From an uncultured bacterium (GTDB lineage Bacteria; Bacillota_I; Bacilli_A; RFN20; CAG-826): a DNA stretch of 53,829 nt. Numbering within the stretch: the stretch's first letter is position 1; each line of letters begins with the position of its first letter. Below, one piece after another: positions 1-53,829 of the stretch. Location: positions 1 to 53,829 of the forward strand of contig CASFQR010000004.1 in assembly GCA_949297275.1 (NCBI GenBank), read 5' to 3'. The position numbers and the translations under genes are program-made. The notes beneath the pieces are model-generated. The model did not search any database and was not told the DNA's origin. It saw only the letters and a list, made by a program, of their open reading frames with translations.

Positions 1-44
1 CCCATTTACAAATTTTTATTCAGAAATAACGGTTCGTTAAATAA

Positions 45-68
45 AAAAAAGACCTTTCGGTCTTTTTT
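45..68 (-). terminator. Rho-independent (bidirectional-looking) terminator downstream of the 83..1996 gene
   Basis: aaaaaagacc-tttc-ggtctttttt forms a perfect 10-bp stem with a 4-nt loop. It is flanked by an A-run and a T-run and lies 15 nt past the stop codon at 83-85. Confidence 0.7.
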
Positions 69-82
69 AAATATACTTTTTA

Positions 83-1996
83 TTACTTGATTCCGAATGT
101 TTTTTTGCTTTCTTTAATTACCTGATTTTTAACGCTTTCGTTATAGGTTATCATACTTTCGATAGCCTGACCGCTCAGAAAATCGTTTTGGAAATCGTAA
201 TAATACTGTGTTTCGTAATCGGTGGTGATTTTTTCCTTGATTTTTTCCTTTACCGAATTATCTTCGTAATAATCCTGCCCTTCGGGAACGGAACCGTAAT
301 CGGTTGCAAGAGCTGTAACTATCATAATATGGATACCGTATTCGGTTACGCAGTAAGCAATAGTTTTTCCGGTTGCGGCGTCGCTGTAAATATAACTACC
401 TTTCAAACCGTCAACTACCGTCTGATCCAAGGTATAGGTACCCTTGCCTTGATTTACGAGAGCCCTTCCTAAATCGGTAAATTCTTCGACATAACTTGAA
501 GTGCTACCTTCGGGAACGATAAGATAATTATTGAGAGTATCGTCGTCTGCGAACATTCCGGTATCGTCGCTTACAAGATAAATCCATTTTTCCATTACTT
601 CTATTGTTTCGTCAACCGAACTTACAAGACTTAAATCTTTGGAAATCAAAGCCATAATTTTTTCTGCGGAAAATTTCATATCGCTTTCGAATGTTCCGTT
701 ATTAATGGATTCGATAATCTCTTCTTCGGTTTTACCATCTAGGTCGTCCGGATAATAAGTAAGGTCGCCTACGGTTATTTTCCATACATAAGGAGAAAGC
801 TCGCATTCGCTGTCGGCGCAAACATGGTATTTGCAAGAAGCTTTGCTTCCCGTATGGGTATGAGCGGAAAGGCAGTCGTGTTTTTCACTGCTTTCGGCGT
901 TGTAATTCAAATTAGAAACAGGAACGGAAATTCTGTCCGCAAGGCTTTTTCTAAAAAGGGTAAGAGCTGCCGGATTGTTAACGCCTGTGCTTTCGAAATT
1001 TTCAAGTTCTGCTGTCAGTTCGTCGTCGAATTTCAAAAGGATATTTTTAACATAGCCGTACATTAAAATGTTTTCACCTTCATCTCTGTAAATAGGATGA
1101 TAAGCGATATTTTCTTCATTGGTCAAAGCCGTTTCGTAATCGGATTTGCTTGTAAAAGTGATTTTATTTTTCAGAATAAGTTCCTGATATTCGGTATTAA
1201 CGATGTCGTCGAGTTCCCCTGTCGCCGAAATATAATCCTTATAATTATCGAGAAGAATTTGTTCTACTTCGCTTTTAAGATAATAATCGTAACTTAAATA
1301 ATTGCTTTCGAGATTGCTCATAAGCTTGTTATAAGCTCTTTCTTGAAGCTTTGTTTTATTTTCCCAATTTGAAGAATCGGTAAAATATTTGGGCATATTT
1401 TGAGCGGGTGCGTTCGGGTCGAAATCTTCTTCGTCTTCGGGGGGAACGGGTCTGAATTCTATCTCGTCTTCCGTTTCGGAAGTACTGTCGTCATCGTTTG
1501 AAACCGATCCGCCGCTGTTTAATATCTCGTCTTTTTCAAGTTCATCATAAATCTCGTCGTAAGCGGTTTGAAGGGTTTCGTTAGCCCCTTCGATTGCTTT
1601 TTTAAGTTCTGCGGGCGTAATTAATTTGTTATAGATTATATCGTTTGACAAAGCTGTTTTGTCTATCTTGTCGTCGTGTGTCTTGTTATATTCTTCGACA
1701 TAGTACTCTTCGGCTTTCAGAATAAGAAGCTTTCTTTGAGCAAGACTTTCAACCATAAGGTCGACAGTTTCTTCTACGGAATAGCCGTACTGACTCACAT
1801 AAGCATAGCCGGTCGAATTCATTAAAGCCGCAACTTCGCCTTTTTTAACATATTCAATCATTCCGTTATAATTAATAGTTGCAAGAATCTGATTGTAATC
1901 CACTTCGGCATTAAGAACAAAAAGGGTTCCGCAGCCGCAGAGAAGAGAAAGGCTTATCGCAACAACTAAAATAACAGAAATTAACTTTCTTTTCAT
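83..1996 (-). CDS. PrsA/SurA-like peptidyl-prolyl isomerase/foldase lipoprotein (637 aa)
   Basis: Signal peptide with a lipobox-like LLCGC. SurA-N-like chaperone region (VDLMVESLAQRKLLILKAEEY). Acidic linker. C-terminal parvulin-like YCVTEYGIHIMIV. Its position downstream of mfd is typical of Clostridia. Confidence 0.6.
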   Translation of the reverse strand: MKRKLISVILVVAISLSLLCGCGTLFVLNAEVDYNQILATINYNGMIEYVKKGEVAALMNSTGYAYVSQYGYSVEETVDLMVESLAQRKLLILKAEEYYVEEYNKTHDDKIDKTALSNDIIYNKLITPAELKKAIEGANETLQTAYDEIYDELEKDEILNSGGSVSNDDDSTSETEDEIEFRPVPPEDEEDFDPNAPAQNMPKYFTDSSNWENKTKLQERAYNKLMSNLESNYLSYDYYLKSEVEQILLDNYKDYISATGELDDIVNTEYQELILKNKITFTSKSDYETALTNEENIAYHPIYRDEGENILMYGYVKNILLKFDDELTAELENFESTGVNNPAALTLFRKSLADRISVPVSNLNYNAESSEKHDCLSAHTHTGSKASCKYHVCADSECELSPYVWKITVGDLTYYPDDLDGKTEEEIIESINNGTFESDMKFSAEKIMALISKDLSLVSSVDETIEVMEKWIYLVSDDTGMFADDDTLNNYLIVPEGSTSSYVEEFTDLGRALVNQGKGTYTLDQTVVDGLKGSYIYSDAATGKTIAYCVTEYGIHIMIVTALATDYGSVPEGQDYYEDNSVKEKIKEKITTDYETQYYYDFQNDFLSGQAIESMITYNESVKNQVIKESKKTFGIK

Positions 1997-2185
1997 ATAA
2001 TCTCCTTAATCAAAATCCGATATGTAGATATTATAACCAATTTTAATTTTAAAAGCAATTAATAATTATATATAAAGTATATAAAATTTATCCTTACAAA
2101 TCAATTAAAATTGTTTGATATAATAATTTTATTTACAGTTTTTTTTATTAAATAACCGAAAGAAAAAAATAAAAATATTTTAAAA

Positions 2186-5100
2186 TTACGATATTTTTAT
2201 AAGAAAATCCAAGACTGCGTCGGTTTTATCAAAAACCGAACGGATATTTTCAAAACTTGCGCAAACGGGAATGTTCGTATTCAGTCTTATGTTTTTGGCG
2301 TCGCTTACCGCTTCTATTATTTTTCGGTCTTTGAAAACATCGGCTGAAACAAAATACAGTTCGGCACGGTTTTCGTCTATAACTATTCTGCTTATGTTTT
2401 TTGACGAAGCGAGATTTTTAATAAGACATATTTTTAAAAGGTTTACCGTTGCGGCTTTGGGTTTTCCGTACAGTTCGGTAAGTTCGAGAATTAGATTTTC
2501 AAGTTCTTCTTTATTCGATAACGAAGCTGCCTTTTTGTAATATTTGAGTTTTTCCGATTCGTTTTCGATATACGAAGAGTCAATATAAGCGTCCTGATTT
2601 ACGAATAACTCGGTATCGGTTTCTTTTACTTCCTCTCTTCCTTCCGCATAGCTTACGGCTTCTGCAAGAAGTTTGCAATAAAGTTCGTAACCTACTTCGG
2701 CAATATGGCCGCTTTGTTCCCTTCCCAAAAGTTCCCCCGCTCCTCTAATTTCCAAATCCGCCATTGCGATTTTCATACCGCTTCCCAGTTCCGTATTCTG
2801 AACAAGGGCTTTCAGTCTGCTCTCTCCTTCCTTGGTAAGGGGTTTTCCTTTTTCAACTGTAAAATAGGCTTTTGCAAGTCTTGAAGACCTTCCGACTCTT
2901 CCTCTCAGCTGATAAAGAGAGTTAAGTCCCAACCTGTCGGCGTCTATTACAATAAGGGTATTTGCGTCGGGTAAATCTATTCCGTTTTCTATAATTGTGG
3001 TGGTAACAAGGATATTCCCTTCTTTTTCGTAAAATGCGTTGATTCTCGTATCGAGTTCTTCCGGGGAAAGTCTGCCGTGGGTTACGATTATTTTGGCGTT
3101 TTTAACAAGTTCCGAAATATGACGGGCAAAATCTTCTATACCTTTTACACGGTTATAGAGAATAAATACCTGTCCTTCTCTTGCAATTTCTCTTTCTATT
3201 GCGTCCTTTACGAGAGCGTCGGAATATTCGGTGACATAGGTATCGATAGGCAATCTGTTTTTGGGGGAAGTTTCGAGAATACTTATATCCCTTATACCGC
3301 AAAGCGCCATATTCAAAGTTCTGGGTATAGGGGTTGCCGACATAGTAAGAACATTCAGGTCGTTTTTAAGTTCTTTTATTTTTTCTTTATGTTCGACGCC
3401 GAACCTTTGTTCTTCGTCGAGAACAAGAAGTCCCAAATCTTTAAACACAACATCGGGTGACAGCATTCTGTGGGTTGCGACAAGCACATCGATTGAGCCG
3501 TTTTCGAGATTTTTAAGGGTTTTTTTGATTTCCGCAGGCTTTTGCAGTCTTGTAAGCATTGCGGCTTTCACTCCGAATTTTTCCATTCTCTTTATAACGG
3601 TATTATAATGCTGCTTGGCAAGTATGGTTGTAGGCGAAAGTATTGCAGCCTGCTTAGAAGAAGTTACGGTTTTGAAAACCGCCCTTAAAGCAACTTCGGT
3701 TTTACCGTACCCTACATCTCCGCAAATGAGCCTGTCCATAACCTTGCCTTTTTCCATATCCGATTTAACATCTTCTATTGCCTGCAACTGGTCGGGCGTT
3801 TCGGTATATTCGAAATCGTCTTCAAACTGTTTTTGAAGAAAATCGTCCCCGGGATAGATAAAGCCTTTCGCCTTTTCTCTTTTTGCGTAAAGTTCCAAAA
3901 GATTGACAGCCATTTTTTTGACGCTTTCCTTAACTCTTTCCTTCACCTTCTCAAAACTTTTTGTTCCGATTTTCGAAAGTGCGGGAGCGGTATCGGCGCC
4001 CGAATAACGGCTGAGTCTCGTCATCTGGTCTACAGGAATATATAAAACATCGCCGCCGTAATATTCGACGGTTATATAATCTCTTTTTATTCCGTCGGTT
4101 ATCATATCGCAAAAGCCTGTGCATTTTCCTATACCGTGAACTTCGTGAACTACGAAATCGCCTATTTTCGGCATTTCCGAAAGTCCTGTTTTCCGTCTTG
4201 CGATACTCTGTTTTTTTCTGACAAGTTCGCTTTTGCCTATTACTGCGATTTTTGCGATAGGGTCTATGAATCCTTTTTCTACCGAAGCGTCGGAACATAC
4301 GGAATTCGAAAATCCCTCTTTTTTAATATTTTCAAAAGATTGAAAAGACAAGCTTATTCCTTCTTTTAGAAATGCGCTTTGAGAAGACAGCGCTCTGTCT
4401 TTATCGCCGAAACAGAGAACAATATCGTAGCCGTCGTTTTGAAATTTCAAAATATCTTTAACCAGCAGATTGTAATCCAAAAAATACGAAGGAACGGACG
4501 GTGAATTTAATTTTAATATATTTTTGTCTTCGGTCTCGGTAGCGAAATCGATAACTGAAAAATCTTTTAATTTTTTTTCTATGCAAGAAAAATCGATAAC
4601 TGCTTCGCTGTGTTCCTTTAAAGTTTCGCCCGACAAAAAAAGTTCTTTTGTTCTTTGACTGTTTTCCCTGTCGCAGACGATACCCTTTTCCTTAATGGAT
4701 TTAAAACCGTCGAAAAAGACGGGTGCCGACTTTAAATAGGAAAATATATCGGTTTTTGTTTCGGAAAAAGGCAAAGCCCATAAAAGAGAAGTATCGTAAT
4801 TTTTGTTTTTCAGTTTTTCTATGATTTCCGAAACTATATCTTCCGCTCTTTGACGGGCTTCTCTTGTCATTGTTTTGTTCTGTAAAATAAAAGCGTCGCT
4901 GAGTTTTTTTATGTTTATACTTGAATAGTCGTATTCGTATGCAGGCGAAATTTTTGCCGAATTCAAAGACTGGATAGAAAGTCCGCTTTCCGGACTGAAA
5001 GAACGGATTTTTTCCACAGTATCGTCTTCGAAGACAATTCTTACCGGTAAAGCCTGTCCCAAAGGGTAAATATCCACTATACCGCCCCGAACCGAAAATG

Positions 5101-5575
5101 TTCCTATTTCCCTTTCCCCTCTCTTGTATCCGAGTTTGACGAGTTTTGCTATAAGCTCGTCGACGCTTAAATTTTCGGAAAGGAAAAATTCTTCATAGTT
5201 CAAAAAATATTCCGGTCTTTCGTAATACTGTTTAAGCGCCTCTACGCTTATAACAGCTTTTTTAAGTCCGCAAGCTATATCGGTCAGAGCTTCCACTCTT
5301 TTGGAAATTCTCTCTAAGCCTAAATCTTCTTTATAAATAAGGCTGTCCGCCCGTGAAGTAAGTACCCTTACATCTGTACCGTAACTTCTTATAAGTTCGG
5401 CGTAGTATTCCGCTTCCGCATCGTCTCTTGTGACGAACAAAAACTCGTCAAGTAAACTCAGCGCAAGACATTTGAGTCCCGTACTTAAACCGAAAACGGC
5501 TGTGGTTTTATTGCCAAGCCGCTCGAAAAGTTCTTTAAGTATTCCGTTTTTTGCGATATCGGAAATTTTCTTCAA
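2186..5575 (-). CDS. mfd: Transcription-repair coupling factor Mfd (1129 aa, TTG start)
   Basis: CarD/RNAP-interaction segment DFVVHEVHGIGKC. Helicase Walker A GDVGYGKTEVA, DEEQRFG box, and motif VI QLRGRVGRS. pth-mfd synteny. Confidence 0.95.
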   Translation of the reverse strand: MKKISDIAKNGILKELFERLGNKTTAVFGLSTGLKCLALSLLDEFLFVTRDDAEAEYYAELIRSYGTDVRVLTSRADSLIYKEDLGLERISKRVEALTDIACGLKKAVISVEALKQYYERPEYFLNYEEFFLSENLSVDELIAKLVKLGYKRGEREIGTFSVRGGIVDIYPLGQALPVRIVFEDDTVEKIRSFSPESGLSIQSLNSAKISPAYEYDYSSINIKKLSDAFILQNKTMTREARQRAEDIVSEIIEKLKNKNYDTSLLWALPFSETKTDIFSYLKSAPVFFDGFKSIKEKGIVCDRENSQRTKELFLSGETLKEHSEAVIDFSCIEKKLKDFSVIDFATETEDKNILKLNSPSVPSYFLDYNLLVKDILKFQNDGYDIVLCFGDKDRALSSQSAFLKEGISLSFQSFENIKKEGFSNSVCSDASVEKGFIDPIAKIAVIGKSELVRKKQSIARRKTGLSEMPKIGDFVVHEVHGIGKCTGFCDMITDGIKRDYITVEYYGGDVLYIPVDQMTRLSRYSGADTAPALSKIGTKSFEKVKERVKESVKKMAVNLLELYAKREKAKGFIYPGDDFLQKQFEDDFEYTETPDQLQAIEDVKSDMEKGKVMDRLICGDVGYGKTEVALRAVFKTVTSSKQAAILSPTTILAKQHYNTVIKRMEKFGVKAAMLTRLQKPAEIKKTLKNLENGSIDVLVATHRMLSPDVVFKDLGLLVLDEEQRFGVEHKEKIKELKNDLNVLTMSATPIPRTLNMALCGIRDISILETSPKNRLPIDTYVTEYSDALVKDAIEREIAREGQVFILYNRVKGIEDFARHISELVKNAKIIVTHGRLSPEELDTRINAFYEKEGNILVTTTIIENGIDLPDANTLIVIDADRLGLNSLYQLRGRVGRSSRLAKAYFTVEKGKPLTKEGESRLKALVQNTELGSGMKIAMADLEIRGAGELLGREQSGHIAEVGYELYCKLLAEAVSYAEGREEVKETDTELFVNQDAYIDSSYIENESEKLKYYKKAASLSNKEELENLILELTELYGKPKAATVNLLKICLIKNLASSKNISRIVIDENRAELYFVSADVFKDRKIIEAVSDAKNIRLNTNIPVCASFENIRSVFDKTDAVLDFLIKIS

Positions 5576-5581
5576 TATATA

Positions 5582-6151
5582 CTACCTGCTTTTTTTATTG
5601 TACTTTTGCATTAATTTTTCGAAATCTCTGTTTTCGATATATTCGAAAGCGGCTTCCGACGCCGTTATGCACCCTTTTAAAAACAATTCTCCTTCTTCCC
5701 CTTTTAAAGGTGAAAGGACATAGTTTTTAAGACTTTCTACGCAAGGCTTTCCTGCGCCGATTCTTATTCTCTTAATGTTTTCCGAAGAAAGTTCAAAAAC
5801 GATATTTCTCATTCCGTTATGGGTTCCCGCACTTCCCTTTTCCCTTAACCTTATACTGCATAACGGAAGGTCTATATCGTCGTAAATTACTAACAGTTCT
5901 TCGTTTTTTGCGCCGAACTTGTTTTTAAGTTCCCTTAAACTTATTCCTGAAAGGTTCATATAAGTCTGCGGTTTTGCAAGTACCGTTTTTTCGCCGTTAA
6001 TATAAGTTACCGTATAAAGCGCGCTGCAACCTTTTTTGTCGAAACGGACATTCAGCTTGTCCGCTAAATTATCTATTGCCGTAAAGCCTGCGTTATGAAC
6101 GGTTTTTTCGTATTCTCTGCCGATATTTCCGAGTCCTGAAATTATTAACAT
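5582..6151 (-). CDS. pth: Peptidyl-tRNA hydrolase
   Basis: 189 aa. N-terminal LIISGLGNIGREYEKTVHNAGF and internal GSAGTHNGMRNI are hallmark Pth motifs. ATGA start/stop overlap with glmU. Confidence 0.93.
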   Translation of the reverse strand: MLIISGLGNIGREYEKTVHNAGFTAIDNLADKLNVRFDKKGCSALYTVTYINGEKTVLAKPQTYMNLSGISLRELKNKFGAKNEELLVIYDDIDLPLCSIRLREKGSAGTHNGMRNIVFELSSENIKRIRIGAGKPCVESLKNYVLSPLKGEEGELFLKGCITASEAAFEYIENRDFEKLMQKYNKKSR

Positions 6152-6960
6152 CAGTTCTCCTTCTTCTGTCTTTTCCAGTTGGTTTTAACTACCTGTCTTT
6201 CTCTTGCAATGCAAAGAACATCGCCCGGAACATCGTCGGTAACCGTACTTCCCGCAGCGATATATGCGTTGTCGCCTACCGTAATCGGAGCGATCAGATT
6301 GGAATTGCTTCCTATAAAGACATTCTTGCCGACTGTAGTATGTTGTTTGATAACTCCGTTATAATTTACGAAAATGGAACCGCAGCCGACATTGGTTTCT
6401 TCCCCTACCGACGCATCGCCTATGTAAGCAAGGTGTGCGGCTTTGACTCCCTTTTCGAGAGTGGAATTTTTTATTTCCACAAAATCGCCTATGCGACATT
6501 CGTCTTTTATTACGCTTTTGTTTCTGAAATATGCAAAAGGTCCTACACGGCAGGAATTTCCCACCTCGCTGTCTTCTATACGGGACATAATAACTGTGGA
6601 ATTTTTGCCTATTTTCGAATCCCTTATGTAACAGCCGCTTTCGATATTCGTTCCCGAACCTATTGTCGTTCTTCCGTATATCGTGACGTTAGGATAAATC
6701 TTTGCACCCTTTTCTATAACGACATCGTCGCCTATATAAGTGTTGGACGAATCTATGATAATCGCTCCGTTTTGAAGCGCCTTTTTTATGTTTCTTTTTG
6801 AAATACCCTTATAAACCTTTTCAACCGTTAAGTTGTCTTCTACCGAAACGGTCTCTTCGTTTTCGAAAGACAGTGCCGATTTTACGTCTTCTCCGTATAT
6901 TCCGCGCATTACTATGTTTCCTTTTCCGAAACGCACGGACGCCGCTCCGTTCTCTTCCAT
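6151..6960 (-). CDS. glmU: GlmU C-terminal part only (left-handed beta-helix acetyltransferase domain), 5'-truncated at the junction
   Basis: Hexapeptide-repeat region ([37 protein letters not shown]...) and C-terminal [29 protein letters not shown]. Roughly 175-190 N-terminal residues (the uridyltransferase domain) are absent, because gyrB sequence occupies that space. Confidence 0.85.
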
Positions 6961-7045
6961 AAATCTGACTGCGTCAAAAACCGTCTTTTCGTTCTGTAAT
7001 AATATTAATACCCACGAAGGTGGAACGCACGAAGAAGGCTTTAGG
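6960..7045. other. Breakpoint between two compositionally different blocks (glmU' / 'gyrB)
   Basis: Two truncated essential genes meet head-to-head with no promoter region, repeat or mobile element. Codon preference switches from CTT-Leu/TTC/TAC on the left to TTA-Leu/TTT/TAT on the right. Confidence 0.75.
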
Positions 7046-8092
7046 ATGGCGATTCAACGCGTAGTTAATAATTATGCTTTAGAGAAAAAATACCTTAAAG
7101 AAGGCGAAGAAAAATATACCGTTGATGACATTCAAGAAGGGATGGTTGCAATTATTTCAATTAAGCACCCAAACCCACAATATGAAGGCCAAACCAAGAC
7201 CAAATTAGGTAATACCGAAGTTCGTAAGATTGTTTCGCAAGTAGTGGGGGAAGCGCTCAAACGTTTCTTCTATGAAAATCCAAAAGTTGCTAATTTAATA
7301 TTAGACAAGATATCAATGGCGTCTAAAGCTCGAATGGCCGCTAGGACAGCCCAAGAAAATGTTCGCCGAAAAAGCGGTTTAGAATTTACTACCTTACCTG
7401 GAAAATTAGCTGATTGTTCTTCAAAGAATCCAGCTGAATGTGAATTATATATTGTTGAAGGTGATTCCGCTGGTGGTTCAGCTAAGAGCGGTCGTGACCG
7501 CGATACGCAAGCTGTTTTACCGCTTAGAGGTAAGATTTTGAACGTTGAAAAAGCTCGCCATGAAAAAGTTTTTGATAACGCTGAAATAGGCAATATGATT
7601 GTCGCTATTGGCGGTGGTGTTGATCCTGAATTTGATGTTTCAAAAATCCGTTATCATAAAATTGTTATCATGACCGATGCTGATGTTGATGGTAGTCATA
7701 TTCGCATTTTATTATTAACATTCTTCTATCGTTATATGCGCGATTTAATTACGCATGGTTATGTTTATATTGCTCAACCTCCGCTATACAAAGTGGAATT
7801 AAAAGGCAAGGCGTATTATGCCTATAATGACGAACAATTAGAAGTACTTAAAAAACAATTAGAACTTAAACCAGGTTATCCTTTCCAACGCTATAAAGGT
7901 TTAGGTGAAATGAATGATGTTCAACTTTGGGATACAACCTTAAATCCTAAAACAAGAAAAATGTTGAGGGTCACTTTAAGCGATGCGATTGAAGCCGAAC
8001 AAGTCTTTACAGATTTAATGGGTGATGAAGTTCAACCTAGAAAAGACTTCATTTATAAAAACGCGAAGTTTGTTAAGAACTTAGATATTTAA
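6980..8092 (+). CDS. gyrB: DNA gyrase subunit B, C-terminal ~370 aa only (Toprim and tail), with the ATPase/GHKL half missing
   Basis: [61 protein letters not shown]. The in-frame stretch 6833-6979 of the supplied ORF is antisense glmU sequence, not gyrB. Confidence 0.93.
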
Positions 8093-8110
8093 TAGAAGGA
8101 GGTATTAACA

Positions 8111-10678
8111 ATGGACGAAAACAAGAAAAATAATGAAGAATTAACGGAAAAAGATAAAGAATTGCAAGAAATTGAAGATGGTATCGTTCCTGGATTAAGC
8201 GATGCAGATTTAGCTAATGAAGTTCGCTCCTCTTTCTTAGATTATGCGATGTCAGTTATTGTTTCACGCGCGATTCCTGATGTAAGAGATGGTTGTAAAC
8301 CAGTTCACCGCCGCGTAATTTATGGGATGTATGAATCTGGAACGACTCCTGACCAAAAACACCGCAAATGTGCCAGAATTGTTGGTGATGTTATGGGTAA
8401 ATATCACCCACATGGTGATGCTGCGATCTATTCAACGCTAGTTAGAATGGCTCAACCATTTTCGATGCGATATTGTTTAGTTGATGGTCAAGGTAATTTT
8501 GGGTCGGTTGATGGCGATAGTCCGGCAGCGATGCGTTATACCGAAGCAAGAATGACACGTCTAGCTATGGAAATGGTTCGCGATATTAAATGTGACACTG
8601 TCGATTTTACTGATAACTATGATGGTACCGAAAGAGAACCAATTGTTCTACCATCGCGTTTTCCAAATTTATTAGTTAATGGTAGCAACGGTATTGCTGT
8701 TGGGATGGCAACATCAATTCCTCCCCATAATCTTTCTGAAACAATCGATGCCGTCATTGCTTTGGCTCATAATCCCGATATCACTCCTCTAGAATTAATG
8801 CAAAAATATATCTTTGGTCCAGACTTTCCAACCGGAGCAATTATTTTAGGAAGAGAAGGAATTAAGAATGCTTTTGAAACCGGGATGGGAAATATTTCAA
8901 TTCGTTCACGAGCGGAAATCCATGAAAATGAACATACTGGTAAAAAGCAAATTATTGTTACCGAAATTCCTTATCAAGTGAATAAAGCTACGATGATTGA
9001 AAACATTGCTCACCTGGTCCATGATAAGGTTATCGATGGTATTACTGATATCCGTGATGAATCGTCAAATAAAGGCATTAGAGTTGTCATTGATGTTCGT
9101 CGCGATGCAATTCCAGAAGTTATCTTAAATCAATTATATAAAAACACCCAATTACAAACCTCGATTGGTATTATTATGCTTTGCCTAGTTGATGGTGCAC
9201 CTAAAATTTTACCAATCAACGAATTCTTAAAATATTATCTAGAATATCAAATCGAAATTATTCGTCGTCGTACAGTCTTCTTAAAGAGTAAAGATGAAGC
9301 GCGTCATCACATTGTCTTAGGTTTATTGAATGCAATTAAAAATATTGACGAAATTGTCGATATTATTAAAGCGAGCGATACACCAGAAGATGCGAGTCAA
9401 AATCTAAAAGAGCGCTTTGGCTTTACCGACGATCAAACCGAAGCCATTTTAGCGATGACACTTCGTCGTTTAACTGGTTTAGAAGAAGGTAAACTTGAAA
9501 ACGAAAAAGTTGAACTTGAAGCTAATATTGAAAAATATAATCATATTCTTTCTTCAAGAGATACCCTTATTGAAGTTGTCGTCGAAGAATTATTAGAAAT
9601 TAAGCGTAAATTTGGTGATGAACGCCGTACCGAAATTAGTGATTCCGGTTCAGAAATTAATGATGAATCTTTAATTCCTGTCGAACAAGTCGCTATTACC
9701 TTAACTAATAATAATTATATTAAACGCACACCGATTGATACCTTTAGAACTCAAAATCGTGGTGGTCGTGGTGTTAAAGGAATGTCGACTTATAGTGAAG
9801 ATGAAGTTGCGTTGATGATTAACACTAACACTCACACCGATATTTTATTCTTTACATCACTAGGAAAAGTATATCGCCTTCGCGGTTATATGGTTCCTGA
9901 AGGTAGTAGAATTGCTAAAGGTGTACCGATTCAACAATTAATAGATATCCAAAAAGGCGAAAAAGTTATGGCGATGATTAATCTAGACACTTACGATGAT
10001 AATTCCTATCTCTTCTTTATCACGCGTCAAGGTTTAGTTAAAAAGACCGCGATTGAAGAATTTGCCTCCATTCGCAAAAACGGTAAAATTGCTATTTCGT
10101 TAAAAGAAGATGATCAATTATTAGATGTTAAACACACGGATGGTAATTGCTTAATTTGCTTAGCAAGTAGCAAAGGCAAATTGGTCAAATTTAATGAGAG
10201 CGATGTTCGCGCGATGGGGCGAGGAGCAGCTGGTGTAAAAGGTATGAATGTCGATGGTTCATATCTAGTTGATGTTGCGACTTCTAATGAAGGTAAATAC
10301 ATTCTTGCTGTAACGCAAAAAGGATATGGCAAGATGTCGCCGATTGAAGATTACCGTTTAACTAAACGTGGCTCAAAGGGTGTTATTACTTTAAACGCGA
10401 CAGCTAAAAATGGTAAACTAGTCGCCTTAAAAGCCGTTAATGGCGATGAAGATTTAATGATAATTACATCCGCTGGTGTCATGATTAGAATCCCATTAGA
10501 GCAAGTTAAAATTGCAGGTAGAAATACGCAAGGAGTTAAAGTTATTCGCGTTGATGACAAACAACGCGTCTCTAGCGTCTCGGTTGTTGAACACGAAGAT
10601 AATATTGAAGAAAATAGCGAGAATTCTAGCGAAGAAAACCCTGCAAATAGTGAAGAAAACACCGCAAAAACTGAATAA
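8111..10678 (+). CDS. gyrA: DNA gyrase subunit A (855 aa)
   Basis: AGGAGG RBS at ~8096. YHPHGDAAIY (QRDR), active-site AAMRYTEARM, and C-terminal beta-pinwheel repeats with an acidic tail. Confidence 0.97.
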   Translation: MDENKKNNEELTEKDKELQEIEDGIVPGLSDADLANEVRSSFLDYAMSVIVSRAIPDVRDGCKPVHRRVIYGMYESGTTPDQKHRKCARIVGDVMGKYHPHGDAAIYSTLVRMAQPFSMRYCLVDGQGNFGSVDGDSPAAMRYTEARMTRLAMEMVRDIKCDTVDFTDNYDGTEREPIVLPSRFPNLLVNGSNGIAVGMATSIPPHNLSETIDAVIALAHNPDITPLELMQKYIFGPDFPTGAIILGREGIKNAFETGMGNISIRSRAEIHENEHTGKKQIIVTEIPYQVNKATMIENIAHLVHDKVIDGITDIRDESSNKGIRVVIDVRRDAIPEVILNQLYKNTQLQTSIGIIMLCLVDGAPKILPINEFLKYYLEYQIEIIRRRTVFLKSKDEARHHIVLGLLNAIKNIDEIVDIIKASDTPEDASQNLKERFGFTDDQTEAILAMTLRRLTGLEEGKLENEKVELEANIEKYNHILSSRDTLIEVVVEELLEIKRKFGDERRTEISDSGSEINDESLIPVEQVAITLTNNNYIKRTPIDTFRTQNRGGRGVKGMSTYSEDEVALMINTNTHTDILFFTSLGKVYRLRGYMVPEGSRIAKGVPIQQLIDIQKGEKVMAMINLDTYDDNSYLFFITRQGLVKKTAIEEFASIRKNGKIAISLKEDDQLLDVKHTDGNCLICLASSKGKLVKFNESDVRAMGRGAAGVKGMNVDGSYLVDVATSNEGKYILAVTQKGYGKMSPIEDYRLTKRGSKGVITLNATAKNGKLVALKAVNGDEDLMIITSAGVMIRIPLEQVKIAGRNTQGVKVIRVDDKQRVSSVSVVEHEDNIEENSENSSEENPANSEENTAKTE

Positions 10679-10680
10679 TT

Positions 10681-11685
10681 ATGAAAATATGCGTCTATTT
10701 TAACCCGCGCATTGAAAACGATAATTTTGAAGGTACTAGATTAAGAAAAACGATTAAGGGAGCGTTGGAACTATCCAATGTTCCCTATACTTCTAGTACG
10801 ATCGATAATTATGAAATTATTCATTTTTTATCTTTAAATGATGAAGCTAAAATTAATGACGCTTTAGAAAACGGTAAGAAAGTTGTCTTCAGTGCTTTAT
10901 ATTGTGAAGATGATAAAACAACTAAATGCACTTACGAAAAAAATGAAGAAATTAAATTATTAGATAAAGCTAAACGCATTTTTAATCGACTTGATCTAAT
11001 AATGGTTCCCACTAGTGGGGCAAAAGATTTTTTAATTAAAGAAGGCATAAAAACTTCAATTAAAGTTATTCCTTTATCAGTCAATAAAGAACGCTTTCAA
11101 ATCAATAATCGTTTAGATGAAGAACTTTTCTATAATTATTTTCAGATTGATAAAGTGACAAAATATATTTGTACCGTAGGAGATTATACAAACAACAAGA
11201 CAATCACAACCTTAAGTTCGATTGCTGCTCTCTCACCAAAATATATCTTCTTCTTCTTTGGCCAAACAAAAGGTAAATATTCTGCCTCGACTTTGTATCG
11301 CCTTAAGAAAAAAGTACCAACCAATTTAAAATTATGTCCGGTGATGAGCGATGAAATATATTGTTCAATGATGAAAAACGCTCAAATGTATTTTGCTTTC
11401 GATAAAAAGAAATTTACCTCAATCGCTTTATTTGACGCTGCTAGTTCTAAAACTCAAATTATTACCATTGAACCTCTAGGCAATAATGCCTCTTTATTAG
11501 AAGATTTAGGATCGTTAGTGGCCAAAGACATCAATGATTTAGCAACTATCATTAATTCCTATATGGAAGGAAATATTAATTCTACGATAAATAAAGCGTA
11601 TAATTACGCTTGTAGACATTCTTTAAAAGTGTTTGGAAAGAATTTAAAAACGACATACGAAAAATTATTAGAAGGAGATAAATAA
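10681..11685 (+). CDS. Hypothetical protein, possibly a GT-B-fold glycosyltransferase-like protein
   Basis: 334-aa ORF packed tightly between gyrA and serS (gaps of 2 nt and 1 nt). The weak resemblance to GT4 layout is by eye only, and no catalytic motif was recognised. Confidence 0.3.
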   Translation: MKICVYFNPRIENDNFEGTRLRKTIKGALELSNVPYTSSTIDNYEIIHFLSLNDEAKINDALENGKKVVFSALYCEDDKTTKCTYEKNEEIKLLDKAKRIFNRLDLIMVPTSGAKDFLIKEGIKTSIKVIPLSVNKERFQINNRLDEELFYNYFQIDKVTKYICTVGDYTNNKTITTLSSIAALSPKYIFFFFGQTKGKYSASTLYRLKKKVPTNLKLCPVMSDEIYCSMMKNAQMYFAFDKKKFTSIALFDAASSKTQIITIEPLGNNASLLEDLGSLVAKDINDLATIINSYMEGNINSTINKAYNYACRHSLKVFGKNLKTTYEKLLEGDK

Positions 11686-11686
11686 A

Positions 11687-12967
11687 ATGATTGATCAAAA
11701 ATTAATTATTGATAATCCCCAAGCGATTCATGACAAATTATTAAAGAAGGGTTTAGATGTTGATTTTTCACCCTTTTTAAATCTTGTCAAGGAAAGAAAA
11801 GAACTTTTAATTAAAGTTGAAACAGCAAACGCTGAGAGAAACAAATTATCTTCAATGGTTCCAGAATATAAAAAAGCAGGGAAAGATGTTCAAGAACTCT
11901 TTATAAAAGTTAAAAACATTAATAATGATATTGAAGAAGATAAAAAACATTTAGATAAAATTGAAGAAGACATTGCTAATTTTTTAAAGCCTTTACCAAA
12001 CCTACCTGATGATGATTTATTACCAGGCGGCAAAGAAAACAACAAAGTAATCGCTGAATATAATCAAGACAAAGAATTTAATTTTAAAATTAAAGACCAT
12101 GTCGAATTAGCCGAATCGTTAGGTTTAATCGATTATGTTCGGGGCGCAAAAATTGCTGGACACGGAGCCTGGGTTTATACCGATTTAGGTGCTAGATTGG
12201 AGTGGGCATTATTAAATTTCTTTATTAGTGAGCACCTTAATGATGGTTATAAATTTATGCTTGTTCCTCATCTACTAAATTATGAATCAGGCTACGTAGC
12301 GGGGCAATTTCCTAAATTTGAAAACGATGTTTTTGTTATGGAAGGTGTTTCTCCTAAGAAATTTCTCCTGCCAACAGCCGAAACGGCTTTGGTGAATTTT
12401 CATCGTGATGAAATTTTAAAAGAAGAAGATTTACCAAAGAAATATTTTGCTTATTCACCTTGTTACCGCAAAGAAGCGGGAGCCTATCGCACTGAAGAAA
12501 GAGGAATGATAAGAGGTTATCAATTTAATAAGGTTGAAATGTTCCAATACACTAGTGAAGAAGGAGATATGATAGCTTTTGAAGAACTAGTAAATAAAGC
12601 CGCCTCTTTAATGAATAAACTAGGCCTTAAATTTAGAGTTTCTAAATTAGCAAGCGGAGATATTTCGGCTTCGATGGCCCGCACCTATGATATTGAAGTA
12701 TATTTCCCTAGTATGAATATATTCAAAGAAGTATCATCGGTTTCAACTGCTCACGAATATCAAGCACGTCGCGGTAAAATTCGCTATAAAGATAAAAACA
12801 CCGGGAAAATTAAATTTGTCCGCACTTTAAATGGTTCGGGTCTAGCGACCTCTCGCGTTTTTCCAGCGATTTTAGAACAATATCAAAATAGCGATGGTAG
12901 TGTCACGATTCCTGAAGTCTTACGACCATTTATGGGTGGTTTAGAAAAAATATCTCCTAAAAAATAA
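11687..12967 (+). CDS. serS: Seryl-tRNA synthetase
   Basis: 426 aa. N-terminal coiled-coil arm. Class II motifs: SPCYRKEAGAYRTEERGMIRGYQFNKVE and GSGLATSRVFPAILEQYQ. Confidence 0.95.
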   Translation: MIDQKLIIDNPQAIHDKLLKKGLDVDFSPFLNLVKERKELLIKVETANAERNKLSSMVPEYKKAGKDVQELFIKVKNINNDIEEDKKHLDKIEEDIANFLKPLPNLPDDDLLPGGKENNKVIAEYNQDKEFNFKIKDHVELAESLGLIDYVRGAKIAGHGAWVYTDLGARLEWALLNFFISEHLNDGYKFMLVPHLLNYESGYVAGQFPKFENDVFVMEGVSPKKFLLPTAETALVNFHRDEILKEEDLPKKYFAYSPCYRKEAGAYRTEERGMIRGYQFNKVEMFQYTSEEGDMIAFEELVNKAASLMNKLGLKFRVSKLASGDISASMARTYDIEVYFPSMNIFKEVSSVSTAHEYQARRGKIRYKDKNTGKIKFVRTLNGSGLATSRVFPAILEQYQNSDGSVTIPEVLRPFMGGLEKISPKK

Positions 12968-12988
12968 GAAATAATTTATAATAATAAA

Positions 12989-13067
12989 GCCGTTACAATG
13001 TTGGATTTATGAACCAGGTCAGGATAGGAATATAGCAGCCTTAAGTAATGAAGACATGTGTGACGGT
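12989..13067 (+). ncRNA. ffs: Small (4.5S-type) signal recognition particle RNA
   Basis: Domain IV core ACCAGGUCAGGAUA-GGAA-UAUAGCAGCC (symmetric-loop motif plus GGAA tetraloop). Closing helix GCCGUUACA/UGUGACGGU, followed by a U-run at 13067-13072. TATAAT at 12977-12982 lies 6 nt upstream of the 5' G. Synteny next to tadA matches Bacillus. Confidence 0.85.
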
Positions 13068-13081
13068 TTTTTAAACGAAAA

Positions 13082-13537
13082 ATGTTTAGTGAATTAGATG
13101 TAAAATTTATGAAAATAGCCTTAGAAGAAGCTGAGGCCGCTTATCAAGAAGACGAAGTTCCGGTTGGAGCAGTTTTGGTTATTGATAATCAAATCATTGC
13201 TCGAAGCCATAATAAAAATTCTCAAAGCCACACTATTACTCGCCACGCCGAAATTAATGTCATTGAAGAAGCTAATATAGTAATGCAATCTAATTATTTG
13301 ATGGATGCTACAATTTATATCACATTAGAGCCTTGCTATATGTGTTTAGGGGCAATTTATTTAGCAAAAATTAAACGCATCGTGTATGCAACTAAATATA
13401 AAAAAGCAGAGATTTACGGTGATTTAGACAATTTTTTATTTAATCCGAACCTAGCATATTACCCGATTTATGAAGGTGGTTTGTTTGAAATAGAAGCAAA
13501 AAATCTTTTGCAAAAATATTTTTTAAATAAAAGATAA
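13082..13537 (+). CDS. tadA: tRNA adenosine(34) deaminase
   Basis: 151 aa. CDA zinc motifs HAEINVIEEA and PCYMCLGAI. Confidence 0.9.
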   Translation: MFSELDVKFMKIALEEAEAAYQEDEVPVGAVLVIDNQIIARSHNKNSQSHTITRHAEINVIEEANIVMQSNYLMDATIYITLEPCYMCLGAIYLAKIKRIVYATKYKKAEIYGDLDNFLFNPNLAYYPIYEGGLFEIEAKNLLQKYFLNKR

Positions 13538-13544
13538 TAATCTT

Positions 13545-13572
13545 TTGGAAAGTACTTAAAAATTGCTATACT
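13545..13572 (+). promoter_or_regulatory. Sigma-70-type promoter with extended -10, positioned for a leaderless transcript
   Basis: TTGGAA, 16-nt spacer, TGcTATACT. The ATG at 13580 lies 7 nt after the -10 box, with no Shine-Dalgarno sequence. Confidence 0.45.
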
Positions 13573-13579
13573 AATAGCA

Positions 13580-16033
13580 ATGAGAAAAATTTCGAGGACC
13601 GAAAAAACTTTAGAACGCATTAAAAACGCCGAAGTCTTTTCTCCGGATATTACATTTGGGTTATCAAAGGAAGAAATTCAAAAACGCATTGATAATAAAT
13701 TAACTAATCGCACAAAAAAGAATGTAACAAAATCATATTGGAAAATCTTTTATGATAATGTTTTTAATTTCTTTAATATTTTATTAATTGGCGTTTTTGT
13801 TCTTTTATGCGTCGCGCATTCATTCAATAATTTATTCTTTATGGGCATCTTGTTATTAAACACCGTCATTGGGGTTGCTCAAGATATTAAAGCGCGAAAA
13901 ATGAGCGAGAAATTAAGACTTATTACTAATCCAAAAGTTTTAGTTATTCGCGAAGGAAAAGAAACTCAAATTTCCACTGATGAAGTTGTTTTAAGTGACA
14001 TTATTATAATTAAACAAGGTGATCAAATCTGCGCGGATGGTGTTTTACTAGCTGGCGAAGTTGAAATGGATGAATCTTTATTAACTGGCGAATCGGTTAA
14101 TATTACTAAAAAGCAAAAAGACGAAATTTTATCTGGCACAGTTGTTTTAGGCGGGCAAGGTAAAATGGTCGTAACAAAAGTGGGGTACGCAAGTTATGTC
14201 GAAACTTTAGGTGAAAAAGCCCGTTCATTTAATCCTCCTAAATCAGAAATTTTGCGTTCATTAAATCTATTATTTAGATTTATTGGAGTGTTTGTCATCA
14301 TTATTGGAACAGCGATGTTTATTCTTTATGGTGTAAGAGGTTTATTAAGTAATGAAAATTATGCCAGTTCGATCGCTAATATTGCTGGTTCTTTAATTGG
14401 AATGATTCCTTCTGGATTATATTTATTAACATCACTAACTTTAACTGTTGGCATTATTCGTTTAGCTAAAAAAAGAATGTCGGTTCAACAATTATATAGC
14501 ATTGAAATGTTATCGCGTGTCGATACATTATGTTTAGATAAAACCGGCACGATTACTGATGGTAGTATGAATGTTAAAGATGTTATCGTTTTAGATAAAA
14601 ATATAACCAAAAACGATATTGGTAATTATTTAAAAACTCTTGTCGAAGCCACGAAAGATGAAAACGCGACGGCAAAAGCAATAAAAGAATATTTTAAAGA
14701 TTATATCTCCTTAAAATATACTTCATCGGTTCCCTTTTTAAGTAAAACAAAATATTCTGCGGTGATGATTGAAGGTGGAAAAAATATTGTTCTAGGTGCG
14801 AAAGAATTTATCTTAAATGATGGCGATAAAGCCTCGATTAAAGCTAAAGAATACGAAGCGAAGGGTTTTAGAGTGTTAATTGTGGCCGCCGTAGATAAAG
14901 GAATAAAGAAAGGCGAGAAAATAAATAATGCGAAGGCGCTTGCCTTAATTATTTTAATTGATCATATTAAAGAAGACGCTATTCCAACAATCGAATGGTT
15001 TAAAAATAATGGTGTTAAAATCAAAATCATCAGTGGTGATAATGTAATCACAACCGCTAATATCGCTCAACATGTTGGAGTAGCAGGAGCAGACAAATTC
15101 CTTTCTTTAGAAAACATTTCCTTAGAAGAATTACCAGCGTTAGTGGATGAATATAATGTTTTTGGACGTGTCTCACCCGAGCAAAAAGAAGTCATTATTG
15201 ATTCTTTAAGAAAAAAAGGACATGTAGTAGCAATGACTGGCGATGGCGTAAACGATCTCCTCGCCTTAAAGAAAGCCGACTGTTCAATTGCAATGGCAAG
15301 TGGCTCCCAAGCTACTAAAAACACCGCAAATCTTGTATCTTTAGATTCCGATTTTAATAAATTGCCTGATGTGGTTAAAGAAGGTAGGCGCGTCATTAAT
15401 AATTTGCAAAGAACCGCTTCTTTGTTCTTGGTTAAGACGGGTTTTGCGGTAATTTTATCAATCTTCTTCTATATTTGGTCAATTATTAATCCTAAGGTTA
15501 TGTATCCGTTTGTACCCGCGAATTTATATGTTTGGGAAATTGCTATTATTGGTTTAGCCTCTTTCTTCTTAACGCTTGAGCCTAATGATGAAAGAATTAA
15601 ATATTCTTTTTTGAAAAATGTTTTATTTAAAGCTTTACCCGCTGCGGTTGCTATTAGTGTTCTAACAATAATTTATTATATTTTAGTGGCCGTAGGTGTC
15701 CTAACTAAAGATGCAGCGACAACACTTTCAATCTTAACCTTTACTATTTTAGCTTATCTTTATTTGTTATTAATTTCTTACCCGTATAGTATTTATCGCA
15801 TCGTTTTAGCTATCGGTACTGGAATTATTATTATCCTAATGTTTTTGATTGATAAATTCTTTAGAACCGGAGGTCTAATTTTATCGATTAATTATGATTC
15901 CTTAAATGAAGATAATTTTTATTATTTGTTTATATTTATCGGGGTTGTAGTTTTAATTTATGTTGTAGTGAAATTAATTCAATATTTTATAAGGAGAAAA
16001 AAGTTAAATGCGAATAGCCAAAAAAGTCATTGA
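13580..16033 (+). CDS. Cation-translocating P-type ATPase (Ca2+/Mg2+-type, 817 aa)
   Basis: LTGESV (actuator), phosphorylation site DKTGTITDG, hinge MTGDGVNDLLALKKAD, and about 10 TM segments. TGA stop. Confidence 0.9.
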   Translation: MRKISRTEKTLERIKNAEVFSPDITFGLSKEEIQKRIDNKLTNRTKKNVTKSYWKIFYDNVFNFFNILLIGVFVLLCVAHSFNNLFFMGILLLNTVIGVAQDIKARKMSEKLRLITNPKVLVIREGKETQISTDEVVLSDIIIIKQGDQICADGVLLAGEVEMDESLLTGESVNITKKQKDEILSGTVVLGGQGKMVVTKVGYASYVETLGEKARSFNPPKSEILRSLNLLFRFIGVFVIIIGTAMFILYGVRGLLSNENYASSIANIAGSLIGMIPSGLYLLTSLTLTVGIIRLAKKRMSVQQLYSIEMLSRVDTLCLDKTGTITDGSMNVKDVIVLDKNITKNDIGNYLKTLVEATKDENATAKAIKEYFKDYISLKYTSSVPFLSKTKYSAVMIEGGKNIVLGAKEFILNDGDKASIKAKEYEAKGFRVLIVAAVDKGIKKGEKINNAKALALIILIDHIKEDAIPTIEWFKNNGVKIKIISGDNVITTANIAQHVGVAGADKFLSLENISLEELPALVDEYNVFGRVSPEQKEVIIDSLRKKGHVVAMTGDGVNDLLALKKADCSIAMASGSQATKNTANLVSLDSDFNKLPDVVKEGRRVINNLQRTASLFLVKTGFAVILSIFFYIWSIINPKVMYPFVPANLYVWEIAIIGLASFFLTLEPNDERIKYSFLKNVLFKALPAAVAISVLTIIYYILVAVGVLTKDAATTLSILTFTILAYLYLLLISYPYSIYRIVLAIGTGIIIILMFLIDKFFRTGGLILSINYDSLNEDNFYYLFIFIGVVVLIYVVVKLIQYFIRRKKLNANSQKSH

Positions 16034-16910
16034 AGCCTTAAATAATAAGCGACCAGTTGTTGCCTTAGAATCAACAATTATTTCTCATGGAATGCCCTAT
16101 CCTCGCAATGTTGAGACGGCTTTAATGGTGGAAGAAATAATTGAAAAAGAAGGCGCGACAGCCGCGACTATTGGGATTATTGATGGTGAACCAGTTATCG
16201 GGATGAGTAAAGAAGAAATTGAAGAATTTGGCCACCGCAAGAATATTAAGAAAGTTTCGCGAAAAGATTTACCAGTTGTCATTGCCAAAAAAGAGTGGGG
16301 AGCAACAACAGTATCGACCACAATGATTTTAGCTGCAAAAGCTGGGATTGAAGTCTTCGTAACTGGCGGCATCGGTGGTGCGCATCGCGAAGCCCAAAAA
16401 ACTTTTGACATCTCTAATGATTTAGAAGAATTAGGTCACACAAATGTGACAGTTATTTCTAGTGGCATTAAAGCCATTTTAGATATTCCTTTAACTTTAG
16501 AAATTTTAGAAACTAAAGGAGTAACGGTTTTATCTTATCAAAGCGATGATTTGGCGGATTTTTATACTCGTCACTCGCACATTAAAGCCGAAAATGTTGT
16601 TAATACGCCTAAGGAAATTGCTCAAATTATTAAAGCTAAAAGAGATTTTAATTTAGAAGGCGGCATTTTGGTTGCTAATCCGATTCCAGAAGAATTTTCT
16701 TTAGATGAAACATTAATGAATCATGTAATTAACGAAGCGCTTTTAATAACTAATAAAAATCATATTCAAGGCAAGGATGTTACTCCTTTCTTACTAAAAA
16801 CAATCGTAGAAAAAACCGGTGGCGAATCTCTAGAAGCCAATATTAAATTAGTGTTAAATAATGCCTTATTAGGTGCGAAAGTGGCTAAAGAATTACTTAA
16901 ATTAAAATGA
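16008..16910 (+). CDS. psuG: Pseudouridine-5'-phosphate glycosidase
   Basis: RPVVALESTIISHGMPYPRN, GATTVSTTMILAAKAGIEVFVTGGIGGAHR and ANPIPEEF closely match the PsuG/IndA family. AGGAG RBS. The start lies 26 nt inside the ATPase gene. Confidence 0.92.
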   Translation: MRIAKKVIEALNNKRPVVALESTIISHGMPYPRNVETALMVEEIIEKEGATAATIGIIDGEPVIGMSKEEIEEFGHRKNIKKVSRKDLPVVIAKKEWGATTVSTTMILAAKAGIEVFVTGGIGGAHREAQKTFDISNDLEELGHTNVTVISSGIKAILDIPLTLEILETKGVTVLSYQSDDLADFYTRHSHIKAENVVNTPKEIAQIIKAKRDFNLEGGILVANPIPEEFSLDETLMNHVINEALLITNKNHIQGKDVTPFLLKTIVEKTGGESLEANIKLVLNNALLGAKVAKELLKLK

Positions 16911-17452
16911 AAAAAGAAGCAATTTTTAAAAAGGGAATTAAAGAATTAATTGAAAAATCTTCTTTAGAAGATATTAGCGTTGTTTCTTTGTGCCGATATG
17001 TTAATAGCAACCGCCAAACATTTTATTATCATTTTCGCGATATATATGACCTTTTAGCGGCTACGATGCTCCGCGAACAAATTATTTTTACTAAAAGCGA
17101 AATTAATTTTGATAATATTTATGAAGCAATTAATCGTTATATCAATCAAAATCTGCATTTTTTACAAGAAGTCAAAAAGTCTTATGCGGGTGACTTAATT
17201 GATAATTTTTTTGGTTCTTTTATCTATGAAAAATTACAGCAATATTTTCGTCTAAATCCGCAAAAAAATGTTTCTAAAACTTTTGTCTTAGCCCTTGAGA
17301 GGTGTTTATCAAATGTTCTCGCTTTAGAATTTTCTTATTATGTTTCTTCAAACAAGAAGGAAGGAGCGAGCAAATTTAAAAAACGCCTGAAAAACATTTG
17401 GAATTATTTTATGAATAAACATATTGAAGAGGCTAAGGCCGATCATTTATAG
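16907..17452 (+). CDS. TetR-family transcriptional regulator
   Basis: 181 aa. N-terminal HTH ISVVSLCRYVNSNRQTFYYHFRDIYDLL (TetR/DhaS-like). ATGA overlap with psuG. Confidence 0.6.
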   Translation: MKKEAIFKKGIKELIEKSSLEDISVVSLCRYVNSNRQTFYYHFRDIYDLLAATMLREQIIFTKSEINFDNIYEAINRYINQNLHFLQEVKKSYAGDLIDNFFGSFIYEKLQQYFRLNPQKNVSKTFVLALERCLSNVLALEFSYYVSSNKKEGASKFKKRLKNIWNYFMNKHIEEAKADHL

Positions 17453-17616
17453 GAATAAAAAAGCGTAATTGATTGAAAAAATCATTCAGCATGTTATCAT
17501 ATTTCTACGTTAAGAAAACGACTTAATGATTATAACCCAGCGTTTAGAAATTGACACACGTGTGATTGGTCAAATCACTAAACAGTAGACTTAGTCTAGA
17601 AGGGAAAAAATACAAA

Positions 17617-18735
17617 ATGAAAAAAGAAGATCTCTTGTCTCTTGTTGCCTATGCTTTAATGATTGCAATTGCGTTAGTCGTTGGATTAGTTATCTTAAGG
17701 CCATTATTTGCCGAAATGACTTTACCATTAAATCCTTACTTATTTGTGATTCTAGCAATTATTGTTGGATTAATTGTCAATGTCTTATTCTTAGAAATCG
17801 GCCATGTTTTAGGCGCTTTAATTGGTAAATATAAAATCACCTCTTTCAATGTCTTATGGTTATGCATTTATAAAGATAAAGGTAAATGGCATTTCGGCTT
17901 TAAAAATTTTGATGGATTAGTAGGGGAAACCCGCATCGCGCCTAAAAATGAAAACGCAAATCCAAAACCCTATGTTTTATTCCCAATCTTATTTTTTGTT
18001 ATCGAACTTGCTTTAACAATTACTTTCTATGTTTTAGCCCACCAAAATGTCGCTAGTGAAGCGCTGGTAATTTTAGGCTTAGGTGGCATTATTTTCCTTG
18101 CTTTAGGAGCAATGATTGCTGTCTATAATTTATTTCCTGCCCGCTTAGATTCGATGAATGATGGTTATCGCCTCGTTTTATTTTCAAAACCTGTTAATGT
18201 TAAAGCTTTCAATGAATTAATGCATGTTGAAGAATTACAACTTGAAGGAAAAGAAATTCAAAACATTCGTTTCTTTGAAGAAATAACCGACTTTACCGCT
18301 TCATTAAACCTATCTTATGTATATGAATGTTTAAGTAAAAAAGAATATCAAGAAGCCGAAGAAAAAATCGATTTAATCATTGTTAATCCAAAAGCAATTT
18401 CAACCTCAACATATAACCGTTTAGTTGCCCAAAAGCTTTATATTCAATTAATGACTAAACCAATCGAAGAAGCAAAGAAATATTATGAAACCTTAAACGA
18501 TTCAATTAAACGCTTTATCTCGAATGATGTTTCCATGGAATCCGTTAGGGCTTATGTTTTAATTGCTGGTTTAATCGAAGAATCAAAAGGCGAAGTACAA
18601 TATGTCAATTCTCGCAAACAAAAAGCCCTAAAAAGGGCTATTAGTTCTCGGGCTGAAGCCGAGGAGCAATTATATAAAGAAGCTTTAAAAAAAGTCTTAG
18701 AGGCACATCCTGATTGGGATTTATCTCACGACTAA
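17617..18735 (+). CDS. Polytopic membrane protein with a degenerate site-2-protease (M50)-like core and a C-terminal helical/TPR-like domain
   Basis: LEIGH at 17791-17805 occupies the place where M50 proteins carry HExxH. NLFPARLDSMNDG resembles the M50 NxxPxxxLDG motif. The ATG at 17617 is preferred over the upstream TTG at 17566. Confidence 0.35.
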   Translation: MKKEDLLSLVAYALMIAIALVVGLVILRPLFAEMTLPLNPYLFVILAIIVGLIVNVLFLEIGHVLGALIGKYKITSFNVLWLCIYKDKGKWHFGFKNFDGLVGETRIAPKNENANPKPYVLFPILFFVIELALTITFYVLAHQNVASEALVILGLGGIIFLALGAMIAVYNLFPARLDSMNDGYRLVLFSKPVNVKAFNELMHVEELQLEGKEIQNIRFFEEITDFTASLNLSYVYECLSKKEYQEAEEKIDLIIVNPKAISTSTYNRLVAQKLYIQLMTKPIEEAKKYYETLNDSIKRFISNDVSMESVRAYVLIAGLIEESKGEVQYVNSRKQKALKRAISSRAEAEEQLYKEALKKVLEAHPDWDLSHD

Positions 18736-18742
18736 TTTTTAA

Positions 18743-19120
18743 TTATTCTTCTTCGTATCTAAAATAGTCCTCATGAGGTTCTTCCTCACGGACTATTTTT
18801 TCTAATTCGGGATTAGTAGATGCTTGCTCTAAAGTGCGATTAATGCGTTCCTCTTGCATCTGGTAAGTCATATCGTCTAAGACGATATCGCTAGTTTTTA
18901 GTTCGCGCGATGTCTTTAAATCAACATTTTCCATCATGAAATAAAAAGCATTAAGTTTAAAATGTTCACACAATGGTTTAATTTGATCAATTGATGGAAC
19001 GATTTCGTCGCGCATAATCGCCTCATAAAGATATTTCTTAACACCTAAAATACGACGAATCTTTCGATCATCTAAATGATAATAATTCTTTAAATAATCA
19101 ATTTTTTGGCTAATTTTCAT
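18743..19120 (-). CDS. Small cytoplasmic protein, possibly XRE-like HTH
   Basis: 125-aa ORF overlapping the mscL stop by 11 nt. RRILGVKKYLYEAIMRDEIVPSIDQIKPLCEHF is HTH-like by eye only. Confidence 0.3.
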   Translation of the reverse strand: MKISQKIDYLKNYYHLDDRKIRRILGVKKYLYEAIMRDEIVPSIDQIKPLCEHFKLNAFYFMMENVDLKTSRELKTSDIVLDDMTYQMQEERINRTLEQASTNPELEKIVREEEPHEDYFRYEEE

Positions 19121-19805
19121 TTGGTTTTGTTACTTGACTATTAACTGTGTTTGCCTTCAATAAATCGCGAATTTCAGTTAATAATTCAGCTTCGGTTGGT
19201 TTCTTTTCTTCTTTAACGACAACTGGTCTTTCTTCAGGGTGCTTTTGATAATATTTTTCTTTTTCAGCCGCGATGAAATCAAGACGTTTCTTCTTTAAAG
19301 CATTATAGACTTTTAAAATGATAAAGAGGGTTAAAGCAATAATTAAGAAGGAAATAATAGCATTAATTACTGCACCCCAGTTAATAATAGCGGCTTGATT
19401 ATAAGCATATATACCACCATAAAGGGTATAATTGCTAGTAATTGTTGCCTTCGCGCTTTCCACTAAACTATCAGCAACATCTGCGCCATAAGTTTCTTCC
19501 GCTAACTTTTGAGCGAGTGATTGTAAATCGCCCTTAGCGAACGATTGGGCTAGACCGATACCTTCATTGAGCCCTTTTTGGTTCGCGCTTACTGCTGGTA
19601 AAATAGTAATTAAACCATTTAAGCCACCAGGAACCGCCCAGGTACAAACACTGAGTAAAATGTTCGTTACTGCCGTGACAATCGTCGAGAAGGCACCGCC
19701 AATAACGACACCAACAGCCATATCAATGACATTTCCGCGGGAAATAAATTTCTTAAAATCTTCCCACCAGCCTTTGACGACTTTGGTTTTCTTTTCTTTT
19801 TTCAT
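19110..19805 (-). CDS. mscL: Large-conductance mechanosensitive channel MscL with an extended extracytoplasmic loop (231 aa)
   Basis: FKKFISRGNVIDMAVGVVIGGAFSTIV is the canonical MscL TM1. TM2 is INAIISFLIIALTLFIILKVY. About 80 residues lie between the two TM segments. Confidence 0.85.
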   Translation of the reverse strand: MKKEKKTKVVKGWWEDFKKFISRGNVIDMAVGVVIGGAFSTIVTAVTNILLSVCTWAVPGGLNGLITILPAVSANQKGLNEGIGLAQSFAKGDLQSLAQKLAEETYGADVADSLVESAKATITSNYTLYGGIYAYNQAAIINWGAVINAIISFLIIALTLFIILKVYNALKKKRLDFIAAEKEKYYQKHPEERPVVVKEEKKPTEAELLTEIRDLLKANTVNSQVTKPNEN

Positions 19806-19909
19806 ATGTAAATCTCCTAACGGGCGGTATTATAGCATAATTTTCAAAAAATGCTTACTATAATTTTTAAATATAGTAAAATATTTAAAGATTAGTGAAA
19901 GGAGCAAAA

Positions 19910-20767
19910 ATGAGAAAAGTAAAAATTATCTGCGATTCAACAGCTGATTTAAATCCTGAACATTATAAGGAATATGATATTGAGGTTTTGCGATTAGAAG
20001 TTAATTTTGGAGAAGAATCCTTTTTAGATGGTGTTGATATTACTCCTGATCAAATTTATCAACGCGTCGCTGATAGTAAGGAAAATTTATTTCCAAAAAC
20101 CAGTGCAGTATCACCTTCTAGATTTGAAAATGTCTTTAAAAAATGGGTAGATCAAGGCTACGATGTTATTTACACCGGTATTGGTGGTAAGATGTCTACC
20201 TCCTATAAGACTGCTTGTATGGTTGCTAAAGATTTTGATAATCATGTTTTTGTTGTAGATAGTGAAAGTTTATCAACCGGAACCGGCCTTTTAGTGCTTA
20301 AAATGTGCAAATATCGCGACGAAGGGAAAAGCGCTGAAGAAATATTTAATTTAGTAAATGATTTAGTTAAAAACGTTAATGCTCAATTTGTTATCGATAA
20401 ATTAGATTATTTACATCGCGGTGGTCGTTGTAGTGGGGCAACAAAATTATTTGGTCACCTTTTATCCATTCACCCCAATATTAAAGTTGTTGATGGAGCG
20501 ATGATTGTTTATAAAAAACCACGCGGTAAATTTACTAAATGTTTAGATGTCTTAAATGAAGATTTAAAGAACGATTATCCAAATGTTGACACTGATCACA
20601 TTATGGTGACACATTCTGGTTGTAGTCGCGAAGATATTGATAAAGTTCGTCAACTTGTTAAAGATGTAATGGGCGATGATGTTAGTATTATGGAAACGCG
20701 CGCTGGATGCGTGGTCTCAAGCCACTGCGGACCAAACACGATTGGTATCTTATACATTAAGAAATAA
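19910..20767 (+). CDS. DegV-family fatty-acid-binding protein
   Basis: KIICDSTADL N-terminus and typical DegV length. AAGGAG RBS upstream of the ATG at 19910; the supplied ORF starts 15 nt earlier. Confidence 0.85.
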   Translation: MRKVKIICDSTADLNPEHYKEYDIEVLRLEVNFGEESFLDGVDITPDQIYQRVADSKENLFPKTSAVSPSRFENVFKKWVDQGYDVIYTGIGGKMSTSYKTACMVAKDFDNHVFVVDSESLSTGTGLLVLKMCKYRDEGKSAEEIFNLVNDLVKNVNAQFVIDKLDYLHRGGRCSGATKLFGHLLSIHPNIKVVDGAMIVYKKPRGKFTKCLDVLNEDLKNDYPNVDTDHIMVTHSGCSREDIDKVRQLVKDVMGDDVSIMETRAGCVVSSHCGPNTIGILYIKK

Positions 20768-21408
20768 TGGATTATTTAACCCTAATCAACAAAACACGAG
20801 AATCTTTTAATACTAGTAGGGTCAATTTAAGCAAAAACGAAATTAAATATTTAAGTGGGAGGAGTGATTTTCGCTCCTCCTTTATTGATCTATTTTCGCT
20901 CCGTTATTTTAAAAAGAAGAAATTAATCTTAGAGGGCAATATTTATTATAGTTATATTATTAGAATTTATCGCAGTAATTTAAATCAAGAAGACGCTATT
21001 TCGTCTTGGCTTATTTTTTCGCCAGAATCAATATTTGATTCTTCTCCCGAAATTTATCAAAAGATCAATGATAATATTCTTAAATTCATTGAGAACAAAG
21101 AAAATCAAAAGACTAATCGCAAACTATATAATGCCCTTACTTTAGAACTTAGTGAACCCCGTTATCTAGAATTAAGTGAAGACTTAAGCGAGGGACACTT
21201 AGTGTATTTATCCTTCGCGTATTTAAGAAAAAATCATTTACCAAACACCAAACTAGGCCTCAATTTAATTATTGCTAACAAGAAAATATCAGATGAGATT
21301 ATGTATCTGCCATTAGATTATTGCTTAGTGGAATATCGAAATAATTATTTAAAAAATTGTGAAATGCAAGAATTAAAATCTCCGCAAAAAGAAGATATTT
21401 CGCAATAA
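20767..21408 (+). CDS. Hypothetical protein (213 aa)
   Basis: Open frame with a TAATG-type overlap to the degV stop. No recognisable motif. Confidence 0.45.
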   Translation: MDYLTLINKTRESFNTSRVNLSKNEIKYLSGRSDFRSSFIDLFSLRYFKKKKLILEGNIYYSYIIRIYRSNLNQEDAISSWLIFSPESIFDSSPEIYQKINDNILKFIENKENQKTNRKLYNALTLELSEPRYLELSEDLSEGHLVYLSFAYLRKNHLPNTKLGLNLIIANKKISDEIMYLPLDYCLVEYRNNYLKNCEMQELKSPQKEDISQ

Positions 21409-21495
21409 ATATCCAGCAGAAACCTTATATTTTTATTCTTTAAAAATTGTTAGATTTATTAAGAAAAACTCTAAATTATTTTTATAAAATAAGGA

Positions 21496-21524
21496 TTGCT
21501 TATCTATCTAAACAATGATATATT
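21496..21524 (+). promoter_or_regulatory. Candidate promoter of rpmE
   Basis: TTGCTT, 17-nt spacer, TGaTATATT (extended -10), about 55 nt upstream of the rpmE ATG. The leader contains the hairpin ttggat-tagatt-atccaa. Confidence 0.45.
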
Positions 21525-21579
21525 TATCAAGCAAACTTTCTTTGGATTAGATTATCCAAGGCGGAAGGAGTTAAAAAAT

Positions 21580-21783
21580 ATGAAAAAAGGCATTCATCCA
21601 AAAACCCAAAAAGTAACCGTTACTTGTTTAACTTGCGGGACGACTTTTGAAACGAGTTCCACCCTTAAAGAAATCCGGGTTGATACTTGTTCAAATTGCC
21701 ATCCTTATTACACTGGTAAACAACGCTTTACCCAGGCTGATGGTCGCGTGGATCGCTTCAATAAAAAATACGGTCTTAAATAA
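21580..21783 (+). CDS. rpmE: 50S ribosomal protein L31 (zinc-binding type A)
   Basis: MKKGIHPK..., CLTCGTTFE...[21 protein letters not shown]. The supplied ORF start at 21496 is an in-frame upstream extension. Confidence 0.93.
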
Positions 21784-21802
21784 GCTAATAAAAATTATTG
21801 AG

Positions 21803-21830
21803 AAAAATCCCGTTGTGGATTTTTTTCTTT
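21803..21830 (+). terminator. Rho-independent terminator after rpmE
   Basis: aaaaatcc-cgttgt-ggattttt forms an 8-bp stem followed by a T-rich run. Confidence 0.6.
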
Positions 21831-21851
21831 TGGAGGTCTAAAATTATTTTT

Positions 21852-22817
21852 ATGAAAAACGCAATTAGATTAACTTCAATTTTATTCATTGCCTTAGTAA
21901 GTGTCTCTTCATGCACTTTTAAAACAAGCGAAGATAGTTCCTTAGTAGATTCGACTAGTGAATCAACAAATAATTCATCATCTTCTGGTGGTGGTGATAT
22001 CACCTCAGTTAGTCAAGACGATGCTCCTTGGGCTGATATTGCAAACGGGTATTACGCTGATATTAGTGATTCGACTGGCACTACTTTATTAGGAGAGATT
22101 CATGATTTGATTGTTGATACCCATAAAACATATACGAGTTATGGACAACTTCGTGGCGGTTCTTCTGGCGATTTAATTGATATTGATTACGATCCTGATG
22201 ATCCAAGTCGCTTATATATGTTCTATAGCCATGCTTCAATCACCAACATGTGGGATAGTGGCAATACTTATAACCGCGAACATGTTTGGCCAAAAAGTTT
22301 AAGTAGTGGCCTATGGGACGAAAGCAATGGTGGCTCAGATATGCATCATATTCGACCAACCTTTAATCCTATTAATAGTAATCGCGGCAATAAATTATTT
22401 GGTGAATTAACTAGTGGTTCCGAATCTTCTTATACTTATGAAGGTGTTAAATATGTTGGTGGCACCTATAGTAATAGCTTAAATCTCTTTGAACCAATGG
22501 ACTTTGCTAAAGGCGACTGCGCGCGCATAATTATGTACATGTTCGTGCATTATAATACTCCAAGTGGCTTAGGCCGAAATAATTTAGAAACCGCTAGTCA
22601 AATCGGTACATTATCATCAAGAGGCTCTGGCAATTTGCCTATCACTAATGTCATCGATGGTTCTAAACAAGAAGCTTTTGAATTATTACTTTCTTGGCAT
22701 GAATTAGATCCAGTATCGGAAGAAGAAATTAATCGTAATAACGGAGCGTATTCATATCAAAGAAACCGTAATCCATTTATCGACTATCCTGAATTTGCTG
22801 AATTAATTTGGGGTTAA
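21852..22817 (+). CDS. Endonuclease I-family extracellular nuclease lipoprotein
   Basis: Lipobox LVSVSSC. NREHVWPKS, DMHHIRPTFNPINSNRGNKLF and NRNPFIDYPE are endonuclease-1 family motifs. GGAGG RBS at 21832. Confidence 0.8.
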   Translation: MKNAIRLTSILFIALVSVSSCTFKTSEDSSLVDSTSESTNNSSSSGGGDITSVSQDDAPWADIANGYYADISDSTGTTLLGEIHDLIVDTHKTYTSYGQLRGGSSGDLIDIDYDPDDPSRLYMFYSHASITNMWDSGNTYNREHVWPKSLSSGLWDESNGGSDMHHIRPTFNPINSNRGNKLFGELTSGSESSYTYEGVKYVGGTYSNSLNLFEPMDFAKGDCARIIMYMFVHYNTPSGLGRNNLETASQIGTLSSRGSGNLPITNVIDGSKQEAFELLLSWHELDPVSEEEINRNNGAYSYQRNRNPFIDYPEFAELIWG

Positions 22818-22819
22818 TT

Positions 22820-24403
22820 ATGAAAAAGAAATTTTATATTACAACCCCTATCTATTATCCGAGTGCGAACGCCCATATTGGTCATGCTTATTGCACGACA
22901 ATGTGCGATATTTTCGCGCGCAATAAAAGAATTAGGGGCTATGAAACATATTTTTTAACGGGAACGGATGAACACGGCGAAAAAATCCAAAAGAACGCCG
23001 AAAAAGTTAATAAGACACCCCAACAATTTGTTGATGAAATTGCTAATAATTTTAAGAATTTATGGCAAGCGCTTCGTATATCTAATGACGATTTTATTCG
23101 GACGACTGAAGACCGCCATATCAAAGTCGTGCAACAAATTTTTTCTTACCTTTATCATAACGGCGATATTTATTTAGGTAATTATGAAGGTTGGTATTGT
23201 ACACCTTGTGAATCGTTTTGGACGGAAACGCAAGTAGGGGAAGATCATCTCTGTCCTGATTGTCATCGTCCTGTTCATAAAGCCCAAGAAGAAGCTTATT
23301 TCTTTAATACCAAAAAATATTTACCTGCCTTACTTCAATATATGGATGAGCATCCTAAATTCGTTACGCCCATTACGCGTAAAAACGAGATGATGAACAC
23401 CTTTATTAAGCCAGGGCTAGAAGACTTATGTATTTCACGCACATCCTTTGATTGGGGTGTACCAATTTTAGAAAACCCCAAACATGTGACCTATGTGTGG
23501 ATGGATGCTTTAACTAATTATATCAGTGCATTAGGCTACCTAAGCGAAGACGACACTTTATTCAAGAAATTTTGGTTAGATGAAGAAACCGAAATTATTC
23601 ATGTTGTCGGCGCAGATATTTCTCGCTTCCACATTATCTATTGGCCAATGTTCTTAAAAGGACTTAATTTAAGATTTCCTGACCGCATCTTTGTGCATGG
23701 TTTATTAGATTTAAATGGCGAGAAGATGTCTAAATCGCGCGGGAATGTTGTTTCTCCCTTGCCACTTATTGAGCGATATGGCGTTGATGCTTTAAGGTGG
23801 TTTTTAGCTAGAGAATTCTCCTTTGGCTCAGATGGCCGCTTTAGCCCAGAATTATTTGTGGAAAGAATCAATTTAGATTTAGCAAATAATCTAGGTAATT
23901 TAGTTAATCGTACTTTAACAATGATTAATAAATATTTTGAAGGAATTATTCCTTCTCATAATCAAAATATGAGTGATTTAGATAAAAATCTTAGGGATTT
24001 GCTGGTGAAAACGGTTGATGAATATGAAGCCTTAATGGATGATTTAAAGATTACTGAAAGCTTAGCTAAGGTAACGGAACTTCTAGGGGCCGCGAATAAA
24101 TTTATCGAAGAAAGCGAACCTTGGAATTTAGCAAAATCTAATAATATTGTTGGCTTAGAAAATGTTATGGCATCACTAGCTAATGTCATTATTAATGGTA
24201 CGATGATGCTAGAATGTTGTTTGGTTGAAACTGCCCCTAAAATTTATCAGCAGTTTGGTTTAAATGTCGAGCAACATTCCTATAAATTTGTAAAAGATTT
24301 TAATCACTTAGCAGGGGTTAAAATCAATAAAGGCGATCCGCTTTTTCCGCGCTTAAAAAAGGACGAAGAAGTTGCTTTTATTAATTCAATTAGTCAACAT
24401 TAA
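22820..24403 (+). CDS. metG: Methionyl-tRNA synthetase (short form, no C-terminal tRNA-binding domain)
   Basis: HIGH motif ANAHIGHAY, KMSKS motif EKMSKSRGN, and zinc knuckle CTPCE...CPDCHRPV. Confidence 0.95.
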   Translation: MKKKFYITTPIYYPSANAHIGHAYCTTMCDIFARNKRIRGYETYFLTGTDEHGEKIQKNAEKVNKTPQQFVDEIANNFKNLWQALRISNDDFIRTTEDRHIKVVQQIFSYLYHNGDIYLGNYEGWYCTPCESFWTETQVGEDHLCPDCHRPVHKAQEEAYFFNTKKYLPALLQYMDEHPKFVTPITRKNEMMNTFIKPGLEDLCISRTSFDWGVPILENPKHVTYVWMDALTNYISALGYLSEDDTLFKKFWLDEETEIIHVVGADISRFHIIYWPMFLKGLNLRFPDRIFVHGLLDLNGEKMSKSRGNVVSPLPLIERYGVDALRWFLAREFSFGSDGRFSPELFVERINLDLANNLGNLVNRTLTMINKYFEGIIPSHNQNMSDLDKNLRDLLVKTVDEYEALMDDLKITESLAKVTELLGAANKFIEESEPWNLAKSNNIVGLENVMASLANVIINGTMMLECCLVETAPKIYQQFGLNVEQHSYKFVKDFNHLAGVKINKGDPLFPRLKKDEEVAFINSISQH

Positions 24404-24469
24404 TAAAAATGTAAGCGTTATCAGTAAAAAAATATAGTATATTTTATTTTTTGGTGTTATCTTATATGT

Positions 24470-24484
24470 GTCAACATAGTTGAC
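24470..24484 (+). promoter_or_regulatory. Perfect inverted repeat GTCAAC-ATA-GTTGAC immediately upstream of the rex RBS
   Basis: 6-3-6 palindrome seen directly in the sequence. It overlaps the TTG that opens the supplied ORF and is followed by GGAGG and the ATG at 24498. Confidence 0.35.
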
Positions 24485-24497
24485 GATGGAGGAAAAA

Positions 24498-25142
24498 ATG
24501 CAAAGCAACATTTCTAAGCGACAACTTGAACGCTACCCGATGTACTTAAATCATTTATTTGGTTTAAAGGAAAGCGGTGAAGTGATGACTAGCGCACCCA
24601 AAATTGCTCGCGCCTTAGGGTTGAATGTCGAACAAGTTCGCAAAGATTTACAAGCAATCTCTTCAAAAGTTGGTCGTCCCAAATTTGGTCGCGAAATCGA
24701 TGAATTGATTGCTGATTTAAAAGCCTTCCTAGGTTATAATTCGTCTAGTCAGGCAATTGTTGTTGGTGTTGGCCACCTAGGCCAAGCATTTATGAATTTT
24801 AAAGGTTTCAATAACTATGGACTCGATATTGTGATGGGTTTTGATAGCAATCCAAACTTATTTGGAAAGTTAATCAATAATAAACCTGTCTATAATATCG
24901 ATGACATGTCGTCTATACTTGCAAAGCACAATATTAAAATTGCGATTCTTACTACTCCGCTTAAAGTAGCACAAGAAGTGAGTAATCTTTTAATTAATTG
25001 TGGAATTAAAGGCATCTGGAATTTTACCGGTGCTTTTATTTATGCGCATAGCGGCGTAGTTATTGAAGATATGAATTTAGCGAGCTCACTCGCAAAATTT
25101 TCTCATCGTTTACAATTATTAAAAGAAAAGGAGAATTGTTAA
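24498..25142 (+). CDS. rex: Redox-sensing (NADH/NAD+) transcriptional repressor Rex
   Basis: Winged-helix N-terminus (RQLERYPMYLNHL) and Rossmann VVGVGHLGQAF...KIAILTTP. GGAGG RBS 5 nt upstream of the ATG at 24498. Confidence 0.88.
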   Translation: MQSNISKRQLERYPMYLNHLFGLKESGEVMTSAPKIARALGLNVEQVRKDLQAISSKVGRPKFGREIDELIADLKAFLGYNSSSQAIVVGVGHLGQAFMNFKGFNNYGLDIVMGFDSNPNLFGKLINNKPVYNIDDMSSILAKHNIKIAILTTPLKVAQEVSNLLINCGIKGIWNFTGAFIYAHSGVVIEDMNLASSLAKFSHRLQLLKEKENC

Positions 25143-27761
25143 ATGCAAGGACAAATAGTTTCGATTGATGCTTTTGAAGAAGTTGATCGTCTAGTAAAAA
25201 ATGGTCAAAAAGCCCTTGAAGAATTTTTGAAACTAAATCAAGAACAAGTCGACTATATCGTCGCGAAATGTTCAGTTGCTGGTCTAGATAACCACGGTCG
25301 TTTAGCGCGCGCCGCTATTGATGAAACTAAGCGTGGTATTTTTGAAGACAAGGCAACAAAAAATTTATTTGCCTGCGAATATGTCGTCAATAATATGCGA
25401 CATCTTAAAACCGTAGGTATTATTAAAGATGATCCAGTAACTGGTATCACGGAAATCGCTGATCCGATGGGTGTAATTTGTGGTATTACTCCAGTTACTA
25501 ACCCAACTAGTACAGTTATTTTTAAGTGTCTAATTGCCTTAAAAACTCGTAATCCAATTATTTTCTCATTCCACCCAAGCGCGCATCAATGTTCAAAGAT
25601 GGCTGCTCAAATTATGCTTGATACAGCAGTCGCTGCTGGGGCACCAAAAAATTGTATTCAATGGATTGAACAAATTTCAATGGATGCGACAACCGCTTTA
25701 ATGAATCATACAGGCGTAGCAACTATCTTGGCTACTGGTGGTAATTCAATGGTAAAAGCTGCCTATAGTTGTGGTAAACCTGCGATGGGTGTTGGGGCTG
25801 GTAATGTTCCAGCTTACATCAATAAAAGCGCGAATGTTGAACAAGCAGTTAATGATATTGTTTCTTCAAAAGCCTTCGATAATGGGATGGTCTGTGCGAG
25901 TGAACAATCAGTGATTATTGATGAAGATATTTATGATGAAGCAATTGAAATATTTAAAAGATTTAAAGTTTATTTTGCTACTCCAGCCGAAAAGACCAAA
26001 CTTGAAAAATATATGTTCGGTTTTGCTAAAGGCGATAAAAATATTGAATTATCACGCTTAAATCCTAAAGTCGTTGGGATGTCGGCTTCTTTTATTGCTG
26101 AACAAGCTGGCTTTAAAGTTCCTGAAGATACTTGCATTATTGCTGTTAAATGTCAAAGCGTTGGTGTTGAAGAACCGCTTTCTAGAGAAAAACTTTCACC
26201 AGTTTTAGCTGTTTATAAAGTTAAAAACGATAAAGAAGGCTTTGAAGTTGCTAGCAAATGTGTGGAATTTAATGGTTTAGGTCATAGCGCAGCTATCCAC
26301 TGTAAAGAGCAAGCAATGGCGGATGCCTATGGTGAAAAATGTAAAGCCATGCGTATTATTTGGAATTCGCCTTCCACCTTTGGTGGCATTGGTAATATTT
26401 ACAATTCATTCTTGCCATCAATGACGCTTGGTTGTGGCTCTTATGGTCGCAACTCAATTGGTGGAAATGTCAGTGCGATCAATTTATTAAATATTAAAAG
26501 AGTTGGTAAAAGGAGAAATACTATGCAATGGTTTAAAGTTCCACGCAAGATTTATTTTGAACGCAATTCCATTCAATATTTACAATCTTGTCGCGATATC
26601 GATAAAGTCTTTATTGTCACCGACCGTTCGATGGTTGATTTTGGTTATGTTAATCGCGTGACTGATCAACTTAATATGCGTCGCAACAAAGTGCAAATTC
26701 AATTATTCTGCGATGTTGAACCAGATCCAGATATTGAAACAGTTCGTCGCGGTGTGAAATTAATGGAAGCCTTCCGCCCAGACACAATTATTGCTATTGG
26801 TGGTGGTTCACCAATGGATGCGGCTAAAGGCATGTGGTTATTCTATGAACACCCTGAAGTTAATTTTGATGATTTAAAACAAAAATTCATGGATATTCGT
26901 AAACGTGCTTTCAAATATCCTGAACTTGGCATTAAATCAAAATTAATTTGTATCCCAACTACTTCTGGTACTGGTTCAGAAGTTACGCCGTTTGCGGTTA
27001 TTTCCGATAAGAAAAATAATAAGAAATATCCATTAACTGACTATTCTTTAACCCCAACCGTTGCGATTGTTGATCCTGAATTTGTTACTACCTTACCTCC
27101 TAAACCAACCGCGATGACCGGGATGGATGTTTTAACCCACGCGATTGAAGCTTATGCCTCGGTGTTAGCAAATGATTACACTGATGGTTTAGCTCTTCAA
27201 GCCATTAAATTAGTCTTTGAATATTTACCGCGTTGCGTTAAAGATGGTCCACATGATTTAGAAGCGCGTGAAAAGATGCATAATGCTGCGACAATTGCTG
27301 GGATGGCGTTCGCGAATGCTTTCTTAGGTATGGCGCATGCTTTAGCCCATAAGATTGGGGCAGAATTCCATACTGTTCACGGTTATACATGTTCAATTGT
27401 TCTCCCTTATGTCATTAGATATAATGGCCAAGTACCTACCAAATTATCAGTTTGGCCAAAATATAATGTCTATAAGGCTGATAAGAAATATCAAGAAATT
27501 GCTAAATTATTAGGCTTACCCGCTGCTACTCCAGAAGAAGGCACCGAATCTTTAGCAAAAGCTGTTAAAGATTTAGCGGTCGAAATTGGCCTTGAAACCA
27601 GCTTTGAAAAACTTGGTATTGCCGAAAAAGATTGGAACGCTAAGGTGGAAGAGATGGCCGTCTTAGCCTATGAAGATCAATGCTCACCCGCTAACCCAAG
27701 AGTTCCTCTTGTTAAAGATATGATTGAAATTTTAAGAAAGGCTTACAAAGGTATCGATTAA
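25143..27761 (+). CDS. adhE: Bifunctional acetaldehyde-CoA / alcohol dehydrogenase
   Basis: 872 aa. N-terminal ALDH domain (catalytic FDNGMVCASEQS), linker, and C-terminal Fe-ADH domain (GGGSPMDAAK, HAIEAY, HKIGAEFH). The start follows the rex stop directly. Confidence 0.96.
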   Translation: MQGQIVSIDAFEEVDRLVKNGQKALEEFLKLNQEQVDYIVAKCSVAGLDNHGRLARAAIDETKRGIFEDKATKNLFACEYVVNNMRHLKTVGIIKDDPVTGITEIADPMGVICGITPVTNPTSTVIFKCLIALKTRNPIIFSFHPSAHQCSKMAAQIMLDTAVAAGAPKNCIQWIEQISMDATTALMNHTGVATILATGGNSMVKAAYSCGKPAMGVGAGNVPAYINKSANVEQAVNDIVSSKAFDNGMVCASEQSVIIDEDIYDEAIEIFKRFKVYFATPAEKTKLEKYMFGFAKGDKNIELSRLNPKVVGMSASFIAEQAGFKVPEDTCIIAVKCQSVGVEEPLSREKLSPVLAVYKVKNDKEGFEVASKCVEFNGLGHSAAIHCKEQAMADAYGEKCKAMRIIWNSPSTFGGIGNIYNSFLPSMTLGCGSYGRNSIGGNVSAINLLNIKRVGKRRNTMQWFKVPRKIYFERNSIQYLQSCRDIDKVFIVTDRSMVDFGYVNRVTDQLNMRRNKVQIQLFCDVEPDPDIETVRRGVKLMEAFRPDTIIAIGGGSPMDAAKGMWLFYEHPEVNFDDLKQKFMDIRKRAFKYPELGIKSKLICIPTTSGTGSEVTPFAVISDKKNNKKYPLTDYSLTPTVAIVDPEFVTTLPPKPTAMTGMDVLTHAIEAYASVLANDYTDGLALQAIKLVFEYLPRCVKDGPHDLEAREKMHNAATIAGMAFANAFLGMAHALAHKIGAEFHTVHGYTCSIVLPYVIRYNGQVPTKLSVWPKYNVYKADKKYQEIAKLLGLPAATPEEGTESLAKAVKDLAVEIGLETSFEKLGIAEKDWNAKVEEMAVLAYEDQCSPANPRVPLVKDMIEILRKAYKGID

Positions 27762-28009
27762 TGACAGTTTTAGTTTGTGTTGGTAGTTCATGTCACCTCA
27801 AAGGTAGTCATGACATTATTGATTTAATGAAAAAGGCAATTGCCGATCATCATTTAGAAGAAAAAGTTACTTTAAAAGCAACCTTCTGCTTAGGTAAATG
27901 CGCTGTTAGTGGTGTTTGCATTAAAGTTGATGATGAAATTATCACAGGTGTGACTAAAAATAACTTCGATGAAGTATTTAAAGCCAACATCTTAGACAAA
28001 TTAAACTAA
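27761..28009 (+). CDS. Thioredoxin-like [2Fe-2S] ferredoxin (NuoE/HydC-like fold, 82 aa)
   Basis: Four Cys in the pattern CVGSSCHLKG...CLGKCAVSGVC. TAATG overlap with the adhE stop. Confidence 0.7.
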   Translation: MTVLVCVGSSCHLKGSHDIIDLMKKAIADHHLEEKVTLKATFCLGKCAVSGVCIKVDDEIITGVTKNNFDEVFKANILDKLN

Positions 28010-28033
28010 TTTAATTTTAATTAGGAGGCCACT

Positions 28034-29722
28034 ATGATTTACGCTTTAGAAAGTCGCAAAAACGATTGTCGCAATTGCTATAAATGCATCCGCGGTTGTC
28101 CAGTTAAATCAATTTCCTTTAGTGATAATCAAGCTAGTATTATTCACGATGATTGTGTGCTTTGTGGACATTGTTACTTACTTTGCCCACAATCTTGTAA
28201 AGAAATTCGTAACGATGTTAATCGCGTTAAAACGCTTCTTCGTAGTGGCAAAAAAGTAATTGTATCGCTCGCCCCGAGTTATGTTTCGGCCTATTTAAAT
28301 GTTTCTTTTGATGAATTAAGAGAAAACTTAATTAAATTAGGCTTTTATGATGTCGAAGAAACCGCTATCGGGGCGACGATTGTAAAAAAAGTCTATGACG
28401 ATATGGTTAATAATAATGATCGCGATGTCATTATTTCGACTTGTTGCCATAGTGTTAATTTACTCGTTCAAAAGCATTATCCTGATTTGATTCCTTGCCT
28501 TGCTGATGTGCTTTCACCAATGCTCGCGCATGGTAAAGATATCAAAGAAAGATATCCAGATGCTTTTGTTGTGTTTGTTGGTCCTTGCATTGCAAAAAAA
28601 GACGAAGTTGATAATGATAAAAATCATTATGTGGATGTCGCCTTAACCTTCATTGAATTAAACGAATGGTTAAAGGGTGAACGCCTTGAATTACAAGAAG
28701 ATGGTGGTACGAAAGAGATTACTAAATCGAAAGCTCGTCTTTTCCCCACGACAGGTGGCATTTTAAATACCATGCAAAAGAACAATTCAGAATATGATTA
28801 TTTGGCAATTGATGGGATGGCTAATGTTATGGAAGCCTTAGAAGATATTCGTCAAGGCAAGGTTCATCATTGCTTTATTGAAATGAGTTCATGTGCGGGA
28901 TCTTGCATCAACGGACCAGCGATTGAAGGTAATGCTCGCTCGTTATTAACTGGCTATTTAAAAGTTCATAAAGCAGCTGGTAAAGAAGACTTTACTGTCA
29001 AAGAAAATGTTTATCAAGATATTAAAACACAATTTAGTTCCACCGGTGTTTCTAAAGCGCGTCCTAGCGATATTGATATTCAAAAAGAATTGCTAGAAAT
29101 GGGTAAATACACTAAACAAGATGAATTAAATTGTGGTTCTTGTGGTTATGATTCTTGTCGCGATAAAGCTATTGCTATTTTAGAAGGTAAAGCCGTGAAA
29201 GAAATGTGCTTACCATTCTTAATGCAAAAGGCCCAAAGTTTCTCTGATAAAGTTATCTTTAATGTACCAAATGGTCTAATGGCCCTAGATGAAAATTTAA
29301 ATATTCAATTAATTAATCCTGCAATGCGAAAGATTGTAGGCGTAACGCATGCGCGTGAAGTAATCGGTAAGAATGTTTCAACTATTCTTGATCCCGGCGT
29401 CTTTGCGATGGCATTAGCAGGCGAGCAAATTCATAATCGTCGCGAATATTTATCGGAATATGATAAATATGTCGAAGCGACCGTTGTTTTTGATGAAAAA
29501 TATCATGTTATTATTTCTATTTTCCGCGACATTAGCGACGAGCAAAAGAAAGTCTTAAAGAAAGAAGAATTCGTCAATAAATCAGTTGATATTGCCGACG
29601 CGATAATTGAAAAGAACATGCGCGTTGTTCAAGAAATTGCTTCCTTACTTGGCGAAAGCGCGGCGGAAACTAAAATCGCTCTCTCTTCATTAAAGGATAC
29701 AATTAAAAATGATGGTGAGTAA
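28034..29722 (+). CDS. hydS: Sensory-type [FeFe]-hydrogenase HydS (group C): 2x[4Fe-4S], H-domain, 4-Cys FeS domain, PAS
   Basis: CRNCYKCIRGCP and CVLCGHCYLLCP. Variant H-cluster motifs STCCHSV, GPCIAKKDE and EMSSCAGSCINGP. CGSCGYDSCRDKA...C module. C-terminal PAS (NGLMALDENLNIQLINPAMRKIVG...). AGGAGG RBS. Confidence 0.85.
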   Translation: MIYALESRKNDCRNCYKCIRGCPVKSISFSDNQASIIHDDCVLCGHCYLLCPQSCKEIRNDVNRVKTLLRSGKKVIVSLAPSYVSAYLNVSFDELRENLIKLGFYDVEETAIGATIVKKVYDDMVNNNDRDVIISTCCHSVNLLVQKHYPDLIPCLADVLSPMLAHGKDIKERYPDAFVVFVGPCIAKKDEVDNDKNHYVDVALTFIELNEWLKGERLELQEDGGTKEITKSKARLFPTTGGILNTMQKNNSEYDYLAIDGMANVMEALEDIRQGKVHHCFIEMSSCAGSCINGPAIEGNARSLLTGYLKVHKAAGKEDFTVKENVYQDIKTQFSSTGVSKARPSDIDIQKELLEMGKYTKQDELNCGSCGYDSCRDKAIAILEGKAVKEMCLPFLMQKAQSFSDKVIFNVPNGLMALDENLNIQLINPAMRKIVGVTHAREVIGKNVSTILDPGVFAMALAGEQIHNRREYLSEYDKYVEATVVFDEKYHVIISIFRDISDEQKKVLKKEEFVNKSVDIADAIIEKNMRVVQEIASLLGESAAETKIALSSLKDTIKNDGE

Positions 29723-30890
29723 TCTCATTACTGAGATCGGTTATTTATCAATTAATCACGACAAAGAAGAACTTTGTGGTGATTGTGTTCAAGTCGTCTC
29801 TGATCCGAATAAAAACACCGTCACCCTCGTTTTAGCGGATGGGCTTGGTAGTGGGGTGAAGGCTAATATTTTAAGTACCTTAACAAGTGAAATTTTATCG
29901 ACTTTAATTTCTCACGATATTCCATTAGAAGAAAGCATTCGCACGATCATGGAAACTTTACCTGTTTGTAAAGTGAGAAATGTGGCCTATTCGACTTTTA
30001 CCATTATCCATGTGACAAATAGCCGAAGGGCGATTGTCTATAATTATGATAATCCTCAACCATTTTTATTAAGAAATGGGAAATACGCCCCACTTGATTG
30101 GCGAAGCCAAATCATTGATGGTAAAACGATTTCTTATACTTCTACTTATTTATTAGAAAATGATGCCTTTTTCTTAATGAGCGATGGCGTTATACATGCA
30201 GGGATTGGAGCAACCCTTAATTTTGGTTGGGAATTGATGGATGTGATTGACTATGCAGAAGGTTTATTCGATAAAAAATATTCTGCGAAATCACTTGCAA
30301 CTTATATCGTTAGTCATGTCAATGATTTATATGAAAATAAACCAGGGGATGACGCGACTTGTGCGGTGATTAAAATTCGTCCGCGTAAACAAGTTAATTT
30401 AATGATTGGACCAGCTTCTAACCGCGAAGACGATAGTAAAATGTTATCTTTATTCTTTGCTAAGGAAGGTAAACACATCGTTTGTGGTGGCACAACCTCT
30501 AGCGTGGTTTCAAGATATTTAAAGAAAGAATTAGAATTTCCTTTAGATTATATTGATCCCGAAGTACCACCAACCGCGCATATTGAAGGAGTTGATTTAG
30601 TGACCGAAGGGGTCATTACGATCAATAAAGTTTTAAAGTACGCGAATAATGTCTTTGGTGATAACAAAGATTATTTTACTTGGTCATTTAAGCAAGATGG
30701 CGCCTCCCAAATCGCGCGATTATTATTTGAAGAAGCTACCGACATTAATTTCTTTGTTGGCTGTGCAATTAATCCTGCTCACCAACAAGAAGGTTTAGCG
30801 ATTAATTTTAATACGAAAATGCAACTAGTGGACGAACTCTCAAAAGCCCTCAAAAAGATGAATAAGTCCATCAAAGTCAGTTATTTTTAA
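29709..30890 (+). CDS. PP2C/SpoIIE-family serine phosphatase with an uncharacterised C-terminal domain
   Basis: GDCVQVV...LVLADGLGSGVKANILS and FFLMSDGVIHAG are typical SpoIIE/PP2C blocks. About 150 C-terminal residues have no recognised motif. 14-nt overlap with hydS. Confidence 0.8.
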   Translation: MMVSNLITEIGYLSINHDKEELCGDCVQVVSDPNKNTVTLVLADGLGSGVKANILSTLTSEILSTLISHDIPLEESIRTIMETLPVCKVRNVAYSTFTIIHVTNSRRAIVYNYDNPQPFLLRNGKYAPLDWRSQIIDGKTISYTSTYLLENDAFFLMSDGVIHAGIGATLNFGWELMDVIDYAEGLFDKKYSAKSLATYIVSHVNDLYENKPGDDATCAVIKIRPRKQVNLMIGPASNREDDSKMLSLFFAKEGKHIVCGGTTSSVVSRYLKKELEFPLDYIDPEVPPTAHIEGVDLVTEGVITINKVLKYANNVFGDNKDYFTWSFKQDGASQIARLLFEEATDINFFVGCAINPAHQQEGLAINFNTKMQLVDELSKALKKMNKSIKVSYF

Positions 30891-30905
30891 AGATTGGAGT
30901 CTACT

Positions 30906-32360
30906 ATGGAAGAAGTAAAAGCTAAATTTGATACGCGGGTACAAGAACTAAAATATAGTGTTTTAAAGGAAGTTGCTAAAGCTTATTTTAATGGTACTTT
31001 ATTAGAAGATTATAATAAGATTCCCGAAATAATTTCACCTGGTCCAAAATCAACATTTAGATGTTGTATTTATAAAGAAAGAGCCATCGTTCAAGAAAGA
31101 ATGAAAATGGCTTTAGGTGGCGATCGATCGCGCAATAATGTCGTACAAGTTTTAAAGATTGCGTGCGATGAATGTCCTTTAGGCGGTTATGAAGTAACTC
31201 GCAATTGCCGCGGTTGTATTGCTCACCGCTGCGAAAAAGCTTGCCCACGACATGCGATTACTTTTGATCAACAAACGCGAACTGCCCATATTGATAAAAC
31301 TAAATGTATTAACTGTGGTTTATGTGCGAAAGCTTGTCAATATAACGCTATTACAAATTATACTCGTCCTTGCGAAGCTTCTTGTAAGATGGGAGCAATT
31401 AAACCGGATGCAAATTTTGCCGCGGAAATCGATGATGAAAAATGTATTCAATGTGGTCAATGTGTATATCAATGCCCCTTTGGAGCAATTATGGATGTTT
31501 CTTATATCACTGATGTAATTGATATGATTAAAGATAGTGATTTCTCGAAGAAATATCATTTATACGCGATTATTGCCCCTTCAATCTCTTCACAATTTAA
31601 ATATGCAACTTTAGGTCAAATTATTAAAGCGATCGAAGTATTAGGTTTTCATAATGTCGTTGAAGCTGCCTTAGGAGCGGATATGGTTGCCTATAAAGAA
31701 GCAAAAGAATTATCTGAAAAAGGTTTCTTATTATCGAGTTGTTGCCCAGCTTTTGTCAGTTTTGTTGAAAAGAAATTTCCTAAATTAAAAGAAAATATTT
31801 CTGAAAATCTCTCCCCAATGGCAACAATTGCCCAATATATTAAAACTGTTGATCCAACTTCTAAAATTGTTTTTATTGGGCCCTGCGTAGCTAAAAAACA
31901 AGAAATTAAACGCCCGAAAGTTTCTCAATATATTGATTCGGTTTTAACTTTTGAAGAATTGCAGGCTTTAATCGATAGCCGCGATATTGATGCTTCTTCA
32001 TTAGAAGAATCACCTTTAGACAACGCTTCGTATTTTGGCCGAATTTTTGCCCGTAGTGGTGGCTTACATGACGCAGTAGAAGAAGGCTTAAAAGAACAAA
32101 ATATTGATTTTGAATTAAAGGCTGGAATTGGTGATGGTTTAGATATGTGCCGTCAATTATTGGTGAAATCGCAAGGCGCTGAAAAGCCTTATAACTTCAT
32201 CGAAGGGATGATTTGCACGAATGGTTGTATTGGTGGGCCTTGTTGTTTAACTCACGAAGTAAGAGATAAAAAAGAAGTTGATAAATATGGCCTAGAAGCT
32301 AAAGAACAAAGCATCGAAGGCGCGATTAAATATGTCTATATGACGAATAAATTTGATTGA
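30906..32360 (+). CDS. [FeFe]-hydrogenase, non-prototypical (group B-like), with N-terminal FeS domains
   Basis: Ferredoxin motifs CINCGLCAKACQ and CIQCGQCVYQCP. H-cluster motifs SSCCPAF, GPCVAKKQE and EGMICTNGCIGGPCC. The ATG at 30906, preceded by GGAG, is preferred over the TTG at 30894. Confidence 0.85.
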   Translation: MEEVKAKFDTRVQELKYSVLKEVAKAYFNGTLLEDYNKIPEIISPGPKSTFRCCIYKERAIVQERMKMALGGDRSRNNVVQVLKIACDECPLGGYEVTRNCRGCIAHRCEKACPRHAITFDQQTRTAHIDKTKCINCGLCAKACQYNAITNYTRPCEASCKMGAIKPDANFAAEIDDEKCIQCGQCVYQCPFGAIMDVSYITDVIDMIKDSDFSKKYHLYAIIAPSISSQFKYATLGQIIKAIEVLGFHNVVEAALGADMVAYKEAKELSEKGFLLSSCCPAFVSFVEKKFPKLKENISENLSPMATIAQYIKTVDPTSKIVFIGPCVAKKQEIKRPKVSQYIDSVLTFEELQALIDSRDIDASSLEESPLDNASYFGRIFARSGGLHDAVEEGLKEQNIDFELKAGIGDGLDMCRQLLVKSQGAEKPYNFIEGMICTNGCIGGPCCLTHEVRDKKEVDKYGLEAKEQSIEGAIKYVYMTNKFD

Positions 32361-32365
32361 GATAT

Positions 32366-33097
32366 TTAATTTAATTCATTAGAATTTTTAATTTGATAAT
32401 CAAGCACAGGCTCAAAATATAAAGTGCCTGTGATTTGATTATAAATATATTTAATTGGGGCAGAAGTGACTAGTTCATAAGTTCGTCGATTAGTTTCCAA
32501 ACAAAATGATATTTGAATTTCGTCGAAATTTAAAAAATATATAGCAGGAATATAACTTACCGAAGTGTGTTGATAAAGATTAGTAATCCTTTTAACTAAT
32601 TTTGATTCAACAGATAGTGTTTCAACAATTGTTTCTACGCGATATTCTTCGCTAGAAAAAGCATCGTAGGCGAATTCTTCTAATGCGTGGTATTTTATGG
32701 TAGAACCAGGGAATTCCTTTTTAGCAGCAATATAAGCGCGTTTAAAAATCTCATTTGGACCATAAAAAGGCAATTCTAAATAAGCGTCATATGTTGCATT
32801 CATTGTTCCAAAAGAAACTTCGATTGGAAAAGCACCTTCAACCTCATTATATTTTGTTTCATAATTAAGTTTTGTCCCAATTAAAACATTACATTCATTT
32901 AGTACTTCAAAACCTTGATATTCTATATCTTCTTCATTTTGCATGACATCGATGATGTGACCAATTTGTGACGCAGGATAGGTAAAATAATATGGCTCAT
33001 CATAAACATCAATAGTTGGTTTATGACATGCGGTTAATAAAAATAAAATTGGTAAGGAAATAAGTTGCTTTGTAGAAAGGTATAGGTTTATTCTCAT
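32366..33097 (-). CDS. Lipoprotein of unknown function, paralog of 35835..36638
   Basis: Lipobox LLTAC. Shares blocks with the other lipoprotein: YYFTY/YYFIY, GHIIDV/NHIIDY, NVLIG, and a C-terminal (I/F)SF-rich block. Confidence 0.6.
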   Translation of the reverse strand: MRINLYLSTKQLISLPILFLLTACHKPTIDVYDEPYYFTYPASQIGHIIDVMQNEEDIEYQGFEVLNECNVLIGTKLNYETKYNEVEGAFPIEVSFGTMNATYDAYLELPFYGPNEIFKRAYIAAKKEFPGSTIKYHALEEFAYDAFSSEEYRVETIVETLSVESKLVKRITNLYQHTSVSYIPAIYFLNFDEIQISFCLETNRRTYELVTSAPIKYIYNQITGTLYFEPVLDYQIKNSNELN

Positions 33098-33226
33098 ATT
33101 TTCATTTTAAAGTTTGATAATTTTTTTGCAAGCAAGAATTAAAAAATATACAAAAAATAAAAAAAATAAAAAATGTTGAATATAACAATAGCCACATTTT
33201 AAAATAATATCAAAGAGGTAGAAGAA

Positions 33227-35845
33227 ATGATGAAAATTAAAAAAATATTTCCACTTACGATGATTGTTGCTTTTTTAATGTGTGGCATTAATGGTCAACA
33301 AAAAATAAGCAAACCAGTTGAAGCATTAAATGAAGAAAACAACATAATTGAAATAAAAACTCTACCAAAGAAAGTTCATAAATCGTTAATTATAGAAAAT
33401 GAATATAATTTTTCTTTTGATTTTGATGAAAAAGTTATAACGACATATTCTTACAAAACTTATAACTTAGACGATGTTGATATATCTATACTCAATACGA
33501 ACAACCTTAATGTTTCTATCCTTATAAATGAAGACTATTCCCGTCTAAATTTATCGGTGTTTTTAGATGAATATTATTGTAGCAAAATTGATTTGTTTAT
33601 TTATTCTAATTTAGGAATAACCGAATTTTCTTATGTTTCAGATTTGGATGTATTTGAAAAATGGTTGGATAAATGCATTCTTTTAGGAAAAATACAAGAA
33701 GACTATAAAACCGATTTATTCGAGTCTTTTATGATGAGAAATGTTAGAACCGAAACAAGTTATGTGGATAATTCTACTAATCAAGGCATCAGCCCTATGG
33801 GTATTAGAAATGAGATTGTATCTATTGGTGGACAAATAAGTGTATTTGATCCAAACGCACAAAAACATATATATTTAGACGGATTTACAGTAAAAATTTT
33901 TAAAGAAGGAGACGATTGTTTAAAAGACACTCCTATTCTTACAACAGAAACTATGCCTTATGGTTTTTATTATGCAGAATTTGTGCCTTACGAATATTTA
34001 CCCGATTATTTTTACGTAGCTGTTTATCCTGAAAACGAAACATATTCTGTAAATACTGTTAGCAAATTTTTAAGTGCGAATTTCTTTGAATCCCCAAGCT
34101 ATTATATTACAAGTGGATTACTTCTAGCAGAGGAAGGGCGCTCTTACACAACAAACATAGTTATTGATTATAATTTAAATCAAGGCTATAGCGCGATTGA
34201 TGGTGCTTTTTCTCTTGCTGCTGCGTTAAGCCTTGGTCAAAGCTTCTATTATAAAAAAGAAAATATCACAAGCAGTAATTTGCCAGAGAGATTTATGGCC
34301 ATATATCCAGCAGATTCAGACGATCTTAATAATACATATTATGGAGACGGCGGATTAAACCTTACTTTTGCATATATGTATTATGGCCTATATGATTTTG
34401 AAATTTGTGGCGACTGGCTTAATGCTATTCATGAATATACACATTTTTTGCAATATTATTTAGGTATTTATTCAATAAAATTAACAGATTTAATTAATGG
34501 CGGCGTAAGGCATAGTAGTAGCGCAGATTTAGCGGAATATCTAGGATGGAATGATGTTCCATATGGTATGGAGAAAGCAACGCGAATTGCATGGACCGAA
34601 GGATGGGGCTATTTTTATCCTTTAGCGGTTTATCAAGAATATTTTGATTTAATTTCTGGCACTTGTTTCGATAACTTTAACACATTATATAATGATTCGT
34701 TAAATTTCTATGTCGAGGAAAATTCTCAAAGTCAAGAAGAAGGAGATGGACCAAAAATAAAAGATGGTGGACATGAATTTAGTGAAACGCAAGAAAACGC
34801 TATCACAACTTTTCTATTGAATTTTTATAATAAAGAATTTGATTTTGGAGATGTATATACCGATGAAATTGTTTGGAATTTATTAACAACAAGTGGCGTA
34901 CATACATTTTCTGATTTTATCGATAGTTTATACGAATCTGATTATCGTTTTTATGGTGGTCTAGGGGATTTACTTAATAAAACAAAAATTGGGCCTGGTC
35001 CTCTAACAATAACCAGTTACTATGATTTTTATTCCTCTCCTACAATACAATGGAATGAAAATGGCTCATCAAAGAATCCATTGAATAAGTTTAAGTTAGC
35101 TTTGTTTAAAAATTATACACTTATTGATTCTTATTTAATAACAAATTTTACACCAGATGAAAATGGTGTAATCACATACAAAATACCAGAAACCACTTGG
35201 TCGATTATCAAGAGTTTAGCAACTGAATTTAGCCGTGTAAGCATTGCGATTGCTGGTTATAATGAAAGAGATTCAATAGAAACTGGCCCATATTATTCAA
35301 ATTTTGTTGATTTATATATACCTCAAATAAATGTTGATATTACTCCAGAAATGACCGAATTTTATGATGGATATCCAAGTGCAGAAATCAATGAAGATGT
35401 GGTTTTGTTCGATGAATACACCGTTTCTACTAAGAGGCTTCGAGCTGGTTTTATACAAAACGAATGTATAAATTTATCACCAAGAAGAGAGGGCGCAGGA
35501 TTAGCTTATTTAGAATTTGATTTTGGTGATGACATTGTAAGAGAAATTGATATTGATATTTCGTTTTGGAGCGATTCTGAATATTTTACATCAACCGATA
35601 GTAGTGCTTATATTCAGTATTATGATGAATTTGTGGGTGATTGGGTTACTTCATTTGATTTACTTGCCGATTGTGTTCTTTCTACCGATAGAACAAATCC
35701 CAATCATTTAAACGCCAGATTTATCGATGAAACAACACACAAATTTAGAATATATGCTGAAACCGAGCCAATCGGTAATGTAAATAAAGGAAGAATTTCC
35801 ATTCATAAAATCACAGCGAAAGGGATGTTTAATTATGGCCAATAA
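33227..35845 (+). CDS. Secreted or surface 872-aa protein with a gluzincin-like HEYTH...E motif (putative metallopeptidase)
   Basis: N-terminal signal or anchor (IFPLTMIVAFLMCG). HEYTH at 34430-34444 in the context AIHEYTHFLQYY. Candidate third ligand in AWTEGWGYF (Glu at 34598-34600). A beta-sandwich-like segment (GGQISVFDPN...GFTVKIF) precedes it. Confidence 0.55.
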   Translation: MMKIKKIFPLTMIVAFLMCGINGQQKISKPVEALNEENNIIEIKTLPKKVHKSLIIENEYNFSFDFDEKVITTYSYKTYNLDDVDISILNTNNLNVSILINEDYSRLNLSVFLDEYYCSKIDLFIYSNLGITEFSYVSDLDVFEKWLDKCILLGKIQEDYKTDLFESFMMRNVRTETSYVDNSTNQGISPMGIRNEIVSIGGQISVFDPNAQKHIYLDGFTVKIFKEGDDCLKDTPILTTETMPYGFYYAEFVPYEYLPDYFYVAVYPENETYSVNTVSKFLSANFFESPSYYITSGLLLAEEGRSYTTNIVIDYNLNQGYSAIDGAFSLAAALSLGQSFYYKKENITSSNLPERFMAIYPADSDDLNNTYYGDGGLNLTFAYMYYGLYDFEICGDWLNAIHEYTHFLQYYLGIYSIKLTDLINGGVRHSSSADLAEYLGWNDVPYGMEKATRIAWTEGWGYFYPLAVYQEYFDLISGTCFDNFNTLYNDSLNFYVEENSQSQEEGDGPKIKDGGHEFSETQENAITTFLLNFYNKEFDFGDVYTDEIVWNLLTTSGVHTFSDFIDSLYESDYRFYGGLGDLLNKTKIGPGPLTITSYYDFYSSPTIQWNENGSSKNPLNKFKLALFKNYTLIDSYLITNFTPDENGVITYKIPETTWSIIKSLATEFSRVSIAIAGYNERDSIETGPYYSNFVDLYIPQINVDITPEMTEFYDGYPSAEINEDVVLFDEYTVSTKRLRAGFIQNECINLSPRREGAGLAYLEFDFGDDIVREIDIDISFWSDSEYFTSTDSSAYIQYYDEFVGDWVTSFDLLADCVLSTDRTNPNHLNARFIDETTHKFRIYAETEPIGNVNKGRISIHKITAKGMFNYGQ

Positions 35846-36638
35846 ATTAATTAAAAAAGTAAATACTATAGCCTTGATTTTTCCAAGTGTTCTTGCTTTA
35901 TCATCTTGTGATTTTTTTAATCCTTTTCCTTATGATCCAAATTTAAGAACCGAATATTATTTTATCTATGATAAATTCCAAATTAATCACATTATCGATT
36001 ATACCGATCCTCGAGGCGGCGGAAATTCTTCTACTAATGTGTTAATCGGTTTTTTAGCCCCGCATGAAAATCAAAATATAAAAGAATCTGGTGGTCTAAT
36101 TTGCGATATTTCTTACGGATTAAGAAGTGAAGAATATTATAATTTTAGTAATACGGCTTTTGCTAATGAAGAAGGACTAACACCATTATCTGCCGTTATC
36201 TGCTTTGGTCAAAAAATAAGCAATAGTAATCCTTTTGATGGTAATATCGATGATTTATCGCTATTTAAACAAAACTATTTGATAGTCCAAGAATTGAGTG
36301 TTGAAGAAGCGTTAGACGATAAATATCTCGTTGATACTTATAAAGAAATCGCTTATCAAGAATATAAAATACGAGTAGCAGAGAGATTTTTTAACACCTT
36401 TCATTATAACGAAGAGTTTTTAATTCCTTTAGATTTTATCATTGCAAATAATTTTGAATTCTCTTTCTCCTTTTTTGAAATATATGAGCGAGATGTCATC
36501 ATCGAAGGCCAAACAAAATATTATGTTGATATCGAAAGCTCATATACAATTTCATTAGAATATTATGAAATAGAAGATAAGATTATCTTTCCAACCCCTT
36601 TTGAAGAATCACAAAGATTCGTCGTTGAAGATTTATAA
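35835..36638 (+). CDS. Lipoprotein of unknown function, paralog of 32366..33097
   Basis: Lipobox LALSSC. 11-nt overlap with the upstream 872-aa gene suggests translational coupling. Shares sequence blocks with the other lipoprotein. Confidence 0.6.
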   Translation: MANKLIKKVNTIALIFPSVLALSSCDFFNPFPYDPNLRTEYYFIYDKFQINHIIDYTDPRGGGNSSTNVLIGFLAPHENQNIKESGGLICDISYGLRSEEYYNFSNTAFANEEGLTPLSAVICFGQKISNSNPFDGNIDDLSLFKQNYLIVQELSVEEALDDKYLVDTYKEIAYQEYKIRVAERFFNTFHYNEEFLIPLDFIIANNFEFSFSFFEIYERDVIIEGQTKYYVDIESSYTISLEYYEIEDKIIFPTPFEESQRFVVEDL

Positions 36639-37787
36639 ATTATTGAAATAAAAATATAGATATAAGTTTTGATACCTAGAAAAAGAACCGATGGTATATT
36701 TTATTGTTCCGCCCGGGTTTTGATTAATATCAGTATCAAGATTATCGTTATAAGAAGAAGTGCCCTTATTCCCTGATAAAAATAAGTAGATATTATTGAA
36801 GAAATTTCCTACATCATCTAAAAGATGATAATTAGACCAATATTGTTGGTCATAACGCATATTATTAATGATCCTTTCATCTAATTTATTAACAAAATCC
36901 TGATAACCATTTAGTCCTAGACGCGTTAAGACAAAAGGATAAAGACTAGAGAAGGTTCTTTGATAGGCTGAATATCTAAAGTAGGGGTCGTTACTAGTGT
37001 AGCAAATATAGAAGGCAACTAGATTAGCGTCCTCTTCGCGCATAACACCTAAGGTGTGGGCAATTTCATGTGCGGCAGTAAAAGGATATTCACTTTTAGT
37101 CATTAAATTATTTAGATTGGCTTCCGCTAGTGGCACGAAGGTGACACCAATAATTTGCAATTCACGATAAAAGTAAGATAAGAGATGAAATTCTTTTATT
37201 TGAGGAATCGCTTGATAAAAATAGTTTTGATCTAATTTAGAAAACTCGCGTTTTAATATTTCGTTTATTTCTTTTAAAGAATATGGATTTATAACTTCAC
37301 CAGTATCTTCATTAAAAGTTAATTTATTGGTTACCTCGTTATAATCATCTAAAAAATAGTTAGCGATATCCATATATTCACTTTCATCAACTTCTTTAAC
37401 ACTATAAGTGGGGCTATTTAGTGGTAGGCGATTATACGCCATACCAGCGGTTAATAAATAAATTAAACCTAGTGATAAAGAAATATATCCTAATTTAAAC
37501 CAATATTGACTACTAAACCTTTTACCGTTTCTTTTTAAATGTCTAATATAATGCACTAACCAGACAATTAAATAAATTATTAAGGCTAATATACCAACGC
37601 CCAAAAGCGAGATTGGAATATAAGAAAATAAATAAGTAGCAATAAATTGATAATAACGGCCAAAGGTGTTTGTAATAAATTCGGCAACCTGTACATTTTG
37701 TCTTAATAACAAAAATACAATTAATAAAATTATTAATAAAATTAAGACACTTAGATTAATCCAAAATTTCTTTTTATATGCTGGCAT
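36633..37787 (-). CDS. DUF3810-like polytopic membrane protein with an HExxH motif (putative zinc metallopeptidase)
   Basis: N-terminal TM segments and AAHEIAHTLGVMREEDANLVAFY. The stop codon overlaps the last sense codons of the convergent lipoprotein gene. Confidence 0.55.
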   Translation of the reverse strand: MPAYKKKFWINLSVLILLIILLIVFLLLRQNVQVAEFITNTFGRYYQFIATYLFSYIPISLLGVGILALIIYLIVWLVHYIRHLKRNGKRFSSQYWFKLGYISLSLGLIYLLTAGMAYNRLPLNSPTYSVKEVDESEYMDIANYFLDDYNEVTNKLTFNEDTGEVINPYSLKEINEILKREFSKLDQNYFYQAIPQIKEFHLLSYFYRELQIIGVTFVPLAEANLNNLMTKSEYPFTAAHEIAHTLGVMREEDANLVAFYICYTSNDPYFRYSAYQRTFSSLYPFVLTRLGLNGYQDFVNKLDERIINNMRYDQQYWSNYHLLDDVGNFFNNIYLFLSGNKGTSSYNDNLDTDINQNPGGTIKYTIGSFSRYQNLYLYFYFNNL

Positions 37788-38819
37788 TTATTTGTCTTTA
37801 ATTTCTGGATAACGTTTATATAAATCATCGATGACATCTTTTAAAGTCTCTAAGAGTGGTCGCGGATGATAATTTAAAACATCAGTGGCTTTTTGATGGG
37901 AAAAATTAGAATTATTTCTCACGGCAATTAAGGCATTTTTGGTGTATAGAACTTTTTGATGCTTTTTCTTACAGTACCATTCATATATCGGTGTTACACT
38001 AGCAACAAACCAATAAGGTAATGTTAATCTTATTTTCTTTTTATTAGTTAATTTTGCGACTTCATTAATTAAATCGGTAATCTTTTTTTGGTGGCCACTG
38101 ATGATATAATTTTCACCTTTTTCACCTAAATAAGTAGCCGCAATTAAAGCATGTGCGACATCGCGGACATCAACTAGATCATAGGCACCATTAACACTCG
38201 CGGGTAATTTACCTCTTAGAAACATTAAAATCATCGAAGTCATAAGACCTTCCAGATAATCGCGCGGACCAATAATCGCACTAGGGTGAATAATTGAAGC
38301 ATTTAAACCTTCATCTGCCTTCTTTAAAACATATCTAGTTGCCTCGGCTTTTGTTATTGCATATAATCCAGCCTTTGGATTATTTTGAAATTCTTTAACT
38401 TCAACCATTTGAGTATTTTTAGGTTGATCAATAAAGACATGTGTCGTGGAGACATAGACAAAATGATCAACTTGATTTTCTAAAGCGATATTAGCAATAT
38501 TTTGTGTACCTTTTACATTGACATCATAAACTTTTTGATTAAACTTTTGTTCAACTGTGACAATACCAGCAGCATGAATAACTTTTTGAATTACCCCGTC
38601 TCCCTTTTTAGTATTTAAAAAGCGTCTAACATCATCAATATTAGTAATATCGCCGTAAATCACCGTTATTTTATCTAAATTAGCATTAAAAATATCTTTA
38701 AATTTATCGTTTTCTAAAATAAACACAACAATCTCTTTATTTATATTTAAGAGTTCATTAATGACATTATAGCCAACCCATCCAGTAGCCCCGGTGACAT
38801 AAAATATCTCTTTATTCAT
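37788..38819 (-). CDS. NAD(P)-dependent epimerase/dehydratase (extended SDR)
   Basis: Rossmann motif VTGATGWVG and catalytic YAITKAEA (YxxxK). 343 aa. Confidence 0.85.
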   Translation of the reverse strand: MNKEIFYVTGATGWVGYNVINELLNINKEIVVFILENDKFKDIFNANLDKITVIYGDITNIDDVRRFLNTKKGDGVIQKVIHAAGIVTVEQKFNQKVYDVNVKGTQNIANIALENQVDHFVYVSTTHVFIDQPKNTQMVEVKEFQNNPKAGLYAITKAEATRYVLKKADEGLNASIIHPSAIIGPRDYLEGLMTSMILMFLRGKLPASVNGAYDLVDVRDVAHALIAATYLGEKGENYIISGHQKKITDLINEVAKLTNKKKIRLTLPYWFVASVTPIYEWYCKKKHQKVLYTKNALIAVRNNSNFSHQKATDVLNYHPRPLLETLKDVIDDLYKRYPEIKDK

Positions 38820-38889
38820 ATCTTAATTTTAAATCAATATCTTTTATTAAAAAAGATACTTTCTTTTTAAGGTAGTGTAAAATAAAGAA

Positions 38890-39816
38890 GTGATTAAAGT
38901 ACCAGCTTCTTTGTTTAAATATTTAATGGATAAGGGTGATAAAAAATATCTTAAAAGTCATCAAACTTTTGGTGTATATAATACGACAAGAAATCTAAGT
39001 TATTTAGGTGCGGACCTCTATTCAAGAAGCTATTATTTAGATATCTATTCACCAGTTGATAATTTTAATGGCATTACGATTTTTAATATTCATGGCGGTG
39101 GTTATTTTCAAGGCGATAAAGATTATAGTGAAATTTATTGTTCCTATTTTGTAAATCAAGGCTTTCAAGTTATTAATCTTAATTATCCTTTGATTGATAA
39201 TTTGATGGATATTGATATACGCAATCAGATTTATGCTTTAGTAATGGCTGTTAATTTTATCTATGATAATCGCCATAAATATCATGTTGATATTGATAAA
39301 TTATGTTTGATGGGCGATTCCGCTGGCGGCCATCTAGCGTTCATGGTTGGTCTCATTTTTTTGAATCCTCAAATGGCTAAATATTATCAATTACCTTATT
39401 TAGCCCCAATTACTTTTAAAGCCATTCATTTATCTTCTTCAATGTATGATTATGTTGGATTAAGAAAATTAGCCAACAAATATTTATATCGCGGTGGAAT
39501 TAGTAAAATATTTTCAAAACACTTTAATGATTCTGAATATTTAAAAATGAACTCACCTAAAACTTATGTTGATGATTTAAATATCTTTTTACCACCTTTA
39601 TTTATCATTACTTCAATTAATGATTTTTTTAAAGAAGAAACAATTAAATTACATCTTGATTTAAATAAGAGAAACATCGAACATTTTTATCATTATGAAA
39701 AAAGCGGCGATAAAAGATTAGGGCACATTTATAATCACTTTAATTTTGATTTAACCGAAGTGCAAAACATCAATTTAGTCATTACTGAATTTTTCATTAA
39801 GAAATGTTCTCAATAA
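38890..39816 (+). CDS. Alpha/beta hydrolase, HSL-type esterase/lipase
   Basis: Oxyanion motif HGGGYFQGD and nucleophile elbow GDSAGGHLA. The start is uncertain (GTG at 38890 or ATG at 38923). Confidence 0.75.
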   Translation: MIKVPASLFKYLMDKGDKKYLKSHQTFGVYNTTRNLSYLGADLYSRSYYLDIYSPVDNFNGITIFNIHGGGYFQGDKDYSEIYCSYFVNQGFQVINLNYPLIDNLMDIDIRNQIYALVMAVNFIYDNRHKYHVDIDKLCLMGDSAGGHLAFMVGLIFLNPQMAKYYQLPYLAPITFKAIHLSSSMYDYVGLRKLANKYLYRGGISKIFSKHFNDSEYLKMNSPKTYVDDLNIFLPPLFIITSINDFFKEETIKLHLDLNKRNIEHFYHYEKSGDKRLGHIYNHFNFDLTEVQNINLVITEFFIKKCSQ

Positions 39817-39836
39817 AGGAATTCACGCAGGAATAA

Positions 39837-39864
39837 TTGAAGAAATTATAAATTAATTTATAAT
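39837..39864 (+). promoter_or_regulatory. Promoter-like element overlapping a perfect 20-bp palindrome, 7 nt upstream of the ADC-AguA ATG
   Basis: TTGAAG, 16-nt spacer, TATAAT (39859-39864). ATTATAAATT|AATTTATAAT at 39845-39864 is a perfect palindrome. No SD precedes the ATG at 39872. Confidence 0.4.
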
Positions 39865-39871
39865 AAGACCA

Positions 39872-42523
39872 ATGAAAAAGTCGCAACATAGAACCCCTTA
39901 TTTCGATGCCTTAAAAAAATATGTCTTAGATGATGTATCACCCTTTGATGTTCCAGGCCATCATATGGGCAGTGTTCCTAATAAATTAAAATCATTTTTA
40001 GGTGAAATGGTTTTTAAGGCGGATGTTAATGCTCCTATTGGGCTAGATAATTTAGCGTCTCCTACGGGTGTGTTATTAGAAGCTTCGCGATTAATGGCTA
40101 ACTTCGCAAAAGCTGATCGCGCCTATTTTTTAATCAACGGCACGACTAGTGGCATTATCGCGATGATTATGACATCTTGTAAGGCTAACGATAAAATCAT
40201 TTTACCGCGAAATGTCCATAAATCGATTATTAGCGCTTTGGTCCTTAGCGGTGCGACACCAATTTATATCATGCCAAAACTCGATACCGAAATTGAGATT
40301 GCTAATCAACCATCGGTCGATGAATATATTAAAGCAATGAATCGCTATCCATCTGCGAAGGCTATTTTTGTTATTAATCCTACTTATTTTGGCTCAGTAA
40401 TAGATTTAAAAACTTTAGTCACTGAAGCCCATAAACGCGGGATGGCGGTTTTAGTTGATGAAGCGCATGGTGCGCATTATTACTTTAATAAAAATGGTCC
40501 CATCAGTGCGATGGAAGCAGGCGCGGATATATCGAGTGTCTCCTTCCATAAAACAGCGGGTTCATTAACGCAGTCGAGTGTTTTGTTATTAAACGAAGGA
40601 ATTTTCTTTAAAGAAGATATTCAAAAAACCTTAAATATTCTTAACACCACCTCGCCATCGACTCTCTTATTAGCGAGCCTAGATACCGCGCGTGAATTTG
40701 TGGCAATTCATGGACAAGAATATATGAATCGCATTTTAGAATATTCAATGTATGCGCGGGGGCAAATCAATAAAATCAAAGGGTTTAAAACAATCGACCG
40801 CGAACATTTTATTAAATATGGTTCCTTTGATTATGATTTAACCAAACTAGTTATTGCCATTGATCATTTAGATATTAATGGTTTTGAATTATATAAAATC
40901 TTAAAGAACGAATATAACATTCAAGTGGAATTAGCAGAAACTTATGTGGTGATGTGCGTGTTATCTATCGGCACTAAAAAGAAACACCTCCTAGCGTTAA
41001 TTAAGGCCTTAAAAGATATATCTAAAAAGCATTATAAGAAGAGCAATGCGCGCCTTGAACACACTTTTGGTATTGATTTTCCTTATATTTTGATGCGTCC
41101 GCGTTTAGCTTATCACGCGGCGGGCAAAAAAGCGCCATTAGAAGAAGCAATTAATGAAGTGAGTAAAGAGCAATTAATGATTTATCCTCCGGGTATTCCC
41201 TTAATCGTGCCAGGCGAAGTCTTTACTAAAGAACTTGTTGATCGCATTTTATCTTATAAAAAAAGTAAATGTACGATCCTTTCACAATATAAAAGGGCTG
41301 ATTATGTTTCGATTATTGATAAAGATAAATGGCCACAATTTCATTTATATCGTCGCCGCTTAGATGATTATTTATTAAAGAAAATTACTACCCCGCGCGG
41401 CGATGATTATTTAATGCCGTTTGAAGGTGATAAACATCAAGGCACCATCATCTTTTTACCATATCGAAAAGATACATGGCGGAATAATGCTTTGCCTGCT
41501 CGTGAAGCTTATAAAAATGTCATCATGGCAATTAAAAACTATGAGAAGGTTTATGTCGGTATTGATCCTAGTATCTATAACAAAGTTATTGCTGAATATG
41601 AAAATATCGATAATGTCATTCCTTTAAAAATTAAATATGACGATGCTTGGGCGCGCGATACCTCGCCTATTTTTGTAAAAAATAAGCAAGGCAAATTGCG
41701 TTGTGTTGATTTTAGATTTAATGCTTGGGGCGGCGATGTTGATGGTTTATATTCTAATTACAAAGAAGATAATTTATTAAAGAAAACAATCGCTAAATAT
41801 TTTAATGTTGATCGTTATTATTTAGATGATTTTATCCTTGAAGGCGGGAGCATCCATGTCGATGGTCAAGGAACATGTTTAGTGACGGAAGCATGTTTAT
41901 TATCAGCGGGGCGAAATCCTACCTTAACTAAACAAGAAATAGAAGAAACTTTAAAAATTTATCTTAATGTTTCAAAAGTCATTTGGCTTAAGCATGGCAT
42001 TTATTTAGATGAAACGAATGAACATATTGATAATATTGCCTGTTTTATTCGTCCAGGAGTAATTGCGTTAGGGTGGTGCCTAGATAAAGATGATCCACAA
42101 TATGCTTATTCGGCCTCTTGTTATAACATTTTAAAAAAGGAAACGGATGCTTTGGGGAATCCCTTTAAAATCGTCAAGATCCCTTTACCAGCCCCGATGT
42201 ATATGTCAAAAGAAGAAGCTTTTGGTATTAAAAATGGTAGATATGGGGCGTTAGAACGCCTCGAAGGCAATCGCCTAGCTGCAAGTTATATCAATTTTTA
42301 CCAAGGGGAAAAATTTGTCATTATGCCAAAATTTAATGTTCCAGAAGATGATATTGCTTATAAAAAGATTAAAAAACAATATCCTGATAAAGATGTGATT
42401 CAAATTGATAGCCGAGAAATTCTTTTAGGCGGCGGCAATATTCATTGCATTACCATGCAAGTACCTTTTAAGGAGGAAATTAACGATGAAAGTCTCTGTG
42501 GCAATCACCCAAATGAAAATTAG
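39872..42523 (+). CDS. speA-aguA: Fusion protein: Orn/Lys/Arg-decarboxylase-family (SpeA-type arginine decarboxylase) N-terminal domain plus agmatine deiminase C-terminal domain (883 aa)
   Basis: N-terminal half: FDVPGHHMG and the PLP-lysine motif SFHKTAGSLTQSS. From about aa 505: MPFEGDKHQGTIIFLPYRKDTWR, WARDTSPIF, LEGGSIHVDGQGTCLVTE, NEHIDN, and catalytic GGGNIHCITMQ. One uninterrupted frame. Confidence 0.9.
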   Translation: MKKSQHRTPYFDALKKYVLDDVSPFDVPGHHMGSVPNKLKSFLGEMVFKADVNAPIGLDNLASPTGVLLEASRLMANFAKADRAYFLINGTTSGIIAMIMTSCKANDKIILPRNVHKSIISALVLSGATPIYIMPKLDTEIEIANQPSVDEYIKAMNRYPSAKAIFVINPTYFGSVIDLKTLVTEAHKRGMAVLVDEAHGAHYYFNKNGPISAMEAGADISSVSFHKTAGSLTQSSVLLLNEGIFFKEDIQKTLNILNTTSPSTLLLASLDTAREFVAIHGQEYMNRILEYSMYARGQINKIKGFKTIDREHFIKYGSFDYDLTKLVIAIDHLDINGFELYKILKNEYNIQVELAETYVVMCVLSIGTKKKHLLALIKALKDISKKHYKKSNARLEHTFGIDFPYILMRPRLAYHAAGKKAPLEEAINEVSKEQLMIYPPGIPLIVPGEVFTKELVDRILSYKKSKCTILSQYKRADYVSIIDKDKWPQFHLYRRRLDDYLLKKITTPRGDDYLMPFEGDKHQGTIIFLPYRKDTWRNNALPAREAYKNVIMAIKNYEKVYVGIDPSIYNKVIAEYENIDNVIPLKIKYDDAWARDTSPIFVKNKQGKLRCVDFRFNAWGGDVDGLYSNYKEDNLLKKTIAKYFNVDRYYLDDFILEGGSIHVDGQGTCLVTEACLLSAGRNPTLTKQEIEETLKIYLNVSKVIWLKHGIYLDETNEHIDNIACFIRPGVIALGWCLDKDDPQYAYSASCYNILKKETDALGNPFKIVKIPLPAPMYMSKEEAFGIKNGRYGALERLEGNRLAASYINFYQGEKFVIMPKFNVPEDDIAYKKIKKQYPDKDVIQIDSREILLGGGNIHCITMQVPFKEEINDESLCGNHPNEN

Positions 42524-43346
42524 CGGAAATAAAGAAGAGAATATTTTAAAGGCTGATAAATTAATTGCTGAAGCAAAAAACGCAGGCGCGCAGATCATTC
42601 TCTTACAAGAACTATTTTCCGATTTATATTTTTGTCAAATCGAAGATTATGATAATTTTAATAAAGCTGAAACATTTAATGACTCTTCACTAATTAAACA
42701 TTTCCAAGAAGTAGCTAAAAAGCATCAAGTTGTATTACCAATCTCATTTTTTGAAAAGAGTGGGGTGAATTATTTTAATTCTTTAGCAATGATTGACGCG
42801 GATGGAAAGGTTTTAGGTTTATATCGTAAAATGCATATTCCAACTGGGCAATGTTATGAAGAAAAATTTTATTTTACTCCTGGTGATTTAGGTTATAAGG
42901 TTTTTCAAACTAAATATGGCAAAATTGGAGTAGGAATTTGTTGGGATCAATGGTTTCCGGAAGTCGCGAGAATTTTAACTTTAAAAGGGGCGGAATTGAT
43001 TGTTTATCCAACAGCAATTGGAAGCGAGCCTGTATTAAAGCGCGATTCGATGATTCATTGGCAAAATACGATGGCGGGGCATGCATCTGCTAATTTAATA
43101 CCCGTCTTAGCGAGCAATCGTGTCGGTAAAGAAATTGCTAAAGATTCTTCGATGGTGTTTGGCGGTTATTCTTTTATTGCTAATCAGCATGGGGAGGTTG
43201 TTGCCCAAATGAACCGTGAAGAAGAAGGCTATCGCCTTTATCAATTTGATTTAGCAGCAATTAATCAAGAAAGAATATCGTGGGGAGTATTTCGCGATCG
43301 CCGAATCGATTCCTATCATGATTTATTAAAAAATGGCGAAGAATAA
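42486..43346 (+). CDS. aguB: N-carbamoylputrescine amidase (nitrilase superfamily)
   Basis: LQELF (Glu), YRKMHIP (Lys) and ICWDQWFPE (Cys) form the catalytic triad context. 38-nt overlap with the fusion gene. Confidence 0.9.
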   Translation: MKVSVAITQMKISGNKEENILKADKLIAEAKNAGAQIILLQELFSDLYFCQIEDYDNFNKAETFNDSSLIKHFQEVAKKHQVVLPISFFEKSGVNYFNSLAMIDADGKVLGLYRKMHIPTGQCYEEKFYFTPGDLGYKVFQTKYGKIGVGICWDQWFPEVARILTLKGAELIVYPTAIGSEPVLKRDSMIHWQNTMAGHASANLIPVLASNRVGKEIAKDSSMVFGGYSFIANQHGEVVAQMNREEEGYRLYQFDLAAINQERISWGVFRDRRIDSYHDLLKNGEE

Positions 43347-44205
43347 ACAAGTTGCTTTAGCAATTCAAGGCGGTGGTGTCCGCGGCGCTTTTTCTAGTGG
43401 TGTCATCGATGTCTTTATCGAAGAAGGAATTTATTTTCCTTATATCTTAGGTGTTTCTAGCGGGGTATTAAATGCTTGCAATTATGTTTCTAAAGATATT
43501 AAAAGATCTTATATTGTTTGTACAAAATATATGAACGACGAACGCTTTTTTGGTAAAAAAGCCCGCAAAAGTAGTGGATCTTTTTTCAATTTTGAATTTT
43601 TAATGAATGATTTAAACCGCGAATTACATTTTTCGGATGATGTTTTTGATCATAGTAAACAAGAGATTGTTGCGATTGCTACGAATTTAGATAGTGGAGA
43701 ATATGAACCATTTTATAAAAGTCAAATGGGAGCGGAACGCTTTTTAAAAGAAGCTTGTGTTGCTAGTGCTTCTCTACCCCTTTTATCCAAAAAAATCGTT
43801 ATTGATGGTAAAGAATATCTCGATGGCGGCATCAAAACCCCCTTACCAGTCGAACAAGTTTTTAATGATGGTTATGACAAAGTAGTTATTATCCTTTCGC
43901 GGCCTCTTGGCAAAAGAAAAGAGAAGAATTTACGCGATAAATTAATTGCTAAGTCGCCATTATTTTATGGTAAGAAATACCAAAATATTCGCAAGGCGAT
44001 TCGCGAAGAATATTTATCCTATAATCGCGAGCTTAATTATATTGAATCTCTTCCTAAAGACATAGCATACATTATCGCGCCTAAAACTACCTACGATGTT
44101 AAAGTGACAGAAAAAGATATTTCAAAAATTGAAAAATTATATTTAGATGGAAGAAATTACGCCTTGGAACATTTAGAGGAGATTAAGAAATTTATCAATG
44201 AATAA
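43333..44205 (+). CDS. Patatin-like phospholipase
   Basis: QGGGVRGAF oxyanion motif, GVSSG nucleophile, and DGG(I) aspartate motif. Confidence 0.85.
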   Translation: MAKNKQVALAIQGGGVRGAFSSGVIDVFIEEGIYFPYILGVSSGVLNACNYVSKDIKRSYIVCTKYMNDERFFGKKARKSSGSFFNFEFLMNDLNRELHFSDDVFDHSKQEIVAIATNLDSGEYEPFYKSQMGAERFLKEACVASASLPLLSKKIVIDGKEYLDGGIKTPLPVEQVFNDGYDKVVIILSRPLGKRKEKNLRDKLIAKSPLFYGKKYQNIRKAIREEYLSYNRELNYIESLPKDIAYIIAPKTTYDVKVTEKDISKIEKLYLDGRNYALEHLEEIKKFINE

Positions 44206-45118
44206 AAACGAGAAGAAAAGACAGAAACTCAAAAAGAAAGCACCTTTAAAATTTAAAGAATTCAAAGTTAAAGATAAATGCTTTTTACTTGAATTTTTAA
44301 TTAGTAAATATCCATCTTTATCACGCAATAACGTAAAGCATTTACTGTCGGGTCGCTATGTCTCGGTAGGTGGGGCAATTGTTACCCAGTTCAATTTAGA
44401 ACTAAATAAAGAAGATGTCGTTGTCGTTTTTGATAGTCCACTTCGTCAATCTAAAAAACCATCGCGCCTACCAATCATTTATGAAGACGATGAAATTATT
44501 GTTATTGATAAACCAGCCGGCTTATTAAGCGTTGATAATGATAAAGAAAAAAGGGCAACGGCCTTTCGGTTAGTAAATGATTATCTTCAGGCCAAAGATA
44601 AACATAGTCGCATTTATGTCACCCATCGCCTCGACGAAGATACTTCGGGTATTTTGTTATTTTCCAAAAATAATAAAATCAAAGAAGCTTTACAAAAAGA
44701 TTGGTCTACTTTAGTTAAAAAAAGAGGCTATTATGCTTTAGTTGAAGGAACCTTTAAAGAAAAAAGTGGTACCTTAATCAATTACTTAAAAGAAAATAAA
44801 TTAAACCTTATGTATATTAGTGATGACAAAGTGCATGGCAAAAAATGCATCACAAATTATCAAGTAATTCGTGAAAATGAAGCCTATTCCTTACTCGATG
44901 TTAATATTGAAACGGGTCGTAAAAATCAAATTCGCGTGCAACTTGGACATCTTAATCATTATGTGGTTGGCGATGATAAATATGGTAATCCCTCTAATCC
45001 CATTAATCGTTTGGGGTTACATGCTTATGAATTAGATGTTATTCATCCTTTTTCCCAACGCTTAATGAAATTTCGCTCGAAAATGCCAAAAGAATTTTTA
45101 TCGTTATTTAAAAAATAA
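44198..45118 (+). CDS. RluA-family 23S rRNA/tRNA pseudouridine synthase with an S4 domain
   Basis: HRLDEDTSGILLFSKN catalytic Asp motif, GRKNQIRVQL, and an N-terminal S4-like region. Confidence 0.88.
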   Translation: MNKNEKKRQKLKKKAPLKFKEFKVKDKCFLLEFLISKYPSLSRNNVKHLLSGRYVSVGGAIVTQFNLELNKEDVVVVFDSPLRQSKKPSRLPIIYEDDEIIVIDKPAGLLSVDNDKEKRATAFRLVNDYLQAKDKHSRIYVTHRLDEDTSGILLFSKNNKIKEALQKDWSTLVKKRGYYALVEGTFKEKSGTLINYLKENKLNLMYISDDKVHGKKCITNYQVIRENEAYSLLDVNIETGRKNQIRVQLGHLNHYVVGDDKYGNPSNPINRLGLHAYELDVIHPFSQRLMKFRSKMPKEFLSLFKK

Positions 45119-45203
45119 TTTTTTGCGATAAATCACTTTTTAGGTTGTAAAAATATTATTAAATATACATAATATTTTCAGTGAGCGTTTCGATAAAAAA
45201 ATT

Positions 45204-46736
45204 ATGGTTTTAGAGTGGCTAAAAAAATTAAAAGAAGCAGTCTTATCTACCTTACCGGTAGTAATGATTGTTTTAATTATTTTTCTTGTTGACCGCTTTT
45301 TATTAGATGCGACCCTAACTAACGATGACATTATTTTATTTGCGATTTCAGCCGTTTTATTAACAATCGGAATGTGGTTATTTAATGTTGGGGCAGAAGC
45401 GAGCACGGCTAAGCTCGGAGAATATGTTGGGGCGACCTTAACGAAGAAAAAAAGTATCGTTTTGCTGGTAATTATTGTCTTTTTAGTCGGTGTATTAATC
45501 ACCGTGGCTGAACCAGATTTATCAGCTTTAGCTAATCAAGTTCCGATTAATAATTATGTTTTAATTATCACAATTGGTGTAGGGGTAGGTGCCTTCTTAG
45601 TCGTTGGAGTTTTACGCATTATTTTTCAAAAAAGTTTAAAAGTTTGGTTATTAGCTTTTTACGCTTTAATGTTTGCTTTTGCGTGTCTACTTGATGAACA
45701 ATATTTGCCAATTTCATTAGATAGTGGCGGCGTTACGACTGGCCCAATAACCGTACCATTTATTTTAGCCCTTGGCATTGGGGTTGCGACTAGTCGCGGT
45801 GGTAAAAAAACTAATTCCGATTCTTTTGGTTTGGTAGCTTTTGCCTCGATTGGCCCCATTTTAATGGTGATGATTTTATCGTTAATTTTACAACACAATA
45901 ATGTAAACTTAGTCACTTCTAGCAGTGAAACTATGAGTGGTATCTTAGGTCCTTTAGGCCATGCCTTTGCGGATTCTTCTTTAAATGTTTTAATCTCTTT
46001 ATCTCCAATTGCTATCTTCTTTATTATCTTCAATTTTATTTTTATTAAATTGCCAAAGAAAACCTTGTTAAAGATTCTAGTGGCTTTAGTTTATACTTAT
46101 GTTGGCTTGGTGTTATTTTTAGGGGCAGTGGAAGCCGGTTTTATGAATATGGGGACCAAATTAGGTAATATCCTCGGCTTAAATGAAAATAATTTCTGGA
46201 TTTTAATTTTAGTGGGAGTCTTTTTAGGCATTGCGGCTATTTTTGCTGAACCGGCTGTTCATATCTTAACCTCGGAAATTGAAACTGTTAGTGATGGTAC
46301 AATTCATAAAGGTTTAGTTTTAATTGCTTTAGCCCTCGGTAATGGTTTAGCAATCACCTTAGCGATTTTACGCATTAAATATCAATTCCCACTTCTATAT
46401 TATATTATTCCTGGCTACATCCTCGCGTTTATTTTGGCTTTTATTGTTCCTGATATTTATAATGGTATCGCTTTTGATAGTGGTGGAGTTGTTAGTGGCC
46501 CAATGAATTCAACATTCCTTATACCATTTGCTACTGGTGTAGCGACTGCTTTAGGTATTAGTGGCGCAGACATCATGAAATATGCTTTTGGCATGATTGC
46601 GCTGGTTGCTATGATGCCTTTAATTACTTTACAAACAGTCGGGTTAATTGCTATCTTTAGGAAGAAATTCATTTATCATAAAGCACGTGAAAGCATTCGT
46701 GATGAATTCGATTTACAAGTTATTCATTTTGAGTAG
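45204..46736 (+). CDS. DUF1538-type polytopic membrane protein (putative transporter) with internal duplication
   Basis: About 12 TM segments. The two halves each carry DSGGV(T/V)(T/S)GP...(F/I)...A(L/T)G(I/V)(G)VA (nt ~45720-45790 and ~46476-46546). Followed by two PII-like genes. Confidence 0.6.
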   Translation: MVLEWLKKLKEAVLSTLPVVMIVLIIFLVDRFLLDATLTNDDIILFAISAVLLTIGMWLFNVGAEASTAKLGEYVGATLTKKKSIVLLVIIVFLVGVLITVAEPDLSALANQVPINNYVLIITIGVGVGAFLVVGVLRIIFQKSLKVWLLAFYALMFAFACLLDEQYLPISLDSGGVTTGPITVPFILALGIGVATSRGGKKTNSDSFGLVAFASIGPILMVMILSLILQHNNVNLVTSSSETMSGILGPLGHAFADSSLNVLISLSPIAIFFIIFNFIFIKLPKKTLLKILVALVYTYVGLVLFLGAVEAGFMNMGTKLGNILGLNENNFWILILVGVFLGIAAIFAEPAVHILTSEIETVSDGTIHKGLVLIALALGNGLAITLAILRIKYQFPLLYYIIPGYILAFILAFIVPDIYNGIAFDSGGVVSGPMNSTFLIPFATGVATALGISGADIMKYAFGMIALVAMMPLITLQTVGLIAIFRKKFIYHKARESIRDEFDLQVIHFE

Positions 46737-46741
46737 AAAAT

Positions 46742-47212
46742 ATGGGTGAAGTTAAAAAGATTATTAAAAAGATTAAAAAGAATGTTTCGAGAAAGAAAAA
46801 TGATCGAAATGATTTAAGAGCGGAATCTTTTGAACAAAAACACTCGTTAAGTAAATTAAAATTATTTATTATCATTGTTAATTATGGTCAAGCAGATGCA
46901 ATTATTAAAAAGTTAGAAAGTATCGAAGTAGGTGCGTCTTTTACCATTACTGGTCAAGGAACGGGTTCAAGAGATATTTATGAAGTTATCGGCTTAACCG
47001 ATACGAAAAAACAAGTAATTTTAACGATTATAAAAGAAGAAAACACCGCAAAAATCAAAGATTTATTAGAAAATCGTTTTAAAGTCTCGCGAGCGGCAAA
47101 AGGAGTGGCTTTCTCAATTAAGATGACTTCAATTGTTGGTGTGGTGATGTATCGCTATTTAGCCAATATGCGCTTTTTAAAGGAAAAGGAAGAGGATAGT
47201 AAAAATGAATGA
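46742..47212 (+). CDS. PII-like signalling protein with a Lys-rich N-terminal extension
   Basis: Core LFIIIVNYGQADAIIKKLESIEVGASFTITGQGTG...VILTIIKEEN...GVAFSIKMTSIVG fits a ferredoxin-like PII fold. It is preceded by about 40 residues rich in K/R. Confidence 0.6.
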   Translation: MGEVKKIIKKIKKNVSRKKNDRNDLRAESFEQKHSLSKLKLFIIIVNYGQADAIIKKLESIEVGASFTITGQGTGSRDIYEVIGLTDTKKQVILTIIKEENTAKIKDLLENRFKVSRAAKGVAFSIKMTSIVGVVMYRYLANMRFLKEKEEDSKNE

Positions 47213-47558
47213 AGAATTAAATCAATTAAAAAAAGAAATGGTGGACGCTCCTAAAGAGGCTGAATTAATTATTGTAATTGTTAATGCTGGTTTTGCTGAT
47301 TTAGTGATGGAAGCAGCAAAAAGAAAAGGCGCGCGTGGTGGCACTATCTTGCATGCAAGAGGGACAGGCACTAAAGAGATGGAAAAATTCTTTGGAGTTG
47401 TTATTTCTCCTGAAAAAGAAATTGTTCTCGTTTTAGTTAGTAAAGAATTACGTGACGATATTTTAAAAGAAGTTTATAAAGATGCAGGTTTAGATACGAA
47501 TGGTCAAGGGATTGCTTTTTCGATGCCTGTCAGTGATGTAATTGGGGCCACAATCTAA
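47205..47558 (+). CDS. PII-like signalling protein
   Basis: LIIVIVNAGFADLVMEAAKRKGARGGTILHARGTG...IVLVLVSKE...GIAFSMPVSDVIG. 8-nt overlap with the preceding PII-like gene. Confidence 0.65.
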   Translation: MNEELNQLKKEMVDAPKEAELIIVIVNAGFADLVMEAAKRKGARGGTILHARGTGTKEMEKFFGVVISPEKEIVLVLVSKELRDDILKEVYKDAGLDTNGQGIAFSMPVSDVIGATI

Positions 47559-47571
47559 AAAGTAATAATAC

Positions 47572-47601
47572 AATAGTCTATTTTTATGATAGACTATTTT
47601 T
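47572..47601 (+). terminator. Rho-independent terminator after the PII-like genes
   Basis: aatagtctat-ttttatg-atagactatt forms a perfect 10-bp stem followed by a T-rich tail. Confidence 0.65.
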
Positions 47602-50600
47602 ATGCAAATTCTTTGCTTGTCACACAAAGCATTTTATCGCGAATATCTCTATCCTAAACTGCAAGGACTAAAAAATATTCATTCTTTTTTCTATTATGTT
47701 TTGTTTTTAATTTTAATGGGTTTTGGCTTTTTTGCTTTCGCCTTAATTACCCAATATTTTACAACTCCTTACACTGGTGATTATTCGCAACAAGGTATTC
47801 CTTTTGCGTTTAATTTTTATGATACCTGGTGGACTTTCTTTAAAACTTTAAATTTCCCTAATTGGGATCATAATGTTTTTTTAGGGGCTGATACGATTGA
47901 GGCTAATACTTTTTATGGCATCTTTTCACCCTTTACCTTTCCTATTTTATTTTTACCGCGCGAAATGGTTACCCAATCAATTGCCTTAATGTCGATTGCC
48001 CGCATGGTTGTTGGAGGATTATTATTTCGTTTATATTTAAAAACCTTTAATGTTCAAGAATCGACCGCTCGGATTTTTTCTTTAGCCTATGCCTTTATGG
48101 GCTGGACGGCGTATCATCTTTGGTTTAATAGTTTTTATGAAGTCGCGACCTTTTTCCCGTTGATTCTTTATGGTATTGAAAGAGTCTTAAAAGATAAAAT
48201 AATTTGGCCGGTGTCTTTGGGCTTTTTCCTATTAGGCATTTCAAATTATTTCTTCTTTTTAACTGCTGGAATCTTCGGTGTTATTTACGCTTTATTTAGA
48301 TATTTACAGACGATTAAAAACCGTCATGGGATTGAACATCTAACCGTCATTTTATTAGGGATTGCCGGCTTTGCTTTAGGAATTTTAATGAGTGGTTTTT
48401 GTACTTTGCCAGCCATCATTTCTTCCTTTAATATCGCGCGATATGAAAATTCTACTTATTGGAGTGATATTGTTTATGCTTTTCAAACAAAAGAATATCG
48501 TGAAGCCTTTAAATATATTTTCTTATATTGGGATGGCGATGATTATGGCTATCGCTCTTTTTATCCCTTAGCCTCCTTTTTATTCCCAACAATATCAAAT
48601 CGTTTTGTAACAGTTGTCCGCGACATTTATTTTGACAATTTTGGTTCCTCAATCTTTATTTTTACACCGACAATCATTTTGTTATTTTCAAGCTTTTATA
48701 TCTCAATTAAAGAAAGAAAGCCGTCGCATTTTATTGCTGCAACTTTGTTGACACTTTCTTTATTTGTGCCATTTTTATATTACTTATGTGGGGCGATGTC
48801 GATTGGTTATGGTCGCTGGGAAATTATTGTCCCTTTATGCGCTTTAGCCTATGTTGCTATTCAATATGATAAGCGCGCGATGTTAAAAAGATGGGTGATT
48901 ATCACTAGTGGTGCTATCACCTCACTATTAATGATCTTGGCCTATTTTTATGGTCAATATTTAGAGACAAAATTTCTCCGTGTGGATAATTATAGCGGCA
49001 TCATCTTTTTATTGATTTATGAAGTAGTGGTTGCGATCGTTTCTACTGCCTTATTAGCGAAATATTTTAAAGACATTAAAATCAATAAAATTGTTACTGG
49101 GATTATTGCTATTGAAATAGTTGTAATGGGAACAATTATTGCTAATGTACATGGCTTAAGCAGCTACATGAATAGTGCTTCCGGCGGCTTTAAGCATATC
49201 CCTACTGAAACAAATATTATTGAGGAAATCACCGCAGAAGACCATTCTTTTTATCGGATTCAATCTAATCGCGCATATTCGGGTAACGATAATATTATGA
49301 TGATTGAAAATTATAATGGGGCTTCCACTTTCCATTCTTTTTATAATACCGAGGTTGATGATTTTCAAAGGATGTCGCACATCTTAAAAAGCGATAATAC
49401 TTGGATTGGTTCAGCGAGTGAAAAGCGAATTAATTTAGATGCCTTTTTAGGTGTTAAATATTATTTACAAATGGAAGAATATTTTGATTATTCTTACCTC
49501 GTTAATAATGAATGGTTTACTGCTCATTTACCAATCAATGTACCTTTAGGCTATACGCGCATTGATGATCCTAATGATGGCGATGGTTATGCTCTATATC
49601 GAAACGACCACCATATTAATTTTGCGACTTCTTATGACACCATTTATGATAAAGGTAATTGTGCCTCCTCACTTTATAATAATTTCCATACTGGTTCACA
49701 TTTAACTGACGTGATGCGTAATGAAGAAGCCTATCTAAAAGGCGCAATCTTAAATAGCGAAGATGCTTTTTTAATTCGGCAAAATTATGGCGATGTTTTT
49801 AATTATGAAAACGCTCCTAGACGCGAAATGGCGCATTATCAAGAACCGAGCAGTGTTTCCTTTTATCATTATCAAGATGTCTTTAATCCAACTAAACCAG
49901 ATTTATATCTTCAAGCTGGGGTAAAAGTAAGCTCTAGTGAGTTAGCAGATTTGAAAAAAACTGAACTCTTAATTGAATTTAAACCAACAAGCACTTCAAC
50001 TTTCCCAATGAGTGAAGAGGGAATGTATTATTTATTATATTATCCCATAACCTCAAAGATGGCGGTTGATATTTTCTTTATTAGTGAAGATGAAAATGGT
50101 AATTCGTATGTTTCTTTATTTGATCGCTATATGAATACGGATAGTGATGGTTATAAATATTTAAGAGGGTTTTATCCAACTGCCCCAGTTACCAAAATTT
50201 TAATGCGTCCACGCGGCGACGAAGTTAGGACAACTGTTTCATTATATTATGAAGACATTGCTACTACCTTAAATCGCATCGATAATATTCGTCAATATAG
50301 CGTCTATAATGTTAAGCAAGATGTTGATTATTTTTCCTTTGAAAGTAATTATGATTCAATTCGTTTTATGATCACTCAAGTTGCTTATGCAGATAATTGG
50401 CGAGTCAAGGCTAAAGATGATAACGGAAATATTTATCAATTAGATACTTATAACGCGCAGGGAGGATTCGTCGGTTTTATTACGCCTTCAGATGGTCATT
50501 TAGTTTACGAAATGACTTATATTACACCTTTATATCAAGAAGGCTTAATTATCTCAATAATAGCTACAGCAATCTTAATTGGTGGTAGTATTGCTATCTT

Positions 50601-50637
50601 CTTTTATCAAAGGAAAAAACAAAATCACAAAAATTAA
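47602..50637 (+). CDS. YfhO-family-like large polytopic membrane protein (putative glycosyltransferase for cell-envelope glycopolymers, 1011 aa)
   Basis: Many N-terminal TM helices, a large extracytoplasmic C-terminal domain, and a final TM anchor (LIISIIATAILIGGSIAIFFY). The family call rests on architecture and recollection, not on a computed alignment. The start is uncertain. Confidence 0.55.
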   Translation: MQILCLSHKAFYREYLYPKLQGLKNIHSFFYYVLFLILMGFGFFAFALITQYFTTPYTGDYSQQGIPFAFNFYDTWWTFFKTLNFPNWDHNVFLGADTIEANTFYGIFSPFTFPILFLPREMVTQSIALMSIARMVVGGLLFRLYLKTFNVQESTARIFSLAYAFMGWTAYHLWFNSFYEVATFFPLILYGIERVLKDKIIWPVSLGFFLLGISNYFFFLTAGIFGVIYALFRYLQTIKNRHGIEHLTVILLGIAGFALGILMSGFCTLPAIISSFNIARYENSTYWSDIVYAFQTKEYREAFKYIFLYWDGDDYGYRSFYPLASFLFPTISNRFVTVVRDIYFDNFGSSIFIFTPTIILLFSSFYISIKERKPSHFIAATLLTLSLFVPFLYYLCGAMSIGYGRWEIIVPLCALAYVAIQYDKRAMLKRWVIITSGAITSLLMILAYFYGQYLETKFLRVDNYSGIIFLLIYEVVVAIVSTALLAKYFKDIKINKIVTGIIAIEIVVMGTIIANVHGLSSYMNSASGGFKHIPTETNIIEEITAEDHSFYRIQSNRAYSGNDNIMMIENYNGASTFHSFYNTEVDDFQRMSHILKSDNTWIGSASEKRINLDAFLGVKYYLQMEEYFDYSYLVNNEWFTAHLPINVPLGYTRIDDPNDGDGYALYRNDHHINFATSYDTIYDKGNCASSLYNNFHTGSHLTDVMRNEEAYLKGAILNSEDAFLIRQNYGDVFNYENAPRREMAHYQEPSSVSFYHYQDVFNPTKPDLYLQAGVKVSSSELADLKKTELLIEFKPTSTSTFPMSEEGMYYLLYYPITSKMAVDIFFISEDENGNSYVSLFDRYMNTDSDGYKYLRGFYPTAPVTKILMRPRGDEVRTTVSLYYEDIATTLNRIDNIRQYSVYNVKQDVDYFSFESNYDSIRFMITQVAYADNWRVKAKDDNGNIYQLDTYNAQGGFVGFITPSDGHLVYEMTYITPLYQEGLIISIIATAILIGGSIAIFFYQRKKQNHKN

Positions 50638-51488
50638 TTTTCGTGGTAAGTTTTATAAACATAATTTTTAGTTAATTTATGTTGTTTAGCAACTTGTTTA
50701 ATTGCATCTTTAGCGGATACCCCAATATCAGTTAATTGTTCCACTAATAGGCGAATAGTGTTTTTATCAAGCGAAGGCTTATTTTCTCCGTTATATCCTT
50801 CCACAACAACGACCATTTCGCCTTTTAAGGTTTCTAAATCAAGCGTTAATAATTCCTCAAAATTTCCCCGTAGATATTCTTCGTGTTTTTTAGTTAATTC
50901 GCGGGCGATGCACGCTTTGCGGTTGCCTAAAATTTCTCGCATTAAAGAAATTGTTTTTTGAATGCGAAATGGCGATTCATAAAAAATTAAAGTCTCCGGT
51001 CTTTTAAGTAAATTTCGTAGTTCTTCTTTTTTCACTTTTTGTTTCGTGTCTAAAAAACCATGAAAATAAAAATGATCACTATTTAAACCTGAGGCCACTA
51101 AGGCGCTTAAAAAGGCAGAGGGTCCTGGTATGACCGAGACATTTATTTCATTAGCTAAAGCCTCTTTGACTAAAATCGAACCAGGATCAGAGATACAAGG
51201 ATAACCAGCGTCACTAACATAGGCTACATGGCGATTTTGGGTTTTTATTTCTTCAATTATTTTCTTACTGACAATAATTTCATTATGTTTTTCCATATAT
51301 ATCAGCGGCTTTTTAATCTGTAATTTTTGTAATAATTTATTAGTTATTCTCGTATCTTCAGCCACGATTAAATCGACACTATTTAAAATTGCAATTGTTC
51401 TTTTAGAAACATCATCTAAGTTACCAATTGGAGTAGCAACTAAATATAACAAAGGCTTTTCACCAATAAAATTTAATGATCGTTTCAT
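50634..51488 (-). CDS. rsmI: 16S rRNA (cytidine1402-2'-O)-methyltransferase
   Basis: LYLVATPIGNLDDVSKRTIAILNSVDLIVAEDTR, and SDAGYPCISDPG. Confidence 0.92.
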   Translation of the reverse strand: MKRSLNFIGEKPLLYLVATPIGNLDDVSKRTIAILNSVDLIVAEDTRITNKLLQKLQIKKPLIYMEKHNEIIVSKKIIEEIKTQNRHVAYVSDAGYPCISDPGSILVKEALANEINVSVIPGPSAFLSALVASGLNSDHFYFHGFLDTKQKVKKEELRNLLKRPETLIFYESPFRIQKTISLMREILGNRKACIARELTKKHEEYLRGNFEELLTLDLETLKGEMVVVVEGYNGENKPSLDKNTIRLLVEQLTDIGVSAKDAIKQVAKQHKLTKNYVYKTYHEN

Positions 51489-52315
51489 TTATTTGGTTTA
51501 CGATTACCCTTTCTTAATTTTTGATATTCGTCAAGCGAAATAATGCGTATTTCTTCCGCGCTTGCAATCTTTATGTCTTTGGAAAAGATATTATATGAAT
51601 CAACTTTAAAGACGATATCATCGATTGTAATTGCCTCTCCAATCGGTGGGAATTTTTTCTTTTCAATCGTATAATTTTCATCTTCAAAATTTAAACAGCA
51701 AAGCAATTTGCCACATTGTCCAGACAATTTAGAAATGTTTAAAGACAACATTTGATTTTTAGCTTTATTAATTGAGATTGTTTCAATTTCATTAAGGTAA
51801 TTTGAACAACAGATTGGTAGACCACACACCCCGATGCCGCCACTTGTTTTGGCTTTGTCGCGGGGACCGATTTGTTTTAATTCAATGCGGCAACGATATT
51901 TAGCAGCTAGCATTCTCACTAATTCGCGGAAATCAACGCGATCATCTGAAACAAAAGTAATTGTTAATTTCGTGCCATCTAAAGAAAAAGTGGCAGTTAA
52001 GACATGCATATCTAAATTTAATTCTTTAACAAATTTCTTCGTTGCAACAATTACTTCTTTATCACGTTCAATGTTGGCTTTATGAACCATTAAATCATTC
52101 GCATCGGCTTTACGCAAAATGGGTTTAAGTTCAAAGGAATGTTTATAAGTAGAGATAGGAGTAGGATTAAAAGATATTTTTCCTACTTCTAAGCCCCTAG
52201 AAGTTTCAACTACAACAAAAACACCTTTTTTAATTGTGGAATCTTCGCTCATAAAAAAATAATTGAAGGTATTGTTATAAAATTTTACTCCGATATAATA
52301 TTGTTCTTTTTCCAT
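51485..52315 (-). CDS. ricT: PSP1-domain protein RicT/YaaT
   Basis: PSP1 C-terminal domain with GVCGLPICCS and QCGKLLCCLNFE. holB-ricT-rsmI neighbourhood as in Bacillus. Confidence 0.85.
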   Translation of the reverse strand: MEKEQYYIGVKFYNNTFNYFFMSEDSTIKKGVFVVVETSRGLEVGKISFNPTPISTYKHSFELKPILRKADANDLMVHKANIERDKEVIVATKKFVKELNLDMHVLTATFSLDGTKLTITFVSDDRVDFRELVRMLAAKYRCRIELKQIGPRDKAKTSGGIGVCGLPICCSNYLNEIETISINKAKNQMLSLNISKLSGQCGKLLCCLNFEDENYTIEKKKFPPIGEAITIDDIVFKVDSYNIFSKDIKIASAEEIRIISLDEYQKLRKGNRKPNK

Positions 52316-52323
52316 ATTTTCTC

Positions 52324-53523
52324 CTAAATTATATATAGCAGATGATCGAATAAGAGAGGGATATTGATGTTAACATCAATTGACCTTTTGGCTTCTAATA
52401 TTTTTAAAAAGGTTTGTTGAGGGTTAGGAATTGCCATTTCTAAGCCATTTATTATTTTAACATAACTTTTTAAAATAATTTCTTGCTTAATTTTTTTAAG
52501 CATTAAGTTATAAATAAAATCTAATAATAAGTCGATGAAAACACTAACTTGTTCATAACTTCTAATTTGTGAAACAATTTTCTTTGAAAGCACAAAACTA
52601 GCGTACGCCTTATTGCCTCCTAGTTCCTCTAAGAATTCTAATAATAAATTTTTAATTTTTTTATAAGTCTCACTTAAAGAAAAATCTTTTAAATTAACAT
52701 CATCATTATAAATACTAGAAAGTAATTCAGCGTCTTCATTACTCACTCCATTATTAATAGCGTTATTAATGACATCATTACGCGGAATCGCGGATAAATG
52801 CAAAATTTGGGTTCTAGATAAAATGGTTGGTAAAACTTTATTTTCGTTATAAGTTGTTAATATAGCATAGACATTTTGGTTAGGTTCTTCTAAAAACTTT
52901 AATAAAGAATTTAACGCAATCGGGGTAGCGTTTTCCACTAAATGAAGTATGTATATCATCTTCCCCTTATTTTCTAAAGCAGTCTTAACAAAAGTGCGTT
53001 CAATTTCATCAATATGTTGTTTTTTAATCTTTTCTTTGCTACCGTCGATAACAATTAAATCCGCGTAGTTATTTTCTTCAATTCTTAAACAAGTTAAGCA
53101 ATTTAAACACGCGAGCGGATCACCATTTTCACATAAAATTGATTTAGCAACAAAAATAGCATAATCAATTAATGGTATTCCAGAAGAACCGCTTAATAAA
53201 TAAGCGTGCGAAAAACGATCATTTAATTTAGCGTTTTTTAAACTTAAATCCAAACTTCTTTTATTAATATCAACCATATCGACAACTGTTTTAAATGTTT
53301 TAGCTATATAAATACCAATCGGTCCATAACCACAACCGATATCTAAAACATTACCCTTTATATCAGTTAAACTTTCTAATAAAGTTCTTGTTCCAAAATC
53401 TAAACCTTTTTTTGAAAAAACGCCATTATCTGTATAAAAAGAAAAAGGAAGATTGTTTATTTTGACGCTTATTTTTTTTACCTCGCTTTTTAAACTTTCA
53501 TCATTAGTAAAATAATAACTCAT
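52324..53523 (-). CDS. holB: In-frame hybrid: the first ~100 aa of a YbxB/RsmC-like SAM methyltransferase joined to DNA polymerase III delta' (HolB) lacking its first ~25 aa
   Basis: MSYYF...FYTDNGVFSKKGLDFGTRTLL...VLDIGCGYGPIG...VDMVDINKRSLDLSLKNAKLN parallels B. subtilis YbxB up to motif II-III and has no NPPxxx motif. DRFSHAYLLSG...LNSLLKFLEEPN...LPTILSRTQ is then HolB. GGAAGGG RBS upstream of the ATG at 53523. Confidence 0.8.
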   Translation of the reverse strand: MSYYFTNDESLKSEVKKISVKINNLPFSFYTDNGVFSKKGLDFGTRTLLESLTDIKGNVLDIGCGYGPIGIYIAKTFKTVVDMVDINKRSLDLSLKNAKLNDRFSHAYLLSGSSGIPLIDYAIFVAKSILCENGDPLACLNCLTCLRIEENNYADLIVIDGSKEKIKKQHIDEIERTFVKTALENKGKMIYILHLVENATPIALNSLLKFLEEPNQNVYAILTTYNENKVLPTILSRTQILHLSAIPRNDVINNAINNGVSNEDAELLSSIYNDDVNLKDFSLSETYKKIKNLLLEFLEELGGNKAYASFVLSKKIVSQIRSYEQVSVFIDLLLDFIYNLMLKKIKQEIILKSYVKIINGLEMAIPNPQQTFLKILEAKRSIDVNINIPLLFDHLLYII

Positions 53524-53591
53524 AAACCCTTCCTTTCTTAAACGCTTTAAGCCCATACTAATTAGTACAGGCTTAAAGTTAATTTTATTAA

Positions 53592-53829
53592 TTATTTTAA
53601 TTCAACAGTTGCGCCAGCTTCTTCAAACTTAGCTTTTAATTCATTAGCTTCATCTGTAGCAATATTTTCTTTAACAGCTCCACCGTTATCAGCTAAATCT
53701 TTAGCTTCTTTTAAACCTAAACCAGTGAGATCACGAACTAATTTGATAACAGCGATTTTATTAGGTCCAGCAGATGTTAGTGTTACTGTAACAGTTGATG
53801 GTCCTTCATCAACAGCTGCAGCTACAGGT
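53592..53829 (-). CDS. rplL: 50S ribosomal protein L7/L12, C-terminal part (gene runs off the window)
   Basis: The reverse-strand translation reads ...[65 protein letters not shown], with the stop at 53592-53594. It is absent from the supplied ORF track because no start codon lies inside the window. Confidence 0.92.

Follow-up and report, generated by a model that had tools for sequence, protein, structure and literature searches.

Judged by their sequence and packing, the six genes rex, adhE, hfsA, hydS/hfsB, hfsC and hfsD in the window (here the whole analysed stretch of 53,829 nucleotides of DNA) are one tightly packed operon, and this operon is a reduced, Bacilli-lineage variant of the widespread rex-adhE-hfs module. 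This linkage has already been described in Ruminococcus albus and Clostridium thermocellum, and gut anaerobes commonly have it; the window therefore holds a trimmed-down copy and not a new system. As the best explanation, which we regard as moderately probable, this reduced module would be a single operon providing ethanol and H2 as electron sinks that respond to H2 and NADH.

Organisation of the operon

All six genes lie on the forward strand, and the almost gap-free arrangement given in the preliminary description was confirmed to the base (junctions from rex to hfsD of 0, -1, 24, -14 and 15 nt). The adhE ATG directly follows the rex TAA, the adhE stop and the hfsA start share TAATG, the 24-nt spacer upstream of hydS holds AGGAGG, hfsC starts 14 nt inside the end of hydS and the 15-nt spacer between hfsC and hfsD holds GGAG. 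TGA serves as a stop codon, terminating hfsD, and a convergent gene lies 5 nt beyond. The unit holds 3 terminator-like sites, below the 8.0 expected from shuffles, and promoter-like sites occur at chance level (51 vs. 44.6 expected). The gene identities proposed earlier were upheld by domain and family models (NF003994, NF010378, PF01257, PF07228 and TIGR04105). The arrangement is more than chance: all six genes reappear in this order in loci L001, L005, L006, L007 and L013, whose HydS is 54-80% identical and whose flanking genes differ. As to the earlier label "Mollicutes-like", relatives are labelled as Bacilli or Erysipelotrichaceae MAGs, and TGA, as stated, is a stop codon.

The module in related genomes and in known systems

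Our census comprised 80 species-representative loci, the best matches to the window HydS at no less than 50% identity, and its frequencies describe this HydS clade, not group C enzymes at large. The gene following hydS is hfsC in 63/63 loci, with hfsD next in 57 of the 63; upstream of hydS, counted over 50 informative loci, adhE is found in 32 (and is absent in 18), rex in 25 and a kinase gene in 38. The neighbourhood census of HydS/PP2C pairs suggested beforehand thus revealed a core that is nearly always intact and an adjacency of adhE and rex that is common, and the view that their joining to HydS/PP2C is special to this genome is not supported, also in the light of R. albus 7 (PMC6776011) and the C. 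thermocellum linkage. The common Clostridial form, present at 16 census loci, consists of eight genes (rex-adhE-kinase-hfsA-hfsA'-hfsB-hfsC-hfsD), its kinase, placed between adhE and hfsA, having an APH/RIO-like fold (PF01636, 54 bits); a LysR-type regulator gene adjoins just upstream in 29/57 loci. Compared with this form, the window variant lacks both the APH/RIO-like kinase and the LysR gene and has a single hfsA, which resembles the hfsB-proximal hfsA of Clostridial loci more than their other copy.

In R. albus 7, a cluster of eight genes, which include those for a sensory and a ferredoxin hydrogenase, AdhE and a phosphatase, is expressed 111-fold lower in co-culture, at low H2 (PMC6776011); the summary of Zheng et al. 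(2014) contained in PMC5707799 names the ferredoxin-only hydrogenase HydA2, HydS, a Ser/Thr phosphatase and a bifunctional alcohol/aldehyde dehydrogenase. Like the window, this organism has AdhE clustered with two hydrogenases, one a sensory [FeFe] enzyme bearing a PAS domain and the other of ferredoxin type, and with a Ser/Thr phosphatase; its cluster is co-regulated, on at high H2, and in its gene count fits the eight-gene census form, whereas the window has six genes, with one hfsA and without the kinase. R. albus lies outside the census loci, so that gene-by-gene orthology follows the published description, in which its hydrogenase is assigned to group A1, whereas the window HfsD passes the group B1 model.

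The proposed homology to hfsABCD and HydS-PP2C systems was borne out: hfsABCD of Thermoanaerobacterium saccharolyticum and C. thermocellum matches the four-gene core of the window in content and gene order, and its hfsB, with a PAS domain, behaves as if it regulated adhE and ethanol (PMC5707799, PMC7063780, PMC10503014). In C. thermocellum, adhE (Clo1313_1798) lies two locus tags from hfsA-D (Clo1313_1796-1793; PMC5707799, PMC7063780, PMC10503014). Unlike in these two organisms, rex, adhE and hfs are joined without an intervening gene in the window, whose host is an uncultured low-GC Bacilli relative rather than a thermophilic Clostridium. The hfs operon of T. saccharolyticum is presumably unlinked to both adhE and rex. 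The locus tags of these two genes (Tsac_0416 and Tsac_2615, respectively) are far apart (PMC5886521), and both respond in trans to hfs mutations (PMC5707799, PMC5886521).

Rex, AdhE and the region upstream of rex

The first gene, rex (24498..25142, 214 aa), encodes an NADH/NAD+ redox-sensing transcriptional repressor (NF003994, 218 bits, cut-off 130); the mechanical open reading frame begins at TTG 24480, the likely start being ATG 24498, 5 nt past the Shine-Dalgarno sequence GGAGG (24488-24492). The protein contains the domains Put_DNA-bind_N and CoA_binding, aligns over its full length to the solved Rex structures 3wg9 and 2vt2 and has a conserved recognition helix (QVRKDL) as well as a conserved GxGxxG motif; its wing is atypical (KVGRPKFGR instead of FGxxGxxGYGY). 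The adjoining adhE (25143..27761, 872 aa) encodes a bifunctional acetaldehyde-CoA/alcohol dehydrogenase (NF010378, 1379 bits, cut-off 951) with Aldedh, Fe-ADH and ADH_Fe_C domains. A Rex with canonical recognition helix and Rossmann fold, paired with adhE, is shared with the Rex-controlled adhE systems of Thermoanaerobacter, Thermoanaerobacterium and Clostridium (PMC5886521 and references therein). Deletion of rex raises adhE expression (PMC5886521). Besides the atypical wing, the window differs from these systems in that rex heads the operon presumably under its control, and in that the canonical Rex box (TTGTTA-N6-TAACAA) was not found upstream of rex or adhE; among Clostridial clusters led by adhE, 10/14 have such a box overlapping the -10 element (background 2.5%). 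Rex gating of this promoter, as put forward in the preliminary description, is for this reason argued from adjacency only.

Another motif marks the same region. Intact dyads of the form TATCRGTA-A6-TAYTGATA or TATCGATA-N6-TAYCGATA occur upstream of rex in 28/32 rex-led loci vs. 2/35 other loci, are scarce elsewhere in 1.35 Mb and in many loci stand immediately 5' of the -35 element. In the window, a remnant is found at 24419..24440 (forward strand, TATCAGTA-AAAAAA-TATAGTAT), in which only the left half has stayed intact, the right half having degenerated to 4 mismatches; a search allowing up to 3 mismatches yields no match. The main transcriptional input may come not from Rex but from another factor on this dyad, for example the Clostridial upstream LysR-type regulator or this atypical-wing Rex subfamily itself, the site being in decay in the window and the operon then being constitutive or under the palindrome or hairpin described below. 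We consider this unlikely, though it fares best among the alternatives. The distribution and position of the dyad speak for it, as do the frequent LysR neighbours, another dyad upstream of an Fe-ADH gene beside a LysR gene (locus L079) and the window lacking a Rex box as well as an intact dyad. However, the dyad goes with rex rather than with the LysR gene, since only degenerate versions occur in those LysR-adhE loci that lack rex, and the canonical recognition helix of Rex argues against an altered specificity.

The perfect palindrome GTCAAC-ATA-GTTGAC (24470..24484, forward strand), 3 nt 5' of the rex Shine-Dalgarno sequence, could tentatively be regarded as an operator or a 5'-UTR hairpin. 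At the equivalent site, locus L001 carries a different perfect palindrome, TCAATCA-ATA-TGATTGA, so that position and not sequence is kept, which would fit control by such an element, yet these are two sequences only. Their RNAs fold with -8.9 kcal/mol (z -1.8) in the window and -12.1 kcal/mol (z -2.9) in L001, with the Shine-Dalgarno sequence partly paired.

The hydrogenase components HfsA, HydS and HfsD

The gene hfsA (27761..28009) encodes an 82-aa thioredoxin-like [2Fe-2S] ferredoxin with a Cx4Cx31Cx3C motif (PF01257, 36 bits). It is followed by hydS/hfsB (28034..29722), the product of which (562 aa) has the M2f architecture of a putative H2-sensing [FeFe] hydrogenase: two N-terminal [4Fe-4S] motifs (aa 9-55) precede the H-domain (aa 73-295), and the C-terminal part consists of a Cx2Cx4Cx16C motif (aa 365-394), the PAS domain (aa 408-502) and then a helical tail of 60 aa, which is conserved. 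Pfam matches are Fe_hyd_lg_C, PF04060 FeS and PAS (PAS_9 scores 28.5 vs. a cut-off of 27 with the C-terminal part scanned alone). In alignment to CpI, both L1 cysteines (C299 as C137, C300 as C138) and all four H-cluster ligands are retained, while M353 (G183), M497 (S285), E279 (K119), S319 (A157) and R286 (M124) are changed, the latter three breaking the group A proton pathway at 3/5 positions; these active-site residues are invariant across 24 homologues. A placement in group A was rejected, since the group A model gives 94 bits (cut-off 406), the domains are ordered as in M2f and M497 is changed to Ser, and the assignment to the sensory group C made earlier is supported at the level of protein architecture.

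The HydS proteins of Thermotoga maritima (TmHydS) and Thermoanaerobacter mathranii (TamHydS) belong to groups C (M2f) and D (M2e), respectively (PMC13104023, PMC10407848, PMC11803613). The window protein shares with both the two N-terminal [4Fe-4S] clusters, the H-domain and the extra C-terminal 4-Cys cluster, and with TmHydS the PAS domain and the Ser in place of M497; the group A proton pathway is not conserved (PMC11803613, PMC10407848). It differs from both in the helical tail and at the C299 position, which is Cys in the window and in all 24 aligned relatives but Ala131 in TmHydS and Ala137 in TamHydS (PMC10407848); at M353, it has Gly where TamHydS has Ser191. As the Cys299 equivalent is kept, a catalytic role of HydS may still be envisaged.

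The last gene, hfsD (30906..32360, 484 aa), encodes a group B [FeFe] hydrogenase (TIGR04105 FeFe_hydrog_B1, 548 bits, cut-off 450), which retains both L1 cysteines (SSCCP) and M497, with M353 replaced by G, and probably is the catalytic, ferredoxin-linked H2-evolving enzyme. It could be argued that HfsA-D together make up a single catalytic hydrogenase of several subunits, with HfsB as second catalytic or electron-transfer subunit, and that the two sinks are merely co-located under Rex without any H2 sensing. The name hfs originally implied one hydrogenase, HfsB has kept its H-cluster ligands and both L1 cysteines, one of them equivalent to the proton-relay Cys299, hfsA-D are almost never separated in the census and removing the entire hfs operon reduces hydrogenase activity in T. 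saccharolyticum (PMC5707799). Nevertheless, we find this rather improbable, because HfsB combines a PAS domain and a C-terminal 4-Cys motif with the losses of M497, M353 and the proton pathway, HfsC is a PP2C with intact metal motifs and not a hydrogenase subunit, and most Clostridial clusters embed a kinase gene. Moreover, deletion of hfsB alone raises hydrogenase activity (PMC5707799) as well as adhE expression and ethanol, the latter two effects requiring hfsC and hfsD (PMC5707799), in agreement with the effect of hfsB lesions given in the preliminary description.

The phosphatase HfsC

The product of hfsC (29709..30890) consists of a PP2C/SpoIIE-type Ser/Thr phosphatase domain (aa 1-233; PF07228, 58 bits) and an alpha/beta domain (aa 229-393). 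Its RsbX-like metal motifs ADGLGSG, SDG and DD are invariant, and the AF2 model (pLDDT 86) matches SpoIIE, RsbU and RsbX in Foldseek at E 1e-13. The C-terminal domain is conserved and occurs almost only behind PP2C; modelled alone (pLDDT 88.6), it gave no significant match in the PDB. HfsC thus shares the PPM fold and metal motifs of its N-terminal domain with the partner-switching modules RsbU/RsbX-RsbV-RsbW and SpoIIE-SpoIIAA-SpoIIAB, but neither the window nor the Clostridial clusters encode a STAS protein or a GHKL anti-sigma kinase, the Clostridial kinase is APH/RIO-like and the HfsC C-terminal domain is not STAS-like. As previously stated, no kinase, STAS partner or response regulator was detected in the window, here by Pfam scans of every open reading frame of at least 150 aa, plus tblastn.

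Proposed function

Most likely, the reduced rex-adhE-hfs operon acts as a single high-H2/high-NADH module co-expressing ethanol formation and ferredoxin-dependent H2 evolution, a mechanism which we infer from published work on homologues, its physiology being extrapolated from Clostridia to an uncultured host. When H2 builds up, the disposal of NADH as H2 would be blocked, and the rising NADH/NAD+ ratio would release Rex and allow transcription of the whole unit; AdhE, making ethanol, would reoxidise NADH, and HfsD, possibly with HfsA, would reoxidise reduced ferredoxin, yielding H2. Since Rex release would transcribe the whole unit, both sinks would come on jointly in a "high-H2 mode", and the earlier wording "ethanol versus H2" is not supported, as it treats as alternatives what appears to be co-expressed. 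In addition, the H-cluster of HydS would bind H2, and its C-terminal FeS/PAS part would restrain or release HfsC, which may dephosphorylate a putative target and so raise the level or activity of AdhE. As both the kinase and the LysR gene are absent from the locus in the window lineage, HfsC would have to be paired with a kinase from another locus or exert its effect chiefly at the protein level. That the genes adjoin only as a result of genome compaction, with rex-adhE and hfsABCD as separate abutting transcription units, is suggested by the trans responses of the distant T. saccharolyticum genes (PMC5707799, PMC5886521) and by census loci with hfs but without adhE or rex, yet seems very improbable, as neither a promoter nor a terminator would fit into the adhE/hfsA overlap, sites resembling either are not in excess, loci of both the Bacilli and the Clostridia type, with flanks that are unrelated, show the same order and the R. 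albus cluster is co-regulated (PMC6776011).

The proposed control by H2 shares its logic with the [NiFe] system HoxBC-HoxJ-HoxA of Ralstonia eutropha as outlined in PMC5707799, in which a crippled hydrogenase serves as H2 sensor for phosphorylation-dependent expression of hydrogen metabolism; the metal site and the protein families are unrelated, and a histidine kinase and response regulator stand there in place of the Ser/Thr phosphatase.

Gene content and junctions of the unit

The system encoded in the window is a reduced form of a known and widespread cluster type. ORF calling places six co-directional ORFs on the forward strand within 24480-32360, and all of their junctions were read from the sequence: the ATG of adhE (25143-27761) directly abuts the TAA stop of rex (25140-25142); the adhE stop and the ATG of hfsA (27761-28009) share one base in TAATG; a 24-nt spacer with AGGAGG lies upstream of the 562-aa hydS gene (hfsB, 28034-29722), which in turn overlaps the PP2C gene hfsC (29709-30890) by 14 nt; and a 15-nt spacer with GGAG leads to the ATG of hfsD at 30906. 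The unit ends in a TGA, 5 nt from a convergent gene. The preliminary description, which had presented the six genes as a nearly gap-free, co-directional series, proved exact at every junction. The start of rex is better placed at the ATG at 24498, which follows a GGAGG by 5 nt, than at the mechanically listed TTG at 24480. Promoter-like and terminator-like matches inside the unit occur at or below the numbers obtained with shuffled sequences; a weak terminator-like hairpin at 25080-25093, within the 3' end of rex, was put down to chance, since three such sites were found where eight were expected.

Curated models name the genes unambiguously, and the annotation initially proposed was right. 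Rex (NF003994, 218 bits, cut-off 130) combines a winged-helix N-domain (PF06971) with a Rossmann NAD(H) domain (PF02629), and AdhE matches NF010378 with 1379 bits (cut-off 951). HfsA is an 82-aa thioredoxin-like 2Fe-2S protein (PF01257) and HfsC a 393-aa SpoIIE/PP2C phosphatase (PF07228). In the 562-aa HydS, an [FeFe]-hydrogenase H-domain is preceded by two N-terminal 4Fe-4S motifs and followed by the four-cysteine motif of PF04060 and a PAS domain. HfsD is a group B [FeFe] hydrogenase (TIGR04105, group B1, 548 bits over aa 12-454, cut-off 450), in which the motifs SSCCP, GPCVAKKQE and EGMICTNGC are present and L1-L3 are intact. The host, a low-GC Bacilli relative, uses genetic code 11. The co-directional order of 2Fe-2S protein, PAS-hydrogenase, PP2C and second hydrogenase is that of hfsA-hfsB-hfsC-hfsD in Thermoanaerobacterium saccharolyticum, to which the window adds rex and adhE in front.

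Precedents and distribution of the cluster

The linkage of rex and adhE to the HydS/PP2C pair had at first been regarded as special; for adhE, it is already recorded in model organisms and is the rule in the clade that we surveyed. From R. albus 7, Greening et al. 2019 (PMC6776011) report 'a putative eight-gene cluster' which codes for a bifunctional alcohol/aldehyde dehydrogenase, the ferredoxin-only hydrogenase, and a Ser/Thr phosphatase together with a putative sensory hydrogenase of group C. When the bacterium was grown with an H2 consumer, the cluster was 111-fold lower; the authors suggest that H2 is sensed directly. C. thermocellum shares the adhE/hfs adjacency of the window, there with one gene between (adhE, Clo1313_1798, PMC10503014; hfsB, Clo1313_1795, PMC7063780; hfs, Clo1313_1796-1793, PMC5707799). 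The coupling of adhE to a HydS/PP2C unit is thus on record in both organisms. Functionally, deletion of hfsB or hfsA resulted in a higher ethanol yield, an effect which requires hfsC and hfsD; high-ethanol strains showed raised adhE and rex expression, and hydrogenase activity increased on hfsB deletion (Eminoglu et al. 2017, PMC5707799). A Ser/Thr kinase adjacent to HydS is credited to Zheng et al., as cited in PMC5707799.

For the census, 80 loci from species-representative genomes were retrieved with a HydS profile and the six window proteins were mapped onto them. As these loci are the best matches to the window HydS, the fractions hold for this clade only: a PP2C gene follows hydS in all 63 loci with enough sequence, and hfsD comes next in 57 of the 63. 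On the downstream side, the hfsABCD order is kept in 56 of these 63, and on the upstream side in nearly all census loci. Further upstream and co-directional, adhE was found in 32, rex in 25 and both genes in 20 of the 50 loci with at least 6.5 kb of upstream sequence. The form met most often, in 16 loci, comprises eight genes, rex-adhE-X-hfsA-hfsA'-hfsB-hfsC-hfsD, where X encodes a 249-aa APH/RIO-like kinase (PF01636, 54 bits; RIO1, 46 bits). Whereas this Clostridial cluster contains the kinase and two hfsA copies, adhE of the window overlaps a single hfsA, and a tblastn search of the entire 54-kb window returned no kinase X (best E 2.8). The kinase-less six-gene form with one hfsA is common only to the closest, Bacilli-type loci of the census (L001, L005-L008 and L013).

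Some census contigs are oddly filed. Six that carry Firmicutes-type clusters (L006, L007, L008, L016, L043 and L066) stand under Slackia, Gemmiger, Acidiphilium, Methanocorpusculum or Sphaerochaetaceae bins, and L007 and L008 agree in gene coordinates and identities while belonging to two different 'species' bins. Mis-binning of the MAG contigs is the probable cause, and the organism names in the census should therefore not be trusted.

The PAS-containing hydrogenase

Alignment to CpI pairs C138, C185, C287 and C291 of HydS with the H-cluster ligands C300, C355, C499 and C503, and all four cysteines are invariant in 24 homologues. The H-domain match (PF02906) reaches 166 bits; Fer4-type matches with eight cysteines lie at aa 9-55, and PF04060 covers aa 365-394 (C367x2C370x4C375x16C392). 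When aa 396-562 are scanned alone, PAS_9 (28.5 bits, cut-off 27) and PAS (24.0 bits, cut-off 22.6) are recognised, both of which remain below the Pfam cut-off in a full-length scan. On the group A and group B1 models HydS scores 94 bits (cut-off 406) and 202 bits (cut-off 450), respectively. Its domain order is that of the M2f architecture, which defines group C, the PAS domain after the C-terminal cluster setting this group apart from the PAS-less group D (PMC13104023, PMC10407848).

In the active-site shell of group C enzymes, C299 is 'mostly' replaced by Ala, M497 is substituted and the proton pathway is not conserved (PMC10407848, PMC11803613). Aligned to CpI, HydS shows Ser285 in place of M497 and Gly183 in place of M353, and the group A proton pathway is broken by E279 to K119, S319 to A157 and R286 to M124. 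The Ser at the Met497 position is shared with TmHydS (PMC11803613). The proton-relay Cys299, in contrast, is kept as C137 and is invariant in 24 relatives, whereas TmHydS and TamHydS have Ala at this position (PMC10407848). Architecture and most of the active-site shell would accordingly point to a putative sensor, in which one hallmark of the group, the replacement of C299, is absent. The PAS domain is followed by a strongly conserved helical tail (aa 506-562, window 29549-29719; for example NM..VQEIA.LLGE.A.ETK.AL..LK), for which an MCP-like or other family was sought in Pfam and no match obtained; the tail is a candidate interface with the PP2C protein.

The phosphatase and its C-terminal domain

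The PPM metal motifs of HfsC (D25, D44-G45, D159-G160 and D214-D215) are invariant. The protein carries the RsbX/SpoIIE-type motifs ADGLGSG, SDG and DD, the first of which is identical to that of RsbX, and its AlphaFold model (pLDDT 86) is matched by Foldseek to SpoIIE (E 1.6e-13), RsbU and RsbX. Partner-switching modules combine such a PP2C with a STAS protein and a GHKL kinase; neither a STAS substrate nor a HATPase_c/GHKL anti-sigma kinase was detected in the window or in the related loci, and the kinase of the Clostridial cluster is APH/RIO-like instead.

Residues 229-393 of HfsC form a separate alpha/beta domain without a Pfam match. Modelled alone with AF2 (pLDDT 88.6), it found no significant fold match in the PDB, the best being phosphoglycerate kinase and macro domains (E 0.06, TM about 0.36-0.39). 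It is not a STAS domain, and neither search pointed to another known module. In a scan of 1.84 billion representative proteins, the domain occurred almost exclusively behind PP2C, in proteins of about 390 aa. It may dock to HydS, to HfsD or to a substrate.

Upstream region, Rex and a LysR-type regulator

The canonical Rex box is TTGTTA-N6-TAACAA (PMC5886521). Searching the window for Clostridial and Bacillus types with up to 3 mismatches revealed no Rex box upstream of rex or adhE; likewise, the canonical operator (TTGTGAA/TTGTTAA-N4-TTCACAA/TTAACAA) is absent from 24404-24497 at up to 3 mismatches, and the best match within 250 nt upstream, with 3 mismatches, falls within the metRS coding region, at its 3' end. 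Among the Clostridial clusters, canonical Rex boxes overlap the -10 element in 10 of the 14 that are led by adhE versus 5 of the 25 led by rex, against a background of 2.5%.

Comparison of the DNA upstream of the first cluster gene across all census loci brought up a different element. Many Clostridial loci have the dyad TATCGATA-N6-TA(T/C)CGATA some 100-117 nt ahead of the rex ATG and immediately 5' of a -35-like TTCACA/TTCCCA (for example at L017:5205, L039:5240 and L062:5246); the Bacilli-type form, TATCRGTA-AAAAAA-TAYTGATA, is located nearer to rex. The dyad is present in 28 of 32 rex-led clusters versus 2 of 35 others, and it is rare elsewhere in 1.35 Mb. The window retains the left half only (24419-24440); a search of the whole window for an intact copy yielded none, with matches at chance level. 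A further copy was noticed in the census locus L079 (2851), upstream of an Fe-ADH gene and adjoining a LysR gene. The dyad, which is distinct from the canonical Rex box, tracks rex strongly and might be the operator of this Rex subfamily. Rex of the window aligns over its full length with 3wg9 and 2vt2. Only its wing is unusual; its recognition helix is canonical, which speaks against an altered specificity.

In 29 of 57 loci, the rex/adhE/kinase-hfs cluster is immediately preceded by a LysR-type regulator gene in the same orientation (HTH_1 and LysR_substrate; for example L037:4281-5204), in effect a ninth cluster gene in many Clostridial genomes. The hfs/HydS literature cited here makes no mention of a LysR gene beside the cluster. 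In the window, this regulator was not found by tblastn. Just before the rex Shine-Dalgarno sequence, the window has a perfect 15-bp palindrome, GTCAAC-ATA-GTTGAC (24470-24484), and at the corresponding place its relative L001 carries another perfect palindrome of different sequence, a pattern of compensatory change; the hairpins predicted for both are modest and pair the Shine-Dalgarno sequence in part.

A possible circuit and its significance

With the parts and their conservation observed, we infer from homologues that the unit probably acts as a module for a 'high-H2 mode'. Building up, H2 would prevent the oxidation of NADH to H2 and raise the NADH/NAD+ ratio, Rex would leave the DNA and the operon would be transcribed; electrons from NADH would then flow to AdhE and those from ferredoxin to the group B hydrogenase. 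HydS would report H2 to the PP2C protein, whose target would raise the level or activity of AdhE. Since AdhE and the group B hydrogenase would share one Rex-released operon, the two sinks would be co-induced and not alternatives, and the earlier wording of 'ethanol versus H2' is corrected in this sense.

The Bacilli-lineage variant lacks the APH/RIO-like kinase and the LysR-type regulator, and the window additionally lacks half of the dyad, while HydS, PP2C and both enzymes are kept. In the lineage of the window, the opposing kinase must lie elsewhere or be dispensable. Read jointly, the co-loss could mean that kinase, LysR regulator and dyad constitute the transcriptional output branch of the Clostridial HydS/PP2C pathway, and that the window encodes a minimal, purely post-translational H2-sensing circuit, in which HfsC would use its private C-terminal domain to act on AdhE or HfsD directly; we consider this speculative and rather improbable.

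How much energy fermenters gain, and how much H2 reaches the methanogens and other hydrogenotrophs of guts and rumens, is set by the balance of H2 and ethanol, which is also a target for the engineering of cellulolytic ethanologens. Given an uncultured organism and a system with precedents, the window alone does not open the question of how putative sensory [FeFe] hydrogenases relay their signal. The comparison does show how widespread the rex-adhE-hfs linkage is, and it yields concrete candidates for signalling steps so far missing, namely the APH/RIO-like kinase, the LysR-type regulator and the promoter dyad. Together with the retained cysteine and the kinase-less variant, a natural minimal form which could ease heterologous reconstitution, they provide leads for work on C. 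thermocellum, R. albus and HydS biochemistry.

Other features of the window

Between hfsD and a DUF3810 gene, 32366-36638 contains three ORFs without Pfam match (one of 243 aa on the minus strand and two, of 872 and 267 aa, on the plus strand), which have lipoprotein-like or signal-like N-termini and a GC content down to about 0.29-0.32. The region looks like a lineage-specific insertion, because DUF3810 directly adjoins hfsD in the syntenic relative L001. Downstream, 39872-43346 holds an 883-aa fusion of Orn/Lys/Arg decarboxylase and agmatine deiminase (PAD_porph) and, behind it, a CN_hydrolase; this fused putrescine-synthesis route is also found in L001.

The gyrB ORF (6833-8092, 419 aa) has no N-terminal ATPase domain and overlaps, at its 5' end, a hexapeptide-transferase ORF placed convergently on the minus strand (6151-6960), whose own 5' end is the part shared. 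Near 8 kb the cumulative GC skew is at its minimum, and gene orientation changes in this region; 6151-8092 may represent a switch resembling a replication origin, with gyrB truncated, or a join introduced by the assembly. In a 410-aa ORF (52324-53556, minus strand), a small methyltransferase domain (MTS, aa 39-113) is combined with one of DNA polymerase III delta' (aa 106-256); either this is a fusion of an unusual kind, or an upstream start merges two genes. The sole Rfam match in the window is a small bacterial SRP RNA at 12982-13079 (RF00169, 65.6 bits).

Follow-up and report, generated by a model that had tools for sequence, protein, structure and literature searches.

Arginine decarboxylases (ADCs) of the ancestral AAT-fold form are known as stand-alone proteins, such as SpeA of B. 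subtilis, the ADCs of P. simplex and B. cihuensis, and SP_0916 of S. pneumoniae (PMC8503589, PMC7531197). Ancestral-form decarboxylases are strongly inhibited by their preferred product, and those of the Bacilli assayed by Li et al. (2021) had ADC activity only (PMC8503589). The OKR decarboxylase family also includes ornithine, lysine and non-polyamine (YaaO) enzymes, of which YaaO is encoded next to tmk and acts in EF-P modification, not in polyamine synthesis (PMC8503589). Known fusions among polyamine-pathway enzymes include aguA-aguB (PMC10407285) and SpeD-SpeE (Green et al. 2011, as cited in PMC6356823), and a 783-aa protein of Fusobacterium joins an aODC to an arginase homologue that has lost its metal ligands and is predicted to be inactive (Li et al. 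2021, PMC8503589).

Here we analyse the window, a stretch of 53,829 nucleotides from an uncultured bacterium of the RFN20 lineage, in which one gene joins a predicted arginine decarboxylase to an agmatine deiminase and is followed by aguB. Full-text literature searches, with most subscription journals outside their coverage, returned no description of an ADC-AIH fusion, and a literature search on RFN20 and putrescine returned nothing relevant. In the databases the fused proteins are labelled only as 'agmatine deiminase' or 'aminotransferase class I/II-fold enzyme'.

The fused gene and its neighbours

The features of the locus are as follows.

39837..39864, + strand: promoter-like site, TTGAAG-16 nt-TATAAT, 10 of 12 consensus positions (suggestive only)
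39872..42523, + strand: fused speA::aguA gene, a single open reading frame of 883 aa
39872..41380, + strand: predicted decarboxylase half, residues 1-503, on which OKR_DC_1 profile positions 1-416 start at residue 8
41333..41380, + strand: junction, residues 488-503, placed by alignment with the unfused proteins of genomes G378 and G209 and by the AF2 model
41381..42475, + strand: predicted agmatine deiminase half, residues 504-868, from TIGR03380 and structure alignments
42470..42476, + strand: Shine-Dalgarno sequence AAGGAGG of aguB, within the fused frame and 9 nt 5' of the aguB ATG
42476..42523, + strand: C-terminal tail of 15 residues (869-883) and stop codon, delimited by pLDDT and conservation
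42486..43346, + strand: aguB, predicted N-carbamoylputrescine amidase of 286 aa, from alignment with 5H8I (TIGR03381 score just under its cut-off)
43333-44205, + strand: patatin-like phospholipase gene, overlapping the preceding gene by 14 nt
44198-45118, + strand: RluA-family pseudouridine synthase gene, overlapping the preceding gene by 8 nt

Pfam profiles match the 883-aa protein at residues 8-371 (OKR_DC_1, E 1.3e-70, 238.7 bits against a gathering threshold of 27), 395-462 (OKR_DC_1_C, 33.5 bits against 24.2) and 515-865 (PAD_porph, E 9.4e-106). No N-terminal wing/REC domain is present, profile position 1 falling at residue 8, and stand-alone relatives, 489-514 aa long, match residues 2-491 in alignments; the first half is a wing-less, 'ancestral form' AAT-fold Orn/Lys/Arg decarboxylase. 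Its PLP lysine, K227 (nt 40550-40552), lies in SFHK, an S-x-H-K motif, and H30, D196, H199, S224, H226 and K227 are invariant across 50 aligned homologues. The second half scores 440.7 bits against NCBIfam TIGR03380 (aguA; cut-off 381.8), residues 506-865 covering profile positions 1-356 of 357, and aligns end to end with 2EWO, 1VKP, 6NIB and 2JER (E 1e-85 to 1e-94). Its residues D596, H718, D720 and C859, the last in GGGNIHCITMQ (nt 42446-42448), align with Asp94, His224, Asp226 and Cys366 of Medicago AIH, as expected of a complete agmatine deiminase of the pentein superfamily (AguA/AIH). The window protein and at least 90% of the 50 aligned homologues retain all catalytic residues of both halves, these four included. 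The tail behind them (residues 869-883) is disordered in the model (pLDDT below 50) and poorly conserved, with a gap fraction of 0.55-0.66 in the homologue alignment, and fused relatives are mostly 867-876 aa long; in another frame, its coding DNA serves aguB as ribosome-binding site and as the start of the coding sequence.

The fusion in one frame, as the earlier note had read it, is real, for it recurs in contigs of other sequencing runs and in other genomes. Contigs of four other public runs, from two studies of which one differs from the source study, bridge the junction without an indel near 41,300-41,420, and indeed show zero insertions or deletions across 39800-43400. They differ from the window by 18 synonymous and 6 non-synonymous changes in the fused gene and by 12 and 2 in aguB, and the synonymous pattern stays in frame through the junction. 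The fused gene is conserved and under purifying selection. The same Pfam architecture was retrieved in more than 120 protein clusters at 64-77% identity, and the fused locus occurs in at least 80 species-level genomes of uncultured gut or rumen Bacilli (51-92% identity), although the clade is narrow, with two representatives only at the 50% identity level. Every fused frame that is not cut by a contig end (78 of 78) runs uninterrupted over about 870 aa. Given the bridging contigs, the in-frame pattern across the junction and these unbroken frames from other genomes, it is exceedingly improbable that two genes only seem to be one because sequencing or assembly masked a stop codon or frameshift.

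The earlier note placed a linker of about 25 aa at nt 41,340-41,390 (residues ~490-507). The alignment and the AF2 model (pLDDT 88.4, pTM 0.84) do not support it: the native C-terminal helical tail of the decarboxylase abuts the native deiminase N-terminus with no linker inserted. The model has helices at residues 488-492 and 494-503 and is ordered across the junction (pLDDT 88-94 at residues 481-520), the same helical tail is found in the unfused G378 and G209 proteins, and conservation at the junction (0.64-0.65) is comparable to that of the remainder of the protein. A complex prediction with the halves as separate chains (residues 1-503 and 504-868) scored 0.00, with the verdict 'no answer', and supports neither side.

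The aguB start overlaps the end of the fused gene by 38 nt, as previously described, and aguB lies directly 3' of the fused gene in 78 of 80 related loci; having its own Shine-Dalgarno sequence, it is translationally independent in spite of the overlap. Its product scores 407.4 bits against TIGR03381, just under the cut-off of 410.25, and aligns end to end with the Medicago N-carbamoylputrescine amidohydrolase 5H8I (E 1.2e-88); the motifs of its Glu-Lys-Cys catalytic triad (QELF, YRKMHIP and ICWDQWFPE) match those of 5H8I exactly or almost so. Upstream, the promoter-like site contains a perfect 20-bp palindrome (39845-39864), and its -10 box ends 7 nt 5' of the fused-gene ATG, with no Shine-Dalgarno sequence between them. 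In relatives, too, a -10-like hexamer precedes the ATG by 6-10 nt and a Shine-Dalgarno sequence is lacking; across the region, promoter-like sites are no more frequent than in shuffled sequence, and the assignment is suggestive only. The phospholipase and pseudouridine synthase genes, found in the flanks of 33 and 49 of 80 related loci, respectively, are probably co-transcribed with the fused gene and aguB and stand outside the pathway.

Substrate specificity and pathway

Arginine specificity of the decarboxylase, which the earlier note drew from its deiminase partner, is backed by gene context, as orthologues adjoin speB or aguA/aguB. Stand-alone orthologues from the same class, at 40-52% identity, lie directly 5' of an Arginase-family gene (speB) in 8 of 11 relatives, and speB is within about 1.5 kb in 14 of 20 sampled loci; one orthologous locus reads speD-speA-speE-speB and another metK-speA-speB. 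Genomes G378 and G209 encode separate speA, aguA and aguB, with speA/aguA overlaps of 29 and 26 nt, and the decarboxylase tree places the aguA-linked sequences in a single clade (SH-aLRT 95) that lies within the speB-linked ones. From this context, we infer that the half fused to AguA is specific for arginine.

It is very improbable that the decarboxylase half is instead an ODC, an LDC or a YaaO-like enzyme, or that one half is dead, in either of which cases the protein would not catalyse two consecutive steps. Functions vary within the family, the Fusobacterium aODC with its inactive arginase-like partner provides a precedent, and one divergent singleton (P0124, 863 aa) has kept the decarboxylase and lost the deiminase Cys, His and Asp. 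Against this stand the catalytic residues kept in both halves, an orthologue context that always includes agmatine-consuming enzymes, and the finding of no other ADC, with the families searched, that could feed the deiminase. A YaaO identity was rejected, as the gene is followed by aguB with tmk not adjacent, and it is the sole OKR_DC_1 gene in the source genome (G000, 85% complete). Paralogues at 25-27% identity (L121-L123) were tried as a YaaO anchor and discarded; they lie beside a radical-SAM gene, not tmk, and hence belong to another subfamily.

Judged from sequence, the fused gene and aguB very likely encode a biosynthetic route from arginine to putrescine, carried by a bifunctional enzyme with two predicted activities. 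The N-terminal half, of the short, wing-less B. subtilis SpeA type, would convert L-arginine into agmatine and CO2; the C-terminal half would convert agmatine, through a thiouronium intermediate on Cys859, into N-carbamoylputrescine and ammonia; and the aguB product would hydrolyse the latter to putrescine, CO2 and ammonia. The complete route in two genes that had been proposed is upheld in that all three predicted activities are present with catalytic residues intact.

Family searches of the source genome found no agmatinase, AdoMetDC (speD) or convincing spermidine synthase (speE); no OTC/PTC family member (PF00185), and so no putrescine carbamoyltransferase; no AA_permease_2 match, i.e. no AdiC-type antiporter; and no AR-fold decarboxylase (CANSDC), CASDH or DHS/SpeY, all of these absences being provisional because the genome is 85% complete. 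Among 11 further fused genomes (93-100% complete), AdoMetDC is absent from all and PF02784 from 10, while fused relatives carry a 372-aa open reading frame with a partial Spermine_synth match (24-39 bits). Candidate polyamine importers (potA, by a TIGR01187 search) fell below the cut-off and were rejected as MalK-like sugar-transporter ATPases beside glycoside hydrolases. Since speD, a convincing speE, agmatinase, putrescine carbamoyltransferase and an AdiC-type antiporter did not turn up in the fused genomes examined, putrescine biosynthesis is the best reading; the two-gene pathway is probably the only polyamine source in this ~1-Mb genome, with putrescine probably the end product.

The earlier note held that the locus could equally serve acid resistance. 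From arginine to putrescine, the route consumes one proton and releases two NH3 and two CO2. This balance, gut and rumen habitats rich in arginine and acid, and genomes with no apparent use of putrescine for higher polyamines would all suit a mainly catabolic or protective pathway, whether for acid resistance or for nitrogen and pH homeostasis through two ammonia per arginine, with putrescine exported as a by-product. We nevertheless regard such a role as unlikely, and 'equally' overstates it: the decarboxylase, being of the short form, lacks the wing typical of acid-inducible enzymes (PMC8503589), the 85%-complete genome yielded no AA_permease_2 antiporter, putrescine carbamoyltransferase, OTCace family member or agmatinase, and sister orthologues sit in the biosynthetic speD-speA-speE-speB and metK-speA-speB operons.

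Origin and possible benefit of the fusion

The fusion most likely arose within a speA-aguA-aguB operon in which speA and aguA already overlapped, each in its own frame, and where one frame change would have been enough to join them; we infer this polarity, fusion rather than fission. In the decarboxylase tree, the unfused G378 and G209 pair is joined, with weak support, by one fused sequence (SH-aLRT 82), and the deiminase tree gives no resolution within the clade. In a reduced 24-row LG+G4 AU test, monophyly of the fused sequences is not rejected (p-AU 0.38), which is no proof of a single origin. Elsewhere, an alanine-racemase-fold decarboxylase is fused to AguA in six protein clusters (P0198 and P0325-P0329, 1050-1061 aa); its decarboxylase half (PF02784/PF00278) is non-homologous, and this fusion is therefore independent and convergent. 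Such a second fusion would fit selection for coupling both steps.

As for why the genes are fused, the earlier note took channelling of agmatine to be implied, and it is reasonable to suppose that the fusion may have this effect. The explanation we favour, though tentatively, is kinetic: local removal of agmatine would relieve the strong product inhibition of the decarboxylase. In a fuller and rather doubtful picture, agmatine made at the PLP site would reach the deiminase site by direct or local transfer, escaping product inhibition and sparing the cytosol free agmatine, a solution reached twice, and the two-gene locus would constitute the whole of polyamine metabolism in these ~1-Mb gut Bacilli, ending at putrescine.

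There is about an even chance, on the other hand, that the fusion brings neither kinetic benefit nor channelling, and is a frame change in overlapping, translationally coupled genes that is harmless or secures only 1:1 expression, with agmatine equilibrating with the cytosol. This alternative concerns the reason for the fusion, not what the protein does. In its favour, one indel suffices where unfused relatives overlap by 26-29 nt, the halves were joined without a linker or any new interface element, the fused clade is narrow (those two representatives), and sister lineages manage with unfused speA-aguA-aguB and speA-speB operons. That at least 80 species, with identities as low as 51%, have retained the fusion argues against it, as do the independent fusion of a non-homologous decarboxylase to AguA and a junction that is conserved and ordered in the model (pTM 0.84), and the strong product inhibition of the enzyme class makes the favoured kinetic benefit plausible.

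Comparison with known polyamine systems

The fused gene is built from well-known enzymes, and their joining is clade-wide. With it, the enzymes of steps 1 and 2 of the agmatine route, an undescribed combination, join the polyamine enzymes that are found fused, and the identity of the partner allows specificity to be assigned from context in a family of decarboxylases whose annotation is difficult. The locus is also a natural system in which to ask whether joining the enzymes channels agmatine or eases product inhibition; the unfused sister operons can serve as controls, and a convergent fusion with another ADC fold exists. The genomes suggest that polyamine synthesis stops at putrescine in a widespread group of uncultured Bacilli of gut and rumen, which bears on the source of luminal putrescine.

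The fused protein resembles the stand-alone ancestral-form ADCs in its OKR_DC_1 and OKR_DC_1_C domains, its decarboxylase length of ~490 aa, the absence of an N-terminal wing/REC, the S-x-H-K lysine and its occurrence in Bacilli, and its orthologues share their polyamine gene context; unlike them, it continues at the C-terminus, without a stop, into a complete agmatine deiminase. The ADC, AIH (AguA) and NCPAH (AguB) route of plants, Pseudomonas, S. pneumoniae and Bacteroides comprises the same three reactions, but on separate polypeptides and mostly with an ADC of another fold, whereas steps 1 and 2 share one chain at the window locus. The catabolic pathway of Enterococcus faecalis (AguA, putrescine carbamoyltransferase, carbamate kinase and an agmatine/putrescine antiporter) uses a homologous deiminase (2JER, E 1e-85) and an ATP-yielding phosphorolysis as its second step; the window genome has aguB instead, and no carbamoyltransferase-family gene or antiporter was found in it. 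AdiA/AdiC-type acid resistance combines a wing-domain decarboxylase with an antiporter, and neither feature was found in this 85%-complete genome.

Among fusions, aguA-aguB, present in database sequences as PF04371+PF00795 proteins of 636-651 aa, and SpeD-SpeE likewise join consecutive polyamine enzymes, but the pairs of steps differ. The alanine-racemase-fold/AguA fusion has the same domain order and the same presumed two reactions, with a non-homologous decarboxylase, and is rare and represented by database sequences only. The Fusobacterium-type fusion, which also occurs among the database sequences (P0162, 782 aa), shares the decarboxylase family and a C-terminal partner from arginine or agmatine metabolism; there an ODC is joined to a partner predicted to be inactive, whereas the pentein-fold partner in the window protein has kept all its catalytic residues.

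The fused gene and its aguB neighbour

Two genes in the window would carry the route from arginine through agmatine and N-carbamoylputrescine to putrescine, and their open reading frames have 38 nt in common. Their main features are as follows (both genes from the ORF listing, domains from Pfam).

39872-42523, + strand: fused decarboxylase-deiminase gene, 883 aa (P0001)
P0001 residues 8-371: OKR_DC_1 (E 1.3e-70)
P0001 residues 395-462: OKR_DC_1_C
P0001 residues 515-865: PAD_porph (E 9.4e-106)
42470-42476: strong ribosome-binding site AAGGAGG, aguB's own, 9 nt 5' of the aguB ATG
42486-43346, + strand: aguB, 286 aa (P0002)

The deiminase half of P0001 aligns over its full length with the solved agmatine deiminases 2EWO, 1VKP/3H7C, 6NIB and 2JER (E 1e-85 to 1e-94), and residues 506-865 score 440.7 bits with TIGR03380, the NCBIfam agmatine deiminase equivalog (cut-off 381.8). 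Its D596, H718, D720 and C859 have Asp94, His224, Asp226 and Cys366 as counterparts in the Medicago enzyme. Across a 50-sequence alignment of fused homologues, the catalytic residues of this half are kept in at least 90% of rows, and the PLP lysine K227 of the decarboxylase half is invariant, as are S224 and H226. Over its whole length the aguB product matches Medicago N-carbamoylputrescine amidohydrolase 5H8I (E 1.2e-88) and has the Glu, Lys and Cys motifs; it scores 407.4 bits with the AguB equivalog, for which the cut-off is 410.25. The earlier note had described a complete arginine-to-putrescine route in two genes, with the amidase gene overlapping the fused 3' end by 38 nt. The fused gene and the overlap (42486-42523) are confirmed, and the core of the enzymatic reading, an arginine decarboxylase (ADC) joined to an agmatine deiminase (AguA/AIH) and followed by AguB, is supported.

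The same note had called for a check for an indel near 41,300-41,420 and for a search on the domain architecture. Contigs of other public sequencing runs were compared with the window, and four of them cross the junction with substitutions only: X2 (10.6 kb, spanning 40034-43400), X3 (2.9 kb, 39800-41728), X4 (945 nt, 41339-42283) and X5 (245 nt, 41187-41431), the last from a different study, a bird metagenome. No inserted or deleted letters relative to the window were found in these contigs. Of the 24 differences listed for the fused gene, 18 are synonymous when read in the fused frame, and these lie on either side of the junction; in aguB, synonymous and non-synonymous differences number 12 and 2. 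PF01276 and PF04371 occur together in every one of the best 120 protein clusters, which are 868-900 aa long and share 64-77% identity. When one genome per species was scanned, at least 80 loci (51-92% identity) came up; in each of the 78 whose ORF is not truncated at a contig end, it runs unbroken for about 870 aa and aguB is the next gene 3' of it. The bridging contigs, the in-frame synonymous pattern and the intact homologues rule out an artefact of assembly or sequencing.

At window 39837-39874, the region's best promoter-like sequence, TTGAAG-16-TATAAT, stops 7 nt short of the fused gene's ATG, and the intervening bases contain no Shine-Dalgarno sequence; a -10-like hexamer 6-10 nt 5' of the ATG, again with the Shine-Dalgarno absent, occurs at many related loci. 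This arrangement fits a leaderless mRNA of the fused gene. The site contains a perfect 20-bp palindrome, ATTATAAATTAATTTATAAT, found only in the window and, altered, in its closest relative (locus L016).

Substrate of the decarboxylase half and role in the cell

Short 'ancestral form' decarboxylases include arginine, ornithine (ODC) and lysine (LDC) decarboxylases and a non-polyamine paralogue, YaaO, whose signature is an adjacent tmk (Li et al. 2021, PMC8503589). It had been claimed that the fusion fixes the specificity as arginine. An ODC is fused to an inactive arginase homologue in Fusobacterium (PMC8503589). The fusion partner alone does not settle the matter; comparative gene context carries most weight, and that of the orthologues favours arginine. 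The fused gene is the single OKR_DC_1 gene of the window's genome and does not adjoin tmk. Stand-alone orthologues from sister lineages (40-52% identity) have an Arginase-family gene immediately downstream in 8 of 11 cases, and speB lies at most about 1.5 kb away in 14 of 20 sampled stand-alone loci from twelve families; in one sister locus the gene order is speD-speA-speE-speB and then a saccharopine-dehydrogenase-like gene, and in another it is metK-speA-speB. Genomes carrying the fused gene have no Arginase-family gene. The maximum-likelihood tree of the decarboxylase domain gathers every aguA-linked sequence into a single clade (SH-aLRT 95) that lies within the speB-linked ones, with paralogues at 25-27% identity set off by a very long branch. 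Because agmatine is needed in every context of the orthologous group, arginine decarboxylase is the parsimonious call for this half. The Bacilli enzymes assayed by Li et al. showed ADC activity only (PMC8503589).

Two other sets of loci were observed among relatives. The distant OKR_DC_1 paralogues L121, L122 and L123 (G166, G357 and G421; 25-27% identity, 443-465 aa) lie directly 3' of a 460-495-aa radical-SAM/4Fe-4S gene in all three genomes, without an adjacent tmk, and form with it a conserved, uncharacterised pair. Locus L100 (G022:C1, 3746-5717) and G012:C8, of the same family, have aguA-aguB and lack the OKR_DC_1 decarboxylase, which suggests that such relatives scavenge agmatine or have another type of ADC.

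The role of the route was approached through gene absences, which apply to the families searched in the window's genome (1.04 Mb, 38 contigs, 85% complete). There we found no agmatinase, ornithine or putrescine carbamoyltransferase, AA_permease_2 antiporter, AdoMet decarboxylase, convincing spermidine synthase, alanine-racemase-fold decarboxylase such as CANSDC, or deoxyhypusine-synthase-like SpeY, and no match to CASDH over the cut-off. AdoMet decarboxylase is also absent from all 11 other fused genomes (93-100% complete), and PF02784 from 10 of these 11. Within the families searched, these absences rule out the ATP-yielding agmatine deiminase pathway, and they suggest that polyamine synthesis starts from imported arginine and ends at putrescine. 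Acid resistance had been considered an equally possible role; with no AA_permease_2 antiporter found in the 85%-complete genome it is disfavoured, and an AdiA/AdiC-type system is unlikely.

A 356-377-aa ORF of relatives (L096, G001:C4, 377-1495, with homologues in G002, G009, G018, G020, G021 and G039) gives a partial Spermine_synth match of 24-39 bits, confined to profile positions 20-100. GLGLG replaces the usual glycine-rich motif, and the host genomes are without AdoMet decarboxylase; the ORF probably encodes a protein of the methyltransferase fold and not a spermidine synthase, and tblastn detected no homologue in the window's genome. Within the window, a single 510-aa ORF (45204-46736) has two DUF1538 halves. 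Their matches are to the Na,Li,K/H+ antiporter subunits UmpA and UmpB, with scores that fall well short of the respective cut-offs, and the ORF may be a fused two-subunit transporter.

Origin and retention of the fusion

The closest stand-alone decarboxylases (54-56% identity) belong to two genomes of family f33 and are followed by separate aguA and aguB genes.

L101 (G378:C12), 2010-5512: unfused speA, aguA and aguB, consecutive
L102 (G209:C44), 2019-5467: unfused speA, aguA and aguB, consecutive

In both, speA and aguA overlap in different frames, by 29 nt in G378 and 26 nt in G209. Aligned with the fused proteins they show zero residues added at the junction, the decarboxylase C-terminal tail (…IDxxxW…Y…DY…) directly abutting the deiminase N-terminus (TTPRxDGYxxPFEG). 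A single frame change within such an overlap would yield the fused gene, and the two unfused operons offer natural controls for fusion experiments. In the decarboxylase tree 23 fused sequences form one clade (SH-aLRT 98) and the fused sequence from family f16 pairs weakly (SH-aLRT 82) with unfused G378 and G209; when a reduced set was put to an AU test, a monophyletic fused group was not rejected (p 0.38). The deiminase tree places fused and unfused forms in one clade (SH-aLRT 99), inside which the branching lacks resolution.

The linker of about 25 aa proposed earlier is not borne out: alignment with unfused proteins shows no insert, and AlphaFold2 folds residues 488-503 into two short helices (pLDDT 88-94 over residues 481-520; mean pLDDT 88.4 and pTM 0.84 for the whole protein). 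The junction is as conserved (0.64-0.65) as the remaining protein. The model argues for halves in a defined arrangement, not beads on a string. Decarboxylases of the AAT fold, to which this half belongs, are obligate dimers, and AIHs of bacteria form dimers or tetramers. The last 15 residues (869-883) alone are disordered and unconserved; they are encoded, in a different frame, by the ribosome-binding site and start of aguB, and in most relatives the stop comes 10-15 residues earlier. This makes the 38-nt overlap a feature local to the window's genus.

Why the fusion is kept admits two readings. Since ancestral-form decarboxylases are strongly inhibited by their preferred product (Li et al., PMC8503589), a deiminase held beside the PLP site could relieve product inhibition of the decarboxylase, and the fusion could be kept through this relief. 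About as likely is a neutral account, under which the frame change in overlapping genes was simply harmless. The agmatine channelling that the earlier note took the fusion to imply is a reasonable hypothesis.

Spread and comparison with known systems

The fused family is species-rich yet narrow. By record title its hosts are MAGs of uncultured Bacilli or Bacillota, Candidatus Enteromonas and Candidatus Alloenteromonas among them, recovered from rumen, from digesters and from the gut of chicken, horse and human; NCBI names the proteins 'agmatine deiminase', and a library clustered at 50% identity holds only two full-length fused representatives. An even sample of the window's class has the fused ORF in 19 of 399 genomes, 18 of them in several genera of the window's family (f1) and one in f16; one more fused genome belongs to f4, of the same order as the window. 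Inside f1, a stand-alone decarboxylase occurs in two other genera, and many genomes are without one.

Eight MAG records (L065, L069, L073, L077, L078, L080, L081 and L084) carry this Bacilli-type gene (53-56% identity) under titles such as Escherichia coli, Bacteroides uniformis, Faecalibacterium prausnitzii, Alistipes communis and Prevotella; these 'cleanbin' records seem to be taxonomically mislabelled. A divergent family member, P0124 (863 aa, an ENA singleton on a 12.5-kb contig), has a well-conserved decarboxylase half and an in-frame deiminase half that has lost the DDAWARD motif as well as the catalytic Cys, His and Asp; that half may be a pseudo-enzyme domain, by analogy with the dead arginase of the Fusobacterium fusion.

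The component enzymes are textbook, and the same ADC-AIH-NCPAH route is that of plants, Pseudomonas and pneumococcus. A full-text literature search, with subscription journals mostly outside its reach, found no paper on an ADC-AIH fusion. Other polyamine steps are fused in aguA-aguB (PMC10407285) and, as cited in PMC6356823, in SpeD-SpeE (Green et al. 2011); the Fusobacterium aODC joined to an arginase homologue (PMC8503589) is another polyamine fusion, with an inactive partner. Further architectures came to light: an NNMT/PNMT-type methyltransferase N-terminal to an OKR_DC_1 decarboxylase (P0143, 734 aa), a 5-formyltetrahydrofolate cyclo-ligase N-terminal to AguA (P0175, 556 aa), and an unassigned 400-aa N-terminal region preceding AguA (P0236, 754 aa). 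A second decarboxylase-deiminase fusion, in six clusters of 1050-1061 aa (P0198 and P0325-P0329, 55-100% identity), joins an alanine-racemase-fold decarboxylase (PF02784/PF00278) to a C-terminal PAD_porph domain. Stand-alone relatives of its N-terminal half are about 691 aa long, one of them named arginine decarboxylase by JGI, and, judged by its domains, this fusion is a convergent counterpart of that in the window.
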